In this document: in pieces, positions 1 to 64,000 of the stretch
Numbering within the stretch: position 1 is the stretch's first letter
Layout of the letters: the number at the start of each line of letters is the position of its first letter
Position numbers and translations under genes: made by a program
Notes under the pieces: model-generated
What the model was told of the DNA's origin: nothing
The model's database searches: none
The model's input: the letters and a program-made list of their open reading frames with translations, nothing else
DNA from: Alphaproteobacteria bacterium
GTDB lineage: Bacteria; Pseudomonadota; Alphaproteobacteria; UBA828
Length of the DNA stretch: 64,000 nt
Direction of reading: 5' to 3'
Assembly (NCBI GenBank): GCA_965214705.1
Contig: CBDCCI010000002.1
Location: 192,001-256,000, forward strand

Positions 1-82
1 TGATTCACGCCTCATGGTAGAGGCCGCGCGACGATCGGTTGACACGGCCGCCCCATGCAATAATTGTCAGGCCGAACCCTGC

Positions 83-156
83 TGGGGGATCGTCTAACGG
101 TAGGACAGCGGACTCTGACTCCGTAGGTCCAGGTTCGAATCCTGGTCCCCCAGCCA
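83..156 (+). tRNA. tRNA-Gln (anticodon CTG)
   Basis: Acceptor stem TGGGGGA/TCCCCCA, anticodon arm GCGGA-CTCTGAC-TCCGT, T-loop GGTTCGAATCC, encoded 3' CCA; 74 nt. Confidence 0.96.
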
Positions 157-218
157 ACCCTCCCGCCCGGCGCGGCCACTGGCCCGGCCGGGCGTCTCGA
201 TTCCGCCGCGTTTCGCAC

Positions 219-1316
219 TCAGGCGTGAGTGCGGGTCTTGTCCGGGTCGTAGAAGGGGATGCGCGAAACCGTCGCGGAGCAGCGCCCGCTCTCGCCCTCG
301 ACATCGAGCCGCGTGCCCTCGGCCGCCGCGTGGGGTGCCACGTGGCAAAGCGCGAGGGATTTCTGCATCCGGTGCGACCAGCCTGGGCTGTTGACGACGC
401 CCACCTTCTCGCCGTCGAGGGTGAGTGTGGCGTCGGCGTCGACGGCATCATCGTGGTCGGCCACGATGCCCACCATGAGGATCTTCTCCTGCCCCTCGCG
501 GGCGAACACCGCGTCCTTGCCGCGAAAATCGCCCTTCTTGCGCGAGACCGACCAGCCCATGGTGACCTCCCAGGGCGTGTTGGCCTCGGTCATGTCGTAG
601 GGATAGAAGAGCAGCGCCGCCTCCACCCTGATCTTGTCGAGGCAGGTGAAGGAGCAGGGCACGATGCCGGCGCTCTCGCCTGCGCTGAGGATCTCCTCCC
701 AGAGCGGCACCACGTGCTCGGCGGTGGCGAAGATCTCGTAGCCGCGTTCGCCTGAATAGCCGGTCCGCGAAATCAGTACCGGGCGGCCGAAGAGCGTGGT
801 CTCGGCTTGGTGAAAGTAGCCGAGCGCGGGCAGGTCGATCGGCGTGTGCTGGTCGAGGAAGCCCACCGCCGCCGGGCCCTGCAGCGAGATGTCGTGCAGA
901 TCGTCGTCGAAGGCGATGCTCACCTCTTTGCCCTCGGCGCTCTCGTGCAGGCGCTCCAGGCAGGCGCCGGCGCCGTGAACCACCAAATAGTGATCATCGG
1001 CGAGGGTGAAGATGATGGCGTCGTCGCAGATGCCGCCATCGTCCTGCAACACCGGCCCGTAGGCTGACCGCCCGATCGGGATCCGCGACATGTTGCGGGT
1101 GATCACGTGATCGCAGACCGCCGCGGCGTCGCGCCCGCGCACGTGAACCTTCTTCAGGCCCGAAACATCGAAGAGGCCGGCCTTCTCTCGCACCGCATCG
1201 TGCTCATCGCAGGGGTCCGAGTTATAGGTCCACGGCGCTCCCATGCCGTTCCAGTCCTCGAGGTTGGAGCCGAGCGCCCGATGGTGCGCGGCCAGCGCCG
1301 ATTCGCGTTCACTCAT
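219..1316 (-). CDS. GcvT-family aminomethyltransferase (folate-binding)
   Basis: 365 aa; GLFDVS, SRTGYSGERGYEI, RVEAALLFY and C-terminal PFYDP motifs; no gcvH/gcvP adjacent. Confidence 0.9.
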   Translation of the reverse strand: MSERESALAAHHRALGSNLEDWNGMGAPWTYNSDPCDEHDAVREKAGLFDVSGLKKVHVRGRDAAAVCDHVITRNMSRIPIGRSAYGPVLQDDGGICDDAIIFTLADDHYLVVHGAGACLERLHESAEGKEVSIAFDDDLHDISLQGPAAVGFLDQHTPIDLPALGYFHQAETTLFGRPVLISRTGYSGERGYEIFATAEHVVPLWEEILSAGESAGIVPCSFTCLDKIRVEAALLFYPYDMTEANTPWEVTMGWSVSRKKGDFRGKDAVFAREGQEKILMVGIVADHDDAVDADATLTLDGEKVGVVNSPGWSHRMQKSLALCHVAPHAAAEGTRLDVEGESGRCSATVSRIPFYDPDKTRTHA

Positions 1317-1475
1317 AGAGAACTCTCCCTGACTCTTTACTTTCCCCTCAGTCGCCGGGCGCTTGCTCCGGTCGCTCGGCTACGCGCTTCGCGCGCGGCG
1401 CTGTCGCGCCGTCCGGGCCTGCGGCCCGGCCCACCTTATGATTTACGTGGTACCGGTCTCGACGGTTCCTCCCGC

Positions 1476-3927
<2,452 letters not shown>

Positions 3928-4088
3928 AATTTCATGTATCCATTGTCGGCCGGTCTTGACTCCGATCAATGATACCGAATACGGTTTTAGCAGATGATTG
4001 CGCAGGAAGAGCGCAATCCACCGTGCTGCCCCGCTGGCGATGCCCGATCCGGGCCTCCGCGCGGCCGCACCCAACAGGGAGACTAGCC

Positions 4089-5360
4089 ATGGGCAAGAAG
4101 GGACTTACACGCAGGCAGTTCACGGGCACGGCCGCGGCTGCAGCCGGCGCTGTCGCTGCGTCGTCGTTCGGCGCCCCCTATGTTGCACAGGGCGCCGAGA
4201 AGGTCGTCAAGCTCGGCTTTCTGGGGCCGCTCACCGGCGAAGTGGCGGGCTGGGCCCTGCCGGGCCGCAATGCTTGCCTGATCTGGGCCGACCAGGTCAA
4301 CGCGGGCGGCGGCATCAAGATCGGCGACGACAACTACATGGTCGAGATCGTCTCCTACGACAACGAGTACCTGGCGGACAAGTCGTTGATCGGTGCGAAG
4401 AAGCTGGTGCTCGAGGACGACGTCAAGTTGGTCTTGATGCTGGGCGGCACCGACGCGCCGGCGGCCGTGCAGTTCTTTACCAAGCAGAAGATGCTGTCGA
4501 CCACCCTGCTGCCGAGCGATCTCACCCCCGACACGCTCTATCACCTGGCGCCCGCCGAGGTGCATCCGCTCTACAACGTGACCGGCGTCGAGTGGCTCGC
4601 CGAAAACCGGCCGGAGCTCAAGACCGCTGCGATCTGCGCCCAGGACGACGAGCTCGGGTGGCCCTCGGTCGCGACCTATCTCGCTGCGTTCGAGGCGGCA
4701 GGCATCGACGTCGTCTACAACAAGTACTTCGACATCGCGACCACCGACTTCGCGCCTGTGGTGACCGCGATGCTGGCCGAGAATCCTGACATCGTCTGCC
4801 TCGACACGGCCTATCCGGACTTCGTCAACCTGCTCTGCGAGCAACTGTTCCTGCAGGACTACAAGGGGCAAATCATCTCCTGCACCCTCGATTTCTACGG
4901 GCGGATTATCGAGAAAACGAGCACGGAGTTCCTCGAGGGTCTGATCTTCCAGTTCCCGGATTTCGACGACCCGGCGATGAACGAGCCGCACATCAACTTC
5001 GAAAACCCCAACGAGTTCTTCGTCAACTACAACGAGCGCTTCCCCGACGCCTGGAGCGCGGTGACCTGGGAATATCCCGCCATCGCCGAGATGTGGAGAC
5101 TGGCGGCCGAGAAGGCCGGCAGCGTCGAGCCGATGGCCGTGTTCGCGTCGCTGAAGGAAGGCGGGCGCGGCCCCCATGTCTTCGGCGACGCCGACTGGTG
5201 GGGCGAAGAGCTGTGGGGCATCGACAACGCCCTGGTCGGCAACTGGCCGGTGGTGCAGATCCAGAACGGCAAGGCCACGATCGTCGAGTACCGCAACATC
5301 ATCGACTGGTGGAACAAGCACGGCGAGCTGTTGAAGAAGCATACCGCGGAGCAAGGCTGA
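4089..5360 (+). CDS. ABC transporter substrate-binding protein, Liv/branched-chain type, Tat-exported
   Basis: Twin-arginine signal LTRRQFTG; KLGFLGPLTG and DFAPVVT periplasmic-binding motifs. Confidence 0.88.
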   Translation: MGKKGLTRRQFTGTAAAAAGAVAASSFGAPYVAQGAEKVVKLGFLGPLTGEVAGWALPGRNACLIWADQVNAGGGIKIGDDNYMVEIVSYDNEYLADKSLIGAKKLVLEDDVKLVLMLGGTDAPAAVQFFTKQKMLSTTLLPSDLTPDTLYHLAPAEVHPLYNVTGVEWLAENRPELKTAAICAQDDELGWPSVATYLAAFEAAGIDVVYNKYFDIATTDFAPVVTAMLAENPDIVCLDTAYPDFVNLLCEQLFLQDYKGQIISCTLDFYGRIIEKTSTEFLEGLIFQFPDFDDPAMNEPHINFENPNEFFVNYNERFPDAWSAVTWEYPAIAEMWRLAAEKAGSVEPMAVFASLKEGGRGPHVFGDADWWGEELWGIDNALVGNWPVVQIQNGKATIVEYRNIIDWWNKHGELLKKHTAEQG

Positions 5361-5431
5361 CCCTGCAGCCTGCGGTAACCACCACGTTATGACGCGGCGG
5401 GTCCGTCGTCAGCACGGACCGCCGCACAGGC

Positions 5432-5457
5432 GAGCCGGGGCGGTGCAGCCCCGGCTC
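5432..5457 (+). terminator. GC-rich stem-loop after the binding-protein gene (terminator or mRNA stabiliser)
   Basis: GAGCCGGGGC-ggtgca-GCCCCGGCTC, perfect 10-bp stem; only a weak U tract follows. Confidence 0.5.
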
Positions 5458-5579
5458 TTCCGTTGTAGGATTCGTCTCCGGACAAGCGGACGCCCCGTCG
5501 GGCCCGGCGCACCGGCCGCGCCGTCGGGATGGTGGGGCATGCGCCGCGCCTGAGACGCACCTGACCCGCACGAGGGACC

Positions 5580-6455
5580 GTGGATACTGTCGTTCAGACG
5601 CTGGTGAACGCTCTGATGCAGAGCAGCTTCGTCGCGCTGATGGCGGTGGGTCTGGTTCTCATCTTCGGCGTCATGCGGGTCATCAACTTCGCCCACGGCG
5701 AGTTCTACATGGCCGGCGCCTACGTCGTGTTCTGGCTCTACGCCCAGCACGAGCTGCCCTTCTTCGCTGCCGTGGTCGCGGCCATGATCATCGTCGGCAT
5801 CATCGGACTGATCATCGAGCAGCTTCTGTTCAAGCCGATGCGGGAAAACCCGCTCGGCGGGCTGATCATGTCCATCGGCGTGCTCTTCATCCTCCAGGTG
5901 CTCGCCGCGGTCATTTTCGGCGTCGGCCTGATGAAGCACATCCCGCCGCTCTATCCCGGGGCAACGCCGCTCTTCGGCATGGACGGCGTCTCGGTGCCGT
6001 GGCAGCGGCTCGTCGCCTTCGGCATTGCGGTCGTGCTGCTGATCGGGTTCTGGCTCTTTCTCAAGCGCACACGGCTCGGCTGGGCGCTCCGCGCCTGTGC
6101 GCAGGACCGCGAGGCGGCGGCGCTCCAGGGCATGTCGATCAACAAACTGGCGCTGCTCGCGATGGGGCTCGGCGCCGGCATGGCGGGCGCCGCCGGTGCG
6201 ATCATGGCGCCGCTGGTCCGGGTCTACCCCTATATCGGCGGCCCGGTGATCGTGACCGCCTTCATCGTCATCATCGTGGGCGGTATCGGCAGCCTCGAAG
6301 GCGCGGTGCTGGCCGCCGTGCTCTACACCTTCTTCCACACATTCGTGGCCACCTACCTCGACGGGACCATCGCGAGCATCCTCGGCCTCCTCCTGATGCT
6401 GCTCGTCCTGACCGTGCGGCCCGCCGGCCTGCTGGGTAAAGGTGAGAAGGTCTAA
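5580..6455 (+). CDS. Branched-chain amino acid ABC permease (LivH-like)
   Basis: GLVLIFGVMRVINFAHGE, TRLGWALRA, IIVGGIGS motifs; hydrophobic. Confidence 0.9.
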   Translation: MDTVVQTLVNALMQSSFVALMAVGLVLIFGVMRVINFAHGEFYMAGAYVVFWLYAQHELPFFAAVVAAMIIVGIIGLIIEQLLFKPMRENPLGGLIMSIGVLFILQVLAAVIFGVGLMKHIPPLYPGATPLFGMDGVSVPWQRLVAFGIAVVLLIGFWLFLKRTRLGWALRACAQDREAAALQGMSINKLALLAMGLGAGMAGAAGAIMAPLVRVYPYIGGPVIVTAFIVIIVGGIGSLEGAVLAAVLYTFFHTFVATYLDGTIASILGLLLMLLVLTVRPAGLLGKGEKV

Positions 6456-7485
6456 CCGGCTCCTGGTGACGGGCGGCGGGCTGACGGCGCTGCTGGCGGT
6501 CTTTTGCGCGCTGCCCTTCCTGGTCGCGCTCTATCGCCTCGACATCCTGATCTTCATGCTCATCAACGTGATCCTCGCGGTGAGCTATCGCTTCCTCACG
6601 CTGGCCGGCGAGTTCTCCCTCGGTCATGTGGTGATGATGGGCGTCGGCGCCTACGGCAGCGCGCTCGCCACCAAGGAGGCGGGGCTATCGGTCTGGCTCG
6701 CGGCGCCGCTGGCGGCTGCGTTCACGGGCCTCCTGGCGCTGCTGCTGGCCTTCCCGCTGTTCCGCATGAAGGGCTTCTACTTCCTGATCGGCTCGTTTGC
6801 GGCGGGCGAGGCGATTCGCCTCTCCTGGAACCGCTTCCGCGACCCCTTCGGTGGGCCGGGTGGCATCGTGTTCATTCCCTCGCCGGAGATTCCCCTCCCC
6901 GTCCTCGGCATGGTCGATATCGCGGCGGACCCGATCGCCTACTACTTCTTCACGCTCGCGATCGTCGTCATCACCATCGTCGTCTTCTACCGGCTGGAGC
7001 GTTCTCGCTTCGGGCTCACGCTGCACGCGATCCACTGGCAGGACGTGCTGGCCGAATCGGTCGGCGTGCACATCTGGTGGTACAAGACCTTTGCTCTGGT
7101 GCTGGCGTCGGCCTTCGCCGGGCTCGCCGGCGGGCTCCTCGGCCACTACCTCGGCACAGTCAACCCGACCCAGTTCAACCTGCACATCATGCTCTTCGTG
7201 CTGGTGTGGGTGATCGTCGGCGGCACGCGGACCATCGCCGGTCCCATCGTGGGCGTCATCGTGTTGACGGTTGTCGACCAGGGGCTGCGCAGCCTCGACG
7301 AATGGCGGCCGCTGTTCTACGGCGCGATCCTGATTCTGACCGTGATGTTCCTTCCCCATGGGCTGGAGAGCCTGCCGCGACGCGCCAAGGAGTGGTGGGA
7401 ATGGGCGCGGCACAGGCGCCAACCGCCGGTCAGCGATGACGAAGAACCACCGGAGTCAGATAGACCGCCGCCTCAAGACGCCTGA
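6442..7485 (+). CDS. Branched-chain amino acid ABC permease (LivM-like)
   Basis: GEFSLGH..MGVGAY, SRFGLTLHAI, VIVGG..TIAGP motifs. Confidence 0.88.
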   Translation: MRRSNRLLVTGGGLTALLAVFCALPFLVALYRLDILIFMLINVILAVSYRFLTLAGEFSLGHVVMMGVGAYGSALATKEAGLSVWLAAPLAAAFTGLLALLLAFPLFRMKGFYFLIGSFAAGEAIRLSWNRFRDPFGGPGGIVFIPSPEIPLPVLGMVDIAADPIAYYFFTLAIVVITIVVFYRLERSRFGLTLHAIHWQDVLAESVGVHIWWYKTFALVLASAFAGLAGGLLGHYLGTVNPTQFNLHIMLFVLVWVIVGGTRTIAGPIVGVIVLTVVDQGLRSLDEWRPLFYGAILILTVMFLPHGLESLPRRAKEWWEWARHRRQPPVSDDEEPPESDRPPPQDA

Positions 7486-8170
7486 GATCACTGGACGCCT
7501 CGCCTTCCGCAAGCGGGCCCAGGCGCTCGGGGCCGAAGCGCACCGGATCGCGCTCGACCGCCTCGGCCCGGTGCCGGGCGTCAAGTGCCGCCGCACCGTC
7601 CCCCGCCTCCTCCCTGAGCACCGCAAGCGCGCGCCAGATCGTCACTTGGTCCGCTTCGCGCCAGCTGAGGCCCGCCGCCCGCTTCGCCTGGGCAGCCTCG
7701 AGCGCGGCCGCCGGGCTGCGTGCGAGGTGGGCGCCACCGGTGAGCGCTGCCGCCCGCCCGGCGCCCAGCAGCTTGGTGAACTCGGCGCGGGCGACGGCGT
7801 CGTACCCGCCGGGGTGTTTGGCCTGCAGGCGCAGGTGGAAGCCCGAGCTGCGTGCGCGCTGGGGGACTGCCATGTGCGCGATCCAAGCGTCCGACGCCTC
7901 CCAGGCCCGCAGCGCCCGGCGGAAGGCTCGTCGCGCCGCCGCGGCATTGCCAGAAGCAGAATGGCAAAGGGCGAGATGCGTCCGGCTCGCCGCCCGGCGC
8001 GGGTCGTCTGCGGCGAACGCCCTGGCGATCGCGGCGGCGGAGCGCCATGCGGCATAGGCCTCGTCCACGTGGCCCGCATGAAACGCATCGAGGCCGTCGC
8101 GGACCCGGGCTTCCCAGCGCTGCTCGGCGTTGGGCGCTTTACCACCGTCTCTCGCGGGTTCAGCCCCCAT
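7430..8170 (-). CDS. Hypothetical helical (TPR-like) protein
   Basis: 246-aa Ala/Arg-rich ORF with ATG start, 3 bp downstream of the LytTR gene; DPRRAASRTHLA resembles TPR helices. Confidence 0.5.
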   Translation of the reverse strand: MGAEPARDGGKAPNAEQRWEARVRDGLDAFHAGHVDEAYAAWRSAAAIARAFAADDPRRAASRTHLALCHSASGNAAAARRAFRRALRAWEASDAWIAHMAVPQRARSSGFHLRLQAKHPGGYDAVARAEFTKLLGAGRAAALTGGAHLARSPAAALEAAQAKRAAGLSWREADQVTIWRALAVLREEAGDGAAALDARHRAEAVERDPVRFGPERLGPLAEGEASSDLRRLEAAVYLTPVVLRHR

Positions 8171-8173
8171 CGC

Positions 8174-8959
8174 TCACACCAGGCCGGCGGCGCGGACGGC
8201 GGCCATGTAGGTCCGGCTCACCGGCACCTCGTGGCCGCCGGTGAGGCGCAGCGTAGTGCGGCCGTCCCGGCGGGCGGCGCCCGTCACATGGTGGCGTGCG
8301 ACCCAGTAGGAGCGGTGTACCCGGAGCCCGCCTGCGCCGTCGAGCTCGGCGACGGCGTCGACGAAGCGCATCAGCACCAAAGTCGAGCCCGCTGTGGTGA
8401 AGGCCTCGACGTAGTGATCGGCGGTCTTGAGGTAGACGAGATCGCGGCCGAGTTTTTCAGGCAGGCGGTCGAGGAAGCGCGCGCCAGGAGCGGGGCCGGC
8501 GTGGGTGCCTGACTCGCCTGCCTCTTCTGAAGCGGTTATCGCGACGCTCCGCTCCGCCAGCCCGCGACGGACTTCCATGACGGCGACCACCGCGAGCCCG
8601 ATCACCAGCATCAGCACGGCGACCGAGAGATAGATCATCGGCACGCCGACTGGCTCGGCATAGCCGGGCCGGAACAGCGCTTCGGCGGCCAACACCACCC
8701 CCGTACCGGGCGCGGCGGCGACCGGGGCCGCAGCCGCCGCCACCAGCACGCGCCGCCGCACCGAGTGGCCGCCTGCGGTGACCAGGGCCAGCATCATGAT
8801 GCTGCCGCAGACGAGCCAATTGCCGCCCATCGCCACCGCCCAATAGCCGATGCGGCCGGAGACCCCGAGCGAGTCGTAGGTGCCGAACGGGCCGATGAAG
8901 GCGAACAGCGCCACCAGAGCGACGAGCGCCACCGCCTGACCGGCCAGCGAGTGGCGCAT
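8174..8959 (-). CDS. Membrane-anchored LytTR-family transcriptional regulator
   Basis: Four N-terminal TM segments, C-terminal LytTR domain (TADHYVEAFT, RVHRSYWVA, VPVSRTY); start could extend to 9034. Confidence 0.85.
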   Translation of the reverse strand: MRHSLAGQAVALVALVALFAFIGPFGTYDSLGVSGRIGYWAVAMGGNWLVCGSIMMLALVTAGGHSVRRRVLVAAAAAPVAAAPGTGVVLAAEALFRPGYAEPVGVPMIYLSVAVLMLVIGLAVVAVMEVRRGLAERSVAITASEEAGESGTHAGPAPGARFLDRLPEKLGRDLVYLKTADHYVEAFTTAGSTLVLMRFVDAVAELDGAGGLRVHRSYWVARHHVTGAARRDGRTTLRLTGGHEVPVSRTYMAAVRAAGLV

Positions 8960-9089
8960 TTCGCGAAGCGTGAACGGCGAATCCTGCAATCCGCGAATAA
9001 TCCCGTGGTGTTTGCGTATCGAACGGTGACGCACGGCGCGGGCCTGCTCACCCTGCCCCGGTCAGCCAACCCAACGCTTTGGAGGATAT

Positions 9090-9584
9090 GTGATGACCAT
9101 TCGAACTGCATCCATCAAGGGCGCCACGCTGGCGGCCACGCTCGCCTGTGTAGCCTCGCTCGCATTCGGGGCCGCCGCGGCGGATCTCGAGGTCCGTATC
9201 GAGGGTCTGCGCTCGGCCGATGGTGACGTGCGCGTCGCGCTGCACCGGCACATGGAGGACGCGAAGTTCCCCGGCGACGCCGGCGTGGTCGGCGCGATCA
9301 TGCGTTCCGCCGCCTCCGGCACCGTGCGCGTGATTTTCGCGGACGTGGCGCCCGGTGCCTACGCAGTCGCGGCCTTCCACGACGCCGACGGCGACGGCGA
9401 ACTCGCCCAGAACTTCTTAGGGATGCCGACCGAAGGCTACGGCTTCTCCAACGGCGCCGTGGGCTTCATGGGCCCGCCCAGCTTCTCGGACGCCGCTGTG
9501 ACCGTGGGCGAGGGGGAGGCCATGCCTTCCGTCTCGGTGCCGATCGCCTATTCCGATGCCGGTGGGCAGGGGTCCGGGCAATGA
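9090..9584 (+). CDS. DUF2141 family exported protein
   Basis: Signal peptide; PGAYAVAAFHDADGDGEL..NFLGMPTEGYGFSN..GPPSF signature; GGAGG RBS. Confidence 0.9.
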   Translation: MMTIRTASIKGATLAATLACVASLAFGAAAADLEVRIEGLRSADGDVRVALHRHMEDAKFPGDAGVVGAIMRSAASGTVRVIFADVAPGAYAVAAFHDADGDGELAQNFLGMPTEGYGFSNGAVGFMGPPSFSDAAVTVGEGEAMPSVSVPIAYSDAGGQGSGQ

Positions 9585-11095
9585 GGGCCACACCATCCCG
9601 CCGCGCGGTGCTGCGTGCGCTGGGCTCCCTGCCGGTCGTGTTGGCGGCCGGCAGGGCAGGGGCAGCGGCGGATGATGCCACCGATCCTGCGCCCGCGCTC
9701 TCGGTCGATCAGCGCCGGCTCGCGTTCGCCACGGCTGCGGCCGAAGAACTCGCCGCGCCGCTCACCACGCTTGCCGGCGGCCTGCCGCCCGACCTCACCG
9801 GCGTGCTCTGGCGCAACGGCCCGGCGGAGCACGACCGCTTCGGCCATCGCTACTGCCACTGGTTCGACGGCGACGGCATGGTGCAGGCCTTCACCTTCAC
9901 GGGGGCCGGCGTGAGCCACCGCGCCCGCATCCTGGACACGCCGAAACGAGGACGGGAGACGGCGGCAGGCAAGCGCCTCCTGCCCGCCTTCGGCACCCTG
10001 CCGCCCGAGGTCGCGCCGATCATGGCGCCCGACGACATGAACGCCGCCAACGCCTCCGTGCTCGCCCACGGCGGGCGGCTCATGGCACTCTGGGAGGGGG
10101 GCTCGGCACTGGAACTCGATTCCGAGACCCTGGAAGCCGGCGATTTCGTCTCCTGGCGACCCGACCTCGCCGGTGCGCCCTTCTCGGCCCATCCCAAGGT
10201 CGAGGCCGACGGCACCTGCTGGAACATCGGCTGCGTCACCTTCCCCCGGCTGATGCTGCTGTTCTACCGCATCGACCCGCAAGGCCGGCTCGCCGCGTTC
10301 AACGCGCTGCCGGTCGAGCCGCTCGGCATGGTCCACGACTATGTCGTGACCCGGCGCCATCTGGTGCTTGTCGTGCCGCCCTTCGTGATCGAGCCAGAGC
10401 GCTTCGCCGCCGGCCCGATCAGCTTTCTCGATGCCCATGTCTGGCGGCCCGAGCTTGGCACCCGCGTGATCGTGGTGGACAAGGAGACGCTCGCCCCGGT
10501 CCGCCACCACGACCTGCCGCCGGGCTTCCACTTCCACCACGGCAACGGCTGGGAGGAGGCGGACGGCACCATCCACCTCGACCTCTGCCGAGCGGCGGAC
10601 CCGATGTTCGCCATCCACGACCTGCGCGCGGTCATGGAGGGCGACTGGGGCTTTCCCTCCGCCCACCCGCACTACCGCCGCATGGTGCTGCGGCCCGGCG
10701 GGGCCGCCACGATCGAGCAGGTGGCCACGGCCGTCGCGGATTTCCCCCGCATCGACCCGCGCCGCACCGGGCTCCGGCACCGCGCGCTCTTCGCGCTCAC
10801 CGGCGCGCGGGGCGGCGGCTGGCCGCTCTCAAGGGTCGACCGGATCGATCCTGATCATGGCGTGGTCGACGGCTGGTCCTATCCGCGACACCTGATCCCG
10901 GAGGAGCACGTGTTCGTGCCGCGTGGGACGACGGAGGGTGACGGCTGGCTGGTAGGCCCCTTCCTCGATCTGGAACGCCGTGCCGCCGGTCTCAGCGTCT
11001 TCGACGCCCAACACCTTGCCGACGGGCCGCTCTGGCAGGGCATCCTGCCCTACCCGCTCCCCCTCGCCCTGCACGGCACGTTCGTAGGGGCGTAG
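9581..11095 (+). CDS. Carotenoid cleavage oxygenase family protein (RPE65/LSD-like), Tat signal
   Basis: SRRAVL Tat motif; RNGP, HWFDGDGM, FSAHPK, MVHDY, FHHGN and LHGTF (four Fe-binding His). Confidence 0.9.
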   Translation: MRATPSRRAVLRALGSLPVVLAAGRAGAAADDATDPAPALSVDQRRLAFATAAAEELAAPLTTLAGGLPPDLTGVLWRNGPAEHDRFGHRYCHWFDGDGMVQAFTFTGAGVSHRARILDTPKRGRETAAGKRLLPAFGTLPPEVAPIMAPDDMNAANASVLAHGGRLMALWEGGSALELDSETLEAGDFVSWRPDLAGAPFSAHPKVEADGTCWNIGCVTFPRLMLLFYRIDPQGRLAAFNALPVEPLGMVHDYVVTRRHLVLVVPPFVIEPERFAAGPISFLDAHVWRPELGTRVIVVDKETLAPVRHHDLPPGFHFHHGNGWEEADGTIHLDLCRAADPMFAIHDLRAVMEGDWGFPSAHPHYRRMVLRPGGAATIEQVATAVADFPRIDPRRTGLRHRALFALTGARGGGWPLSRVDRIDPDHGVVDGWSYPRHLIPEEHVFVPRGTTEGDGWLVGPFLDLERRAAGLSVFDAQHLADGPLWQGILPYPLPLALHGTFVGA

Positions 11096-11218
11096 TCGGG
11101 GATGTGGAGCGCGTCCGTTCTTGACGGACGCGCGACAGGCCGCGACCGCGGCCCGCCGCGAAAGCGGCGCCCTCGCGGAGGCGCTGGCCTTGGGCCGGCT
11201 GCCGTGAGCGACAAGGCT

Positions 11219-12424
11219 CTAAAGCCCCGGATCGGCGGAGGGGAGGCCGAGCAGGACGCCGCCGTGGTTCGACGCGTTCACGTCCCAATTCTGGGTGATG
11301 TGCCCGCGGATGCAGTTGACATCGCGCATGGCGCGCGAGAGCGGGTTGCTGTCGTAGAGCCCGGCGCCGCCCGAGAGGTGGAAGAGCAGGTCCACCGCCT
11401 CAGCCGCGAGCTTGCCCGCCATGGTCGCCTGGGCGCGCAGCTCGGATTTCTTCGGCATCGGCGCGGTCCCGCCGCTCTCAGCGATCGCCATGCCCTTGTC
11501 GCAGCAATGGTGCAGCAGCAGGCGTGCGGTCTCGATCTTGGTGTGGGCCTCGGCCACCTTGACCTGCGCAGTGGAGTAGTCGGCCATGCTCTTGCCGGAC
11601 ATCCGCGCGACGCGGTCGCGGGTGCGGGCGACGAAGTCGTCGTAGACCGCCTGGGCCACGCCGAGCGCGGGGACGCTCTGGTTGATGGAAAACATGGCGT
11701 AGGCCGGCAGCTTGTAGAGCGCCGCGTCGTTCACGGCGCATCCTGGCGCGGTGCCGCCGCCCTTGGTGGCGTCGATGGTGAGCGCGCGGCGGTCCGGCAC
11801 GAAGACGTCATCCACGGCGACGTCGGCGCTGCCGGTGCCGCGCAGGCCCGCGGTGTGCCAAGTGTCGATGATCTCGTACTCGCCTCGCGGGATCGCGTGC
11901 ATCTGGGCGAGCCTGGGCTTGTCGCCGTCTTCGGTGAAGGCGGCAGCGATAAACCAGTCGGCGCCGTAGACTCCGCTCGCGAACGGCCAGCGTCCGCTGA
12001 TGCGCCAGCCGCCGTCCACGCGCACGGCACGGCCGCATGCCGGGATCAGCACGCCCGCCACCATGGCGTCCGGCGTCGCCCCCCAGATCTCGTCCTGCCC
12101 CTCCGGCGGCCAGTAGCCGAGCAGGCAGTTGTGGGAGGAATACTGGACCAGGCACCAGCCGGCGGCGCTGCAGGCGATGGAGATGGCCTCCACGATATCG
12201 ACCATGCCGGAATAATGTGCCTCGGCCCCGCCGTGCCGCGCAGGCTGCAGGATGCGGTGGATGCCGGCCTCGCGCATCGCCTGCATGGTCTCGGGGGCGA
12301 GCCGGCGGGTCTCCTCGGTCTCGTCCGAGCGCTCGCGGATCGTCTCCGCGAGCCCCTTGGCACGCGCAAGCAGGTTTTCGCGAGTCCTGACCGCCGCCGC
12401 GTCTGACGCCGCCGCCTCGTTCAT
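11219..12424 (-). CDS. Acyl-CoA dehydrogenase-fold flavin monooxygenase (HsaA/HpaH C2-like)
   Basis: QPARHGG, GRWPFASG, WHTAGLRGTGS, LSRAMRD..H motifs of two-component oxygenase subunits. Confidence 0.82.
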   Translation of the reverse strand: MNEAAASDAAAVRTRENLLARAKGLAETIRERSDETEETRRLAPETMQAMREAGIHRILQPARHGGAEAHYSGMVDIVEAISIACSAAGWCLVQYSSHNCLLGYWPPEGQDEIWGATPDAMVAGVLIPACGRAVRVDGGWRISGRWPFASGVYGADWFIAAAFTEDGDKPRLAQMHAIPRGEYEIIDTWHTAGLRGTGSADVAVDDVFVPDRRALTIDATKGGGTAPGCAVNDAALYKLPAYAMFSINQSVPALGVAQAVYDDFVARTRDRVARMSGKSMADYSTAQVKVAEAHTKIETARLLLHHCCDKGMAIAESGGTAPMPKKSELRAQATMAGKLAAEAVDLLFHLSGGAGLYDSNPLSRAMRDVNCIRGHITQNWDVNASNHGGVLLGLPSADPGL

Positions 12425-12430
12425 GGCGTT

Positions 12431-13078
12431 TCAACCCTCCATCAGCACGTCGTGGGCAAGGTGGTCGGCGACCCGATCGAGACCCTCGCCGGTGCGGCAA
12501 TTGGTGAGCAGCACGGGCCGGCCGCTCCGCACCTCTTCCGCCTCCTTGCGCATCAGCGCGAGATCGACGCCCACGTGCGGCGCGAGGTCGGACTTGTTGA
12601 TGATCAGCAGGTCGGCTCGGATGATCCCCGGCCCCCGCTTGCGCGGGATGTCGCCCCCGCCCGAGACGTCGATCACGAAGAGCCAGTAATCCACCAGGTC
12701 GAGGGAGAAGGTGGAGGCGAGATTGTCGCCGCCGCTCTCGATCAGGATCAGGTCGAGGGGGCGGAGCTGGTCTTCCAGCAGGTCGGCGGCCTCGATGTTG
12801 AGCGTCGGGTCCTCGCGGATCACGGTGTGCGGGCAGGCGCCGGCCTCGACGCCCACCACCCGCTCCGGCGAGATCAGGCCGCTGCGCTGCAACCGCTCGG
12901 CATCCTCCTGCGTCACCAGGTCGTTGGTGACGATGGCCATGGAGGTGCCGCGCGCCGCGAAGAGCGGCAGCAGCCCCTCGATCAGCGCGGTCTTGCCCGA
13001 GCCCACCGGCCCACCGATGCCGACCCGCGCCGCGCTCGCCGCCGCCGCTGCCCCGGCCAGGCCTTGCGCTGTCTCCAT
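12431..13078 (-). CDS. ureG: Urease accessory GTPase UreG
   Basis: GPVGSGKT P-loop, GACPHT Ni motif, [19 protein letters not shown]. Confidence 0.92.
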
Positions 13079-13083
13079 CGCCA

Positions 13084-13539
13084 CTACGCGTCCTGCTCCT
13101 CGATGATGCGGGCCCGGCCGTCGGCGAGATGCTGGGCGAGCCGCGCGATATAGGTCTCGCGCGGTCCGTCCAGCGCCACCTTGAGGACTTCGCCCTCGAA
13201 CCGCACCCGCCAGTGCAGATTGCCGCAGAAATAGCCGAGGTCCAGCGCCGCCGCCAGGTCGCGGGGGCCGAGCGCGAGCCACACGGTCTCGCGCATGCGG
13301 ACCACGACGGCGCGGTCGTCCTCCAGCAGGAGCACCGCACCGTTGGCGAGGCGGTCGGAGCGCGCGATGGCCACCGCGCAATCGGTGCCCTTGTCGGTCG
13401 CGACCCGGAGCCGCTTGCGCGCCGTATCGGCCGCATCCAGCGTGATGGTCTCGACCCGGCCGTCGTGCTCAAGCACATGCAGCCGCTCGGCGATCGCCGG
13501 GTCGGTCGCGTTGCCGAGAATCTGGGTGAGCCGCAGCAT
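13084..13539 (-). CDS. ureE: Urease accessory protein UreE (short, no His tail)
   Basis: [11 protein letters not shown] and [10 protein letters not shown] (GNxH metal motif). Confidence 0.85.
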
Positions 13540-13663
13540 GGCGGGCAGCTTACGGCGATCGGAAGCGCTGGCAAGGGAGGGCGCGGCCAGCACGCCGCGT
13601 GTCGATTGAAGGGCGGCCGGGCCTTCGGCATCATGCGCCACGGGCGCCACGCGGAGGAGACTG

Positions 13664-15295
13664 ATGCGCGCGACGATGATGGACTACCCGCTCACCCTCA
13701 CGCAGTACCTGGAGCGGGCCGGCACGCTGCTCAAGGACAGCGAGATCGTCACCCGCCTGCCGGACAAGTCGCTGCACCGCTACCGTTACGGCGACTTCCA
13801 CCGGCGCGCGCGCCAACTCGCCTCCGCGCTCAAGAGAGCGGGGCTGGAGCGGGGCGACCCGGTGGGCACCATGATGTGGAACAACTACCCGCACGAGGAG
13901 TGCTACTTCGGCGTCCCCGCCGCAGGCTGCGTGCTGCACACGCTCAACTTCCGGCTGCACCCGAACGACATCGCCTACATCGCGAACCACGCCGGCGACC
14001 GCTTCGTGATCGTGGACGACGTGCTCCTGCCGCTGTTCGAGAAGGTCCGGCCCGAAATCGCGCCGGAGCGTGTGTTCGTGGTGGCGCTCTCGGGCCAGCC
14101 GGTGCCGGAGGGCTACGAGAACTACGAGGACCTGCTGGCGTCGGGTGATCCCGACGACGACCTGCCTGCCCTCGACGAGCGCGACGCCTGCGGCGTCTGC
14201 TACACCTCCGGCACCACGGGGCGGCCCAAGGGCGTCGTCTACTCGCACCGGGCCATGGTGCTCCACACCATGGCGATGTGCATGACCGAGCCTTTCGGCG
14301 TCAGCCAGCACGACACCATCATGCCGGTGGTGCCGATGTTCCACGCCAACGGCTGGGGCCTGCCCTACGGCGCCGTCGCAACCGGCGCCCGCGTGGTGCT
14401 GCCGGGACCCCATCTCGATCCGGTGAGTCTGCTCGATCTCTGCGAGGCCGAGCGGGTCACATTCGCCGCCGGCGTGCCGACGATCTGGAACGGAATCCTA
14501 CAGGCGCTCGATGCCGAGCCCGAGCGCTGGTCCCTCGACCCGCGGCTCCGCACTGCAGTCGGCGGCTCGGCGGCGAGCGAGGCGATGATCCGCGGCTTCG
14601 ACCGTCACGGCGTCCGCACCATCCACGCCTGGGGCATGACCGAGATGACACCGCTCGGCAGCGCCGGGGTCATCAAGGCGACCATGGGAGAGCTCGGCGA
14701 GGACGCCCAGTACGACTACCGGGCGAAGCAGGGGATCGCCATGCCCTTCGTCGACATGCGGTTGATCAACGATGCCGGCACCGCGCCCTGGGACGGCGAG
14801 ACCATGGGCGAGGTGCAGGTGCGCGGGCCCTGGATCGCCGCCGCCTACCACGAGCCCGGCGAGCTCGGCGACAAGTGGACCGACGACGGCTGGCTGCGCA
14901 CCGGCGACGTCGCCACCATCGACTCCGAGGGCTACATGAAGATCACCGACCGCACCAAGGACCTGATCAAGTCCGGCGGCGAGTGGATCAGCTCGGTCGA
15001 TCTGGAGAACGCGCTCATGGGCCATCCGGCCGTGAGCGAGGCCGCGGTGATCGCGGCGCGGCACGAGAAGTGGGACGAGCGCCCGCTCGCCGTCATCGTC
15101 CTGAAGGAGGGGGCCGAGGCGGACGCGGACGCGCTCCAGAGCCACCTCGCTGCTGACTTTGCCAAGTGGTGGCTGCCGGACGACTACGTGTTCGTGGACG
15201 AGATTCCGCGCACGTCCACCGGCAAGTTCCTCAAGTCGGCCCTGCGCGAGCGCTACGAGGGGCTGTTGGTCAGCGGGGGCGGTAGCGGGAGTTAG
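13664..15295 (+). CDS. Medium/long-chain acyl-CoA ligase (DmdB/AlkK-like)
   Basis: [14 protein letters not shown]-binding, [24 protein letters not shown]. Confidence 0.92.
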
Positions 15296-17043
15296 CCGCT
15301 CTTGCCGCAGGGGCCGGCGGTGCGGCGGGCTGCGGTCGCGGCCTCGTCCACCTGAAGCGGGTCGCCGCTGAGAACCACGCCGAAGCGCTGCTCCGCCTCG
15401 TCCGCCGTGTAGTAGCCCCGCAGCACGTCCTGCAGCACCAGCGCCGGCTCGCGCTCGAACGCCGCGCCGTAGCCGCCGCCGCCCGGCGTCGAGACCCGCA
15501 CGGTATCGCCGGGACGAAGCGGGATCTCCTGGTCCTTGGAGAGATGCGGCGGCTTGTAACTTGAGCCGTCAGCGCGGATCACGTCCACGGTGTTGACGCC
15601 GCCGGGCGCCCCGCCGAGTGCGCCGTTGGGCCCGGTGCGGCCGTGGTCCATCACCATCGAGGCCGAGGCCGCGCCTCGCCGGAGGGTGCAGGCGTAGGTG
15701 ACGCCGAAGCCGCCGCGCCAGCGGCCGGCGCCGCCCGAGCCCTCGTGCAGCGAATACTCCTGGAACAGCACCGGGTACTTCTGCTCCATCACCTCGATCG
15801 GCTGCATCTTGGAGATGCCGATGGTGGAGCAGCCGTTGGTGAGCCCGTCGCCCTCGGGCGAGCCGCCGTAGCCGCCGCCGGTGAAGAGGTACATTACGTA
15901 ATCCCGGCCACGCGCGGGGTCGCCGCCGCCCACGGCGAAGTTGCCCGAGGTGCCGGCGGGCGCGGCGAAGAGGCGATCCGGAATCGCCTGGGCCAGCGCA
16001 TCGAACACGGCCTCGGCGATACGCTGGCTCACCTCCGCCGCGCAGCCCGAGACCGGGCGTGGGTATTCGGCGTGGAGGAAGGTGCCCCTGGGCTCGGTGA
16101 TGTGTAGCGGCTCGAACATGCCGGCGTTGATCGGCACGTCGGGGAAGATGTGGCGGATCGCGAGGTAGATCGCGGACTTGGTGGTGGCCGCCACGCTGTT
16201 CATCGGTCCGGCGCAGGGCGGGCTGGAGTTCGCCATGTCGAAGTGAAGCTCGGTGCCGTCCACGCGAATGCGCATGTCGATGGTGAGCGGCTCGTTCACC
16301 ACGCCGTCGGAATCGACCGTGGCTAGGCCGCGATAGTGGCCGTCCGGGATGGTCTCGATCTTGGCCCGCATCTGCCGCGCGGCGCGCTGGCGCATCTCGC
16401 GGATCACGTCCTCGATCAGGGGCTGGCCGTACTTGTCGAGCAACGCGGTCATCCGCCGGGCGCCCACCAGCAGCGCCGCCGACTGCGCCTCGATGTCGCC
16501 GATGCGCTGCTCGGGCACGCGGATGTTGGAGAGGATGATGGAGAGGATCTCCTCGTCGATCGTCCCCTCCTTGTAGAGCTTGACCGGCGGGAAGCGCAGG
16601 CCCTCCTGCACCACCTCGGTGGCGCGCGCCGAGAAGCCGCCCGGCACCATGCCGCCGGTGTCCGGCCAGTGGCCCGTGTTCGAGAGCCAGGCGAAGTGCG
16701 CGCCCTTGTAGAAGAAGGGGAGCGCGAAGCGCACGTCCATCAGGTGGGTGCCGCCGAGGTAGGGGTCGTTGATAGCGAAGATGTCGCCCTCGCGCACCGT
16801 GGGCCTGGTGGCGATCAGGTGCTCGGTGGAGAACTGCATGGTGCCGACGAAGACCGGCAAGCCGAGCTCGCCTTGCGCGATCAGCTTGCCGTCCTCCTTG
16901 GCGTAGATGCCGTCCGAACGGTCCATCCCTTCGGAGATGACCGGGCTGAAGGCAGAGCGGACGAAGGCGAGGTCCATCTCGTTGCAGACCTGCTGCAGGC
17001 CGCTCTGCACCACGCCGAGGGTGATGGGGTCGAGCGCGCTCAT
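15292..17043 (-). CDS. Hydantoinase B/oxoprolinase family protein
   Basis: RSAFSPVI, NDPYLGGTHLMD, HWPDTGG, SGGAGRWRGG, TPGGGGYG. Confidence 0.92.
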   Translation of the reverse strand: MSALDPITLGVVQSGLQQVCNEMDLAFVRSAFSPVISEGMDRSDGIYAKEDGKLIAQGELGLPVFVGTMQFSTEHLIATRPTVREGDIFAINDPYLGGTHLMDVRFALPFFYKGAHFAWLSNTGHWPDTGGMVPGGFSARATEVVQEGLRFPPVKLYKEGTIDEEILSIILSNIRVPEQRIGDIEAQSAALLVGARRMTALLDKYGQPLIEDVIREMRQRAARQMRAKIETIPDGHYRGLATVDSDGVVNEPLTIDMRIRVDGTELHFDMANSSPPCAGPMNSVAATTKSAIYLAIRHIFPDVPINAGMFEPLHITEPRGTFLHAEYPRPVSGCAAEVSQRIAEAVFDALAQAIPDRLFAAPAGTSGNFAVGGGDPARGRDYVMYLFTGGGYGGSPEGDGLTNGCSTIGISKMQPIEVMEQKYPVLFQEYSLHEGSGGAGRWRGGFGVTYACTLRRGAASASMVMDHGRTGPNGALGGAPGGVNTVDVIRADGSSYKPPHLSKDQEIPLRPGDTVRVSTPGGGGYGAAFEREPALVLQDVLRGYYTADEAEQRFGVVLSGDPLQVDEAATAARRTAGPCGKSG

Positions 17044-19079
17044 TCGCCCACGTCCAGGATCAGGTTGCCGATGGCATCGAGGGAGGCCCGGTTGCCGGGC
17101 TCGACCACGCTGGTGCAGTCGGTCTGTTGCACGATCGCAGGGCCGGGGAAGGACGCGCCCGCCGGCAGCCGGTCACGGTCGTAGACCGGAGTCGCCTGCC
17201 AGCCGTCGGGGAACCAGACGCGGCGCGTGGCGATCAGGGCGCCGTCGAGAGACGAGGCCCGCGACTGGCCGCCGAGTGCGGCGAGCGGTACCGCCGGTCT
17301 GGCACCGATCGCGGCAGTGTGGAGATTGACCAGAACTGCCGGGATCGTGTCGAGGGCGACCGCGAAGCGCTCCCAGTACGCCTTCTCGAACGCCTGCTGG
17401 AGTTCGTCCCGCGTCACGCCGGGGCTCTCGATGGGCACGGTGAGCAGGTGGGTCTGGCCCTCGAACTGCATGTCGGCGGCGTGGAGGCAGGCGATCTCGC
17501 CGACTGCGACGCCCTCCTGCTCGGTGGTAGAGCGCCCCTGCACCGCCTGGCGTTCGAGGATCGCGCGTACCGCGTCCATGTCCGCCTCGGCCAGCGGCGC
17601 GTTCACCGTGTTCACGTAGTCGTGGCGCAGATCGGCGGTGATGCAGCCGACGGCGCTGGTGATCCCCGGCCGCGCCGGGATCATCACGCGCGGGATGCCG
17701 AGCTCGGCGGCGAGCGCCGCGGCGTGCATGGGGCCGGCGCCGCCGAAGGCGAGGAGCACGAAGTCGCGCGGGTCGTGGCCGCGCGCAAGCGTCGCCATGC
17801 GGATCGCGCCAGCCATGCGGTCGTTGGCGATGCGGATCACCGCCGCCGCCGCCGCGTCCGCATCGAGGCCGAGAGGCACGCCGACGGCCTGCGCGAACGC
17901 CGTCCGCACGTCGCCCGGCGCGACCGGGTTCTCGACCGCGAGCAGAGCGTCAGGATCGAGCCGGCCGAGAATCAGGTTGGCGTCGGTGAGCGTCGGCCGC
18001 TCTCCGCCCCGGCCATAGCAGATCGGGCCCGGCTGGGCGCCCGCGCTCTCCGGCCCCACCTGGAGCAGCCCGGCCTCGTCGATCCGCGCGAGCGAGCCGC
18101 CGCCCGCGCCCACGGTGTGCACGTCCACCATGGGGACGTGGATCGGCATGCCGTGCTCAAGCTCCATCTCGGCGCTGACCGCCGGCACGCCCTCCAGCAC
18201 CAGGCCCACGTCGGCGCTGGTGCCGCCGGTGTCGAAGGTAATCAGGCGCTCCGCGCCGGAGGCGCGGCCGATGGCGGCGGCGGCCATGACGCCGGACGCC
18301 GGGCCCGAAAGCACGGTGTTGACCGCCTTCGCCGCCGCCGAGCGGGCCGAGACGCTGCCGCCGTTGCCCTGGATCACCAGTAGCTCGCGCTTGTAGCCGC
18401 GACCTGCGAGCTGCTCTCTCAAGCGGTCGAGATAGCGGTGCAGCAGCGGCTGGACGGAGGCGTTCACCGCCGCCGCAACGCCCCGCTCGAACTCGCGGAA
18501 CTCGGCGAGGATCGCGTGCCCTGCCGTGACATGGCCCTCCGGCCAGCACTCGCGGGCGATAGCCAATGCGCGCTCCTCGTGCGCGGGGTTCTTGTAGCTG
18601 TGCAGGAAGTGGATCACGAGCGCATCGCAGCCGGCAGCGCGCAGGCGCTCCAGCGCGGCGCGCACAGCCTCTTCGTCCAGCGGCACCAGCACCTCGCCGG
18701 CGGCGTCCATGCGCTCCGGCACCTCGATGCGGAGCTCGCGCGGGATCAGCGGCGTGAAGCTGCCGGTGAGGCCGTAGGGCCGGGGCCGCGTGCGCCGGCC
18801 GAGCTCCAGGATGTCGCGGAAGCCCCTGGTGGTGATCAGCCCCGTGCGGCTGAGCTTGCGTTCCAGCAGCGCGTTGGTGGTGACCGTGGTGCCGTGGATG
18901 ATGGCCCCGACATCGGCGAGGGACGCGGCCGCGCCGTCCAGCGCCGCGAGCACGCCTGCCGCCTGGTTCGCGGGCGTGGACGGCACCTTGGCGAGCCTGA
19001 CAGCGCCGGACTCAGGCTCCATCAGGATCAGGTCAGTGAAGGTTCCGCCGACATCGACGCCGACGACCGCGCCGCTCAT
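17040..19079 (-). CDS. Hydantoinase A/oxoprolinase family protein (ATP-binding)
   Basis: GVDVGGTFTD, HGTTVTTNA, SGPASG, DTGGTSAD, GAGGGS, GPESAGA. Confidence 0.92.
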   Translation of the reverse strand: MSGAVVGVDVGGTFTDLILMEPESGAVRLAKVPSTPANQAAGVLAALDGAAASLADVGAIIHGTTVTTNALLERKLSRTGLITTRGFRDILELGRRTRPRPYGLTGSFTPLIPRELRIEVPERMDAAGEVLVPLDEEAVRAALERLRAAGCDALVIHFLHSYKNPAHEERALAIARECWPEGHVTAGHAILAEFREFERGVAAAVNASVQPLLHRYLDRLREQLAGRGYKRELLVIQGNGGSVSARSAAAKAVNTVLSGPASGVMAAAAIGRASGAERLITFDTGGTSADVGLVLEGVPAVSAEMELEHGMPIHVPMVDVHTVGAGGGSLARIDEAGLLQVGPESAGAQPGPICYGRGGERPTLTDANLILGRLDPDALLAVENPVAPGDVRTAFAQAVGVPLGLDADAAAAAVIRIANDRMAGAIRMATLARGHDPRDFVLLAFGGAGPMHAAALAAELGIPRVMIPARPGITSAVGCITADLRHDYVNTVNAPLAEADMDAVRAILERQAVQGRSTTEQEGVAVGEIACLHAADMQFEGQTHLLTVPIESPGVTRDELQQAFEKAYWERFAVALDTIPAVLVNLHTAAIGARPAVPLAALGGQSRASSLDGALIATRRVWFPDGWQATPVYDRDRLPAGASFPGPAIVQQTDCTSVVEPGNRASLDAIGNLILDVGE

Positions 19080-19086
19080 GGTGTGC

Positions 19087-19950
19087 TCATGCGGCAGCGG
19101 CGCCGGCGGCTTCCACCGGCGCGAGGGCGCGGGTCTCGCCCTGCAGCGCGAGGCGGGTGGAGTCGATCAGGCCTGCCCGCTGCATCGCCCGTGCCTCCGC
19201 GAGCCCGGCGTCGAGAGCCGCGGCCTTCGCGTGTGCGGGCAGCGGACCCACCGCGACGGTGACAAGCCGTTCGCCCAGGTCGCTTTCCTCGCAGAGCGCC
19301 GCCGCCGGCGCGCGCTCGATGGCGGGATGGTCCACGGTGACGGCGTTGGCGATCAGCGTCGCGGCGGCGTCCGCCATGGCAGCGCTCCCGGCCAGCACCG
19401 TGACCGCATCGGCGATGCCGAACGAGAGCGAGCGCCCGCGCCAGCCCGAGGTCGCCATGCCCCGCGCGGGCCGGTCGGCGCTGAGGACAATGCGGTCGTC
19501 GAGACCCGGTCGGTCGGGATCGTTCACCACCCCGGCCGCGACCGATGTGCCGGGGCTGAGATAAACCGCGATGTCGCCGCCGTTGTTGACGTAGGCGCGC
19601 GTGAGCCCGCGCCCCGCCGTCATGGCCGCCAGCACCTCGTCGGCGACGGAGCCTGCCACCGCCGCCATCGGCGTGATGAAGCGCGCCCGGTGCGGCCAGC
19701 AGGCAGCGAGCATGCGCCGCGCCACAGGGCCTTCCAACGCTGGCCGGATTTGGCCAAGGGGACGCCGCAGCAGTGCAAGCTCGGCCACAAGGTCGTCGAG
19801 AACGGTCGCGAAGCAGGCGCCGGTCTGGCGGTAGGCGGTATCCACCTCCGTCCTCTCGCCGAAGGCCTCGGCCACGATGTCGATGGGGCCGTGCTGCAGA
19901 TGCAGCCGGCGGCCGTCGGGCAGCATCGCCATGCGAGCTTCGCCGGCCAT
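19087..19950 (-). CDS. UPF0280 family (ApbE-superfamily) protein
   Basis: RLHLQHGPID, TPMAAVAG, NNGGDIA, TSGWRGRSLSFGIAD; start overlaps upstream stop (TGATG). Confidence 0.87.
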   Translation of the reverse strand: MAGEARMAMLPDGRRLHLQHGPIDIVAEAFGERTEVDTAYRQTGACFATVLDDLVAELALLRRPLGQIRPALEGPVARRMLAACWPHRARFITPMAAVAGSVADEVLAAMTAGRGLTRAYVNNGGDIAVYLSPGTSVAAGVVNDPDRPGLDDRIVLSADRPARGMATSGWRGRSLSFGIADAVTVLAGSAAMADAAATLIANAVTVDHPAIERAPAAALCEESDLGERLVTVAVGPLPAHAKAAALDAGLAEARAMQRAGLIDSTRLALQGETRALAPVEAAGAAAA

Positions 19951-21422
19951 CAGCGTTTCCCTTCCCGCAGCGGCCAGGGATTGGCGGGGGGCCACGGCTC
20001 CGCCCTGTGCTCGGCGTCGTCCAGCGCCTGCTCCAGGGGCACGACGCGATCCACGTGGCCGCCGAGGGCCGCGAACTCCGCGCGGCTCAGCGTGAATTCG
20101 ATGGGCGCCACCAGGGCCGGAGTCGGCACGTAGCCGAAGGCGTCCGCCGGCATGCTGGTCACGTCCACCATGAAGGTGATGCCGCCGCCGGGCCAGACAT
20201 GCACCGGCGCCCCGCCGGCGGTAACGCGGGTGAGCGCGTCCTTGATCGAGCGGGTGAGGCGCACCGGGTTCTCGGTCACGCCTGCGCGCAAGCTGCCGCC
20301 CGCGCCTGCCATGAAGAGCACGGTGCAGAGCGCGGGCTCGCAGTTCTCCGAGATCCGGTCCACCATGGTCTCGATCTCGGCAGGCATGGGGGCGGGGCGG
20401 GGCGTCAGCGTCTCATCCAGCTCGAACCAGGCGGCGTCCTCGCCGGTGGTCGAGACCATGTGGAGCCGGAGTCCGGGCCAGGCCTTCTTCGGGTCGATCC
20501 GCTCGATGATCTCCAGCGGGTCGGCGATGTCGGTAGCGGCCCAGCCGCGCCCCTTGCGCGCCACCTGGAAGTAGCGCCCCGGCGTCGAGCGCCGGCCCCG
20601 GATGCGGATGCCGGCGGGCGGCATGTCGAGGAAGCGCCCGGCTTGGTGCTCGGTGAGCACGCCGGTGATCTGGTCGTCCACCACGATCACTTCGTCGGCG
20701 TGGCCGTGCCACTGGCGCGCGAACATGCCCATGGCGGCCGAGCCGCAGCCGGCCCGCATGCGCTCCTCGTGCTGGCCGTCCACCACCGGCGCGGCACCCG
20801 CCTGCACCACCAGCTCCGCGCCGCCGTCCACGGTGAGGGTGGCGGGCTTGCCGTTGCAGAGGTCGAGCAGGGTGCTGCAGGTGACCGTGCCCTCGCGCTT
20901 GGAGCCGCCGGTGAAGTGCCGCACGCCGCCGAGGGAGAGCATCTGCGAGCCGTATTCGGCCGTGGTGACGTGGCCGATGGGCTCGCCGTCGGCCCGCACC
21001 GAGGCCTGCTCGGGGCCCACGTGGCGGTCGGTGTCGATCTTCACCTTGACGCCGCAGTAGCTGAAGATCCCTTCCGAGACGACGGTCACCATGTCCACGC
21101 CCGCCGCCTCGCTCGCGATGATGAAGGGCGCGGGCTTGTAGTCGGGATAGGTGGTGCCGGAGCCGACGCCGGTGACGAAGCGCTCCGGCTGCGCGACCAT
21201 GCCACCGTCCCAGTCCTCGGCGCCGTCGAGGAAGGGCACCAGGGTCTCGGCGCGCTCGGTCACCAGCAGCGGGTCGACGCGGGTGAGGGTGCCGCCCTCG
21301 TTGGCGTAGCGATCGCAGGCGCCGACCTTGCCCTCGCGGATCCGGCACAGCACCGGGCAGGCGTCGCAGCGGATGATCGAGCCTTCGTCCTTTGACCGGC
21401 GCTTGGCTTTCGGCTCGCTCAC
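19950..21422 (-). CDS. hnr: 6-hydroxynicotinate reductase-like Fe-S flavoprotein
   Basis: GTG start overlapping upstream stop; RCDACPVLC..GACDRY, TTYPDYKPAPFI, MRAGCGSA, VWPGGGIT motifs; 490 aa. Confidence 0.8.
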   Translation of the reverse strand: MSEPKAKRRSKDEGSIIRCDACPVLCRIREGKVGACDRYANEGGTLTRVDPLLVTERAETLVPFLDGAEDWDGGMVAQPERFVTGVGSGTTYPDYKPAPFIIASEAAGVDMVTVVSEGIFSYCGVKVKIDTDRHVGPEQASVRADGEPIGHVTTAEYGSQMLSLGGVRHFTGGSKREGTVTCSTLLDLCNGKPATLTVDGGAELVVQAGAAPVVDGQHEERMRAGCGSAAMGMFARQWHGHADEVIVVDDQITGVLTEHQAGRFLDMPPAGIRIRGRRSTPGRYFQVARKGRGWAATDIADPLEIIERIDPKKAWPGLRLHMVSTTGEDAAWFELDETLTPRPAPMPAEIETMVDRISENCEPALCTVLFMAGAGGSLRAGVTENPVRLTRSIKDALTRVTAGGAPVHVWPGGGITFMVDVTSMPADAFGYVPTPALVAPIEFTLSRAEFAALGGHVDRVVPLEQALDDAEHRAEPWPPANPWPLREGKR

Positions 21423-24175
21423 GGGCGGGCCTCCCGCTCCCGGAGCGCCGCGCGCAGCCGGTGGGGGAGCGCCGGAACCCTGGTGACGCGCACGCCCGTC
21501 GCGTGGCGGATGGCGCCGAGGATTGCCGGTGCCGTGGGGACCAGGCCGGGCTCGCCCACGCCCTTGGCGCCGAAGGGGCCCAGGGGCTCCGGGTCCTCCA
21601 CGATGATCACCTCGATCTCCGGCACGTCGCCGATGGTGGGGATCAGGTAGTCGTGCAGGTTCTCGGTCTTGCCCGGCAGGTATTCCTCCATCAGCGCGAG
21701 CCCGATGCCCTGGGCGATGCCGCCCTCGATCTGGCCTTCCACCTGGGTCGGGTTGATGGCGCGGCCGACGTCGTGGGCAGCGTGGATGCGGACGGGCGTC
21801 ACGGTCCCGAGTTCGGTGTCCACGTCCACCACTGCGACCTGGGCGCCGAAGGCGTAGGCCGCGTAGGGCGAACCCTGACCCCTGGCGTCGAGCGTCGTGG
21901 TCGGCGGGTCGAAGCGGCCGGTGCCTTCGAGCACGACACCCGCCGCGTCGGCCTTGAGCCGGGTGAGGTCGATCTCCACCCGGCGGCCGCCGTCGCGGAC
22001 CACGACCTGCGCGCCAGCGAATTCGAGCGTGGCGTCGTCGGCGGCATTGGCCTCGCGCAGGATCGCGGCGCGGAGCGCGGCGCCCGCCAGCTCGGCCGCC
22101 TTGCCCGAGACGAAGGTCTGGCGTGAGGCGGAGGTCTTGCCCGCGTCCTCGGTCCAGTCGGTGTCGCCGATGACCTGGGCGATCCGGTCCGCCGCGACGC
22201 CCAGTGCATCGGCGCAGATCTGGGCGAGGATCGTGGTCGAGCCCTGGCCGATATCGACGGCGCCGTTGTAGAGCACGAGGCGGCCGTCGCGGTCCAGCGT
22301 GATCCGCATCGCGGACGGGTTGCTGAGCGCGGTGTTGCCGATGCCGTACCACATGCAGCCGATGCCGACGCCGCGCCGCGCCCGGCCGTCGCCGGCGTTG
22401 ACGCGGGCGACGTCTTCCAGCGCGCGCTGCCAGCGGGGTTCGAGCGCCTCCAGGCAAGGGGCGAGGCCGACACTGGCTTCCAGCACCTGGCCAGTCGCCG
22501 TGGCATCGCCGGTGCAGAGCGCGTTCTTCAGGCGGAACGCCAGCCGGTCCATGCCGAGCCCGTCCGCGAGGTCGTCCATCAGCGCCTCGTGGGCGATGGC
22601 GGCCTGCGGCACGCCGAAGCCGCGAAAGGCGCCGGCGGGTGGTCCGTTGGTGTAGAAGGCCCGGCCGCGCGCGGAGACGTGAGGCACGGCGTAGGGGCCC
22701 GAGGCGTGGACCGGCACGCGGCCCGCCACGGTCGGCCCCCAGGAGGCGTAGGCGCCGGTGTCGAAGGTGGCGTCGAAGGCGACCGCCTGCAGCGTGCCGT
22801 CGGCATCGCAACCCATGCGCGCCTCGATCGCCGCGGGATGGCGCTTCGGGCTCGCCATCATGCTCTCGGGCCGCTCGTAGACGCAGGCGACCGGCGCGTG
22901 CGCGAGCCAGGCGGCGAGCGCCGCGAGCGGCTGGATCGAGACGTCGAGCTTGCCGCCGAAGCCGCCACCGCAGGCGCTCGGCACGACACGCACCTGCGCC
23001 GGCGCGAGGCCCAGCACTTCCGCCGTCATGTCGCGGTCCATGACCGGGGTCTGGGTCGAGACGAAGAGCTCGACCCGCTCGCCGATCCGCCGCGCCCAGC
23101 CGGCCTCGGGCTCGATGTAGGCGTGCTCGACGAAGGCGGTCTCGAAGCTTCCCTCGGCGGTCACTGCACAATCGGCGAGCGCCGCCCGGGCGTCGCCGCG
23201 CTCGACCCCGCCCTCGACGAGCATGTTGCCCTCGGTCTCCTCGTGGACCGGGCGGACGCCCGGCGCGCGGGCGTCCGCCAGTCCGCGCACCGGCGGCAGC
23301 GGCTCGTAGCGGATCGGCAGGTCCTCGTCGCGCACCGCCGTCACGGCTTCGCGTGTGCCCACGAGCGCCACCACCGGATCGCCCCGGTAGCGCACCACCC
23401 CCTCGGCCAGCACCGGCTGGTCCCGGAGGTCAGGGTAGATGCCGATACGGTTGTAGGGCACGTCGGCGGCGGTGAGCACCCGCTCCACGCCGGGCCGGGC
23501 GGCGGCCACCGCTCCCAGGTCGCCGAACGCGACCTTGGCGGAATCATGGGGCGAGCGGACGATGCGGAGCCAGAGCGCGTCCGCTGGCACGGCGTCGGCG
23601 CCGTAGCGCTCGGCACCGGTGAGCTTGGGCACGCCGTCGAGCTTGGCGAGCCGGGCGCCGACGGCGGCACCGGCCGGGGGCGTCGACAGGGGCTGCGGCG
23701 CATCGCCCGCGGCGTCGAGCACCGCAGCCACGATCTTGCGATAGCCGGTGCAGCGACAGAGCACGCCGCCGAGGCCGTCCAGCACCTCCGCCGGGCGGGG
23801 GTGGGGGGAGGCGCGCAGCAGCTCGGTCGCGGCGATCAGCATGCCCGGCGTGCAGGCGCCGCACTGGGCCGCGCCGTGGCGCAGGAAGGCCCGCTGCAGG
23901 CGGTTCAGCCGTCCTTTGGCCGCAAGGCCCTCCACGGTTTCCACGTGGCGCCCCGCGGCCTGCGCCAGCGACACCATGCAGCTACAGACCTGGGCACCGT
24001 CGAGCAGCACCGTGCAGGCGCCGCAGTCGCCGGCGTTGCAGCCGACCTTGGTCCCGGTCAGGCCGAGATCGTCGCGAAGCGCATCGGCGAGGCGCCGGAG
24101 CGGCGGCGCGTTCACCGTCACCGGCCGGCCGTTGACCAGGAACGCGGTGGTGCCGTCCGGGCCGCCCGCGTTCAC
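21419..24175 (-). CDS. Xanthine-dehydrogenase-family molybdenum hydroxylase, fused 2Fe-2S + molybdopterin subunit (probable nicotinate dehydrogenase)
   Basis: GCNAGDCGAC, QCGAC, CRCTGY; GGGFGGK, AFRGFG, GAKGVGEP; context with hnr. Confidence 0.87.
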   Translation of the reverse strand: MNAGGPDGTTAFLVNGRPVTVNAPPLRRLADALRDDLGLTGTKVGCNAGDCGACTVLLDGAQVCSCMVSLAQAAGRHVETVEGLAAKGRLNRLQRAFLRHGAAQCGACTPGMLIAATELLRASPHPRPAEVLDGLGGVLCRCTGYRKIVAAVLDAAGDAPQPLSTPPAGAAVGARLAKLDGVPKLTGAERYGADAVPADALWLRIVRSPHDSAKVAFGDLGAVAAARPGVERVLTAADVPYNRIGIYPDLRDQPVLAEGVVRYRGDPVVALVGTREAVTAVRDEDLPIRYEPLPPVRGLADARAPGVRPVHEETEGNMLVEGGVERGDARAALADCAVTAEGSFETAFVEHAYIEPEAGWARRIGERVELFVSTQTPVMDRDMTAEVLGLAPAQVRVVPSACGGGFGGKLDVSIQPLAALAAWLAHAPVACVYERPESMMASPKRHPAAIEARMGCDADGTLQAVAFDATFDTGAYASWGPTVAGRVPVHASGPYAVPHVSARGRAFYTNGPPAGAFRGFGVPQAAIAHEALMDDLADGLGMDRLAFRLKNALCTGDATATGQVLEASVGLAPCLEALEPRWQRALEDVARVNAGDGRARRGVGIGCMWYGIGNTALSNPSAMRITLDRDGRLVLYNGAVDIGQGSTTILAQICADALGVAADRIAQVIGDTDWTEDAGKTSASRQTFVSGKAAELAGAALRAAILREANAADDATLEFAGAQVVVRDGGRRVEIDLTRLKADAAGVVLEGTGRFDPPTTTLDARGQGSPYAAYAFGAQVAVVDVDTELGTVTPVRIHAAHDVGRAINPTQVEGQIEGGIAQGIGLALMEEYLPGKTENLHDYLIPTIGDVPEIEVIIVEDPEPLGPFGAKGVGEPGLVPTAPAILGAIRHATGVRVTRVPALPHRLRAALREREARP

Positions 24176-25020
24176 ATCATGCTCCCGAGTTCGGCGAGTG
24201 TGCGTGCCGTCAGCGTCCGCGCGGCATCGAGACGGTAGTCGGCCGAGCCCCGCGCATCGTCCACCGGTGCGAGCGGCGCCATGTGCGCGTCCGTCACGGC
24301 CTCGCCCAGCGCCGCGTCGCAGGGGCGGCCGGCGAGCGCCTGCTCAAGCGCCGGCAGCCGACGCGCCACCGGCGAGCAGGCGCCGACCGAGACCGCGGCG
24401 CGGACGACCCGTCCCGCCGCGTCGGCCTCCAGCGCCGCGGCCACCATGACGATGGAGATCACCAGGTAGCGCCGCGCGCCCAGCTTGAGGAAGTGCCCGC
24501 GCGCCCGCTCTGCGCGCGGCTTGGGCACGCGCACCGCGACCATGAGTTGGTCGGGCGCGAGCGCAGTCGCGCGATTGCCGTGCACGAAGTCGGCGAGCGG
24601 CATGGTCTCCCGCCGCTCCGCTGAGGCGAGCTCCACCTCGGCATCGAGGCTGAGCAGCACCGGGACCCCGTCGGCGGCGGGCGAGGCGTTGCACAGGTTG
24701 CCGCAGAGGGTGCCGGCGTTCTGCACCTGCCGGCCGCCGATCTCGCGGGCGGCGAGCTTGAGGCCGTCGAACCAGGGCGGCAGGTCGGCCCGGAGGATAT
24801 CGGTCCAGGTCGCGAGCGCCGGGACGCGCCAATGGTCGTCCCGCTCCTCGATCGCGCGCATCGATGGCAGCGCGGTGATGTCGAGCACGTCGTCGTCGAG
24901 CGGCGCCCCCACCCTGGCCGGGTAGAAGTCCGTGCCTCCGGCCAGCACCGTGAGCGGGCGGCGGCGCAGCGCCGCGAGCGCGTCGTCGAGGGCGGTAGGT
25001 CGCAGATATTCCGGCATCAC
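24172..25020 (-). CDS. Molybdenum hydroxylase FAD-binding subunit (CoxM/XdhB-like)
   Basis: LAGGTD, IGGRQVQNAGTLCGNLCNASPAAD, DDARGSADYR. Confidence 0.9.
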   Translation of the reverse strand: MMPEYLRPTALDDALAALRRRPLTVLAGGTDFYPARVGAPLDDDVLDITALPSMRAIEERDDHWRVPALATWTDILRADLPPWFDGLKLAAREIGGRQVQNAGTLCGNLCNASPAADGVPVLLSLDAEVELASAERRETMPLADFVHGNRATALAPDQLMVAVRVPKPRAERARGHFLKLGARRYLVISIVMVAAALEADAAGRVVRAAVSVGACSPVARRLPALEQALAGRPCDAALGEAVTDAHMAPLAPVDDARGSADYRLDAARTLTARTLAELGSMM

Positions 25021-25095
25021 GGCAGTCTCGATTCTTTACCCATGATACCGGAGAGGAGCGAGCGCCCCCACCACGGCGGCCGACGCTCCCCGTCG

Positions 25096-26514
25096 TCAGG
25101 CGAGACCCATCTGACGGTAGGAGCGCACGACCTTCTCCAGCCCGACGGCGAAGGCGGCCGTGCGCAGATCTTCGATCGTCTCCGACGACCGCATCGCTTC
25201 GCGCATCGCGCCGTAGGCCTCGCGCATGGTGTCCTCAAGGCCGGATTGCACCAGGTCGAGCTCATCCACGCCGCGCAGCAGCGGCGCCTTGAGCTCGTCG
25301 GGCACCTGTCGGCCGGACGCGGTCTCGATCATGTCGATGATGCGCCGGCCGCGTTGGATGTCGAGCTGGCGAGACAGCCGGCCGAAGCGCATGTGCGAGA
25401 CGTTGGAGACCCACTCGAAGTAGCTGACGGTCACGCCACCGGCGTTGACCAGAAGGTCCGGGAGGATGACCGTGCCGCGCGCGAGCAGCTCCCGCTCGGC
25501 GGCCAGCGTCACGGGGCCGTTGGCGGCCTCGACGATGAGCGGTGCGCGGATGCGCGAGGCATTGGCCTCGGTGATCTGGCTCTCGATGGCGGCGGGAATC
25601 AGGATGTCGCACTCCGCCTCGAGGACGGATGCGCCGTCGGCGACGAAGCGCGCGCCGGGGAATCCCTCGACCCCGCCGGTGCGGGCGCGGTGCTCGGCAA
25701 GCGCGTCGGGCGCGAGGCCGGCATCGGAGAAAACGGCGCCGTCGTGCTCGATGACGCCGACAAGGCGCACGCCGTCTTCCTCGGTGAGGCATTTGGCGGC
25801 GTGATAACCCACGTTGCCGAGCCCCTGGACGATAACCCGCTTGCCTTCGAGGCCGCCGTCCAAACCGCTCCGGGCTACGTCGTCCCGGTGGCGGAATAAC
25901 TCGCGCAGCACGTAGTGGACGCCGCGGCCGGTCGCCTCCACGCGGCCCGGAATACCGCCCTGGGTCACCGGCTTCCCCGTGACGCAGGCCAGCGCATCGA
26001 TATCAGACGGGTAGAGCTGTCGGTACTCGTCCGCCATCCAGGCCATCTCGCGCGCGCCGGTGCCGATGTCGGGCGCGGGCACGTCCCGGCTCGGGCTGAT
26101 GTAGCCGCGATCGGCAAGCTCCTGCGTGAAGCGCCGCGTGATCTGCTCCAGCTCCTCCTCCGTGTAGTCTTCGGGCCGGATGACGAGCCCGCCCTTGGCG
26201 CCGCCGAAGGGCACATCGACCAGCGCGCATTTGAAGGTCATCAGCGCCGCCAGCGCCTCGACCTCCTGCTGGTCGACGAAGGGTGCGTAGCGGATGCCGC
26301 CCTTCACGGGGAGCCGGTGCTCGCTGTGCACCGCGCGCCAGCCGCAGAAGGTCTGGTAGCGCCCCCTGAGCCGCACCGGGAACTGCAGCTGGATGACGGA
26401 CTTGCACTCGCGGATGGTCTCCACGAGGTCGTCCGGGACGCCGAGCGCAGCTGCGGCCCGGTCGAACATCCCGCGCACGCTGGCCTGGAAATTGCTTTCG
26501 GTCGATGACTCCAC
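25096..26514 (-). CDS. gdhA: Glu/Leu/Phe/Val dehydrogenase (glutamate dehydrogenase)
   Basis: KGGIRY, MTFKCA, PFGGAKGG, DVPAPD, VTGKP, QGLGNVG, EAANGP, NAGGVTVSYFEW. Confidence 0.9.
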   Translation of the reverse strand: MESSTESNFQASVRGMFDRAAAALGVPDDLVETIRECKSVIQLQFPVRLRGRYQTFCGWRAVHSEHRLPVKGGIRYAPFVDQQEVEALAALMTFKCALVDVPFGGAKGGLVIRPEDYTEEELEQITRRFTQELADRGYISPSRDVPAPDIGTGAREMAWMADEYRQLYPSDIDALACVTGKPVTQGGIPGRVEATGRGVHYVLRELFRHRDDVARSGLDGGLEGKRVIVQGLGNVGYHAAKCLTEEDGVRLVGVIEHDGAVFSDAGLAPDALAEHRARTGGVEGFPGARFVADGASVLEAECDILIPAAIESQITEANASRIRAPLIVEAANGPVTLAAERELLARGTVILPDLLVNAGGVTVSYFEWVSNVSHMRFGRLSRQLDIQRGRRIIDMIETASGRQVPDELKAPLLRGVDELDLVQSGLEDTMREAYGAMREAMRSSETIEDLRTAAFAVGLEKVVRSYRQMGLA

Positions 26515-26617
26515 GCGGTCCTCCGCAGCGGATGAGGCGGGGCTCGCCTCCGACTCCTTATGTATGTTCGCACCGCGCGTTTCGCATCGTCACGCTTTGG
26601 CTGGTGCGAATTCCGGT

Positions 26618-27391
26618 CTAACGCCTGCGGTCGAGGAAGGCTCGCATGCGCTGGCCCGGCTCGCCGCTCGCGAAGCCCTCGGCAAAATAGTCCATGCTCC
26701 GCTGGACCCCTTCAGGCGCCGGCAGCTCCTCCCATTCGCGCAGAAATGCCTTCTGCAGGCGGATCGCCGTGGGGCCGGCCGCACAGATCATGTCCACCGT
26801 GTGCGCGAGTTCGTCGTCGATTTCGCCTTCGGGGACGAGGGATTCGACGAGGCCCCAGTCGTAGGCCTGTTCCGCCCCGATCGTCTCGCCGGTGTAGACG
26901 ATGCGGGCCGCGCGCCCCCAACCCACCAGACGTGGCAGCAGCGTCGACGCGATGACGGAGGGGATGCCGACCACCACCTCGGGCACGGCGAACCTGGCGG
27001 TCGTGTCGGCCACGCGGAGATCGCACGACGCCGCGATTCCTACCCCCGCCCCGAGACAGTATCCGGAAACACGCGCCACCACCGGGACCGGCGCGTCGCG
27101 AAGCGCGGTGCGCACACCGTGCAACGCGGTGACGAAGGGGCGCGCCGTCTCGCGCGTCAAGTCGACCATGACGCGGATGTCCGCCCCACCGATGAAGGCG
27201 CGCTCACCCGCGCCGCGCAGGACGATGGCCCGGACTTCCGGGCTCTCGCCCGCTTGCCGGATGGCGGCGCTCAGCGCGTCGGCGCCGGCGCCGTCGATGG
27301 CGTTGAGCTTCTCCGCATTGTCGTAGCACACGGTCGCGACATGGCCGCCGCGGGGGCTGTCCTCGATCTCGACATGAACCTCGGTCAACAC
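26618..27391 (-). CDS. Enoyl-CoA hydratase/crotonase family protein
   Basis: KLNAI, AFIGGADI, GYCLGAG, CDLRVA, FAVPEV; start chosen by RBS. Confidence 0.87.
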   Translation of the reverse strand: MLTEVHVEIEDSPRGGHVATVCYDNAEKLNAIDGAGADALSAAIRQAGESPEVRAIVLRGAGERAFIGGADIRVMVDLTRETARPFVTALHGVRTALRDAPVPVVARVSGYCLGAGVGIAASCDLRVADTTARFAVPEVVVGIPSVIASTLLPRLVGWGRAARIVYTGETIGAEQAYDWGLVESLVPEGEIDDELAHTVDMICAAGPTAIRLQKAFLREWEELPAPEGVQRSMDYFAEGFASGEPGQRMRAFLDRRR

Positions 27392-27564
27392 TCTCGCTCC
27401 CTCGGCGGATCGAACGTCCGGACGCGCCGCCGACTGTGACATCGGTGAGGGCCACGGGCCAGTGCGACAGTCCTCGCGCGATCGAGACGAGCTTGTATCC
27501 CGAGCCGGCATGACGCACCCTTCAGGTGCCCCGGTTCAGTTCCATCAGCGAGGGGGACGCGGGC

Positions 27565-28422
27565 ATGGGGATCGTCACGGACATCGTGCTGCCGATCGTG
27601 CTTGCGTTCATCATGCTCGCGCTCGGCCTCGGGCTCACCGTCGGCGACTTCGTCCGGGTCGCGAAGCAGCCGCGCGATTTCCTCGTGGGCGCCGTGGCTC
27701 AGGTGGTGCTCTTGCCTGCGGTGGCTTTCGGCCTGGTCAGCATCTGGCCGCTCGCGCCGGAACTCGCGCTCGGGGTGATGATCATCGCTGCGGCGCCTGG
27801 CGGGGTGACCTCCAATCTGCTCACCGCCTTCGGACGCGGCGACGTGGCGCTCTCCATCTCCCTTACCGCCATCATCAGCCTGCTCGGCGTGGTCACGATT
27901 CCGTTCATCGTCGTCTTTGCCCACGGCCACTTCGTGGGCGGCGGTGTCGGCGACGTCTCCGTTGCCGAAACCGCGCTCGGGGTCTTCCTGATCGTCGCCT
28001 TGCCCGTGCTGATCGGAGTCGCGGTCCGGCGCTGGGCCGAGGGCTTCGCCACGCGGGTCCAGCCCACCGCGCGCCGGATCTCGGCGCTGCTCTTCGTGCT
28101 GGTGTTGGCCGCTGCCATCTATCAGGAGCACGAGAACGCGCTCGAGTACATGGGCCAGGCCGGGCCGGTGACCGCGGTGCTGAACGTGGTGATGATGGCC
28201 TTGGCCTACCTGCTCGCGCACTTCCTCGCGACCGGCCCGCGCCAGCGCATTTCCATCTCCATGGAATGCGGGGTGCAGAACGGCACGCTTGCCATCGCCG
28301 TGGCGACGCTTCTGTTCGGCGGCGGGCTTACCGTCGTGCCAGCGGCGACTTACAGCCTGATCATGTTCGGGAGCGCGCTGATCTTCATCGCCTTCCTCAG
28401 AAGCCGCGACCAGCCGACTTGA
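27565..28422 (+). CDS. Bile acid:sodium symporter family transporter
   Basis: AAPGGVTSN, GDVALSISLT, ECGVQNGTLA. Confidence 0.9.
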   Translation: MGIVTDIVLPIVLAFIMLALGLGLTVGDFVRVAKQPRDFLVGAVAQVVLLPAVAFGLVSIWPLAPELALGVMIIAAAPGGVTSNLLTAFGRGDVALSISLTAIISLLGVVTIPFIVVFAHGHFVGGGVGDVSVAETALGVFLIVALPVLIGVAVRRWAEGFATRVQPTARRISALLFVLVLAAAIYQEHENALEYMGQAGPVTAVLNVVMMALAYLLAHFLATGPRQRISISMECGVQNGTLAIAVATLLFGGGLTVVPAATYSLIMFGSALIFIAFLRSRDQPT

Positions 28423-28442
28423 GGGGCCTGGGTGCGGCCACC

Positions 28443-28541
28443 CTATTCCCGGCTTGTCTTCACCTCTGGGCCGCGTTGAAACCGTCGGAAAAGGTGATAG
28501 CGGCACGCAAGTGGCAGGAGGTTGTCGTCAGAAGCGATCAC
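28443..28541 (-). pseudogene. Remnant of PIN-domain (VapC-like) toxin
   Basis: GTG overlaps antitoxin stop (GTGA); reads MIASDDNLLPLA.., resembling the VapC start MIxxDxNLL, then stops after 32 aa. Confidence 0.55.
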
Positions 28542-28798
28542 CGAGCGAGCTTCCGCGCGTTCTCTTCCGCTTCCATCTCATCGACGAGCTGATTGAGCCC
28601 GTCGGCGTCCACCCCCGGCTTGAAGCCGAAGGCATGGGGCTCCACCTTGAAGCGACGCGCACGCGCGGGCTTGCCCTGCGTCCCGAGACCGGCGCGGAGC
28701 GCATCGTTCACGACGGCCTCCATGCTCCTGTTGGTCCGTTGCATCTCTCGCCGCAGGAGCTGCTCGACATCGACGTCGATGGTCAATGTGGTTCGCAT
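28538..28798 (-). CDS. RHH antitoxin (VapB/CopG-like)
   Basis: MRTTLTIDVDV...VVNDALRAGL N-terminus typical of VapB-type antitoxins. Confidence 0.8.
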   Translation of the reverse strand: MRTTLTIDVDVEQLLRREMQRTNRSMEAVVNDALRAGLGTQGKPARARRFKVEPHAFGFKPGVDADGLNQLVDEMEAEENARKLAR

Positions 28799-29008
28799 GG
28801 ATGACATCTTGATGCCGATAGAGTTGATGTCTAGAGGCGCGATATCGGCAAGGCCTGATGGCGGGCCGAAGCCGCCGCGTCAACCCGCATTGTCGGGCGC
28901 ATCCGTTGGACCGGGAACGGCGCTTCGGCTATGAGGGGCGCAGCGAAGCAAACGCACCCGCTCCGGGCGCGGGCGTGCCCGCGGTCCGGCTCAGCAAGGG
29001 AGACATCG

Positions 29009-29653
29009 ATGGAAATTATCGCCGATCCGATCACCGTGAACTGCCGCAAGGTCCTCGCCGGCCTCAAGCTGATCGGTGCCGACTACACGCTGACCAAGGT
29101 CGACTACTTCAAGGGCGAGCAGAAGAGCCCCGAGGTCGTGGCGATCAATCCGAACGCCACGATCCCGGTCATGCGCGATGGCGACCTGGTCCTCTGGGAA
29201 TCGAACTCGATCCTGCAGTACGCCGCCGACAAGGTGGGCAATGCTAGTGCCTATCCCACCGACCTCGAGACCAGAGCCGACGTGAACCGCTGGCTGCTCT
29301 GGGAATGCGGGGCCTGGTTCCCGACCTGCTACGTCCACTTGGTCGAGAACTGCGTCAAGCCGCTTCTCGGCGATCAGGCGGACCCCGTGGTGCTCGATGG
29401 CGAGGCGCCGAACTTCCACAAGCTCGCCGGCATCATGGACGCGCGGCTCGCCGGGAGCGCCTACCTCTGCAGCGATCAGCCGACCATCGCTGACGTGGCG
29501 GTGGCGTCGCCGATGCACCTGCACGGCTGGGCCAAGCTGCCGCTCGACGATCACCCCAATGTCGTGCGCTGGATGACGAAGGGGATCGAGCCGCAGCTCT
29601 GGTGGAAGGCCACCCACGTGGGCGAGGGGTTTGTAGCGTCCGAGGCAGCCTGA
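29009..29653 (+). CDS. Glutathione S-transferase family protein
   Basis: INPNATIP, LWESNSILQY, PTIADVA; AAGGGAG RBS. Confidence 0.9.
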   Translation: MEIIADPITVNCRKVLAGLKLIGADYTLTKVDYFKGEQKSPEVVAINPNATIPVMRDGDLVLWESNSILQYAADKVGNASAYPTDLETRADVNRWLLWECGAWFPTCYVHLVENCVKPLLGDQADPVVLDGEAPNFHKLAGIMDARLAGSAYLCSDQPTIADVAVASPMHLHGWAKLPLDDHPNVVRWMTKGIEPQLWWKATHVGEGFVASEAA

Positions 29654-29707
29654 GCCCGGCGGCCGACCCACCGCCTCCTCTCGCCTAAAGCTGGAGCGAA
29701 GGCAGGG

Positions 29708-30475
29708 GTGAGCGAGAGAGACCTCTCAGGGCGCATTGCGCTGGTGACCGGCGGCTCGCGGGGCATCGGCCGCGCGATCTGCCTGCGGCTCGCAAAGGCC
29801 GGCGCGTGGGTGGCGATCAACCACTCGGCGAGCGATGAGGCCGCGGCGGAAACCCTGGCCGGGATCGAGGCCGGCGGCGGCGCGGGCGGCGTCTACAAGG
29901 CCGACGTCTCGTCGTTCGAGGCGACCGATGCGATGTTCGGGCGCATCGAGGCAGACCGTGGCCCGGTCGACCTCCTGGTCACCAACGCCGGCATCGCCTC
30001 ATTCCAGGACGATGTCGACATGCCGGTCGATCTCTGGCGCCGCATCCTCACGGTGAACCTGGACGGCACCTTTCACTGCGTGTGGCGTGCCAAGGCTGGC
30101 ATGATGGCGCGGGGCGACGGGCGCATCGTCTGCATCTCCTCGATCAACGGGCTGGCGCCGACCACGATGCGCTCGGACAGGCTGATCGCCTACGGCACGT
30201 CGAAGTCCGCCATCATCGGGTTCTCGCGCAACTGCGCGGTCGCGTTCGGGCCCGCGATCCGCGTCAACTGCGTGGCACCCGGCCTGGTCGACACGGACAT
30301 GACCAGCGGCATGAGCGACGAGATGCGCCAGCGCATCGTCGCCAGCACACCCGCCGGCCGGACCGGCACGCCGGACGACATCGCCGAGCTCACCTACTTT
30401 CTGCTGAGCGATGCCGCGAGCTTCATCACGGGCCAGACCTGCGTCGCCTCCGGCGGCCTCGTCACGCTGCCCTGA
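29708..30475 (+). CDS. SDR family oxidoreductase (FabG-like)
   Basis: TGGSRGIG, TNAG, YGTSK catalytic YxxxK, VNCVAPG. Confidence 0.92.
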   Translation: MSERDLSGRIALVTGGSRGIGRAICLRLAKAGAWVAINHSASDEAAAETLAGIEAGGGAGGVYKADVSSFEATDAMFGRIEADRGPVDLLVTNAGIASFQDDVDMPVDLWRRILTVNLDGTFHCVWRAKAGMMARGDGRIVCISSINGLAPTTMRSDRLIAYGTSKSAIIGFSRNCAVAFGPAIRVNCVAPGLVDTDMTSGMSDEMRQRIVASTPAGRTGTPDDIAELTYFLLSDAASFITGQTCVASGGLVTLP

Positions 30476-30752
30476 CGGGGTGGAGCAGAAAAACGATTGA
30501 GCGCCGCGTGCCCGGCTGCCGTTATCCGTGCGTGTCTCCGAAGGTGGCCAAAAAGAGAGCGGAACGATCGTTCAGGTTTTCGAACTCACGCCCTTCATTT
30601 GTGCCGTGGCGTTACGGATCATATTCTCCGAAAATGTGACCATTACGCGTCAACATAGCATAGAATTGGGAAGGGTTAAGAAGCCGTACCTAGCAAAGAC
30701 AATATGCGTGATTTTCTGTTGACTTAATCGAAAATTTCACTTAATATTTTCT

Positions 30753-30782
30753 ACAGTCTCGACATATAAATGTCGAGACTGT
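30753..30782. repeat. Perfect 13-bp inverted repeat
   Basis: ACAGTCTCGACAT-ataa-ATGTCGAGACTGT in the AT-rich boundary region. Confidence 0.85.
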
Positions 30783-31362
30783 TCGTCAATTGTCGGTATT
30801 AGGGTAGTCGTACTCGTTGTTGCTGTGTGGTTGATTGGTTTTCTGGAAGGGTCGCCCAGGCGAGCGCGCGCTCGCCTGGGTAGTTCCGGCAGGCACGGTC
30901 GCGCTCAACATTGCGTCCACTGGCACGAATCAGGGATGACAGGCCGGGCGCGGCTCGGTGCGCGACGCGCTTACGGCACTTCTCGAGATGTGATCGTTAC
31001 AGGCTGGGAATCAGAGGATGTCCGCGCGTTCTGGCGCGCGGCGGTGCTACTCAATCCGCCGTTATCGACGCCTCTCATGCATGGTAATGAAGAGGCCCCG
31101 TCGGGAGGCCTCAAGGAGGCACTGTCCCGCGTTACAACGCGGAGGCAACCGGACGAACAGCCACGCGATACGGCGATAACGCCTGTCATTTCCTTCAGTT
31201 TTGGAGCGGCCCTTCATCTGCCCTGTTTCGCGAACCGACGGGCGGGTGCTCACGCGCGCTACTCTGTGATTCCGGCGCGTTACGCGGTGAAGCCGCCACG
31301 GTGCGCGGTGATGACGGCATTCGTGTGCCTCTTCGGCCCCGCGCGCTTGGGATGTGACGGCC

Positions 31363-32568
31363 GTGCCGCGACGTAGCACGCTGACGCTGTCGGGCCGGTC
31401 GGTGGACCGGCTCTCGGTCGAGGGCAGGGACCGGATCTTCTGGGACCGCGAGCTGGCGGGCTTCGGGGTCCGCGTCTACCCCTCGGGGCGGAAGGTCTAC
31501 GTCGTCCAGAGCCGGGCCCAAGGCGGGCCCAGGCGGGTGACGCTGGGTACCCACGGCGAGCTCACCACGACCCAAGCCAGGCTGCGCGCCGCCCAGGCCA
31601 TCGACCGCATCAAGCGGGGCGAGGAGCCCGCAGCACCGCCTGCCCAGGCCGGCGCCACCATCGCCGACCTCGCCGCCCGCTACCTGAGCGCCCATGTCGC
31701 GCAGAACTGCAACGCCCATACCGCCGGCATCTACCGGGGATCGCTGGAGAACCACATCCTGCCTGCCCTCGGCATGATGCCGCTCGCCATGGTCGAGACC
31801 GCCCACGTCGCGGCCTTGCACTACCGGCTGCGCTCTACGCCAAGGGCCGCCAACCGCGCGCTCTCGGTCCTCTCCAAGATGTTCTCCCTCGCGGCTGCCT
31901 GGGGCCTGGTGGCCGACGGCACCAACCCCTGCCGGGGCGTGCGCAAATACAAGGAGAAGAAGCGCGAGCGCTTCCTCACCCGCGACGAGTACCGCAGGTT
32001 GGGTCAGGCGCTGGTGAAGGCCGAGCTTGAGGCCGAGGCCGGCGTAGAAGGCGCGGTCTCGCCCTACGCCATCGCAGCGTTGCGCCTGCTCATGCTCACC
32101 GGCTGCCGCCTCAACGAGATCCTCACGCTCCGCTGGGACGATATCGACCGTACCGCCGGCGAGTTCCGGCTCCGCGACGGCAAGACAGGGGCCCGCATGG
32201 TCCCGCTCACGCCCACGGCAGAGACGGTGCTGGCCGGGATTCAACGTGTGCCGAACAACCCCTGGGTCATCGCCGGCAAGAAGCCCGGCACCCACCTCGC
32301 CACCATCACCGCAGACTGGTATCGCCTGCGTGCCCATGCGGGATTGGACGACGTGCGCATCCACGACCTCCGCCACTCCTACGCTAGCCGCGCGCTGGCG
32401 GCGGGCGAGAGCCTGAGCATGATCGGCAAGCTGCTGGGCCATGCCGACATCCAGACCACCGCCCGCTACGCCCATCTGGCACGCGAGACCAAGCGCCTGT
32501 CTGCCGCCCGCGTCGGCGGCAGCATCGGTGCCGAGGGCACTGGCGATAAGGACAGCCCCTCAACATGA
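31363..32568 (+). CDS. Tyrosine recombinase/integrase with arm-binding domain (type A, copy 1)
   Basis: WDRELAGFGVRV arm domain; TGCRLNEI, KTG, HDLRH, LLGH, TARY catalytic set; start 31354 or 31363. Confidence 0.92.
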   Translation: MPRRSTLTLSGRSVDRLSVEGRDRIFWDRELAGFGVRVYPSGRKVYVVQSRAQGGPRRVTLGTHGELTTTQARLRAAQAIDRIKRGEEPAAPPAQAGATIADLAARYLSAHVAQNCNAHTAGIYRGSLENHILPALGMMPLAMVETAHVAALHYRLRSTPRAANRALSVLSKMFSLAAAWGLVADGTNPCRGVRKYKEKKRERFLTRDEYRRLGQALVKAELEAEAGVEGAVSPYAIAALRLLMLTGCRLNEILTLRWDDIDRTAGEFRLRDGKTGARMVPLTPTAETVLAGIQRVPNNPWVIAGKKPGTHLATITADWYRLRAHAGLDDVRIHDLRHSYASRALAAGESLSMIGKLLGHADIQTTARYAHLARETKRLSAARVGGSIGAEGTGDKDSPST

Positions 32569-33446
32569 ACGTGGCAGTGCCCTCGGCACTTCCCGCGCAG
32601 GGAACGATCACGGAGCACACCGTGGCGGCGCTCTCTGCGGGCAGGGACACGGTGGTCTGGGACCGGGCGCTGACCGGCTTCGGCGTCCGGGTCTATCCCT
32701 CCGGCGCCAAGGTCTACGTGGTGCAGGCGCGGGGGCCCCAAGGCACGAAGCGCATCACCGTGGGCCGCCACGGGGTGATCGGGGCTCAGGAAGCCCGCCG
32801 GCGCGCGGCGCTCATCATCGCCCGCATCCGCGCGGGTGAGGCGCCCGTTCCCGAGGCACAGAAGACCGAGACCATCACCGTTGCCACCCTCGCCCAGCGC
32901 TACCTGCGCGAGCACGTGGCAGTGCATTGCAAGCCGACGACGGCGGCCCAGTACCGGCTTGCCATCGAGCGCTACATCGTGCCCGCCCTCGGCACCTGCC
33001 CGGTCTCATCCCTCGGGCGCGCGCAGGTGGCCGAGCTGCAGCATTCGCTTAGCGACCGCCCGGCCATGGCCAACCTGGTGATCGCGACCCTCTCGCGCAT
33101 GATCGACCAGGCCATGGCCTGGGGCGTGGCGGGGGAGATGAGCAACCCCTGTCGCTCCGCCCCCAAGTACCGGACGCGCCGGCGCGAGCGCTTCCTGACG
33201 GACGCGGAGTTCCAGCGGCTCGGCCGGGTGCTGGACGAGATGGAGGCGGAGGGGCGCCTCTCTCCCTACGCAGGGGCGGCGCTCCGCCTGCTCATGCTCA
33301 CCGGCTGCTGGCGCAACGAGATCCTGACGCTGCGCTGGGAGGACGTGCATCTGCAAACGCAGGAGCTGCATCTCAGCGACAGAAAGACAGGGACATTTGT
33401 CGACGGCTACGCTAATCATGCGTTCAGCTACGCTGGCGCGCGATAG
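32565..33446 (+). pseudogene. Truncated tyrosine recombinase (type B, copy 1)
   Basis: Arm and core-binding domains present; aligned catalytic Arg reads TGG (TGCWRNEI, 33309-33311); homology ends after DRKTG (~33390); no HxxR or Tyr. Confidence 0.85.
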
Positions 33447-33540
33447 AGCATTATATTTACTACTGTTTTCTTGATACCTCACCGTATTGGGCCCCTTGCA
33501 ACGCCGCAGAGAATGCGCTTGAATACGTCCCGGCTCGATG

Positions 33541-33554
33541 TCGCACATGTGCGA
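33541..33554. promoter_or_regulatory. 14-bp palindrome upstream of third integrase
   Basis: TCGCACATGTGCGA perfect palindrome ~20 bp before the ATG. Confidence 0.4.
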
Positions 33555-33575
33555 TTTGATCACGGAGATGGCGCC

Positions 33576-34757
33576 ATGCCCAAGCGAAGCACTCTGAAGA
33601 TCGCCAAGCGCACCGTCGATGCGCTCCGCGTCGAGCGCGGCGACGCAACCTTCTGGGACCGCGACCTCGCCGGCTTCGGCGTCCGCGTGCACGCGACCGG
33701 GCGCAAGGTCTACGTGGTGCAGTCCAGGGGGCCGGGGGGGCTGAAGCGCGCTCGGGTCGGCAGGCACGGCGACATCACCGTCGAAGAGGCGAGAACGCGC
33801 GCGGCGGCGGCGATCGACCGGATCAAGCGGGGCGAGGATCCCTTCCCGGCGCCTGCGGCGCCGGCACTTACCGTGGCCGGACTGGCGGAGCGCTATCTGG
33901 AGAAGCATGTGGCGATGCACTGCAAGCCGAAGACGGCGGCACTCTACCGGACGGTGCTGGACCTGCACATCCTGCCGGTGCTGGGCGGCAAGGCGCTCGG
34001 CGAGGTGGGGCGGGAGGACGCGGCGGAGCTGCATCACCGGCTGCGCGACACCCCCTACATGGCCAACACCGCCGCAGGGATCCTGTCGAAGATGTATCGG
34101 CTGGCGGAGAGCTGGGAGCTGGTGCCGCGCGGCTCCAACCCGTGCCGGTCGCTGCGCTACTACCGCGAGCATGCGCGCGAGCGGTTCCTGACGCCGGAGG
34201 AGTACCGCCGGCTGGGCGCGGCGCTGCGCGAGGCGGAATCGAAGGCAACGCCGTGGCCGCAGGCGGTGGCGGCAATCCGGCTGCTGATGCTGAGCGGCTG
34301 CCGCAAGAGCGAGATCCTGACGCTGAGGTGGGACGACGTGGACCGGGTGGCGAACGAGCTGCGGTTGAGGGACGCGAAGTCGGGGCCGCGCATGGTGCCG
34401 CTGACCCCGCCGCTGGTGAAGGTGCTCGACGGCATTCCCCGGATAGAGGGCAATCCGTGGGTCGTGCCGGGCCGCAAGCCGGAAACCCATCTGATCAACC
34501 TCGACTACTACTGGAAGCGCATCGCGGTGGAGGCCGGCATCGAGAACGTCCGCCTTCACGATGCCCGTCATTCCTATGCGAGCCGGGCGCTGGCGCTGGG
34601 GGAGAGCCTGAGCATGATCGGGCGGCTGCTAGGCCATTCCCGGGTGGCGACGACGGCGCGCTATGCGCATCTGGTGCGCGACGCGGAGAAGGCGGCGGCG
34701 GGCCGGGTGGGCGACAGCATCGGCGTTCACGTGGCGCCGGAGCGGAGCGCGGCATGA
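33576..34757 (+). CDS. Tyrosine recombinase/integrase (type A, copy 2)
   Basis: MPKRSTLK start with GGAG RBS; SGCRKSEI, HDARH, LLGH, TARY. Confidence 0.92.
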   Translation: MPKRSTLKIAKRTVDALRVERGDATFWDRDLAGFGVRVHATGRKVYVVQSRGPGGLKRARVGRHGDITVEEARTRAAAAIDRIKRGEDPFPAPAAPALTVAGLAERYLEKHVAMHCKPKTAALYRTVLDLHILPVLGGKALGEVGREDAAELHHRLRDTPYMANTAAGILSKMYRLAESWELVPRGSNPCRSLRYYREHARERFLTPEEYRRLGAALREAESKATPWPQAVAAIRLLMLSGCRKSEILTLRWDDVDRVANELRLRDAKSGPRMVPLTPPLVKVLDGIPRIEGNPWVVPGRKPETHLINLDYYWKRIAVEAGIENVRLHDARHSYASRALALGESLSMIGRLLGHSRVATTARYAHLVRDAEKAAAGRVGDSIGVHVAPERSAA

Positions 34758-35926
34758 AGGGGACGCGGCGGCGGACGATTTCCAACCGCATGGTGGCGGC
34801 GCTGGAGGTCGAGCGGGACACGGTGTTCTGGGACCGGGAGCTGAAGGGCTTCGGGGTGCGGGCCTATCCCGGCGGCGGCAAGGTCTACGTCGCTCAGGCG
34901 CGCGGTCCGAAGGGCCCGAGACGCGTCACGGTGGGGCGCCATGGTGTGGTCAACGCCGAGGAAGCGAAGCAACGCGCGGCGCTGATCATCGCGCGGGTCA
35001 AGGCGGGCGAGGACCCGGTGCCGGAGCCGCTGGCGGGGAAGCAGGCACAGGGGCCGACGGTTGGCGATCTCGCGGTGCGCTATCTCGAGGAGCACGTGGC
35101 GGTGCGCTGCAAGCCGAAGACCGCGCGCACGACGCGTAGCGTGGTGGAACGGCACATAGTGCCGAAGCTCGGCGGGCTGGCGCTGGGGGCGGTCGAGCCC
35201 CGTCACGTGATCGAGTTTCATCACGGTCTCAGCGACCGGCCCGCGATGGCGAACATGGCGGTGGCCACGCTGTCTCACATGTACCGGCTGGCCGAGGGCT
35301 GGGGCATGGTGGCGGATGGCATTAACCCGTGCGGGTCGGTGACGAGGTATCCGGCGAAGCGCCGGGAACGGTTCCTGACCGACGTGGAGTTCGAGAAACT
35401 GGGCCGGGTGCTGGACGAGGCGGAGGAGACAGGCGGCGCGTCGGCGGGTGCGGTAACCGCAATCCGGCTGCTGATGCTGACGGGGTGCCGGAAGAACGAG
35501 ATCCTGAGCCTGCGCTGGCGGGACGTGGACCTCGATGCGGGCGAGCTGGCGTTGGCCGACGCGAAGACGGGCTCGCGCGCGGTGCCTCTGCCGTCCTCGG
35601 CGGCGCGGCTGCTGGCTGCGCTGCCCCGCAAGCCCGGCAATCCCTGGGTCATTCCGGGACACAAGCCGGGCACGCACATTACCGACATCGACGATGCCTG
35701 GCAGACGCTGCGGGCGCGCGCCGGGCTCAAAGACGTGCGCCTTCATGACCTTCGCCACAGCTACGCTTCCAGGGCTCTCGCGCTCGGAGAGAGCCTGCCG
35801 ATGATCGGCAAGCTGCTGGGCCACAGCCAGGTGGAGACCACGGCGCGCTATGCGCACCTGGCGCGCGAGTCGGTGCACGAGGCGGCGGCCCGGCTCGCAG
35901 ACAGTCTCGCCGCTGACGTATTGTAG
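34754..35926 (+). CDS. Tyrosine recombinase/integrase (type B, copy 2)
   Basis: ATGA overlap; WDRELKGFGVR, TGCRKNEI, HDLRH, LLGHSQ, TARY. Confidence 0.92.
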   Translation: MKGTRRRTISNRMVAALEVERDTVFWDRELKGFGVRAYPGGGKVYVAQARGPKGPRRVTVGRHGVVNAEEAKQRAALIIARVKAGEDPVPEPLAGKQAQGPTVGDLAVRYLEEHVAVRCKPKTARTTRSVVERHIVPKLGGLALGAVEPRHVIEFHHGLSDRPAMANMAVATLSHMYRLAEGWGMVADGINPCGSVTRYPAKRRERFLTDVEFEKLGRVLDEAEETGGASAGAVTAIRLLMLTGCRKNEILSLRWRDVDLDAGELALADAKTGSRAVPLPSSAARLLAALPRKPGNPWVIPGHKPGTHITDIDDAWQTLRARAGLKDVRLHDLRHSYASRALALGESLPMIGKLLGHSQVETTARYAHLARESVHEAAARLADSLAADVL

Positions 35927-36110
35927 GCTCGCACTTCGGGAATATCGGCGCCCATGCCGTCATGGATGGAAAAGCGGGCCGGGCACTTGGCGGTCTGTTC
36001 GGGTTGATGGCCGTGACTGTCAATTGTTGAGAACACCGCACGCGCTGGAAATAGATCGCACCGGGCTCTGCATTCGATCACATGGCGGCATTCCCTGCAC
36101 TCACCGGCGG

Positions 36111-38426
36111 TCAAGAATCGGGGACAAGTGCATCGCCGGTCTGCAAGTACAGAATATCACATCGAACCTCCAACCGTTTGCGCTCATCAGCCCTAGGCAG
36201 AAATTCTTTCGCGATCTCTTCCGGAATAGGAATGAAAGTGCGATTTTTGGTAAGAATAGTTGCGGTAATCCTTGGCCCACCTCCGGATCCAGAACCTACC
36301 AGTCCTGGACACAGAATGTCGTAGTACAGTCCAAAATGTTTTGAATGGTGATGAAATACGAAAATAACCTTACGACCACCCCACACGATGTCTGTCGAAT
36401 GAGGCTGAAGAAAGAAGTGTCCCTTGTCGCGCTGAACACGATCACTTATTGAAAGAAAGCAGCGATATCCGTTAACCGGCGTTTCGCTCGTCAATATAAG
36501 AGCCCTTGTCTCCTCTTCCCGACGATCAATACCAGGTATTGCGCCGAGGGAGTCGGAAAGGTCTTCTTGTGACACTTCACTTCCGGGTTCACGAATAACG
36601 GACGAAAGTGGCGCCGTTCCGTCACGGCTTACCTCGACGAAAGATCGGTCTGTGTTGGCCAGCCGTTTCTTTGCATCCGCGACCGTCATCCTTCCTGCGT
36701 GCAACTCCTCGAAGATATCCTCAAGGTTCGCCTTATCGTCTAGTTCATACTCAAACCATTCCCGATTTGACCGCAGGTGACGCAAGAAGGCTTCCGAACC
36801 CTCCCGAGTACTGCTTGGCACCAGATTCGCGATTCTCGAGAAGAGCGTTGACCGGACGAAATCCTTTACGAAGGGACCGAACGCGTTGAAATCGTCGCGA
36901 TAGAGAGAAAGCAGGGGAGCAACACTAGTTGAATCCGGGTCCAGATAAATCACAACGGGCAAGCTGGAATCTTTAACGAGCACTGGCAACCCGCCTGAGA
37001 TTGCGCCAAAACGCACGTCCACTTCAAGAAAGTAGTCGTCTTCCAGGATCCTTGCCATGCGAGTCGCCAAAGCCGAATGAGCGAAACTGAGTCCCCCAAT
37101 TTCGAACTCCTTAGTCACGCGAGGTCTTGTATCGACCTCCTGGATACCCTGACTCGTGAGGTAGCCCAACTCACAGTCCCGACGTGGCGATCTTCGGGAA
37201 ACCACGACGAGTGGTTCGTCCTCGCTTGCATACGTCTGAATGACCGATTCATCGCGGCCACTGTAGTATCGTAGTCCACCACGCTCCACCACCGTCGCCA
37301 ACGGTTCGGACTTACTGTTTGGCCGAGGTATGACCTCAAGTGGACCGCAGAGGGCGAACTGTCCTGTCGCAAGGATCCAACGCAGGAATCCGTCGTTGGC
37401 GAAGGACACCGAATGCTCGGCGGCGATTGGAGAAACTACCTGGTCGAGCGCTGAAACAACTTGTTGAAGCAGTTGATTTGAGGGGGCATCCAATGCTTCA
37501 CGACCTGCGGTAGGTTTCAGAAACGGCAGGTCGACTACTCCACCCCAATGGTATCCTGATTGCATCGCAACGGTCGCAAGACCGAATCCAGACCGTAACG
37601 TTCGGATAACGTTACGGTCCTGAAGCAGGATAATCGAACCTGGCCTTCCCAGTCCTGTTTGCGATAGGACGTGTTCCATCACAACGCGAAGTTCGCCAGA
37701 CGCCATGCCCAGCACCTCAAGATCGCCAGAGACGATTCCGGCAAGGGATGCACCTGGGAGACGTTTTGACCAGGAGTGTCGTTCGGAAGGGAGCACGGTT
37801 CTGGGACCGGCGCCGCTCAGCATTTCGCCGTTAAACCAGACTGGTACGTCTACGAACTCGACGAACCCATGGAGGAAAGCGCGAGCGTCGTGCACAGGCA
37901 TTCTGCTCTCGGGAGCCAAGCGAGCCTGAACAGTGGTACCTGGCTGTCCCACTGGCTCCATCGAAACAAGGGAGATGCTCTTGTTGTCCGTGGACAACTC
38001 CGCCTTCCGCACGGACGAAAACGTGCGTTCTTGGGCAAGCGCCGATTCACTTTCCACGGACAGTTCGTGGGCGACGCCAAAATTCGCCATGGCCCCGATG
38101 CCGAATGTTCCCACCACGCCAGCCGCTCGCGCAGTTTCGGTGTTCTTTCCACTCCTTCCTGCATACCAGAAGTTCGTTTCGATCTCTTCGGCAGTCATGC
38201 CGATCCCGTTATCGGCTACGATGACGCTTTCGTCGTCTACAGTTACCCGAATTGCCGGCTTGAAGTTTTGATTCGGAATCGCCTGTCTCATTCGAACGGC
38301 GTCAAATGCGTTCTGCGTGTTCTCGCGAAGAAGCGCCAAAGGTGACTGGTAGATTTGGTCGGCAAGGAGTTCTAGCATCCGGGAGAGCTCGAGTTTGAAG
38401 GCGATTTTCTTCTCAGTTGAGCTCAT
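36111..38426 (-). CDS. Hsp90/GHKL-family ATPase with long uncharacterised C-terminus
   Basis: IYQSPLALLRENTQNAFDA (N box), DNGIGMT (G1), GTFGIG (G2); 771 aa; lower GC than host. Confidence 0.85.
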   Translation of the reverse strand: MSSTEKKIAFKLELSRMLELLADQIYQSPLALLRENTQNAFDAVRMRQAIPNQNFKPAIRVTVDDESVIVADNGIGMTAEEIETNFWYAGRSGKNTETARAAGVVGTFGIGAMANFGVAHELSVESESALAQERTFSSVRKAELSTDNKSISLVSMEPVGQPGTTVQARLAPESRMPVHDARAFLHGFVEFVDVPVWFNGEMLSGAGPRTVLPSERHSWSKRLPGASLAGIVSGDLEVLGMASGELRVVMEHVLSQTGLGRPGSIILLQDRNVIRTLRSGFGLATVAMQSGYHWGGVVDLPFLKPTAGREALDAPSNQLLQQVVSALDQVVSPIAAEHSVSFANDGFLRWILATGQFALCGPLEVIPRPNSKSEPLATVVERGGLRYYSGRDESVIQTYASEDEPLVVVSRRSPRRDCELGYLTSQGIQEVDTRPRVTKEFEIGGLSFAHSALATRMARILEDDYFLEVDVRFGAISGGLPVLVKDSSLPVVIYLDPDSTSVAPLLSLYRDDFNAFGPFVKDFVRSTLFSRIANLVPSSTREGSEAFLRHLRSNREWFEYELDDKANLEDIFEELHAGRMTVADAKKRLANTDRSFVEVSRDGTAPLSSVIREPGSEVSQEDLSDSLGAIPGIDRREEETRALILTSETPVNGYRCFLSISDRVQRDKGHFFLQPHSTDIVWGGRKVIFVFHHHSKHFGLYYDILCPGLVGSGSGGGPRITATILTKNRTFIPIPEEIAKEFLPRADERKRLEVRCDILYLQTGDALVPDS

Positions 38427-39847
38427 TGCGTCATCCCTCTAGCGGCGATTGTTGCTTTCAGTTCTTCGAAGAGACCGAAAGGTACCAGAGGTTTCGAAGC
38501 CCGAAGGCAGATCATGGCCTCGTCAAATCGACGAGCGTCAAGGAGCAGGGAGACGATCTCTACAACCTCACCCACATTCTCGGGTGGGTCGAGTAGCGCG
38601 ATCAGCCTATTCGTCTGACCAAGCCCTCTTAGGGCCTCTATTTCGACCTGTCTCTTCTCCATCGTTCGACAGGATGGCACATCTGCAATGAGCGCGAGAG
38701 CTTTCTCATACTGCTTGTTGCCGATGGCTGTCATTGCGTCGTCGAGCCGTTGGTTGGCCGTAGGGCCGGCTGCCTGACGCCGTGCTGGCGGCAAACTCAG
38801 GCTAATGGACGTTCTACCACCGAAATCGTCTCGATGAGCGCCGGTAAATACTCCCGCTGGCGACATGCCCCTCACATGAATCGTAATCGATCCTCTGTCT
38901 GGATCTACCACTACAACATTGAATTGGCGACGTTCTCCCATCGGCAACTCGCCATCGCCGACCGCAAGGGATCCAGCGCCCACCACGACCATTGAGGTCA
39001 GATTCGGTAGACGTAGCTCAAACGGAGCCGCTCCGGGATAATGCTGATGCCCATGCAGACCGAGACCGAAGCCAAAATCGACCAGCCTGTGCACTATGCG
39101 CTGATCCATGTAATCGTGCGCGCGCGGTCCGCCCGTTATGTTGTGGTGCCACACCGCGAGGCCTAGCCCGGTTTTCGATCCCGCAAGGAGTTTTTGCGAC
39201 AGAGCCAGAGACGTTGGATCGATATCTCCGACATGGCAAAAGCAGTCATTACCGTACCACGAGGAAAATCCGGCCACGGAAAAGTCTAAGTCTGGATATT
39301 CGATAAAGAAGAGATCCTCAGTTCCATGTTCTAGTGGGTTTGGCGCCATTCCTTCGTAGAAATTCTTCCGAAATTTTCGGAAATGCTCAAACCGGGACGC
39401 ATACAAGTGCTGGTCGAAGATCTCGTAGGCTTTCCGGTCTCTCCAATTCCAGCGAAAACCTGAAGCGGCCTCAATGGCCTTTGTCGCAATGCCGTCCGGG
39501 CAAGTTCCAATCGATTTCATCGCCGCAAGCGAGCGACACCAGTGAACGTCGTGGTTTCCAGGGACGATGACTATTCGCGATCGGTCGGAATCAACAAACT
39601 CCTTTCCCAGATTATCGAGAAATTCAGCAGCTTCACGGTACTGGGCCTCAACCAAGACATCCGGATTGAGTGAGTCCAATCCTGCACCCTGAATCAAGTC
39701 ACCGCTTACCACGATTAGCTCGGGTCTCGGTATTCCTTCCGAGGTCCATCGGGCGGCATCGCTGATGATCGCTGAGAGAAGCTCGGTATTACTTAGATGG
39801 GGTCCTGATGTTCGATGCAAGTCGGAGATATGGAGCAACGTGGGCAC
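38423..39847 (-). CDS. Calcineurin-like metallophosphoesterase with C-terminal helical (TPR-like) region
   Basis: HISDLH, VSGDL, PGNHD, WHH, LHGHQH; GTG start with GAGG RBS; ATGA overlap with the ATPase. Confidence 0.87.
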   Translation of the reverse strand: MPTLLHISDLHRTSGPHLSNTELLSAIISDAARWTSEGIPRPELIVVSGDLIQGAGLDSLNPDVLVEAQYREAAEFLDNLGKEFVDSDRSRIVIVPGNHDVHWCRSLAAMKSIGTCPDGIATKAIEAASGFRWNWRDRKAYEIFDQHLYASRFEHFRKFRKNFYEGMAPNPLEHGTEDLFFIEYPDLDFSVAGFSSWYGNDCFCHVGDIDPTSLALSQKLLAGSKTGLGLAVWHHNITGGPRAHDYMDQRIVHRLVDFGFGLGLHGHQHYPGAAPFELRLPNLTSMVVVGAGSLAVGDGELPMGERRQFNVVVVDPDRGSITIHVRGMSPAGVFTGAHRDDFGGRTSISLSLPPARRQAAGPTANQRLDDAMTAIGNKQYEKALALIADVPSCRTMEKRQVEIEALRGLGQTNRLIALLDPPENVGEVVEIVSLLLDARRFDEAMICLRASKPLVPFGLFEELKATIAARGMTQ

Positions 39848-40045
39848 GAATTCATCCTCGACCGCAGAGTTATCGTTCAGCCTGAGCTGGATGGACAGCA
39901 CGACTGGTGGGTTCGGAAAACGATCCCGAGCGTTCGGATACCTCGCTTCCGTCGATAGCGGCCAGCGCAATCTCCTGCATGTCGGGCGAGTACCATGCGA
40001 TGCCGGTCGACTGCCTGTCGCAACCAATAAAGGGTCGCGAAACCC

Positions 40046-40990
40046 TCATTTCTCCGTTCTGGGACCGAGGAAGCGCTCGCCATCGTAGTGAATCATGTGG
40101 TCGGGCGAATCGCATAGCCACACTTCAGTTTCCCAAGCGATGTTCTTGATGTGCTTGCGAAACTCCCTCAAATCCGGAAACGCGCTGACATAGACGGTAC
40201 CCGCCGCGCAGTCGGCGAGCATGGCTTCCAGGTCGACCACGCGTGTTGGCGAGACCGGGCCGTGAGACGTCACCGCCTCGACCAGAAACAGCCACTCGCG
40301 TTCGCCGTCGTAGAGCACGACGTCGGGCAGCTTGTCGTGGTCGGTGATCGCGATGCCGAGCTCGTTCAGTCGATCCCTGTCGACGAACAGGTTCTTCCTG
40401 GCTGTATCACCGAGATACAGCAGGTGAGCACCGGGAGCGAACCGCGGCGCGAACTGCTCGACGATGGCTTTTTGAACCTCATTGTGCCGGCCCGGTGAGA
40501 GCCGAAGCTCCCGCCCGTCGGGCAACTTGACCGGTATGAGGGTGCGGTCCCGATCACGTGCGTAGCGTTCTACGAGCGTGCCCTGCTCCAGGCGGAACCG
40601 TTCCACGGCGGCGTCCCATTCATCGCGGCCATAGCACTGAACGACGTCTAGGACCGCTTCGCTGACAGCGTAATGGGCCTTCGGGCTGTTTGTCGCGAGG
40701 CTGGGTTCGAATGGATTGTAGTCGGCAATGCCGCCTTGGACGAACTGGTGGAGCACCTGTCGGCGAAAGGTCTCGCGCGTGTTCGGCGCATAATCTGTGC
40801 CGTAGTGCTGCTCGAGGTAGTCCATGATGCCCTTGGTCACCGTGCATCGGCGTCGCTCGGCGGCGGACCAGGGGGTATCGGGCGTCAGTCCGCAGAGCGC
40901 GAGCAGCGTCATCCCGGCCATTGGATTGTGCTGCGCGGGCGGCATGCCCAAGGCTTCGAGAATGCGCTGTGCCTCCTGGACGTCAGCCAA
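40046..40990 (-). CDS. Type II restriction endonuclease, BsuBI/PstI family
   Basis: YAPNTRETFRRQVLHQF HTH; LSPGRHN, KLPDVVLY..LVEAVTSHGP, IAWETEVW. Confidence 0.92.
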   Translation of the reverse strand: MADVQEAQRILEALGMPPAQHNPMAGMTLLALCGLTPDTPWSAAERRRCTVTKGIMDYLEQHYGTDYAPNTRETFRRQVLHQFVQGGIADYNPFEPSLATNSPKAHYAVSEAVLDVVQCYGRDEWDAAVERFRLEQGTLVERYARDRDRTLIPVKLPDGRELRLSPGRHNEVQKAIVEQFAPRFAPGAHLLYLGDTARKNLFVDRDRLNELGIAITDHDKLPDVVLYDGEREWLFLVEAVTSHGPVSPTRVVDLEAMLADCAAGTVYVSAFPDLREFRKHIKNIAWETEVWLCDSPDHMIHYDGERFLGPRTEK

Positions 40991-42653
40991 CAGCCGCCTC
41001 CTTCAATGCGGGCGGAGCGGCTATTCTCGCGACAGGTTCGTCCAATCCCGCGGCGGGATCGTCAAGACGCTTCACCACCCGCCCGAGTGCGATGATCGTC
41101 TCGCGGGCGGGAAGCGGCATGGCACGCAACTCGGTCGCGCTCACCTGAGTGTTGCCGTTGACCGACCGGAACCAGGTGTCGAGGAGGCGGCTGTTGTACA
41201 GCCCCGCCAAGCCCCAGGCCTCGTCTTCGGAGAGCGTACCGCCTGGACGGTGAACGTAGTTGAGGTGGTTTTCCAGCCCGATCTCCGGAAGCGCGAGGCC
41301 TGCGGCAATATAGGGAGCTGCAGTCAGTCGGCGCGGCTCCTCCTTGGCGCTAAAGCGGCGGATGAGAACGTAGTTCCTGTTCGGCACGAGAAGGGCCCCG
41401 GCACCGGCGCGCGCGATGTACTCGGGCTTGTGTCGGTCCAGGGGCCAAGCGACCCGCATCGCGCGGACGTGGTTCATCCAAAGGAGCGGCACATGGGTTG
41501 CCGGAACCTCACCTTGCATGGCGATGAATTCCGTTGCCCGGAACGGCACCACCGGTCCGGTCGAGATGTTCAGCCCTAGGGCGGCGAGGCTGCTGGGCCA
41601 CGAATCCACCAGTGCCAGCGCCTCATGGTCCTCGTCGCAAACCGGCATCCGGAGCACCTTGTCGGCGGTGGCGAGATTGAGCACCGCGTCAACCATGGTC
41701 TCGCGAGTGCTCGGCCTGCCGATGTCGTCGATCCCGAGGCTTGACGAAATGGACAAGGGTGTAGCGGCCCCGTTCTCGTGCCAGCGATTCTGGCGGACCC
41801 CTGAGACGATGACGTTCTCCTGCAGTACCGCGTCTCGACGGAACGCGTCGCGCCGGGACTCGAACACATGCACTCTCGTCGGCCGGATCATGTCGAAGAA
41901 CGCGCCCCGGAACCGGCGGAAGTACGAACCGGAGGCGAAGCTGCGCGGCGTGATGAACACGAAACTTCCCCGTCGCCGCAGCAGCGCGGCGCCTACCGCC
42001 ATGAACAGGGCGTATATGTTGGGCTGGCCGTGAACCACATCGGCTGCGGCGACGGCGCGAGGATCGCCCTTGCCGATCTTGAAGTAAGGCGGGTTGGCGA
42101 TGACCGCATCGAATCCCCCCGCCGCGGTCTCGGAGGCGAAGAGTCCGCACGGGCGCATCGCATCGGCGTTTGCCATGATGAAGTCGGTGGCTTCGATTCG
42201 AACCACAACCCGCACCCGAAAGCTTGCTTGGCACCAATTCGCGAGATAGTCGAGTGCCGCCCGCAGCGCGGGGATCAGACCACTGTCGACCTCATAGGCG
42301 ATCAATTCAACCGTATCGGGTTTCGGCTTGCGCGATGCAATCGCCTCGACTGCCGCGCAGCCGAGGATGCCGGCACCCGCCGCGGGATCGAGGATCCGAA
42401 CCTTCCGCCGTTTTGCCGTGATCCGCCCGGCCATCGTGATCCGCCCGGCCATGAAGTCTGCGACGGGGATCGGCGTAAGAAAGAAACCGTACTCCTTGCG
42501 TTGCCGCACGGATATCCGCGCGGCGCACCATTCGCCAACACGGTCGGCGTAGGCGGTGGGCCGCTCTCCCTCATGGGGGAGCGGCAAGCGAGAGCACCCA
42601 AGTGCGGGCTTAGTCGCAGGTCGTTTTTCCGAATGTTCTATGAGATCCGGCAT
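40983..42653 (-). CDS. N6-adenine DNA methyltransferase (M.BsuBI/Eco57I-like, gamma class)
   Basis: ILDPAAGAG motif I precedes IANPPY motif IV; PNIYALF, STGPVVPFR, ENHLN, NGNTQV. Confidence 0.9.
   Translation of the reverse strand: MPDLIEHSEKRPATKPALGCSRLPLPHEGERPTAYADRVGEWCAARISVRQRKEYGFFLTPIPVADFMAGRITMAGRITAKRRKVRILDPAAGAGILGCAAVEAIASRKPKPDTVELIAYEVDSGLIPALRAALDYLANWCQASFRVRVVVRIEATDFIMANADAMRPCGLFASETAAGGFDAVIANPPYFKIGKGDPRAVAAADVVHGQPNIYALFMAVGAALLRRRGSFVFITPRSFASGSYFRRFRGAFFDMIRPTRVHVFESRRDAFRRDAVLQENVIVSGVRQNRWHENGAATPLSISSSLGIDDIGRPSTRETMVDAVLNLATADKVLRMPVCDEDHEALALVDSWPSSLAALGLNISTGPVVPFRATEFIAMQGEVPATHVPLLWMNHVRAMRVAWPLDRHKPEYIARAGAGALLVPNRNYVLIRRFSAKEEPRRLTAAPYIAAGLALPEIGLENHLNYVHRPGGTLSEDEAWGLAGLYNSRLLDTWFRSVNGNTQVSATELRAMPLPARETIIALGRVVKRLDDPAAGLDEPVARIAAPPALKEAAVG
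42417..42452. repeat. 18-bp tandem duplication inside the methyltransferase (MAGRIT x2)
   Basis: CGTGATCCGCCCGGCCAT twice, exact, in frame. Confidence 0.85.
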
Positions 42654-42655
42654 TC

Positions 42656-42868
42656 TCAGCCCGAGTCCTCCTTTCTGCTTGCTTGGTCTGCAAGTCTCAG
42701 AGGCAACTCTTTCTGCGCACGATGCTCCTGCACGAAGCGTTGGATTGCCTGGCGAACGACCCACGACAGGGACACATCGCTCTTTAGTGCCATGGCGTTG
42801 AGCGCGGCGTAGTCTGCTTCGTCGAGGCTTACCGTCAGCCTTGTGGTCTTCTTCCGACGTTCAGCCAT
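42656..42868 (-). CDS. Ribbon-helix-helix (CopG-like) regulator heading the R-M operon
   Basis: TTRLTVSL..DVSLSWVVRQAI; stops 2 bp before the MTase ATG. Confidence 0.8.
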   Translation of the reverse strand: MAERRKKTTRLTVSLDEADYAALNAMALKSDVSLSWVVRQAIQRFVQEHRAQKELPLRLADQASRKEDSG

Positions 42869-43076
42869 CGGTCTCGCATGCGTAGGGTCGAACGAGGCAC
42901 ATAGGCTACATCGGTATGCACCAGTCAGCAACAAAGTGATGCATCTATGGAACCAAAACTAAGCTGGATCGCGAACTCTTGAGGGAGATCGAAGTGTGCC
43001 GGGGCTCCGGCGGCGGGTGATGCCGGCACCAGCGCACATCCTGCGGTATGCCGAGCGGCACGATCGCCGAACGAGG

Positions 43077-43152
43077 ATGGATCGACGGGCTCTGGACGCC
43101 GTGCGCACGAATTTCGGCGACGACGCCATCGTGCGGGGCCGGGGCTTCGGAA
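43077..43152 (+). pseudogene. Possible C-terminal remnant of DinB/Y-family polymerase
   Basis: RALDAVRTNFGDDAIVRGRGFG resembles DinB C-terminal tails; no upstream polymerase domain. Confidence 0.4.
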
Positions 43153-43270
43153 CGAAGCTCGTTCTGCGGAGGCCTTCCAGGATCGACCGAGGGGAACGCC
43201 GCTCCAATGGGAGCCGGCATCCTGTCCAGCGTGTGCCGGGGCATTCTCTTCGCGCCCGTTTGTCGGACGC

Positions 43271-44044
43271 TCACTCCCTGGTCATCGTCCAGATGACCTC
43301 GCCGACGATCTGGACATTCCCGGCGAGGCGGGTACGGGCTTCGTAGTCGGGGTTGGCGCAGTTCAGCCGGAGCCTCGGCGGATCCGTCCCGCCGACCGGC
43401 TCGACGCGCCAGACCGCGAAACCGCCGGGTTCCCGGAGCACGAAGAGCCCGCCGGCGCTGGGATCCCGCTTCGCCGTGTCCACGACCAGGCGGTCGCCCT
43501 CGCGCAGTAGGGGTTCCATCGCGTTGCCGCGCACCCCGACGATGCGCAGGCTCGCGGGGTCGGCGCCGACGGCTCTACGGATCATGGCTTCGGGCAGCCG
43601 CCAGCGCGCCTTCTCCCGCTCAAGCTCCTCGCCGCGCGCGTCCGGCGCGGCGGAAGGCTCGATCTCGATCTCGGGCACGGCGGCGAGGCCGGAAGTGGCG
43701 GAAGGCCGTTTGCGCTGCGCGCGTTTCCGAGGCTTGCGCGGCGGGATCTCGGCGTGGCGCAGCAGGCTGGGGTCGCAGTCGAGCAGCGCGGCGAGAGCGG
43801 CGCTGTCCCGGTATGAGAGCGCGCGGGGGATGCCGCGGGAGAGGTACTGCTGGAGCCAGGCCCTGTTCCTGCCGATGGCGAGGGAGGCCGCGGCGAGCGA
43901 GACGCCGCGCTCACGGAGCCGTTGCCGAAGATTCTCCGGCGCCGGATCGCGCTCCGTCGTGTGCTTCTTCGGCCGTGCCGCGGCCACATCCGCCGGGTCC
44001 CGGCCGAACCCGCTGCCGGCGCCGGTCGCTGCGCCTGTCAGCAT
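43271..44044 (-). CDS. HTH-S24 (CI/LexA-like) repressor paralogue, catalytically degenerate
   Basis: HTH SLAAASLAIGRNRAWLQQYL; GNAMEP instead of GDSMEP, AVWRV instead of VVKRV, no Ala-Gly site. Confidence 0.82.
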   Translation of the reverse strand: MLTGAATGAGSGFGRDPADVAAARPKKHTTERDPAPENLRQRLRERGVSLAAASLAIGRNRAWLQQYLSRGIPRALSYRDSAALAALLDCDPSLLRHAEIPPRKPRKRAQRKRPSATSGLAAVPEIEIEPSAAPDARGEELEREKARWRLPEAMIRRAVGADPASLRIVGVRGNAMEPLLREGDRLVVDTAKRDPSAGGLFVLREPGGFAVWRVEPVGGTDPPRLRLNCANPDYEARTRLAGNVQIVGEVIWTMTRE

Positions 44045-44724
44045 TTCCTCACGGTCCAGACGACCTTGCCGACGATGTGGGCTTCCTCGGCGAGGCAGCT
44101 GTAGGGCTCGTAGTCGGGGTTGGCGGAGTGGAGGCGGAGCCGCGGCGGCTCGGCATGGGGCAGCACCTCGACGCGCTTGACCACCAGCCCCGAGCCGTCC
44201 CAGAGCACCGCCATCTCCCCGGTATCGGGGCTGCGCCGGGCGATGTCGACCAGCAGCCGGTCGCCGTCGGAGATCAGCGGCTCCATGGAATCGCCGCGCG
44301 CGCGCAGCACGCGCAGGCTGCCGGGATCGGCGTCGCCCTCGTGGCGGATCATGCCCTCGGGCAGGTACCAGCGCGCCTTCTCGGCGGCGAACTCCTCGTT
44401 GAGCGCGCCCGGACCGGCGGCGGCCTCGACCGCCACCTCGGGGATGGCGACGAGCGGCGCGCCGGGAAGGGGCGCGGTGCGCCGGCGGCGCTTCTGCGGC
44501 CTGCGCCGGGGCGGCTCGGAAAGGCGCAGCTCAGACGCCTTGCAGCCGAGCAGCTTCGCGAGGCTCTCGGCGTCGGCATAGCCGAGCGCCTTGGGCGTGC
44601 CGCGCTCGAGGAACTGGTGCAGGTAGCTGGGGCTGCGGCCGATGGCGGCGGAGGCCTCCTTCATGGTGAGGCCGCGCTGCCATAGGAGATCCCTGATTTT
44701 TTGTCGTAGCGGGTCGCGTTCCAT
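44038..44724 (-). CDS. HTH-S24 (CI/LexA-like) repressor, autocleavable
   Basis: HTH, AAAGPG cleavage site, GDSMEP (Ser), VVKRV (Lys). Confidence 0.9.
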   Translation of the reverse strand: MERDPLRQKIRDLLWQRGLTMKEASAAIGRSPSYLHQFLERGTPKALGYADAESLAKLLGCKASELRLSEPPRRRPQKRRRRTAPLPGAPLVAIPEVAVEAAAGPGALNEEFAAEKARWYLPEGMIRHEGDADPGSLRVLRARGDSMEPLISDGDRLLVDIARRSPDTGEMAVLWDGSGLVVKRVEVLPHAEPPRLRLHSANPDYEPYSCLAEEAHIVGKVVWTVRKC

Positions 44725-44815
44725 GGTCGGTGTTCGTATCTGTTGCGTAGAACAATAGTGTATTCAAGATCGAAATATATTGTCAAGCCGGAATGTTCCA
44801 CCTACGTTCCGGCCC
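44725..44815. promoter_or_regulatory. Divergent promoter/operator region between repressor and tra operon
   Basis: AT-rich spacer between divergent regulators; imperfect inverted repeat GCCGGAATGT-N7-ACGTTCCGGC at 44787-44813. Confidence 0.6.
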
Positions 44816-45538
44816 ATGACCCGATACCGCACCCACTTCCTCGGCGCCATCGACGCCCATATGGAGCGTCACGACATGTCTCCCAGCCGCTTCGGCCGGG
44901 AGACGATGCGCGATCCCACCTTCGTCTTCCGCGTGAAGAAGAAGGGGCGCAATCCGCGCCTGGATACGGTGGACAAGCTGCTGGTCGGGATGGGCCGCGA
45001 ACCGGTCGGGGACCGCTTCGTGGCCGAGGTCAGGGCGTTCCTGGCGGTCACCGGCATAAAGCGCTCGGAGTTCAGCCGCGACGTCAACAGGAACCGGTCC
45101 TTTGCGACCTGGCTGCTCGATGGCGGCCTGCCCCGGCTCGCCACCATGGACAAGGCGGACGCCGTCATGGCCGAGCATACGAACCCGGCCCAGCGCGAGG
45201 CGATCAGGGCGGCGGTCGAGGACGGGGCGCCGGCGGTTCCGGTGGGGAAGGAAGGCAATGAGGAGATGGAGATGACCGAGGACGGCTACATGAGCACCGA
45301 GGAGGCGGCGGAGTTCCTGAAACTGTCGCCCCGCACGCTTCAGGCTTACCGGGGCAGCGGCAAGGGACCGCCGTTCAGCCGTATGGGCAACCGGGCGCGC
45401 TATCTGCGCTCGAAGGTGGCGGAGTGGGCGGCCGCGCGCGAGGCGCGCTCGACCACCGAGGCCGACGAGAAGGAGCGCGAGGAGAGAGCGGCGACCTCGC
45501 CGCCGGACAGGGACGACACCGGGAAGGAGGACAGGTGA
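44816..45538 (+). CDS. Multi-HTH regulator: two Cro-like repeats plus excisionase-like (HTH_17) domain
   Basis: Two internal repeats (..SRFGRE..RDPTFV..PRLDTVDK / ..SEFSRD..RNRSFA..PRLATMDK) then YMSTEEAAEFLKLSPRTL..GPPF. Confidence 0.75.
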   Translation: MTRYRTHFLGAIDAHMERHDMSPSRFGRETMRDPTFVFRVKKKGRNPRLDTVDKLLVGMGREPVGDRFVAEVRAFLAVTGIKRSEFSRDVNRNRSFATWLLDGGLPRLATMDKADAVMAEHTNPAQREAIRAAVEDGAPAVPVGKEGNEEMEMTEDGYMSTEEAAEFLKLSPRTLQAYRGSGKGPPFSRMGNRARYLRSKVAEWAAAREARSTTEADEKEREERAATSPPDRDDTGKEDR

Positions 45539-45861
45539 TGACTGCAATCTCGAACGACCGCAGGAAGCGCGCACTCCGCATCGCCGTGGGCGCGATCGTC
45601 GCGCTGGCGCTGGCGCTGCTCGGCATCGATGCGGCGCTGGCGACGACGGACACCACCTTCACGGATCCGCTGGACACGGTGACGGGCATGGTGTCCGGCA
45701 CCGGCGGTCAGCTCGCGGCGGCGCTCGCGGTGGGCGCGGCCCTGGTGGGCTCGGTTCTGCGCTTCAACGCGATGCAGCTTCTCGGCGCGGTCGGCGTCGG
45801 CGTGGCGGCGGGCGCGGGCACCGGCATCGTGACCGGCCTGGTCGGCACGGCGATCGTCTGA
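45538..45861 (+). CDS. traA: Conjugative pilin (TraA-like)
   Basis: Leader peptide ending ALA, two hydrophobic segments; position before traL; AAGGAGG RBS. Confidence 0.7.
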   Translation: MTAISNDRRKRALRIAVGAIVALALALLGIDAALATTDTTFTDPLDTVTGMVSGTGGQLAAALAVGAALVGSVLRFNAMQLLGAVGVGVAAGAGTGIVTGLVGTAIV

Positions 45862-45870
45862 GAGGCCACA

Positions 45871-46164
45871 GTGAACGACACCGCGCGCCATGCGATCCCG
45901 CGCCGTCTCGACGACCCGGAGCGCTGGCTGTTCTGGACCTTCGACGAGGCGGCGGCACTGCTGGGACCGGCGGTGCTCGGGCTCGCGGCGAACCAGTTCG
46001 TCGCGGGACTGGTGGCCGGCATCGCCGGCTGGCTGCTGCTGCGCCGCGTCAAGCGCGGCGGCGGGGCCAACATCGCGCTCTACGCGCTCTACTGGTTCCT
46101 GCCCGAGTTCGTGCTGCGGCTCCGTGGCACCCCGCCAAGCCATGTCAGGCGGTACTTCGGATGA
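45871..46164 (+). CDS. traL: F-type pilus assembly protein TraL
   Basis: IPRRLDDPERWLFWT.DE, LYWFLP, TPPS. Confidence 0.9.
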   Translation: MNDTARHAIPRRLDDPERWLFWTFDEAAALLGPAVLGLAANQFVAGLVAGIAGWLLLRRVKRGGGANIALYALYWFLPEFVLRLRGTPPSHVRRYFG

Positions 46165-46712
46165 GGCGCGAGGCGATGGACGCGGAGCGCCGCCGGGCGC
46201 GGGACACGCGGGCGGTTCTCGCCGGGCTGCTGGCGCTCGCGGTTCTCTCCAACCTGGTGCTGGCGCACGGGCTGACCAGCCGCGAACGGGTGACCGTGCT
46301 GGTTCCCGCCGTCTCGGGCCCCGCCTGGGAGGTGGGGGAGAGCTGGGCGGGGCGGCGCTACCTGGAGGATGCGGCGCGCACCGCAGCGGTGACGCTGCTC
46401 ACGCTCACGCCCGAAAACGCGGCCCATGTGCGCGAGGCGGTCGCGCGCCTCGCCCATGCCGAGGCCCGGGGCGCTATCGGCGCCTGGGTGGCGTCGGAAG
46501 CCGAGCGGATGGCCCGGCGCGACCTCTCGACCGCGTTCTACCCGAGGAGCATCGAGAGCGACGGGCGCGAACTCAGCGCCGAGATCGCGGGCGAGCTGGT
46601 GACCTGGATCGGGCGCGAGGAGGCTTCGCGGCAGAAGCGGCGCTACCGCCTCGCCTTCCGCATCGACGCGGGCCGGCTCGCGCTGCTGCGTTTCGAGCAG
46701 ATGGAGGACTGA
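46161..46712 (+). CDS. traE: F-type TraE
   Basis: N-terminal TM, TVLVP, YLE, LTPEN, STAFYP; gene order. Confidence 0.85.
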   Translation: MRREAMDAERRRARDTRAVLAGLLALAVLSNLVLAHGLTSRERVTVLVPAVSGPAWEVGESWAGRRYLEDAARTAAVTLLTLTPENAAHVREAVARLAHAEARGAIGAWVASEAERMARRDLSTAFYPRSIESDGRELSAEIAGELVTWIGREEASRQKRRYRLAFRIDAGRLALLRFEQMED

Positions 46713-46714
46713 GC

Positions 46715-47593
46715 ATGACTTTGCACCTTCGTGTAGGCGCGGCTGCCGCGCTGTTTTGCGCACTCATTATATATGCCGCGCTGCCGACCGCCGCGTCCGC
46801 GACGCAGGTCACCAGCACAAGTGTCTCCGGCACAAGTGTCCTGGAGGCGGCGGACCACGCCGAGCTCCCGGCGCAGGTCTCGGCGTCCGGGGTGGTCCGG
46901 ATTGCACTCCTGGGCGACCGCATCGCGCGGGCGGTGAAGAGCGCGGGCCGCTTCGAGATCGAGCACGACACCGCGACCGGCGACCTCTACCTTCGGCCGC
47001 CGGACGCTGCCGGCGGCGGAGCGGACCGCGCCGCGAAAGCCGAGGCGGGACCTGAGGCGGCACCTGCGGCGGGATCTGCGGTCCTGTTCGTGGGCACCGA
47101 GAAGGGCTTTACCTACCGGCTGATCCTGACGCCTGTGGCGGGCGGCCCGGCGCAGGTGCTGATCCGCAACCCGGCGGCGGGGGCGGCCGCAGTCCGCGAA
47201 CCCGCCGCCGGCAATCGGCGCATCGGCGCGCTGGTGCGCCTGATCCGCGCGGTGGCGCGGCGCGAGCCTCTTGCCGGCTATGCGATCCATGCCGGGGGCG
47301 CGTTCCCCGGCACGCGTGTCTCCGGATTGACGGTCATCGGGACCTGGCGGGGCACCGAGGCGTTCCCCCGTCCGCGCTTCTCGGCGCTCGTGTTTGAGGC
47401 CGGCCCTTCGGCGTCCGAAGGCGCGGAGAGTGCCGCGGGCCTCGTCGGGACCATTGGTGGATTGCCGGGGATCGGCCGCGTCGCCGCTCTCTGGCTGGCG
47501 GCGCCCGGCACCGGCCCCTCGGGCGGCAGGCTCGCGGTGGCGGTGCACGAGGACACTCGTGCCGGAGACACGCGTGCCGGAGACTCCCGATGA
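46715..47593 (+). CDS. traK: F-type secretin-like TraK
   Basis: Signal peptide, GDLYLRP, TEKGFTY; lies between traE and traB. Confidence 0.8.
   Translation: MTLHLRVGAAAALFCALIIYAALPTAASATQVTSTSVSGTSVLEAADHAELPAQVSASGVVRIALLGDRIARAVKSAGRFEIEHDTATGDLYLRPPDAAGGGADRAAKAEAGPEAAPAAGSAVLFVGTEKGFTYRLILTPVAGGPAQVLIRNPAAGAAAVREPAAGNRRIGALVRLIRAVARREPLAGYAIHAGGAFPGTRVSGLTVIGTWRGTEAFPRPRFSALVFEAGPSASEGAESAAGLVGTIGGLPGIGRVAALWLAAPGTGPSGGRLAVAVHEDTRAGDTRAGDSR
46812..46841 (-). repeat. 15-bp tra repeat, 2 units (traK, after signal peptide)
   Basis: CCAGCACAAGTGTCT CCGGCACAAGTGTCC; encodes TSTSVSGTSV. Confidence 0.8.
47307..47321 (-). repeat. 15-bp tra repeat, 1 unit (traK)
   Basis: CCGGCACGCGTGTCT followed by CCGG; encodes GTRVSG. 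Confidence 0.8.
47551..47580 (+). repeat. 15-bp tra repeat, 2 units (traK C-terminus)
   Basis: GGACACTCGTGCCGG AGACACGCGTGCCGG then AGAC; encodes DTRAGDTRAG. Confidence 0.85.
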
Positions 47594-48840
47594 GCGCCCG
47601 CACCGCGCCCGCGGGCGACGGCGAGTCGCGCCGCGCCCGGCGCAACCAGCTGGTGCTGTTCTCCGCGATCGCGGCGGCGGTGCTGATGGTGTTCGCGTTC
47701 TGGCTCGCGGCGGGCGGCAGCGGTCCGCCCAGGCCGGAGGCTCGGATCGATGCCGAGCTCGCGACCCCGGGGACCGCCGAGGAGAGCTGGACCCGGCGCT
47801 CGGAAGCCAGGCTCGGCGCCATGGACGCGCGGCTGCGCGACATGGAGGCCGGGGCGAATCGCGTGAGGCAGGAGAACGAGCGCCTCAGGCAGAAACTTGC
47901 CGCCGACGCCGAGGACGCGAAGCGCACGATCGACAGCCTCGCGGCGAAGATCGGCGAGTTGGAGCGCGCGCGGGCGGGTGAAGAGACCGCCGCAGCGAAC
48001 GGCATGCCGGTCGGCGAGCTGTTCCGGCAGGGCGCCGGGCAGCGGAGCGCCCCGGCGACCGGCGCTGCCGCATCCGGGGCTGCGCCCGAGACCGAGTTGG
48101 TGGCTGAGCCTCTGATCGAGACCTTCCGGCTGGACGGTTCGGGGGAGCGGTTCGACGCGCCCGCTGCCAGGGATATCGGCGCCTGGCTCCCGGCCGGGAG
48201 CCATGCGGAGGCCGTGGTGCTCGCCGGCGTCGACGCCTCCGCCGGGGTCTCGTCCCAGGGCGACCCGCGCCCGGTGCTGCTGAGGATCGTGGGTCCCGCC
48301 TGGACCGCGGCCTCGGACGGTACGGCGCTCGCCGTCGATCTCGACGGCTGTACCGTGACCGGCGCCGCCCATGGCGATCTCTCGTCCGAGAAGGTCTACG
48401 CGAGGCTCAGAACGCTCACCTGTGCCGCAGAAGAGCCCGACACAGTGGTCGAGACGCAGGTCGCGGGGTTCGTCGCGGGCGCCGGCAAGACCGGGGTGCG
48501 CGGCCCCGTGGTGAGCCGCGAGGGCGCTCTGGTCGAGAAGGCCTTCCTCGCCGGCATGGTCTCCGGTCTCGGCGAGGGCGCCGCGAGCGCGTTCGCGCCG
48601 CAGGCCGTCGCGACCGGCGCGGGCGCCGCTGTCGCCAATACCGGCCTCGTCGATATCGGCAGGGCCGGGCTCGGCTCAGGCGCGTCGTCCGCGGGCCGCA
48701 AGGTCGCGGACTACCTGATCCGCCGCGCCGAACAGTACCAGCCGGTGATCCAGCTCCAGGCCGGGACCCGGGTGACGGTGGTGTTCATCGAGGGCGCCTG
48801 GCTCGACGGCAGGACGGAGAAGAAGGGGAGGACCCAATGA
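47590..48840 (+). CDS. traB: F-type TraB (VirB10-like)
   Basis: TM + coiled coil; LPAGS..AVVLAGVDA, GDLSSEKVY, GVRGPVV, YLIRRAEQYQPVI. Confidence 0.9.
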   Translation: MSARTAPAGDGESRRARRNQLVLFSAIAAAVLMVFAFWLAAGGSGPPRPEARIDAELATPGTAEESWTRRSEARLGAMDARLRDMEAGANRVRQENERLRQKLAADAEDAKRTIDSLAAKIGELERARAGEETAAANGMPVGELFRQGAGQRSAPATGAAASGAAPETELVAEPLIETFRLDGSGERFDAPAARDIGAWLPAGSHAEAVVLAGVDASAGVSSQGDPRPVLLRIVGPAWTAASDGTALAVDLDGCTVTGAAHGDLSSEKVYARLRTLTCAAEEPDTVVETQVAGFVAGAGKTGVRGPVVSREGALVEKAFLAGMVSGLGEGAASAFAPQAVATGAGAAVANTGLVDIGRAGLGSGASSAGRKVADYLIRRAEQYQPVIQLQAGTRVTVVFIEGAWLDGRTEKKGRTQ

Positions 48841-49520
48841 ACGAACGTAACGGATGGGCCGTGAGAGCGGCCGCCACGGCAATGGCCGCGCTGGCGCTGG
48901 CGGGCTGCTCGGCGACCCATGTGGGCGACGACTGGCAGTGCCCGCTCGCGCAGGGAGAAGTGTGCTCGTCCGTCGCAGCCGCCGATCCGGCAGTGCCGAA
49001 GACACGGGTGCCGGGGACACGCGTGCCGGAGACGCTCGTGCCGGGGACGCTCGTGCCAAAGGCTGGGGCTGGGGGCACCCAAACCCCCGCGGCCAAGGCC
49101 GCGCTCTACCGGCCTCGTGGAGAGCCCGCCGCGGCTTCGGGACGGGCGGCGCAGCGGGATTGCGAATCGGACTGTGGCCCGCTCGCCTGGCTGGCAGGGC
49201 TGCTCGAAGGTTTCGCCGGCGAAGATACGGAAGGCGAAGAGACAGCCGTGACGGGCGAAGGTGCGGCCGGCGAGGAACACTCCGGTCCCACCGATGCGGG
49301 CCGCGAACCGGTCGCTCCCGCCGCCGCTCTGCAGGCTGCGCCCGGCGACGCCTCGATCTCGTCCCCTCCGGCCGATGAAGCCGCCGCCGGAGAGAATTTC
49401 CGCGAGCCCGAGGAGATCGCCCGCATCTGGATCGCGCCCTTCGTGGATGCCGAGGGCATCTACCACGAGGGGGTCTGGGTGCGGGCGGTGATCGCGCCGG
49501 CCGAATGGAGGCTTCCGTGA
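48837..49520 (+). CDS. traV: F-type lipoprotein TraV
   Basis: Lipobox LAGC, WQC..C pair, RIWIAPFVDAEG. Confidence 0.88.
   Translation: MNERNGWAVRAAATAMAALALAGCSATHVGDDWQCPLAQGEVCSSVAAADPAVPKTRVPGTRVPETLVPGTLVPKAGAGGTQTPAAKAALYRPRGEPAAASGRAAQRDCESDCGPLAWLAGLLEGFAGEDTEGEETAVTGEGAAGEEHSGPTDAGREPVAPAAALQAAPGDASISSPPADEAAAGENFREPEEIARIWIAPFVDAEGIYHEGVWVRAVIAPAEWRLP
49000..49059 (+). repeat. 15-bp tra repeat, 4 units (traV)
   Basis: AGACACGGGTGCCGG GGACACGCGTGCCGG AGACGCTCGTGCCGG GGACGCTCGTGCCAA; encodes TRVPG TRVPE TLVPG TLVPK. Confidence 0.88.
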
Positions 49521-52315
49521 CCGGCCTCGCGCGCCGCCTGCTGGATCTCTTCGAGGGACCGGCCGGGCTGGAGCCCTGGTCGCAGCCCGAGACCGGGGCG
49601 GCGCTGGTGGAGCTCCTGCCCTGGCGCGCCTTCGACGAGCGCGGCGAGCTCTATGTCAACGCGGGCTCGGTCGGGTTCGTCATCGAGATCCCGCCCTTTG
49701 CAGGCATCGACGCCGAGACGCTGGGCGCGCTGGCCGGCACGCTCGCCGATGCCGTGCCCGAGCGCTGCACGGTGCAGGTCATTCACTGGGCGAGCCCCCG
49801 CTTCGGCGCGGCGCTCGACGCCTGGGCCGGGCCGAGGCGGGACGCAGGCAGCGTGCAGGCCGGCATGGCGCGGCGGAGGCTTCGCCTCCTCGGAGGCGCG
49901 GGCTGGCGGGCGTTGCATCCGGGCGGGCCGCCGTTCACGCTGTCGGACTACCGGGCCTTCGTCTGCGCCTCGCTCGCGGGTCCGCCCGGTCCCGCTCCCG
50001 AGACCGCGCTCTCGGCGTTCCGCCGGGCGCTCGAAGGTACCCTGGCGTCCGCCGGTGCAACGACGCGCAGGCTCGCGCCGGACGCGCTGCTGTCGCTCGC
50101 CTCCGAGTTGACGGCGCCCACCCTCGCGCCGCTTCCGGAGCCGGGACACTCGTGCCAAAGCACGGCGACGCCGCTCCACCGCCCGCACAGGCGCTGGTCG
50201 CCGAGGGACGCGCTCCACCTGCAATGCTCCGCGCCCGGCCGCGCGCTCACTGTCGCGCCCACCGGGCTGGTGTTCCACGACGGGGAAACAGGGGACACTC
50301 GTGCGGGAGAACGCCCTGGTGCGCCCCGGTCCGCGAACCGCGGGGACACGCGTGCCGGCGACACGCGTGCCGGCGACGTCGCCGTGCGGGTGCTCAGTGC
50401 GGTGGCCTTCCCCGAGGTGTGGCCGGGCTGGCGCGGCAATGCGCTGATCGGCGACTTCCACCGCGACTTCCTCCAGCCCGGCTGCCCGGTGCTCACCTGC
50501 CTCACGGTCATGACCGGCGAGGCGGCCGACGGCGAGAGGGCTTTCCTCAAATCGGCGCGCGCCACCCAGCAGGCGGGCACCGGCATCGCGAGATACCTGC
50601 CGGGGCTGCCCGAGAAGGCAAGGGACTGGCAGCTCGTCACCGAGCGTCTCAAGGACGGAGAGCGCCTGGTCAGGGCTACGTACATGGCGGCGGTCTACGC
50701 GCCCCTCGACGCCATCGACGAGGCCGAGCAGGCGGTGCGCGCGATCTATCACGGCCAGGGCTGGCGCGTGAGCGCCGAGCGCTACGTCCAGCTTCCCTCA
50801 TGGCTTTCGTGCCTGCCGATGGTGCCGGCCGGGGGGCTCGACGCCGACCTCGCGCGCATGGGCCGGCTGAAGACCCTGCTCACCTCGTCCGCCGTCAACC
50901 TCGCGCCGGTGCACGGCGAGTGGCGCGGCCAGGGGTTCGCGCCGGACAGTCCTCCCGCGCTGTTCCTGATCGGCCGCCGCGGCCAGCCCGCCGGCTGGTC
51001 GCCCTTCGCCAACGACGCCGGCAACTACAACGTCGCCGTCACCGGCAAGTCCGGCTCCGGCAAGTCGGTGCTGATGCAGGAGCTGGTCACCGGCATCGTC
51101 GGCGCCGGCGGCGAGGCCGTGGTGATCGACGACGGCCGGTCGTTCCAGCATGCGGCGGAAGCGCTTGGCGGCGCCTTCATCGCCTTCGGCAAGGACCCGG
51201 CCTGCCTCAACCCCTTCGCCATGATCGACGCCGGGACCGCCGCCCATGACGGCGACTACCGCGAGGAATGCTTCGCCATGCTGGCCGGCGTCATCGGGCG
51301 CATGTGCCGCAGGCGCGGCTCCATCGACGACGTCGAGGCGGCGCTGATCGCGGACGCCATCGCCGCAGCCTGGGACGAGGCCGGCATCGAGGCCGATCTC
51401 GGCGCCGTGCGCCGTCACCTGCAGGCCCGCGACGACCGGCGCGCGGCCGACATGGCGACGGCCTTGGGTCCCTGGTGCCCGGGCGGCGCCATGGGACGGC
51501 TGTTCGCGGGCGCGCACACGCCGGCCCTCGATGCCGCGCTCACCGTGTTCGAGCTCGCCGAGCTCAAGGGCCGGGGCGACGTCCAGGCCGTGGTGCTGAT
51601 GCTGGTGGTCTTCCTCGCCACCCAGCGCATGTATCACGGCGAGCGCACGCGGGCGAAGGCGATCGTCATCGACGAGGCCTGGGACCTGCTCTCGGGCGAG
51701 GACAGCCGCGCCTTCCTCGAAGGCGCCGGGAGGCGGGCGCGCAAGTATCGCGGCTCGCTCGTCACGGGAACCCAGTCGGTCAACGACTACTACGCCAACC
51801 CGGCGGCGCAGGCGGCCTGGGAGAACTCGGACTGGACGATCTTCCTCGCCCAGAAGGACGAGTCGGTCGAGCTGCTCAAGCAGGAGAAGCGCATCCACTG
51901 CGACCCCGGCATGGAGCGGGCGCTGAAGAGCCTGACCACCGCGGAGGGCCGCTACGCGGAGCTGCTGCTGCACGGCCCCGACGGCTGGCGCGTCGCGCGC
52001 CTGGTGCTCGATCCCTGGTCGGTGGCGCTGTTCTCCTCGCGGGGACCCGCGTTCGCCGCCGTCGAGCGGCTCAAGGCCGAGGGGCTCTCCACCGTCGAGG
52101 CCATCGACCGGCTCGCAGGGGACACTCGTGCCGGGGACGCTCCCCTCGCGGGCGAAGACGGCATCGGCATTCCGGAGCCGCCGCCGGGCGGTGCGCCCGC
52201 CGGGGGCGAGCTTGGTCACACCGGCGACGAAACCGGCATCCCCGACGCGCCCGGCGCAGACGGCGGTGCCGATCGCGGCATTGAACATGAGGACGACAAG
52301 GGAGCAAGCGAATGA
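49517..52315 (+). CDS. traC: F-type VirB4-family ATPase TraC
   Basis: GNYNVAVTGKSGSGKS Walker A, VIDDGRS, IVIDEAW, RARKY; start 49505 or 49517. Confidence 0.93.
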   Translation: MTGLARRLLDLFEGPAGLEPWSQPETGAALVELLPWRAFDERGELYVNAGSVGFVIEIPPFAGIDAETLGALAGTLADAVPERCTVQVIHWASPRFGAALDAWAGPRRDAGSVQAGMARRRLRLLGGAGWRALHPGGPPFTLSDYRAFVCASLAGPPGPAPETALSAFRRALEGTLASAGATTRRLAPDALLSLASELTAPTLAPLPEPGHSCQSTATPLHRPHRRWSPRDALHLQCSAPGRALTVAPTGLVFHDGETGDTRAGERPGAPRSANRGDTRAGDTRAGDVAVRVLSAVAFPEVWPGWRGNALIGDFHRDFLQPGCPVLTCLTVMTGEAADGERAFLKSARATQQAGTGIARYLPGLPEKARDWQLVTERLKDGERLVRATYMAAVYAPLDAIDEAEQAVRAIYHGQGWRVSAERYVQLPSWLSCLPMVPAGGLDADLARMGRLKTLLTSSAVNLAPVHGEWRGQGFAPDSPPALFLIGRRGQPAGWSPFANDAGNYNVAVTGKSGSGKSVLMQELVTGIVGAGGEAVVIDDGRSFQHAAEALGGAFIAFGKDPACLNPFAMIDAGTAAHDGDYREECFAMLAGVIGRMCRRRGSIDDVEAALIADAIAAAWDEAGIEADLGAVRRHLQARDDRRAADMATALGPWCPGGAMGRLFAGAHTPALDAALTVFELAELKGRGDVQAVVLMLVVFLATQRMYHGERTRAKAIVIDEAWDLLSGEDSRAFLEGAGRRARKYRGSLVTGTQSVNDYYANPAAQAAWENSDWTIFLAQKDESVELLKQEKRIHCDPGMERALKSLTTAEGRYAELLLHGPDGWRVARLVLDPWSVALFSSRGPAFAAVERLKAEGLSTVEAIDRLAGDTRAGDAPLAGEDGIGIPEPPPGGAPAGGELGHTGDETGIPDAPGADGGADRGIEHEDDKGASE
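50144..50373 (+). repeat. 15-bp tra repeat, 4 units at three sites in traC (50144, 50293, 50344-50373)
   Basis: GGACACTCGTGCCAA (GHSCQ frame); GGACACTCGTGCGGG; GGACACGCGTGCCGG CGACACGCGTGCCGG (DTRAG frame). Confidence 0.82.
52120..52134 (+). repeat. 15-bp tra repeat, 1 unit plus partial (traC tail)
   Basis: GGACACTCGTGCCGG followed by GGACGCTC. Confidence 0.8.
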
Positions 52316-53028
52316 ACGCACGAACCGGGGAAGACCGGCGGGAGACCGCCGCTGCGGCCGGAGTTGCCGGCGGGCGCCTCGCCTGGCCGGGCGATCCGGA
52401 AGGGATCGCGGCCGCCGACATCGACTTCGAGGCGCTGGCGCACGTGCTGGCCAACACCTGCCGCTTCGGCGGGCGCACCCGGCAGTACCACTCGCTGGCG
52501 GCGCATGCGGTCATCGCGAGCGAGGAGGTCGAGGCGCTCGACGGCCTCGGCGAGGAAGACCGGCGAAATCTCGCGATCCACGCGCTGATCGCGGACGCGC
52601 CGTCGGCCTGGCTGCGGGGCGATCCTTCTTCCTCTCAGCGGGCGGCGAAGCTCGCCGCCGGCATCGAGCGCGCGGTGCGCGAGGCGGCGGGGCTCGATGC
52701 CGTGCTCGGCGACGAGCAGGCGGAACTGCTTCGGTTCGTGTTCCGCATGACCGCCGCGGCCGAACGCCGCGACCTCGCGGACGCCGATGCCGGCGCCGGC
52801 GCCGCGTTCCCGCCGCTGAGAAGGCGCATCCGCGCCGTGGGTCCCGGCCGGGCCGCGAGGCTCTGGCTCGCCCGCTTCCGGGCGCTGACGGGGCCCCGGC
52901 ACGAGTGTCCGTCTGGAGACGCGGGCGCCGCTACCGCAGACACGACCAGCGAGGAGACTCGAGATGGCGCGCACATGCAGGCGAAGGAGGGGGAGACGAA
53001 CCGTGGCGAGATCAGGCAAGCGGCGTGA
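52312..53028 (+). CDS. YfbR/phage-type HD-fold phosphohydrolase-like protein with degenerate HD motif
   Basis: LAHVLANTCRFGG..YHSLAAH matches CRFxGH..YSVAxH; the expected LLHDA reads LIADA. Confidence 0.7.
   Translation: MNARTGEDRRETAAAAGVAGGRLAWPGDPEGIAAADIDFEALAHVLANTCRFGGRTRQYHSLAAHAVIASEEVEALDGLGEEDRRNLAIHALIADAPSAWLRGDPSSSQRAAKLAAGIERAVREAAGLDAVLGDEQAELLRFVFRMTAAAERRDLADADAGAGAAFPPLRRRIRAVGPGRAARLWLARFRALTGPRHECPSGDAGAATADTTSEETRDGAHMQAKEGETNRGEIRQAA
52896..52910 (-). repeat. 15-bp tra repeat, 1 unit (HD-like gene tail)
   Basis: CCGGCACGAGTGTCC; encodes RHECP. Confidence 0.8.
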
Positions 53029-53263
53029 ACGGCGCCGCGGCGGCATTCCGCCCGGAATCAGGGTCGTGCGCGATGCCGAGGAGATGTTCCGCGCGGCGAT
53101 CCTGGCTGGCGTGCTATCCGCCGAGCGTTCCAACCGGAGCTGGGCCGGGCACTACCTCTACATGTTCCATGACGAGGACGGAACCGCCTGGTTCAAGCAC
53201 CGCGACACCCGCGCCTACGTGTCGATGACGGCGCGGCAGCGCGCGGCGGGACACGGGTGGTGA
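53003..53263 (+). CDS. Small hypothetical protein
   Basis: GTG after AAGGAGG RBS; aromatic-rich YLYMFHDEDG..WFKHRDTRAY; stop overlaps trbI start. Confidence 0.6.
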   Translation: MARSGKRRERRRGGIPPGIRVVRDAEEMFRAAILAGVLSAERSNRSWAGHYLYMFHDEDGTAWFKHRDTRAYVSMTARQRAAGHGW

Positions 53264-53628
53264 GCGAGGTCCGGGTGGTCCTCTCCGCCATGCTGCTCGC
53301 CGCCGGCGTTGCCGCGGCGGTCGCGGCCGGCGCGGTGCGCCTGTCCGTGGACGAAGGACCGCGTATCGCGAGCGTGCGGCTCGGTGAACTCGCTGCGGAG
53401 CACGCTGCCGATGCAGCACGCGCGGATTCGACTGCGGAAGAGACCGCCGCAACCGCCCGCGCATGGGCGCTCGCGCTTGAGGATGCGCTCGGCGCGGTGG
53501 CCGCACGAAACGGAGCGGTGCTGCTGCCGGTCCGCGCCGTCGCCGCCGGGGCCCCCGATCTAACGGAGGAGATCCGGCTTGCGCTTGAGGACAGACTGGG
53601 GCGCCCCGGTTCGGAGCCGCGGCCATGA
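53260..53628 (+). CDS. trbI: F-type TrbI
   Basis: N-terminal TM, IASVRL, VLL..AVAAGAPDLTEEI. Confidence 0.82.
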   Translation: MSEVRVVLSAMLLAAGVAAAVAAGAVRLSVDEGPRIASVRLGELAAEHAADAARADSTAEETAATARAWALALEDALGAVAARNGAVLLPVRAVAAGAPDLTEEIRLALEDRLGRPGSEPRP

Positions 53629-54224
53629 CGGCACCGGCGACGTTCCCCGGCGCGCGGCGCCGCGGCGGCAAGCGGGCCTGGGCCGGGCTCGCGTTCATGG
53701 CGGCGCTGGCCGCGCTGTGGCTCGCGGCGGCCTCGCGGGTGCACGTCAACACGAGCTGGTCGGACGACGCCTGGGGCTACCTGGTGCTGCCTGTCGGCGA
53801 GCCCGCCATCGGCGACACGGTGCTGTTCGAGCCGCGCCCGGATCGGGGTCCGGGCCAGGCGGCGGCGCTGGGCGTGAAGACGCCCTACCTCAAGACCGTT
53901 CGCGGATTGCCGGGCGATGTCGTGACCGTGGACGACGATCGCACCGTGCGCCTCGACGGTGCGCCTGTCGCGCGCGCGAAGAGCCACGCTCTCGACGGGC
54001 GGCCGCTCGAGGCGATCCGGCCGAGCCTCATTCCCGAGGGACACTATTACGTCCACGGCGATCACGCCGACAGCCACGACAGCCGCTACGCGGAGATCGG
54101 GCTGGTGCCGCGCGAGCGTATCCTCGGCCGGGCGATCGCCATGCCGGATCTGCCCTGGCTCGGCCTCGAAGGCCCCCTGGTGGGGCCGGACGATATCGGG
54201 CGCACGGCAGAGACGCGGCGATGA
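53625..54224 (+). CDS. trhF: Conjugative S26 signal peptidase (TrhF-like)
   Basis: NTSWS (Ser), YLKTVRGLPGD (Lys), SHDSRY. Confidence 0.85.
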   Translation: MTAPATFPGARRRGGKRAWAGLAFMAALAALWLAAASRVHVNTSWSDDAWGYLVLPVGEPAIGDTVLFEPRPDRGPGQAAALGVKTPYLKTVRGLPGDVVTVDDDRTVRLDGAPVARAKSHALDGRPLEAIRPSLIPEGHYYVHGDHADSHDSRYAEIGLVPRERILGRAIAMPDLPWLGLEGPLVGPDDIGRTAETRR

Positions 54225-54832
54225 TGCGCGTCCCGCCGCTGCCCTTCCGGTCCGTCGCGGCCGTCTTGATGCCGGCATCTCTCGTGCTGGCGCTGCTGGC
54301 GGCCCAGGCGTCCGCGAAGGACCTCGGCGTGCGCGGCGCCAACTGGGCGGTTGCCGAACCGGACCTGCTGGCGCAGATCGAGGCGCGGCTGACGGAATTG
54401 CAGCGCTCGGGCACGCTGGCGCGGCGCTCGTGGACCTTCGACCCCTCGATCACGGTGGCGCGCGACATCCAGGCGCATGACGGCACGTTGATCGCCGCCG
54501 CCGGGAGCCGCATCGACCCCTTCCGCCACGCGCCGCTGACGCGCGGTCTTCTCTTCATCGACGGCCGGCGCGACGCCGAAATCGCCTGGGCGCTCGCGCA
54601 CGGCAGGCCTTCCAAGATCGTCCTGCTGGCGGGCCGTCCCCTGGAGCTGGCACGGCGTCATGGTCGGCCGTTCTTCTTCGATCAGGGCGGGCGGCTTGCC
54701 GCCCGGCTGGGGCTTCGCTTCACGCCTTCGCTGGTAAGGCGCGACGGTGCGCATCTGCGCATCACGGAAATCCCGCTCGACGAATTCGGGCGCGACTCCT
54801 CGAACGGCGATCAAGGGGTTCCGGCGCGATGA
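54221..54832 (+). CDS. traW: F-type TraW (apparently internally deleted)
   Basis: KDLGVRG..AEPDLL, WTFDPSI, LLFIDG, FFFDQGG; segment between QRSG and RSWTFDP looks ~28 aa short. Confidence 0.85.
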   Translation: MMRVPPLPFRSVAAVLMPASLVLALLAAQASAKDLGVRGANWAVAEPDLLAQIEARLTELQRSGTLARRSWTFDPSITVARDIQAHDGTLIAAAGSRIDPFRHAPLTRGLLFIDGRRDAEIAWALAHGRPSKIVLLAGRPLELARRHGRPFFFDQGGRLAARLGLRFTPSLVRRDGAHLRITEIPLDEFGRDSSNGDQGVPAR

Positions 54833-55830
54833 AGTCCCTCCGTCTCCTCCTGCTGGCACTCGGACTTCTGATCCTCCTGCCGGCCGGGCATGTGATGGCA
54901 CAGACCTGCACCGGGCGGTTCGTGAACCCGATCACGGACGTCTGCTGGGAGTGCCTGTTCCCGATCTCGATCGGCCCGGTCCGGATCGGCAGCGCCTCCG
55001 GCGCGCCGGACACGCCCAACCCGTCCTCGCCGATCTGCCTCTGCGGCTCGCCCATCCCCCGCATCGGGCTCTCGCTCGGGGTGTAGGAGCCGGCGCGGCT
55101 GGTGGACGTGACCCGGGTTCCCTGGTGCTTTCCCAACCTGGGCGGCCTCACCATCGATCCGGGGCTCCCCGCCGCGCGCGGGCGCACCGGGTCGTCGGGC
55201 GGCGACGGCGCCGCGGGCTCGGTTTGGCACGCACATTATTATGTGTATCCGCTGCTCTCCTGGATCGGGGCGCTGCTCGACCTCGGCTGCCTCGAAGGCG
55301 GCGGCCTGGATATCGCGTGGACCTCGGAGCTCGACCCCTCCTGGCTCGACGACGAGCTCTCGTTCCTGCTCAACCCGGAGGCGGCGCTGTTCGCCAACCT
55401 GCCGGCGCAGGCGGCGTGCGCCGCCGATTGCGCCGCGGCCTCCGCCGGCCTGCCGCAGGACGCACTGTTCTGGTGCGCCGGCTGCCAGGGCGGCATGTAT
55501 CCGCTCACCGGCAACGTCGCCGCCCATGTCGGCGGGGTGCAGGCGTCGCTGCTGGCGGCCCAGCGGCTGGTCTACCGCCTGCACCGCGCCGGGCTCGCCT
55601 GGGGCACCTCCGGGTCCGCCGCGCTCTGCGGGCGCTACCCCATGCCGATCATGAAGAAGAGCCAGTACCGCTGGCAGATGACCCAGCCGGTGCCGGCGAC
55701 GACGCCCGCGACTGGCTGCAACCCGACGGGGCGCTCCTCGGTGCTCTGGGAATCGCTCCGCGAACTGCCCGTCTCGGGCGAGAGCTTCGGCTACCTGCTG
55801 TGGAGGAAACGCACATGCTGCATCTTGTAG
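54829..55830 (+). pseudogene. traU: TraU interrupted by in-frame TAG
   Basis: CTGRFVNPITDVCWECLFP start; GV*EPARLVDV with TAG at 55084-55086 at the conserved Trp; frame continues to WRKRTCC. Confidence 0.9.
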
Positions 55831-56600
55831 GAAGCCTCGGACAGCGTACTGGAGTTCTCGCCCGAGACGGTCTCGCCGGACTGCTGGTGCTGGCGTTGTG
55901 TGCCGGGCCGGCGTTCGGCGAACAACCCTCGCCGGAATCGCAGGCCCGGGCACTGGCCGACGAGGTTCTGCACAAGGCGGGCGAGGCCGGTCCGCAGGGC
56001 CTGGGCGAGTGGACGCGCTCGGTGATCGGCCGCGCCCTGGAGCGGGCCGGCGATGCCGCCACGGGCACCGCCGGGCGTGCCGGTCCGGCAACCCCCGCGG
56101 AAACCCGCCCCGCTCCGCTTCCGGCCGAGAGACACGCGGCGTCCGTGAAGGCGGGACTCTCCGATCGCGGCGGAAGCACCGCCGAAATTGTCGTCTTCAT
56201 GAGTCTTTCGGTGCCGGCGCCGAGCTGGCGCGAATGGGCGCGCGAGGCGGCGGCGATCGGTGCGCCGCTGGTGCTGCGCGGGGTCGGCGAAGGCGGATTG
56301 CGGCAGACCGTGAAGGCGGTCGGCGAACGGCTTGGCGGGGCGGAGGCGGGCGTCGCCGTCGACCCGCGCCTGTTCCGCCTGTTCGGGATCGACCGTGTGC
56401 CGGCGGTGGTCGTCGCGCCCGGCGGGATTGCCGGCTGCGCGAGCCGGGGCGGCGCGGACGACCCCGCGCCGCCGCACGACATGGTGACCGGAAACATCGG
56501 CCTCGCCGCCGCGCTGGAGGCGATCGCGGCGGAGGGCGAAGCGGCACGCGAAGTCGCTCGCGCCCGGCTCGAACGCCTCGGAGGGGGGCAACGACCATGA
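55815..56600 (+). CDS. trbC: F-type TrbC pilus assembly protein
   Basis: VFMSLSVP, LVLRG, VDPRLFRLFGIDRVPAVV, GNI.L..ALE. Confidence 0.87.
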   Translation: MLHLVGSLGQRTGVLARDGLAGLLVLALCAGPAFGEQPSPESQARALADEVLHKAGEAGPQGLGEWTRSVIGRALERAGDAATGTAGRAGPATPAETRPAPLPAERHAASVKAGLSDRGGSTAEIVVFMSLSVPAPSWREWAREAAAIGAPLVLRGVGEGGLRQTVKAVGERLGGAEAGVAVDPRLFRLFGIDRVPAVVVAPGGIAGCASRGGADDPAPPHDMVTGNIGLAAALEAIAAEGEAAREVARARLERLGGGQRP

Positions 56601-57742
56601 CCGTGCAACCCGAAACGCCCATGGGCCGGATCGATGTTCTCATCGACCGCGCCGCGCGGGTCGCGCGGCTGCTGGCCTGGCTCGCCATGTTCGCGCTCGT
56701 CTGCCTGATGCTGTGGGTAGTGTCGGGCATGGCCGCGCGCGCGGAGGACCCTAAGGCGGCCGCGAGGGAAATCGGCCGGACGGGAGCCGCAACGGCGGGG
56801 GCGATCGCGCGGGATGCGGCGAGCACCGCGAAGGTGCCGGGCTATGCGGGCACCAACGTGCCGGAACGCGGCCTCACCGCGGGGATGATGGAGGACGCGG
56901 CGCGGGCGCGCCTCGCCGATCCCGACGATCCCGGCGGCGATGCGGGGCGCACGGTGATCCAGGGGACGGCGTCGCGCCCGGCGGCGAGCGTGCCGGCGGG
57001 CGATCCCGTCGTCGAGCGCTCGGAAGGTATAGCGGCTTCGCCGCAATCGCCCGCTCACCGCGCGGACGGCCTCGCTTCGGGTGGCGTGGCGGACTGCAAT
57101 GCCGGTGTCGGAGACGCCAATACGGGCGGCTCCTGCGGTCGGGCGACGTATTGCGTCGGCGCCGGCTGCGAGACCGTGCAACCGCAATCCAACACCGGCT
57201 TCGTGAACGCGGCGACGCGGCTGAACATGGCGGTCGAGCTCGGCGGCGACGAGTTCGACCGCGGCGACATGCGCTTCTTCACCGGCAAGCGGCGGGCCTG
57301 CACCATCCGCCTGTTCGGCCTCGCCAACTGCTGCACCAACTCGGGCGCGCTGATCGGCATTGCGGGGTGCTCGCGCGAGGAATACGAGCTGGCGAAGGAG
57401 CGCCACGGCGGCAACACCCACTATCTCGGAAGGTACTGCGCGAAGAGGACCCTGTTCGGCATCTGCATCCGCCGGGCGCGGGCGTGGTGCGTGTTCGGCT
57501 CGAAGCTCGGGCGCATCCTGCAGCAGCAGGGCCGCGCCCAGCTCGGCATCGGCTGGGGGAGCTGCCGGGGCCTCACGGTGGCGGAGGTCGAGCGCATCGA
57601 CTTCGACCGCCTCGATCTCTCGGAGTTCACCGAGAACCTGATGGACGGGTCGATGGATCCCTCGGTCTCTCTGCCGGACGGCGGCGACACGAAGGCGACG
57701 ATGCGCACGCGCATCCGCGATTTCTACACGCGGGGCCAGTGA
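56597..57742 (+). CDS. traN: Mating-pair stabilisation protein TraN (short form)
   Basis: Cys-rich C-terminus: FFTG..C..NCC, HYLGRYC, WCVFGSKLGRILQQQGR, CRGLT, IDFDRLDLSEF. Confidence 0.87.
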   Translation: MTVQPETPMGRIDVLIDRAARVARLLAWLAMFALVCLMLWVVSGMAARAEDPKAAAREIGRTGAATAGAIARDAASTAKVPGYAGTNVPERGLTAGMMEDAARARLADPDDPGGDAGRTVIQGTASRPAASVPAGDPVVERSEGIAASPQSPAHRADGLASGGVADCNAGVGDANTGGSCGRATYCVGAGCETVQPQSNTGFVNAATRLNMAVELGGDEFDRGDMRFFTGKRRACTIRLFGLANCCTNSGALIGIAGCSREEYELAKERHGGNTHYLGRYCAKRTLFGICIRRARAWCVFGSKLGRILQQQGRAQLGIGWGSCRGLTVAEVERIDFDRLDLSEFTENLMDGSMDPSVSLPDGGDTKATMRTRIRDFYTRGQ

Positions 57743-58554
57743 TGGCGCCCTTCCTGAAATACGCCATTGCAGCCATGGGCGTGGCGCTGCCGCTCTTCGC
57801 CCCGGTGTCGATTGCGGCGGAATGGCGATCCTGGTGCGGCGAGCGGGGCGAGACCCCGTCGCTCGGCTGGCACTTCTACTGCGACCGCGAGGAAGACGCG
57901 CAGGAGGCGCAACCCGCCCCATTGCCCCCTTCCGGCAGTGCGGATCGGTCCGCGACCGGGCGCATCGAAGAGATGCGCAAGGCGCTGGAAGAGGCCAGGG
58001 CCGCCGCGATCCTCGATCCCACGACGGAGAACGTGACGGCCTATCTGCGCCTCCAGCAGGAAACATTGCAGCGGGCCGCCGCCTTCTCGGACGCCTTCCG
58101 GCGCACGGTCTGGGCGACGCCGGAGCTCGACTACACGCTGACGCGGCCCGTGGGCGCGCTCGCGAAGCGGCTCTGGTCCGACGGGCGCCGCGACGAGGTC
58201 GCGGACGCCCTGGCAACTCTCGGGGAGCGCTACGGGCTGATCTATCTGGGCCATCCGGACTGCGGCGGGTGCCGGGTGTTCGGACCGCTGCTGCGCGCCT
58301 TCGCCGTGCGCCACGGGCTCGACGTGCTGGCCGTGTCGATGACCGGCGGGCCGCTCGAAGGCTGGCCCGAGGCGGTGCCGGATGGCGGACGGGCCGCCAG
58401 GCTAGGACTGGCCGGCTCACCGCTCCCCGCCGTCGCGTTGTTCGACACGGAAACGAAGAAGGTGCTGCCGGTCGGCTTCGGCGTGCTCGCCGAGGATCAG
58501 CTCGCGGAGCGCATCTTCGTGCTGACGCAACTGGAGCCCGGTCATGATTACTGA
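57742..58554 (+). CDS. traF: F-type TraF (thioredoxin-like)
   Basis: GWHFYC, AILDPT.ENV, PELDY, CGGC, GFGV. Confidence 0.9.
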   Translation: MAPFLKYAIAAMGVALPLFAPVSIAAEWRSWCGERGETPSLGWHFYCDREEDAQEAQPAPLPPSGSADRSATGRIEEMRKALEEARAAAILDPTTENVTAYLRLQQETLQRAAAFSDAFRRTVWATPELDYTLTRPVGALAKRLWSDGRRDEVADALATLGERYGLIYLGHPDCGGCRVFGPLLRAFAVRHGLDVLAVSMTGGPLEGWPEAVPDGGRAARLGLAGSPLPAVALFDTETKKVLPVGFGVLAEDQLAERIFVLTQLEPGHDY

Positions 58555-59995
58555 GTGCAAGAAGGCCGCTGCCGGGGCCGCGCTCGCCGTCCTGCTCGCG
58601 GCCGCGCCGGTCGCCGGCACGAGTGTCTCCGGCACGAGTGTCCGCGCCGACGTGCTCACGGAGATGCAGTCCTTCTGGCAGGGCACGGTCTCGAACGTGA
58701 CCGGCCCGACTGCCTTCGAGGGCCAGGCTTCGGGGCACTGGACGCTCGGCAACCTCTACATGCGCGCCCCGGTGCGCTCGGAGCAGATCGCGACGGTGAA
58801 CCTGCCGTCGTTCCGCGCCGGCTGCGGCGGCATCGACGCCTTCGCCGGCGCCTTCTCCTTCATCGATAGCGACCAGCTCGTGGCCTTCGCCCGCGCGGTT
58901 GCGCAGAACGCCGCCGGCTTCGCCTTCGAGCTGGCGCTGGAGACCATCTCGCCGGTGATCGCCGAGACCATGTCGAAGCTCCGGGCGCTGGCGCAGTGGG
59001 TCAACAGCCAGAACCTCAACAGCTGCGAGACCGCCCAGGCGCTGGTCGGCGCGGTATGGTCGAAGAACGACCGCGCGAGCGCCGCGATCTGCGCCGCCAT
59101 CGGCACCTCGCAGGGGATATTCTCCGACTACGCCGCCGCGAAGCACGGCTGCGGCGCGGACGGCAAGCGCAACTCCACTCTGGCGTCGGCCTCCGGCGCG
59201 ATGGCCGAGCAGGTTCCGGTCAACGTCAACTACGCCTGGAAGGCGGTGCGGGCCTCGTCCTTCCTCTCCGGCGACACGGCGCTTGCCGAGTTCGCCATGT
59301 CGGTCACGGGCACGGTGATCGTCACCGCGCCCACGTCCGATTCCGATACCTCCGGACCCCGGGTGCGCATCCTGGAGCCGCTGGCGCTCGACCGGCGGGT
59401 GACCGAGGTGCTGATGGAGGGGGGCGGCGAGCTTCCCGTCTACCGCTGCGATACCGCGGACCGGTGCCTCAACCCGTCGCTCGGGCGGGCGACCGTCCCC
59501 GCGGGCCGGGGCTTCCGCAACCGCGTGGCGATGCTGCTGCGCGACCTGGTGGACGCGGTGAGAGCGGACACCGCGCCGACTCCCGCCGCGCTCGGACTGG
59601 TCAACCTCACGGTGCTGCCGGTCTACCGGGTCGCCAACGTCGCGGCCGCCTACCGGGGCGCGGTGGTCGACCGGGAGATGGACGCGCTCGCCGAGGCCGT
59701 GGCTCTCGACGTGCTGCACGTCTGGCTGTCCGATTTGCACCGGACGGTGGAGGAGCGCGCGGGCGCGCTCGACATCGCCGACGGCGAGCAGCTCGACCGC
59801 TGGCGCGAGGGCCTGCGTTCCAACCGCACAGCGCTCGCCCGGCACCGCTCGGCGGGCCTGCGGCGGTTCAACACCGCGCTCGGAGTGATCGAGAAGCTCC
59901 GCCTCATCGAGACCGAGCTCGCGGGCGCGCTGAGCGCCGATCTCCGGGCCGCATTGGCGTTCTCGCGCGGCGGCGCGGCGGCCGGGTCCCGGTAG
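58544..59995 (+). CDS. traH: F-type TraH
   Basis: NVTGP.AFEGQ, PSFRAGCGGIDAFAGAFSFI, FELAL, NSCE.AQ. Confidence 0.93.
   Translation: MITECKKAAAGAALAVLLAAAPVAGTSVSGTSVRADVLTEMQSFWQGTVSNVTGPTAFEGQASGHWTLGNLYMRAPVRSEQIATVNLPSFRAGCGGIDAFAGAFSFIDSDQLVAFARAVAQNAAGFAFELALETISPVIAETMSKLRALAQWVNSQNLNSCETAQALVGAVWSKNDRASAAICAAIGTSQGIFSDYAAAKHGCGADGKRNSTLASASGAMAEQVPVNVNYAWKAVRASSFLSGDTALAEFAMSVTGTVIVTAPTSDSDTSGPRVRILEPLALDRRVTEVLMEGGGELPVYRCDTADRCLNPSLGRATVPAGRGFRNRVAMLLRDLVDAVRADTAPTPAALGLVNLTVLPVYRVANVAAAYRGAVVDREMDALAEAVALDVLHVWLSDLHRTVEERAGALDIADGEQLDRWREGLRSNRTALARHRSAGLRRFNTALGVIEKLRLIETELAGALSADLRAALAFSRGGAAAGSR
58614..58643 (-). repeat. 15-bp tra repeat, 2 units (traH signal-peptide end)
   Basis: CCGGCACGAGTGTCT CCGGCACGAGTGTCC; encodes GTSVSGTSV. 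Confidence 0.85.
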
Positions 59996-60012
59996 CGGAC
60001 GGAGTGAGCGGC

Positions 60013-62901
60013 ATGTTCGAGCTCTTCACCCTCGGCGGCGGGACCTACCTGGTCGACCTGCTGAACGCGGTCGCCGCCATCACCGGCGGCGGCGCCTATG
60101 TAATGCTGGCCCAGATCGCGGGCGTCGGCGGCCTCGCCTGGGTGCTGTTCCGCACCGCCTTCGGCGGCTCCTGGAAGGACAACGCCAAGTGGGTGCTGCT
60201 GTTCGTCGCCGTCTGGGGCGCGATGATCGTGCCCAAGACGACGGTCAGGGTGGTGGACCGGCTGGACCCCGCATTGGCGCCCGCCGTGGTGGCGAACGTG
60301 CCGATCGGGCTCGCGCTCTTTGCCTCGCTCACCAGCCAGGTGGGCGACGGGCTCACGCGGCTTACGGAGCAGGCGTTCACCCTGCCGAACGACCTCGCCT
60401 ACCAGCGCCACGGGCTGATCTTCGGCGCAAGGCTCGCGGCCAAGGCGACCAGGCTCGAAGTCACCGACGCGGTGTTCGCACGGAACCTCAGGAACTACGC
60501 GAGGCAGTGCGTCTTCCACGCGCTCCTGCTCGGCCACGTCTCGGCCGACAATCTGCGGGAGTCGACCGACCTCTGGACGCTGGTGACGGCCGCGGGCACC
60601 CCGTCGGCGGGCGCCTCGCCCGCGCGCATGGTGGAGTTCGCGACGCGGACCGCGGGCGGCACGGTGGACCGCGAGATCGTCACCTGCCTGGATGCGGCCG
60701 GCAGGCTGAACGCGCAGTGGACCGCCGAGCTCGCCCGCGCCGGCACCGTGTTCGGGCGAAGGCTCTTCCCCGGCGCAGCTACCGACGCGCTCGCCCGCGC
60801 GGAGCTGCTGGCGGCGCTTCCCGCCGCCCACGGCTTCCTCATCGGCGCCTCGCGCTCGGCCGCCGAGATCATGCGCCAGCAGATGACGCTGAACGCGGTC
60901 CACGCGGCGGGCGAGCAGTGGGCGGCCGAGGCCGGCAACGCGGCGGCGCTCCGCGCCTACACCGAAGCGAGGGCCGAGGCGCAGACCGTCTCGGCCTACC
61001 GTGCCATCGGACGCCAGGCCGAGACCTGGGTGCCGCTGCTGAAGATCGTCTTCGAGTGCCTCTACATCGGCGCCTTCCCGATGGCGGTGCTGCTGATGCT
61101 GACGCCTGCGGGGGCGGCGATATTCCGGTCCTACGTCACCGGGCTCGTCTGGCTCCAGTCCTGGGGGCCGCTCTACGCGATCCTGCACCGCATTTCCATG
61201 GGAGAGGCGGCCGAGCGCATGAGCGCGGCGGCGATGATGCCGGGGGGCGACGTCGGCATCTCGCTGGTGGCCCAGGCCGGCATAAGGGCGGTCGCCTCGG
61301 ACGTGGCGGTGATGTCGGGCTACCTCTCGATGTCGGTGCCGTTCCTCGCCGCGGCCCTGGCCTACGGGCTGTCGAAGGCGACCGTGCTCGCGACCTCGGT
61401 GCTGGCCGTCGGCCAGGACGCGGCGTCGTCGGCCGCCCACGAGGGCACCACCGGCAACATCGCGCTTGCCAGCACTGCCTACGACACCCACCGGTTCGCG
61501 ACACTGGAGGGCCGGCAGATCCGCACCTCGGCCCATGTCGATGCGGACCGCCATGCCGGCTACACCCCGGGCGGGGCGCTCTTCACCGTGACCGGCGACG
61601 GCACCGCGGTGGCGGATGCCTCGGCGGCCACCAGCCGCATCCCCGCCGCGGGCATCAGGCTGTCGGAGTCGCTGGCCGCATCCCACGAGGCCCGCGCCAC
61701 GGAGGCCCGCAGCCTCTCGCATCACTTCTCGGCCGAGGCCGGTCAGGCGCGCAACGCCGCCGTGACCGACGCCACCGCACTGGTCGAGCGCTACGCCCGC
61801 GACGTCTCCACGGGCGAGGCGTATGCCCGGGGCGTGACCGAGAGCGAGAGCGCGCAGGCCCAGGCGCTCGAATCGCACATGCAAAAGCTCGCGGAGACGG
61901 CGGGGATCTCGAAGAGCCAGGCGCTGATGCTGACCGGCGAGGCGAAGATCGGCGGGGGATGGAGCAAGATCGTGGAGCTCGGCGCGGGCGGCTCCGCCAC
62001 CTGGCGCGGCCAGACCATCGAGTCGGACGACTGGTCCAGGGTGAAGGACTACGCGGAGCAGCACCAGGTGCTCGACCTCTGGTCGCGGGTCTCGGACGCC
62101 TCGCGGCGCTGGTCCACCACGACAGGCGAGAGCGAGGCGGCGAGCCTGTCCGACAGCCTTGCCGCCAACCTCACCCGGATGCGGAGCTTCCAGGAACGCG
62201 CATCGGTCGCGCTCCAGGAATCCGAGAGCTGGTCGGAGCAGGCGGCGCGGACCGCAACGCAGGCGCAGGCGATCGACCGGGAGCTGGGCCAGCCCTTCTT
62301 CGCCTGGCTCGCCGAGCGGCCGGGCGCCGACGGCAGGCCCCTCGGGACCGCCGCCGCAACCGCCATCGCCCTGCCGCAGACGCCGGAGGACCTGGAGGTG
62401 CTGCGCGAGCATGCCGCCGCGTTCGTGGCCGAGAAGTTCCCCGCGCCCGCCGGCCCCGACCCGGCGGAGATCGGCGGGCGCACCGAGTACGGTGCGGACC
62501 GCGACGAGTTCGCGGACGCGCAGGTCGGCAAGACCCACGAGGCGCATGACGGCTGGGGGAAGGATGTGAAGGAGCGGGCGCGCGCCGCCGGCGCGCCGGC
62601 GCCGGGGGATGTGGACGCGGCTGCGATCCGCGAGCGCGCAGAGACGAAGGCCGACATGACGGTGAGCGAGGCCGGGCGCGAGGCCCGGGCCGGACAGACC
62701 GAAGAGAAAGCCCGCGCAGGCCGCGCCGGCGTGGCGGTCCAGGCCGACAAGCCGCTGGAGCGTCACGCCACCGAGAGCGTGCCGCTGATCGGCGGCTGGC
62801 TCGCCGACAAGCTGTTCGGCACCGCCGAAAACGCCGCGCCGGACGGGGCGGAACAGACGCCCGAGCGGCCCGCGCCCGACCGGCGGGAGCGGTCGCCGTG
62901 A
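60013..62901 (+). CDS. traG: F-type TraG (mating-pair stabilisation)
   Basis: MFELFTLGGG..LNAVA, VANVPIGLA, WLQSWGPLYAILH; long hydrophilic C-terminus. Confidence 0.92.
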   Translation: MFELFTLGGGTYLVDLLNAVAAITGGGAYVMLAQIAGVGGLAWVLFRTAFGGSWKDNAKWVLLFVAVWGAMIVPKTTVRVVDRLDPALAPAVVANVPIGLALFASLTSQVGDGLTRLTEQAFTLPNDLAYQRHGLIFGARLAAKATRLEVTDAVFARNLRNYARQCVFHALLLGHVSADNLRESTDLWTLVTAAGTPSAGASPARMVEFATRTAGGTVDREIVTCLDAAGRLNAQWTAELARAGTVFGRRLFPGAATDALARAELLAALPAAHGFLIGASRSAAEIMRQQMTLNAVHAAGEQWAAEAGNAAALRAYTEARAEAQTVSAYRAIGRQAETWVPLLKIVFECLYIGAFPMAVLLMLTPAGAAIFRSYVTGLVWLQSWGPLYAILHRISMGEAAERMSAAAMMPGGDVGISLVAQAGIRAVASDVAVMSGYLSMSVPFLAAALAYGLSKATVLATSVLAVGQDAASSAAHEGTTGNIALASTAYDTHRFATLEGRQIRTSAHVDADRHAGYTPGGALFTVTGDGTAVADASAATSRIPAAGIRLSESLAASHEARATEARSLSHHFSAEAGQARNAAVTDATALVERYARDVSTGEAYARGVTESESAQAQALESHMQKLAETAGISKSQALMLTGEAKIGGGWSKIVELGAGGSATWRGQTIESDDWSRVKDYAEQHQVLDLWSRVSDASRRWSTTTGESEAASLSDSLAANLTRMRSFQERASVALQESESWSEQAARTATQAQAIDRELGQPFFAWLAERPGADGRPLGTAAATAIALPQTPEDLEVLREHAAAFVAEKFPAPAGPDPAEIGGRTEYGADRDEFADAQVGKTHEAHDGWGKDVKERARAAGAPAPGDVDAAAIRERAETKADMTVSEAGREARAGQTEEKARAGRAGVAVQADKPLERHATESVPLIGGWLADKLFGTAENAAPDGAEQTPERPAPDRRERSP

Positions 62902-62906
62902 GCGCG

Positions 62907-63314
62907 TCAGATGCCGCGGTCGTGGTTGCGGAGCCCGTGGTCCTCCAGCAGGCGCTCGCGGTCCTCGGCGATGCGCATGTACGCGAACGCGCCGGTGCGG
63001 GTGCTCCAGTCGAAGCCTTCCGCATCGGTGTCGGGAAGACACCCGCGCCCGCGGCCGCCGAAGGCCGGCCGGTCGCCATGCGCGAGGCCGCATCCGAGCG
63101 CGGCGGCGAGGCTGGCGATCGCCGTCCAGGCGACAGCAATCACCCACACGAATCCGACGATCTCGCCGTCCGCGCCGAGGAGGAGCGAGACGGCGGTAAC
63201 GGGCACGGCCAGCGCCAATCCGCCGAGCACGAAGGCGCGCTCCCGCCGGGTGGAGCGGCGCGGCATGCGAGGCCGCCCCGTGCCGTCGGGCGGCGGTGTC
63301 GACGTGCGTGCCAT
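62907..63314 (-). CDS. Small two-TM membrane protein, candidate entry-exclusion factor
   Basis: 135 aa, two hydrophobic segments, convergent with traG, GGAGG RBS. Confidence 0.55.
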   Translation of the reverse strand: MARTSTPPPDGTGRPRMPRRSTRRERAFVLGGLALAVPVTAVSLLLGADGEIVGFVWVIAVAWTAIASLAAALGCGLAHGDRPAFGGRGRGCLPDTDAEGFDWSTRTGAFAYMRIAEDRERLLEDHGLRNHDRGI

Positions 63315-63514
63315 GGCGGAGACCTCCGTTGCAGGGCGCGGGGGGAGCCGGAGGCTGGGAGCGCGGAGCTTCGCTCCCCCTCCGGCCCCGGCTCCTTCGC
63401 CCCGCTTCCGGCCCGGCTCCGCCTCCCGGCGGCGATCGTCGAGTCGATTGAGATTGCCGCGCCGGCTCCCTTCGAGCCGGCACGTCCCACCCCCTGCATG
63501 AAAGGAGATACGAC

Positions 63515-63610
63515 ATGCTGCACATCAACCGGGTGACTCTGCTCGGGTACGCCGGCCGCGATCCCGATCTGCGAGCGCTGCCGGACGGGGGCGGTGGCGA
63601 TGTGGAATGA
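63515..63610 (+). pseudogene. ssb: Truncated single-stranded DNA-binding protein
   Basis: AAGGAG RBS; MLHINRVTLLGYAGRDPDLRALPDG matches the SSB N-terminus; stops after 31 aa. Confidence 0.8.
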
Positions 63611-63661
63611 CCCCAGGCGCCCGGGCGGCAGGGGCATGACTCGAACACGGGAGCCCGGACC

Positions 63662-64000
63662 ATGAGGACGGTCGGCAGCAACACCCTTCGCGGCGGGCAG
63701 ACGGTCTTCCACGGGCTCCGCATGTGGGGCCAGCTCCTGCAGGCCGCGATGTTCCTCGCCGCGATCGCCGTCGTGGCCTTCCCCGTCTGGCACGTGGCCC
63801 GCCAGACCGACGGCTACGACTGGTACGCCGCGGGCATGGTGACCCTCGCCGAGGCCAAGCTCGCGGTGGGCTACCAGGAAACCTCCGGCCAGGAGGTGAG
63901 GATGCGGAACGGGCGATACGAGGTGATCAGTATCCGCGACCTCGCCGCCTCGACCGAAGCGCTGCGGGTCCGGGAGAGGCTGCGGGACCGGGTGTTCGCA
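63662..64000 (+). CDS. traD: Type IV coupling protein TraD, N-terminus (runs off window)
   Basis: NTLRGGQTVFHGLRMWGQ resembles the F TraD start (TQGGQ..RMFSQ), followed by a TM segment; frame open to the window end. Confidence 0.72.
   Translation, partial: MRTVGSNTLRGGQTVFHGLRMWGQLLQAAMFLAAIAVVAFPVWHVARQTDGYDWYAAGMVTLAEAKLAVGYQETSGQEVRMRNGRYEVISIRDLAASTEALRVRERLRDRVFA

Follow-up and report, generated by a model that had tools for sequence, protein, structure and literature searches.

According to the account given in 10.64898/2026.09.30.754977, work by Nicastro, Burroughs, Iyer and Aravind (2023, NAR, gkad879) predicted defence proteins of prokaryotes that are Hsp90-like and come with effectors of the HD or calcineurin-like phosphoesterase type. 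Within what that account covers, these modules combine, like the gene pair described here, an Hsp90-like ATPase with a calcineurin-like phosphoesterase that is a predicted nucleotide-directed immune effector, and their ATPase, like ours, is likened to the switches of STAND or GTPase type. In contrast to them, the effector here is a separate, translationally coupled gene, and whereas a hypervariable sensor is reported for the predicted Hsp90-like systems, the C-terminal domain of the ATPase is the most conserved part here. The pair is probably a defence module, a new member of a kind already predicted in print, and the original prediction went too far in calling it undescribed.

The protection from phage that DS-8 and DS-9 confer requires the catalytic residues of their metallophosphoesterase (MPE) (PMC13092281), and the Calcineurin-CE domain of PUA-Cal-HAD turns dADP into dAMP, with a collapse of dNTPs (PMC12871103). 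DS-9 (PUA-Cal-HAD, Metis; PMC13092281; PMC12871103; 10.1101/2025.11.05.686725) has an MPE domain of the same clade as that of the pair, an effector that needs its metal ligands and acts on deoxynucleotides; as far as these sources describe it, DS-9 has a fused PUA-like sensor binding m6-dAMP and an HAD phosphatase partner, whereas the pair has no PUA or HAD and an Hsp90-like partner. Homologous MPE domains also stand before an NTPase switch in DS-8 (metallophosphatase-NACHT, PMC13092281) and, it would appear, in MPE-STAND and MPE-GTPase fusions. There a single polypeptide carries the MPE, repeat sensors and the switch, a P-loop STAND or GTPase; in the pair the switch is a GHKL/Hsp90-type ATPase encoded by a second gene. 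As in the pair, GHKL ATPases serve in defence in Tiamat (TmtA), MzaB, paraMORC and BbrUII/HgiDII-type enzymes, the matches to which are confined to the ATPase domain. Tiamat consists of one protein of 1300 aa that includes a PD-(D/E)xK nuclease (10.64898/2026.09.30.754977); the pair is without a nuclease domain.

The gene pair and its setting

In the window (the whole stretch of 64,000 nt of alphaproteobacterial DNA that was analysed), the pair lies directly downstream of a restriction-modification (R-M) pair on the same strand:

36111-38426, minus strand: ATPase gene, 771 aa, Hsp90-like GHKL ATPase, predicted ATP-driven switch or sensor
38423-38426, minus strand: ATGA stop/start overlap from MPE to ATPase, translational coupling as read from the sequence
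38423-39847, minus strand: MPE gene, 474 aa, GTG start, predicted effector
39848-40045, minus strand: spacer of 198 nt from the restriction endonuclease (REase) gene to the MPE gene; contains the ribosome-binding site GAGGA
40046-40990, minus strand: BsuBI/PstI-type type II REase (Pfam PF06616 206 bits, PF17728 140 bits; PADLOC REase_II 374 bits)
40983-42764, minus strand: Eco57I/N6-type DNA methyltransferase (MTase), cognate to the REase (Pfam Eco57I 54.5 bits; PADLOC MTase_II 335 bits)

Within the MPE open reading frame as called (38423-40027, minus strand), the GTG at 39847 is the true start, giving 474 aa: GAGGA lies 7 nt before it, relatives align from it onwards, and a database record holds a 474-aa protein identical to the window MPE. 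The outer end originally given for the pair, 39847, is therefore correct, with GTG as the start codon in place of ATG. The genes overlap at ...ACG CAA TGA / ATG AGC...; no sigma-70-like promoter was found in the spacer upstream of the MPE gene, a search that is uninformative for a 70% GC host. GC content is 0.52-0.56 over 36-40 kb vs 0.69-0.72 on either side, and GC3 of the pair is 0.55 and 0.57 vs about 0.85-0.93 for flanking genes. The description of two intact low-GC genes with an ATGA overlap was verified for both reading frames, for GC and GC3, and for the overlap itself.

The REase gene has a GC content of 0.62-0.66, unlike that of the pair, and a BsuBI/PstI-type REase is missing at 20/21 related genome loci, with remnants at L021; REase and MTase are neighbours, outside the MPE-ATPase module. 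Integrase-type ORFs (31315-35926) and TraK/TrbI/TraC/TraU genes (45890-55830) lie to either side, and these, with the Pfam and PADLOC matches, bear out the placement of the pair in ICE cargo, co-oriented behind an R-M pair.

Across 21 genome loci, two of which end at contig ends and one of which (L019) is decayed, the MPE gene is always upstream of the ATPase gene on the same strand. The two are directly adjacent in 20 of these, and at L003 they stand 1.5 kb apart across an IS insertion. The same order, with the MPE gene directly upstream, is found in 70/70 metagenome loci whose upstream DNA spans 500 nt or more; a further ten are cut off too soon to count. The 4-nt overlap is retained in 70/91 related loci, and MPE distances correlate with ATPase distances across 56 loci with a Mantel r of 0.945, matched by 0/999 permutations. 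Co-occurrence without exception where both genes could be looked for, translational coupling and co-divergence make MPE and ATPase one obligate module, and the coupling proposed from the window recurs elsewhere.

Folds and relatives of the two proteins

The five MPE motifs reported as intact are present in the window (D9, H11 / G49, D50 / G97, N98, H99, D100 / H234, H235 / G266, H267, H269), and these metal-binding residues are invariant in 60/60 aligned family members; the Pfam Metallophos match scores 47 bits. In the AF2 model (pLDDT 91.4) a catalytic domain, from residue 1 to about 357, is followed by a tail of seven helices (364-473). The NCBIfam models DS9_1_antiphage (NF053862) and DS8_antiphage (NF053861) match 60/60 (best E 8.7e-16) and 50/60 MPEs, all under the equivalog cut-offs, and the only other NCBIfam families to match are PolD small-subunit models (at most 12/60). 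The window MPE scores 42 bits against DS-9A, for a cut-off of 420, and so is related at the level of the domain and does not belong to the system. No system model of PADLOC v2.0 or NCBIfam 20.0 was matched by the pair, in keeping with its not having been recognised as a named system.

Among structures, Bacillus subtilis YydB (integrative model 9a6c) matches the MPE best, both in Foldseek (E 3.8e-16, 541 columns) and in VIA (Z 27.3, 297 residues, rmsd 3.5), where it leads the runner-up by five Z units. YydB is of similar length (481 aa) and its model is that of a complex with a partner, YydD, but its identity to the MPE is only 15%. We take YydD to be a DUF2326-type ATPase, not a GHKL protein; a DUF2326 match is present in the B. 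subtilis control genome. Rv0805 (Z 22.3), SMPDL3A (Z 21.8) and, lower, Mre11 (Z 18.9) are further matches. Judged by its model, the MPE fold is nearest to nucleotide phosphodiesterases, not to PP5, and it is common also to cNMP and lipid phosphodiesterases. A homologous MPE domain occurs in 78 longer proteins, many of which add NACHT/STAND, Ras-like GTPase-WD40, HEAT, TPR, TIR or HAD domains, and the MPE would appear to occupy the effector position in these multidomain proteins. A HATPase family is absent from all 78, and no fused MPE-ATPase was found among them or among the 150 best representatives.

In the ATPase, the GHKL N, G1 and G2 boxes are intact, as originally described: E35 and N39 (RENTQN), D72-G74-G76 and G103/G106/G109/G111 are invariant in 54/54 members. 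Further invariant residues are R309, W682, Y702 and P733, and an invariant Arg lies in the TAGRE motif of the middle domain. The order of N (about 1-210), middle (about 211-440) and C (about 441-545) domains is that of the Hsp90 family (HtpG, TRAP1, Grp94, Hsp82), with which the protein also shares the catalytic Glu, Mg-binding Asn, adenine-binding Asp, glycine boxes and middle-domain Arg; unlike that family, it continues for a further 225 residues at the C-terminus (a low-confidence linker at about 546-640 and a conserved beta-rich domain at about 641-762), has an obligate enzyme partner and scores below the cut-offs. Pfam HSP90 does not match it, and the curated Hsp90 models PRK14083 and HtpG give 90.8 (cut-off 455) and 59.8 (cut-off 371) bits. 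Profile comparison of residues 2-221 with the PDB recovers TRAP1/HtpG/Grp94/Hsp82 at E about 1e-23; the AF2 model (pLDDT 86.0) retrieves full-length Hsp90s in Foldseek at E 7.5e-21, and VIA aligns 469-495 residues with Hsp90 at Z 22-24, covering the model from 1 to about 555. By its model, then, the ATPase carries the full Hsp90 N-M-C architecture. The roughly 550 residues that had found no match are mostly Hsp90 middle and C domains, to about 545, and only about 546-771 still match nothing. The protein is conserved end to end, the C-terminal beta domain most so (mean distance 0.444 vs 0.463 for the ATPase domain), with no hypervariable sensor domain in the family. Its N domain also matches TmtA (18/54 members) and MzaB (3/54) weakly. 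The host has a separate weak GHKL match on its contig C1.

A DNA-directed, restriction-like activity, in which the GHKL protein clamps DNA (as MORC, MutL and topoisomerase-type proteins do) and the MPE cuts nucleic acid (as Mre11/SbcD does), would suit the immediate vicinity of R-M genes, which the pair follows or flanks in the window and at many loci, the Mre11 fold match, and weak matches of the ATPase N domain to GHKL restriction enzymes (PADLOC REase_II PDLC03485, 22 bits, 31/54 members; NCBIfam BbrUII/HgiDII, 32.7 bits, cut-off 550). It is nevertheless unlikely: the Hsp90 match is stronger and longer (about 535 residues) than those to ParE, topo II, MutL and MORC (Z 13-18.5, first 330-370 residues only), by HMM and by fold the MPE is nearer to DS-9/DS-8 and to phosphodiesterases of nucleotides or small molecules than to Mre11, and no DNA-binding domain was recognised in the pair.

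Distribution among defence genes and mobile elements

Defence genes often surround the module, and mobile elements carry it. In 13/21 genome loci an R-M or defence gene is at most three ORFs from the pair, and in 12/58 metagenome loci a clear defence gene is at most two ORFs away, both raw counts over loci of the pair; to that extent the association with defence genes extends beyond the window. Neighbours in genomes include GmrSD, type ISP/IIG, McrBC-like, XhoI, SfiI, pAgo-SIR2, AbiE and an MPE-nSTAND protein (L008); in metagenomes they include TIR, Shedu, nSTAND, McrBC, Mrr, SIR2 and type I R. No recognisable defence neighbour was found in 7/21 genome loci (L002, L003, L006, L013, L015, L016, L018) or in most of the 58 metagenome loci, and at L010 a PIN gene is the sole candidate. 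The pair is most likely an immune module, and is so read from its constant pairing and anti-phage neighbourhood; as a judgement from sequence, we consider a defence role likely.

Transposases or integrases flank the pair in many loci (L001, L003, L006, L012, L020), its GC is below that of the flanks in 49/58 loci, copies 65-80% identical occur in MAGs of several phyla, and the ATPase is found on three P. aeruginosa conjugative megaplasmids, on the one examined of which (pPUV-9) the pair is annotated near an ABC-three-component system. These features, with the ICE in the window, would also suit maintenance or competition of the element itself, by addiction or rival exclusion, the MPE being a growth-arresting toxin checked by the ATPase. 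We regard this as improbable, since defence systems are equally mobile, the neighbours are mainly anti-phage genes, homologous MPE domains work in validated anti-phage systems, and a search of 50,697 phage records gave no copy.

Proposed mode of action

We favour, with a probability of about 0.6, the reading of the pair as a self-contained two-gene conflict module, directed against phages or mobile elements. The ATPase would be a dimer-type Hsp90 paralogue with an intact ATP site, middle-domain Arg, C domain and family-specific beta-rich domain, acting as an NTP-driven switch, the role held by STAND NTPases and GTPases in related systems; the odds of such a switch or sensor role are about even. 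At rest it would keep the MPE inactive, and its engagement of an infection-derived client or signal would lead to ATP-dependent clamp closure and to release or activation of the MPE. The MPE, which is binuclear and belongs to the metallophosphoesterase clade that also serves DS-9 (PUA-Cal-HAD / Metis) and DS-8, would be the effector, most likely hydrolysing free nucleotides, whether (d)NTP/(d)NDP or a cyclic/signalling nucleotide, and thereby starving phage replication or aborting infection; we give a nucleotide substrate one chance in two.

The variable helical tail of the MPE may be the docking part for the ATPase. Complex prediction hints at such binding, with a tail-ATPase score of 0.49 (runs 0.49, 0.54, 0.00; best of 3 controls 0.00; contact agreement at least 0%, partner pLDDT at least 70), on a calibration in which the mark was reached by 116/157 solved complexes and 2/215 mismatched pairs and, at 0.60 or under, by 18/157 solved complexes and both passing mismatches.

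The same score, together with the Hsp90 architecture and a helical tail that might serve as an adaptor of TPR-like type, could faintly suggest a chaperone and protein phosphatase acting on protein clients, as drawn originally from Hsp90-PP5, which we consider very unlikely. The MPE motifs SDLHR / GDLIQG / GNHD differ from the PPP-family signatures GDxHG, GDxVDRG and GNHE, and no PPP phosphatase is among the best 50 matches listed in either MPE fold search. The tail is helical, as had been said, but no TPR family matches the pair in Pfam at E <= 0.1, and conservation is poor over the final 21 residues of the ATPase (39% gaps), with no conserved peptide and no acidic MEEVD-type end. The PP5 analogy is thus abandoned for an MPE of DS-9/DS-8 type with a YydB/Rv0805/SMPDL3A-like fold.

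An ordinary accessory metabolic or stress function, such as a specialised chaperone with a nucleotide-salvage phosphodiesterase, might be read from the housekeeping genes around the copies at L002, L015, L016 and L018, and is made highly improbable by a patchy distribution (at E <= 1e-30, a match is present in 0/400 further genomes from the same phylum), the foreign composition of the pair, its presence on mobile elements and in defence islands, and its decayed copies at L015 and L019.

The gene pair and its setting

The genes for a metallophosphoesterase (MPE) and an Hsp90-like ATPase form a real, intact, obligately paired module, which probably serves as a defense against phages or mobile elements. 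In the window both are located on the minus strand, with the following neighbors.

Features of the pair and its surroundings in the window
31315-35926, plus strand: four consecutive tyrosine-integrase-type ORFs, on the opposite side of the pair from the R-M genes; element edge
36111-38426, minus strand: Hsp90-like ATPase gene, an ORF of 771 aa
38423-39847, minus strand: MPE gene, 474 aa, in an ORF of 38423-40027 whose true start is the GTG at 39847
Directly upstream of the pair, minus strand: genes for a BsuBI/PstI-type endonuclease and an Eco57I-type methyltransferase
43271-44044 and 44038-44763, minus strand: two adjacent HTH + S24-peptidase (LexA/CI-like) repressor genes, with the R-M pair on one side and the transfer genes on the other
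Beyond the repressor genes: TraK/TrbI/TraC/TraU-type transfer genes

The start of the MPE gene was assigned to GTG 39847 because GAGGA is present 7 nt upstream of this codon, the alignments of its relatives all begin at this position and an identical 474-aa protein is on record. An ATGA overlap joins the two genes, which have a GC content of 0.52-0.56 against a background of 0.69-0.72, and a GC3 of 0.55-0.57 against ~0.85-0.93 for neighboring genes. The ORFs, the overlap, the composition and the neighbors confirm the original prediction in its observation of two overlapping, lower-GC genes behind an R-M pair. Its placement of the pair in ICE cargo was likewise right, since integrase-type ORFs lie on one side and transfer genes follow the repressor genes on the other. 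One integrase-type ORF (32550-33446) contains arm-binding and SAM-like N-terminal domains only, without a catalytic domain. There is no tRNA gene at the integrase junction (the sole tRNA of the window is at 83-156), and a scan for sigma-70-like promoters, uninformative for this host, found none.

Domain structure of the two proteins

HATPase_c_3 is the only Pfam family recognized in the ATPase, and the Pfam HSP90 family matches 0/54 members of the ATPase family alignment. The profile of these 54 members retrieves the N domains of TRAP1, HtpG, Grp94 and Hsp82 from the PDB (E 1e-23 to 1e-18, residues 2-221). The features of an Hsp90-type Bergerat-fold N domain (catalytic Glu, Mg-binding Asn, adenine-binding Asp and glycine boxes) are all present, and E35, N39, D72, G74, G76, G103, G106, G109 and G111 are invariant in 54/54 ATPases; the GHKL N, G1 and G2 boxes are thus intact across the family, as was first read from the single protein. 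R309 (in PTAGRE, within the aligned middle domain) is also invariant and may be the equivalent of the Hsp90 middle-domain catalytic arginine (yeast R380). In NCBIfam the ATPase scores 90.8 bits against PRK14083 (cut-off 455) and 59.8 bits against HtpG (cut-off 371). On these sequence comparisons the protein is best described as Hsp90-like and not as an HtpG ortholog. In the host genome a second, weak GHKL match is found (contig C1, 3939931-3940230; 37% identical across residues 5-95, within an open frame of 654 aa), which is probably the ordinary HtpG of the host, in an assembly flagged with 8.72% contamination.

The AlphaFold2 model of the ATPase (mean pLDDT 86.0) aligns to full-length Hsp90s in Foldseek (E 7.5e-21). 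With VIA, Hsp90s match at Z 22-24 over 469-495 residues, covering the model from residue 1 to ~545-555 and the Hsp90 chains up to residue ~700, and the Hsp90 M-C fragment 8oxu_A aligns to model residues 360-544 (Z 7.7). When 48,161 representative chains were searched with the model, Hsp90s came first (Z 21-22), followed by ParE, topo II, MutL and MORC (Z 13-18.5), which cover the first 330-370 residues only; similarly, no more than residues ~7-369 are covered by MutL, MLH1, MORC2/3 and SMCHD1 (Z 13.6-16.4). As the Hsp90 matches are both longer and higher in Z, the model argues for an Hsp90 paralog with N, middle and predicted C (dimerization) domains rather than a MORC- or MutL-type protein.

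Following a low-confidence linker, the ATPase ends in a beta-rich domain (~641-762, pLDDT ~90) in which W682, Y702 and P733 are invariant. No other part of the protein is as well conserved (mean pairwise distance 0.444, against 0.463 in the ATPase domain), and variation peaks in 211-270, where the middle domain begins. For residues 546-771, no Pfam family recurs among the 54 members even at E <= 1, and the best score of an Atlas feature search with 545-771 was at noise level (0.77). In the wide structural search with the whole model the matches were taken up by the N and middle domains, such that 546-771 was barely probed.

The MPE is a binuclear metallophosphoesterase. Its five metal-binding motifs, described as intact in the original prediction, are so throughout the family: D9, H11, D50, N98, H99, H234, H267 and H269 are invariant in 60/60 MPEs. 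The model (pLDDT 91.4) shows a catalytic domain from residue 1 to ~357 and a tail of seven helices (364-473), a fold barely probed in the structural searches; within the MPE, variation is highest in this tail (mean distance 0.768 vs 0.576 for the catalytic domain). The top fold match (Z 27.3) is YydB of B. subtilis, from an integrative model of YydD-YydB, followed by the cyclic-nucleotide phosphodiesterase Rv0805 (Z 22.3), Lmo2642, SMPDL3A (Z 21.8), GpdQ and purple acid phosphatases, with Mre11 lower (Z 18.9). DUF2326, sought to place YydD, was present in the B. subtilis control and found nowhere in the genome of the window, and among the papers listed by a literature search, mentions of YydB/YydD were incidental. 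A phmmer search of the PDB with the MPE gave nothing at E <= 10, and the family profile matched the PolD small subunit only (E 0.0024). In NCBIfam, DS9_1_antiphage is matched by 60/60 MPEs (best E 8.7e-16) and DS8_antiphage by 50/60, the other matches being to PolD small-subunit models alone (<=12/60).

The parallel originally drawn with eukaryotic PP5 (TPR + phosphatase) and its binding to Hsp90 is not supported. The PPP phosphatases carry the signature motifs GDxHG, GDxVDRG and GNHE; the MPE reads SDLHR, SGDLIQG and GNHD, and its closest relatives lie elsewhere. No TPR family of Pfam matches the MPE at E <= 0.1, and the last 21 residues of the ATPase alignment consist of 39% gaps, without a conserved MEEVD-like end.

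Co-inheritance, neighborhood and spread

Homologs of the ATPase number ~2,000, and ~50 of the best 150 representatives are full-length (~750-810 aa), align end to end and are 27-65% identical. An MPE homolog is located upstream on the same strand in 21/21 genome loci (ATPase 62-80% identical), of which two end at a contig edge and one is decayed. It is directly upstream in 70/70 of the metagenome loci with >=500 nt of upstream DNA (ATPase 34-52% identical), the other 10 of the 80 being too short upstream to show it. Thus the co-occurrence that had been set as a check on the pair is borne out. A 4-nt stop/start overlap is present in 70/91 loci, a count that took the start codon nearest the stop and so slightly favors this overlap. 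Pairwise distances of MPE and ATPase correlate at r = 0.945 (56 loci), with 0/999 permutations as high, which indicates that the two proteins are inherited together without partner swapping.

The MPE alignment includes 59 of the 72 extracted ORFs. The 13 that were dropped are an IS-truncated one (L003), two broken ones (L015, L041), three start-picking artifacts (L009, L020, L055), two with over-long starts (L077, L084) and five apparent near-duplicates of retained rows, as judged by eye from their termini (L014, L017, L027, L067, L080). A fused MPE-Hsp90 protein was found neither among the best 150 ATPase representatives (longest 813 aa) nor, as weak evidence, among 78 longer MPE homologs; P0194, with ~280 extra N-terminal residues, contains HATPase domains only.

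Several loci show rearrangement or decay. In L003 (5143-11820) a Mutator-family transposase gene inserted between the two genes leaves an MPE of 446 aa. Just downstream of the ATPase gene is another transposase ORF with the same length (441 aa) and an identical Pfam score, and the ATPase gene is thereby bracketed as in a composite transposon. L019 (6565-10275) matches the ATPase in three separate pieces and has an MPE recognizable by its last 65 residues only, and L015 (6577-8004) has its MPE broken into two ORFs (159 and 246 aa).

R-M or defense genes occur within three ORFs of the pair in 13/21 genome loci (among them GmrSD, type ISP and IIG enzymes, an McrBC-like set, XhoI and SfiI pairs and type III-like genes); of the remainder, one has a PIN gene only and seven have no defense neighbor. 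For the metagenome, 150/169 neighboring ORFs from 58 loci were scanned, the majority without a Pfam match at 1e-8. Here 12 loci show clear defense genes (TIR, Shedu, nSTAND3, McrBC, Mrr, SIR2, type I R and methylases) and ~7 more have arguable ones. These counts, which cover the loci of the pair alone, are qualitative. In L021 (152-6365, an Arenicellales MAG), the pair follows the remains of the BsuBI/PstI-type R-M genes that accompany it in the window, both in fragments, and adjoins a short pAgo (Piwi)-SIR2 pair and an AbiEi/AbiEii pair.

The GC content of the pair is below that of its flanks in 49/58 loci. Copies of 65-80% identity span MAGs of at least five phyla, by the record titles of the 21 genome loci, and the closest relatives in this range come from MAGs labeled Bryobacterales, Dehalococcoidia, Gemmatimonadota, Acidimicrobiia, Caldilineaceae, Rhodobacteraceae, Arenicellales and Candidatus Poriferisocius. 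Such identity among MAGs of different phyla indicates recent transfer of the pair across phyla, and the labels, one of them Candidatus Poriferisocius, suggest rapid exchange within one kind of community. The ATPase was found in 0/400 other genomes of the phylum of the window at E <= 1e-30, and in no phage record. It is present on three P. aeruginosa conjugative megaplasmids and one Rhizobium plasmid. On pPUV-9, where an ABC-three-component system is close by, the two genes bear no more than the annotations "metallophosphoesterase" and "ATP-binding protein". Upstream of the ATPase gene on the Rhizobium plasmid, the annotation shows just a "hypothetical protein" gene of 459 nt (L106:7537-7995), and the MPE may be truncated there or missing from an incomplete PLSDB gene table.

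Proposed working and relation to known systems

We propose an effector role for the MPE and the role of an ATP-driven switch for the Hsp90-like protein. The ATPase dimer would hold the enzyme inactive and engage an infection-derived client or signal; ATP-dependent closure would then activate the enzyme, which would degrade nucleotides. We give this mechanism a probability of roughly 0.6. The roles are paralleled by fusions of MPE domains to STAND or GTPase domains. Many of the 78 longer MPE homologs carry NACHT/STAND, Ras-like GTPase-WD40, HEAT, TPR, TIR or HAD, families named here without regard to order, and may be read as effector-plus-switch architectures; an HATPase domain occurs in 0/78.

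A complex prediction with the full ATPase and the MPE tail lends weak support to binding between them. The score was 0.49 (runs 0.49, 0.54 and 0.00) and that of the best of three controls 0.00. The mark for this score is reached by 116/157 solved complexes and 2/215 mismatches, of which only 18 of the 157, together with both passing mismatches, lie at <=0.60. Agreement between the runs is at least 0% of contacts, with a partner pLDDT of at least 70.

In a narrower and rather doubtful version, the Hsp90 paralog would itself be the immune receptor. Its client-clamping cycle would recognize a phage-made protein or the infected state, possibly with a contribution from the variable 211-270 stretch or the conserved C-terminal beta domain, and closure would license a nucleotide-degrading MPE docked by its variable helical tail. 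If so, prokaryotic immunity would have its first demonstrated sensor with a chaperone fold, and the 65-80% identical copies would mark a recently and widely exchanged defense gene pair. If the pair is a defense system, it would provide an experimental handle on a class known so far as a comparative-genomics prediction only, that of immune modules switched by chaperone-type (Hsp90/Hsp70) ATPases and not by STAND or GTPase domains. In that case nucleotide-pool attack by Calcineurin-CE-type enzymes would also gain a further example, and the question would arise of what the Hsp90 fold senses during infection. The family is compact (two genes, 3.7 kb) and well conserved, and its presence on conjugative megaplasmids of a culturable genus makes it directly testable.

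Among validated anti-phage systems, the MPE is nearest by profile to the clade of DS-9 (PUA-Cal-HAD/Metis) and DS-8. According to PMC13092281, protection by both requires the MPE catalytic residues, and for PUA-Cal-HAD PMC12871103 describes a Calcineurin-CE domain that turns dADP into dAMP in a system that collapses dNTP pools. However, DS-9 has a fused PUA-like sensor and a HAD partner and DS-8 a fused NACHT, and PUA, HAD and NACHT are absent from both proteins of the pair. The MPE scores far under the equivalog cut-offs (42 vs 420 bits for DS-9, 18 vs 790 bits for DS-8), so that what it shares with them is the clade of the domain and not the system.

The pair was originally put forward as a candidate undescribed system, and this stands in part. 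It matches no system model of NCBIfam 20.0, and neither protein has a full-length system-model match in PADLOC-DB v2.0.0, a check proposed at the outset; the PADLOC matches are partial and weak, at the level of domains (REase_II 22 bits, TmtA, MzaB and PDC-S60 22 bits). The idea of a module of Hsp90-like and calcineurin-like proteins, on the other hand, is already in print (Nicastro et al., 2023, as summarized in preprint 10.64898/2026.09.30.754977). As far as that summary goes, the pair differs from those systems in being split into two coupled genes and in the conserved, not variable, C-terminal domain of its ATPase. Among the papers listed by our literature search, none describes a pair of Hsp90-like protein and phosphatase; the 2023 Nicastro paper with its supplements and Tiamat Data S1, which lie outside it, may list the family. 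The pair is rather an addition to a predicted kind than a categorically new system.

One genome locus, L008, has a 1640-aa type ISP R-M enzyme directly upstream of the pair and, 2 kb downstream of it, a 1050-aa MPE-nSTAND fusion of DS-8-like layout (12332-15484, minus strand).
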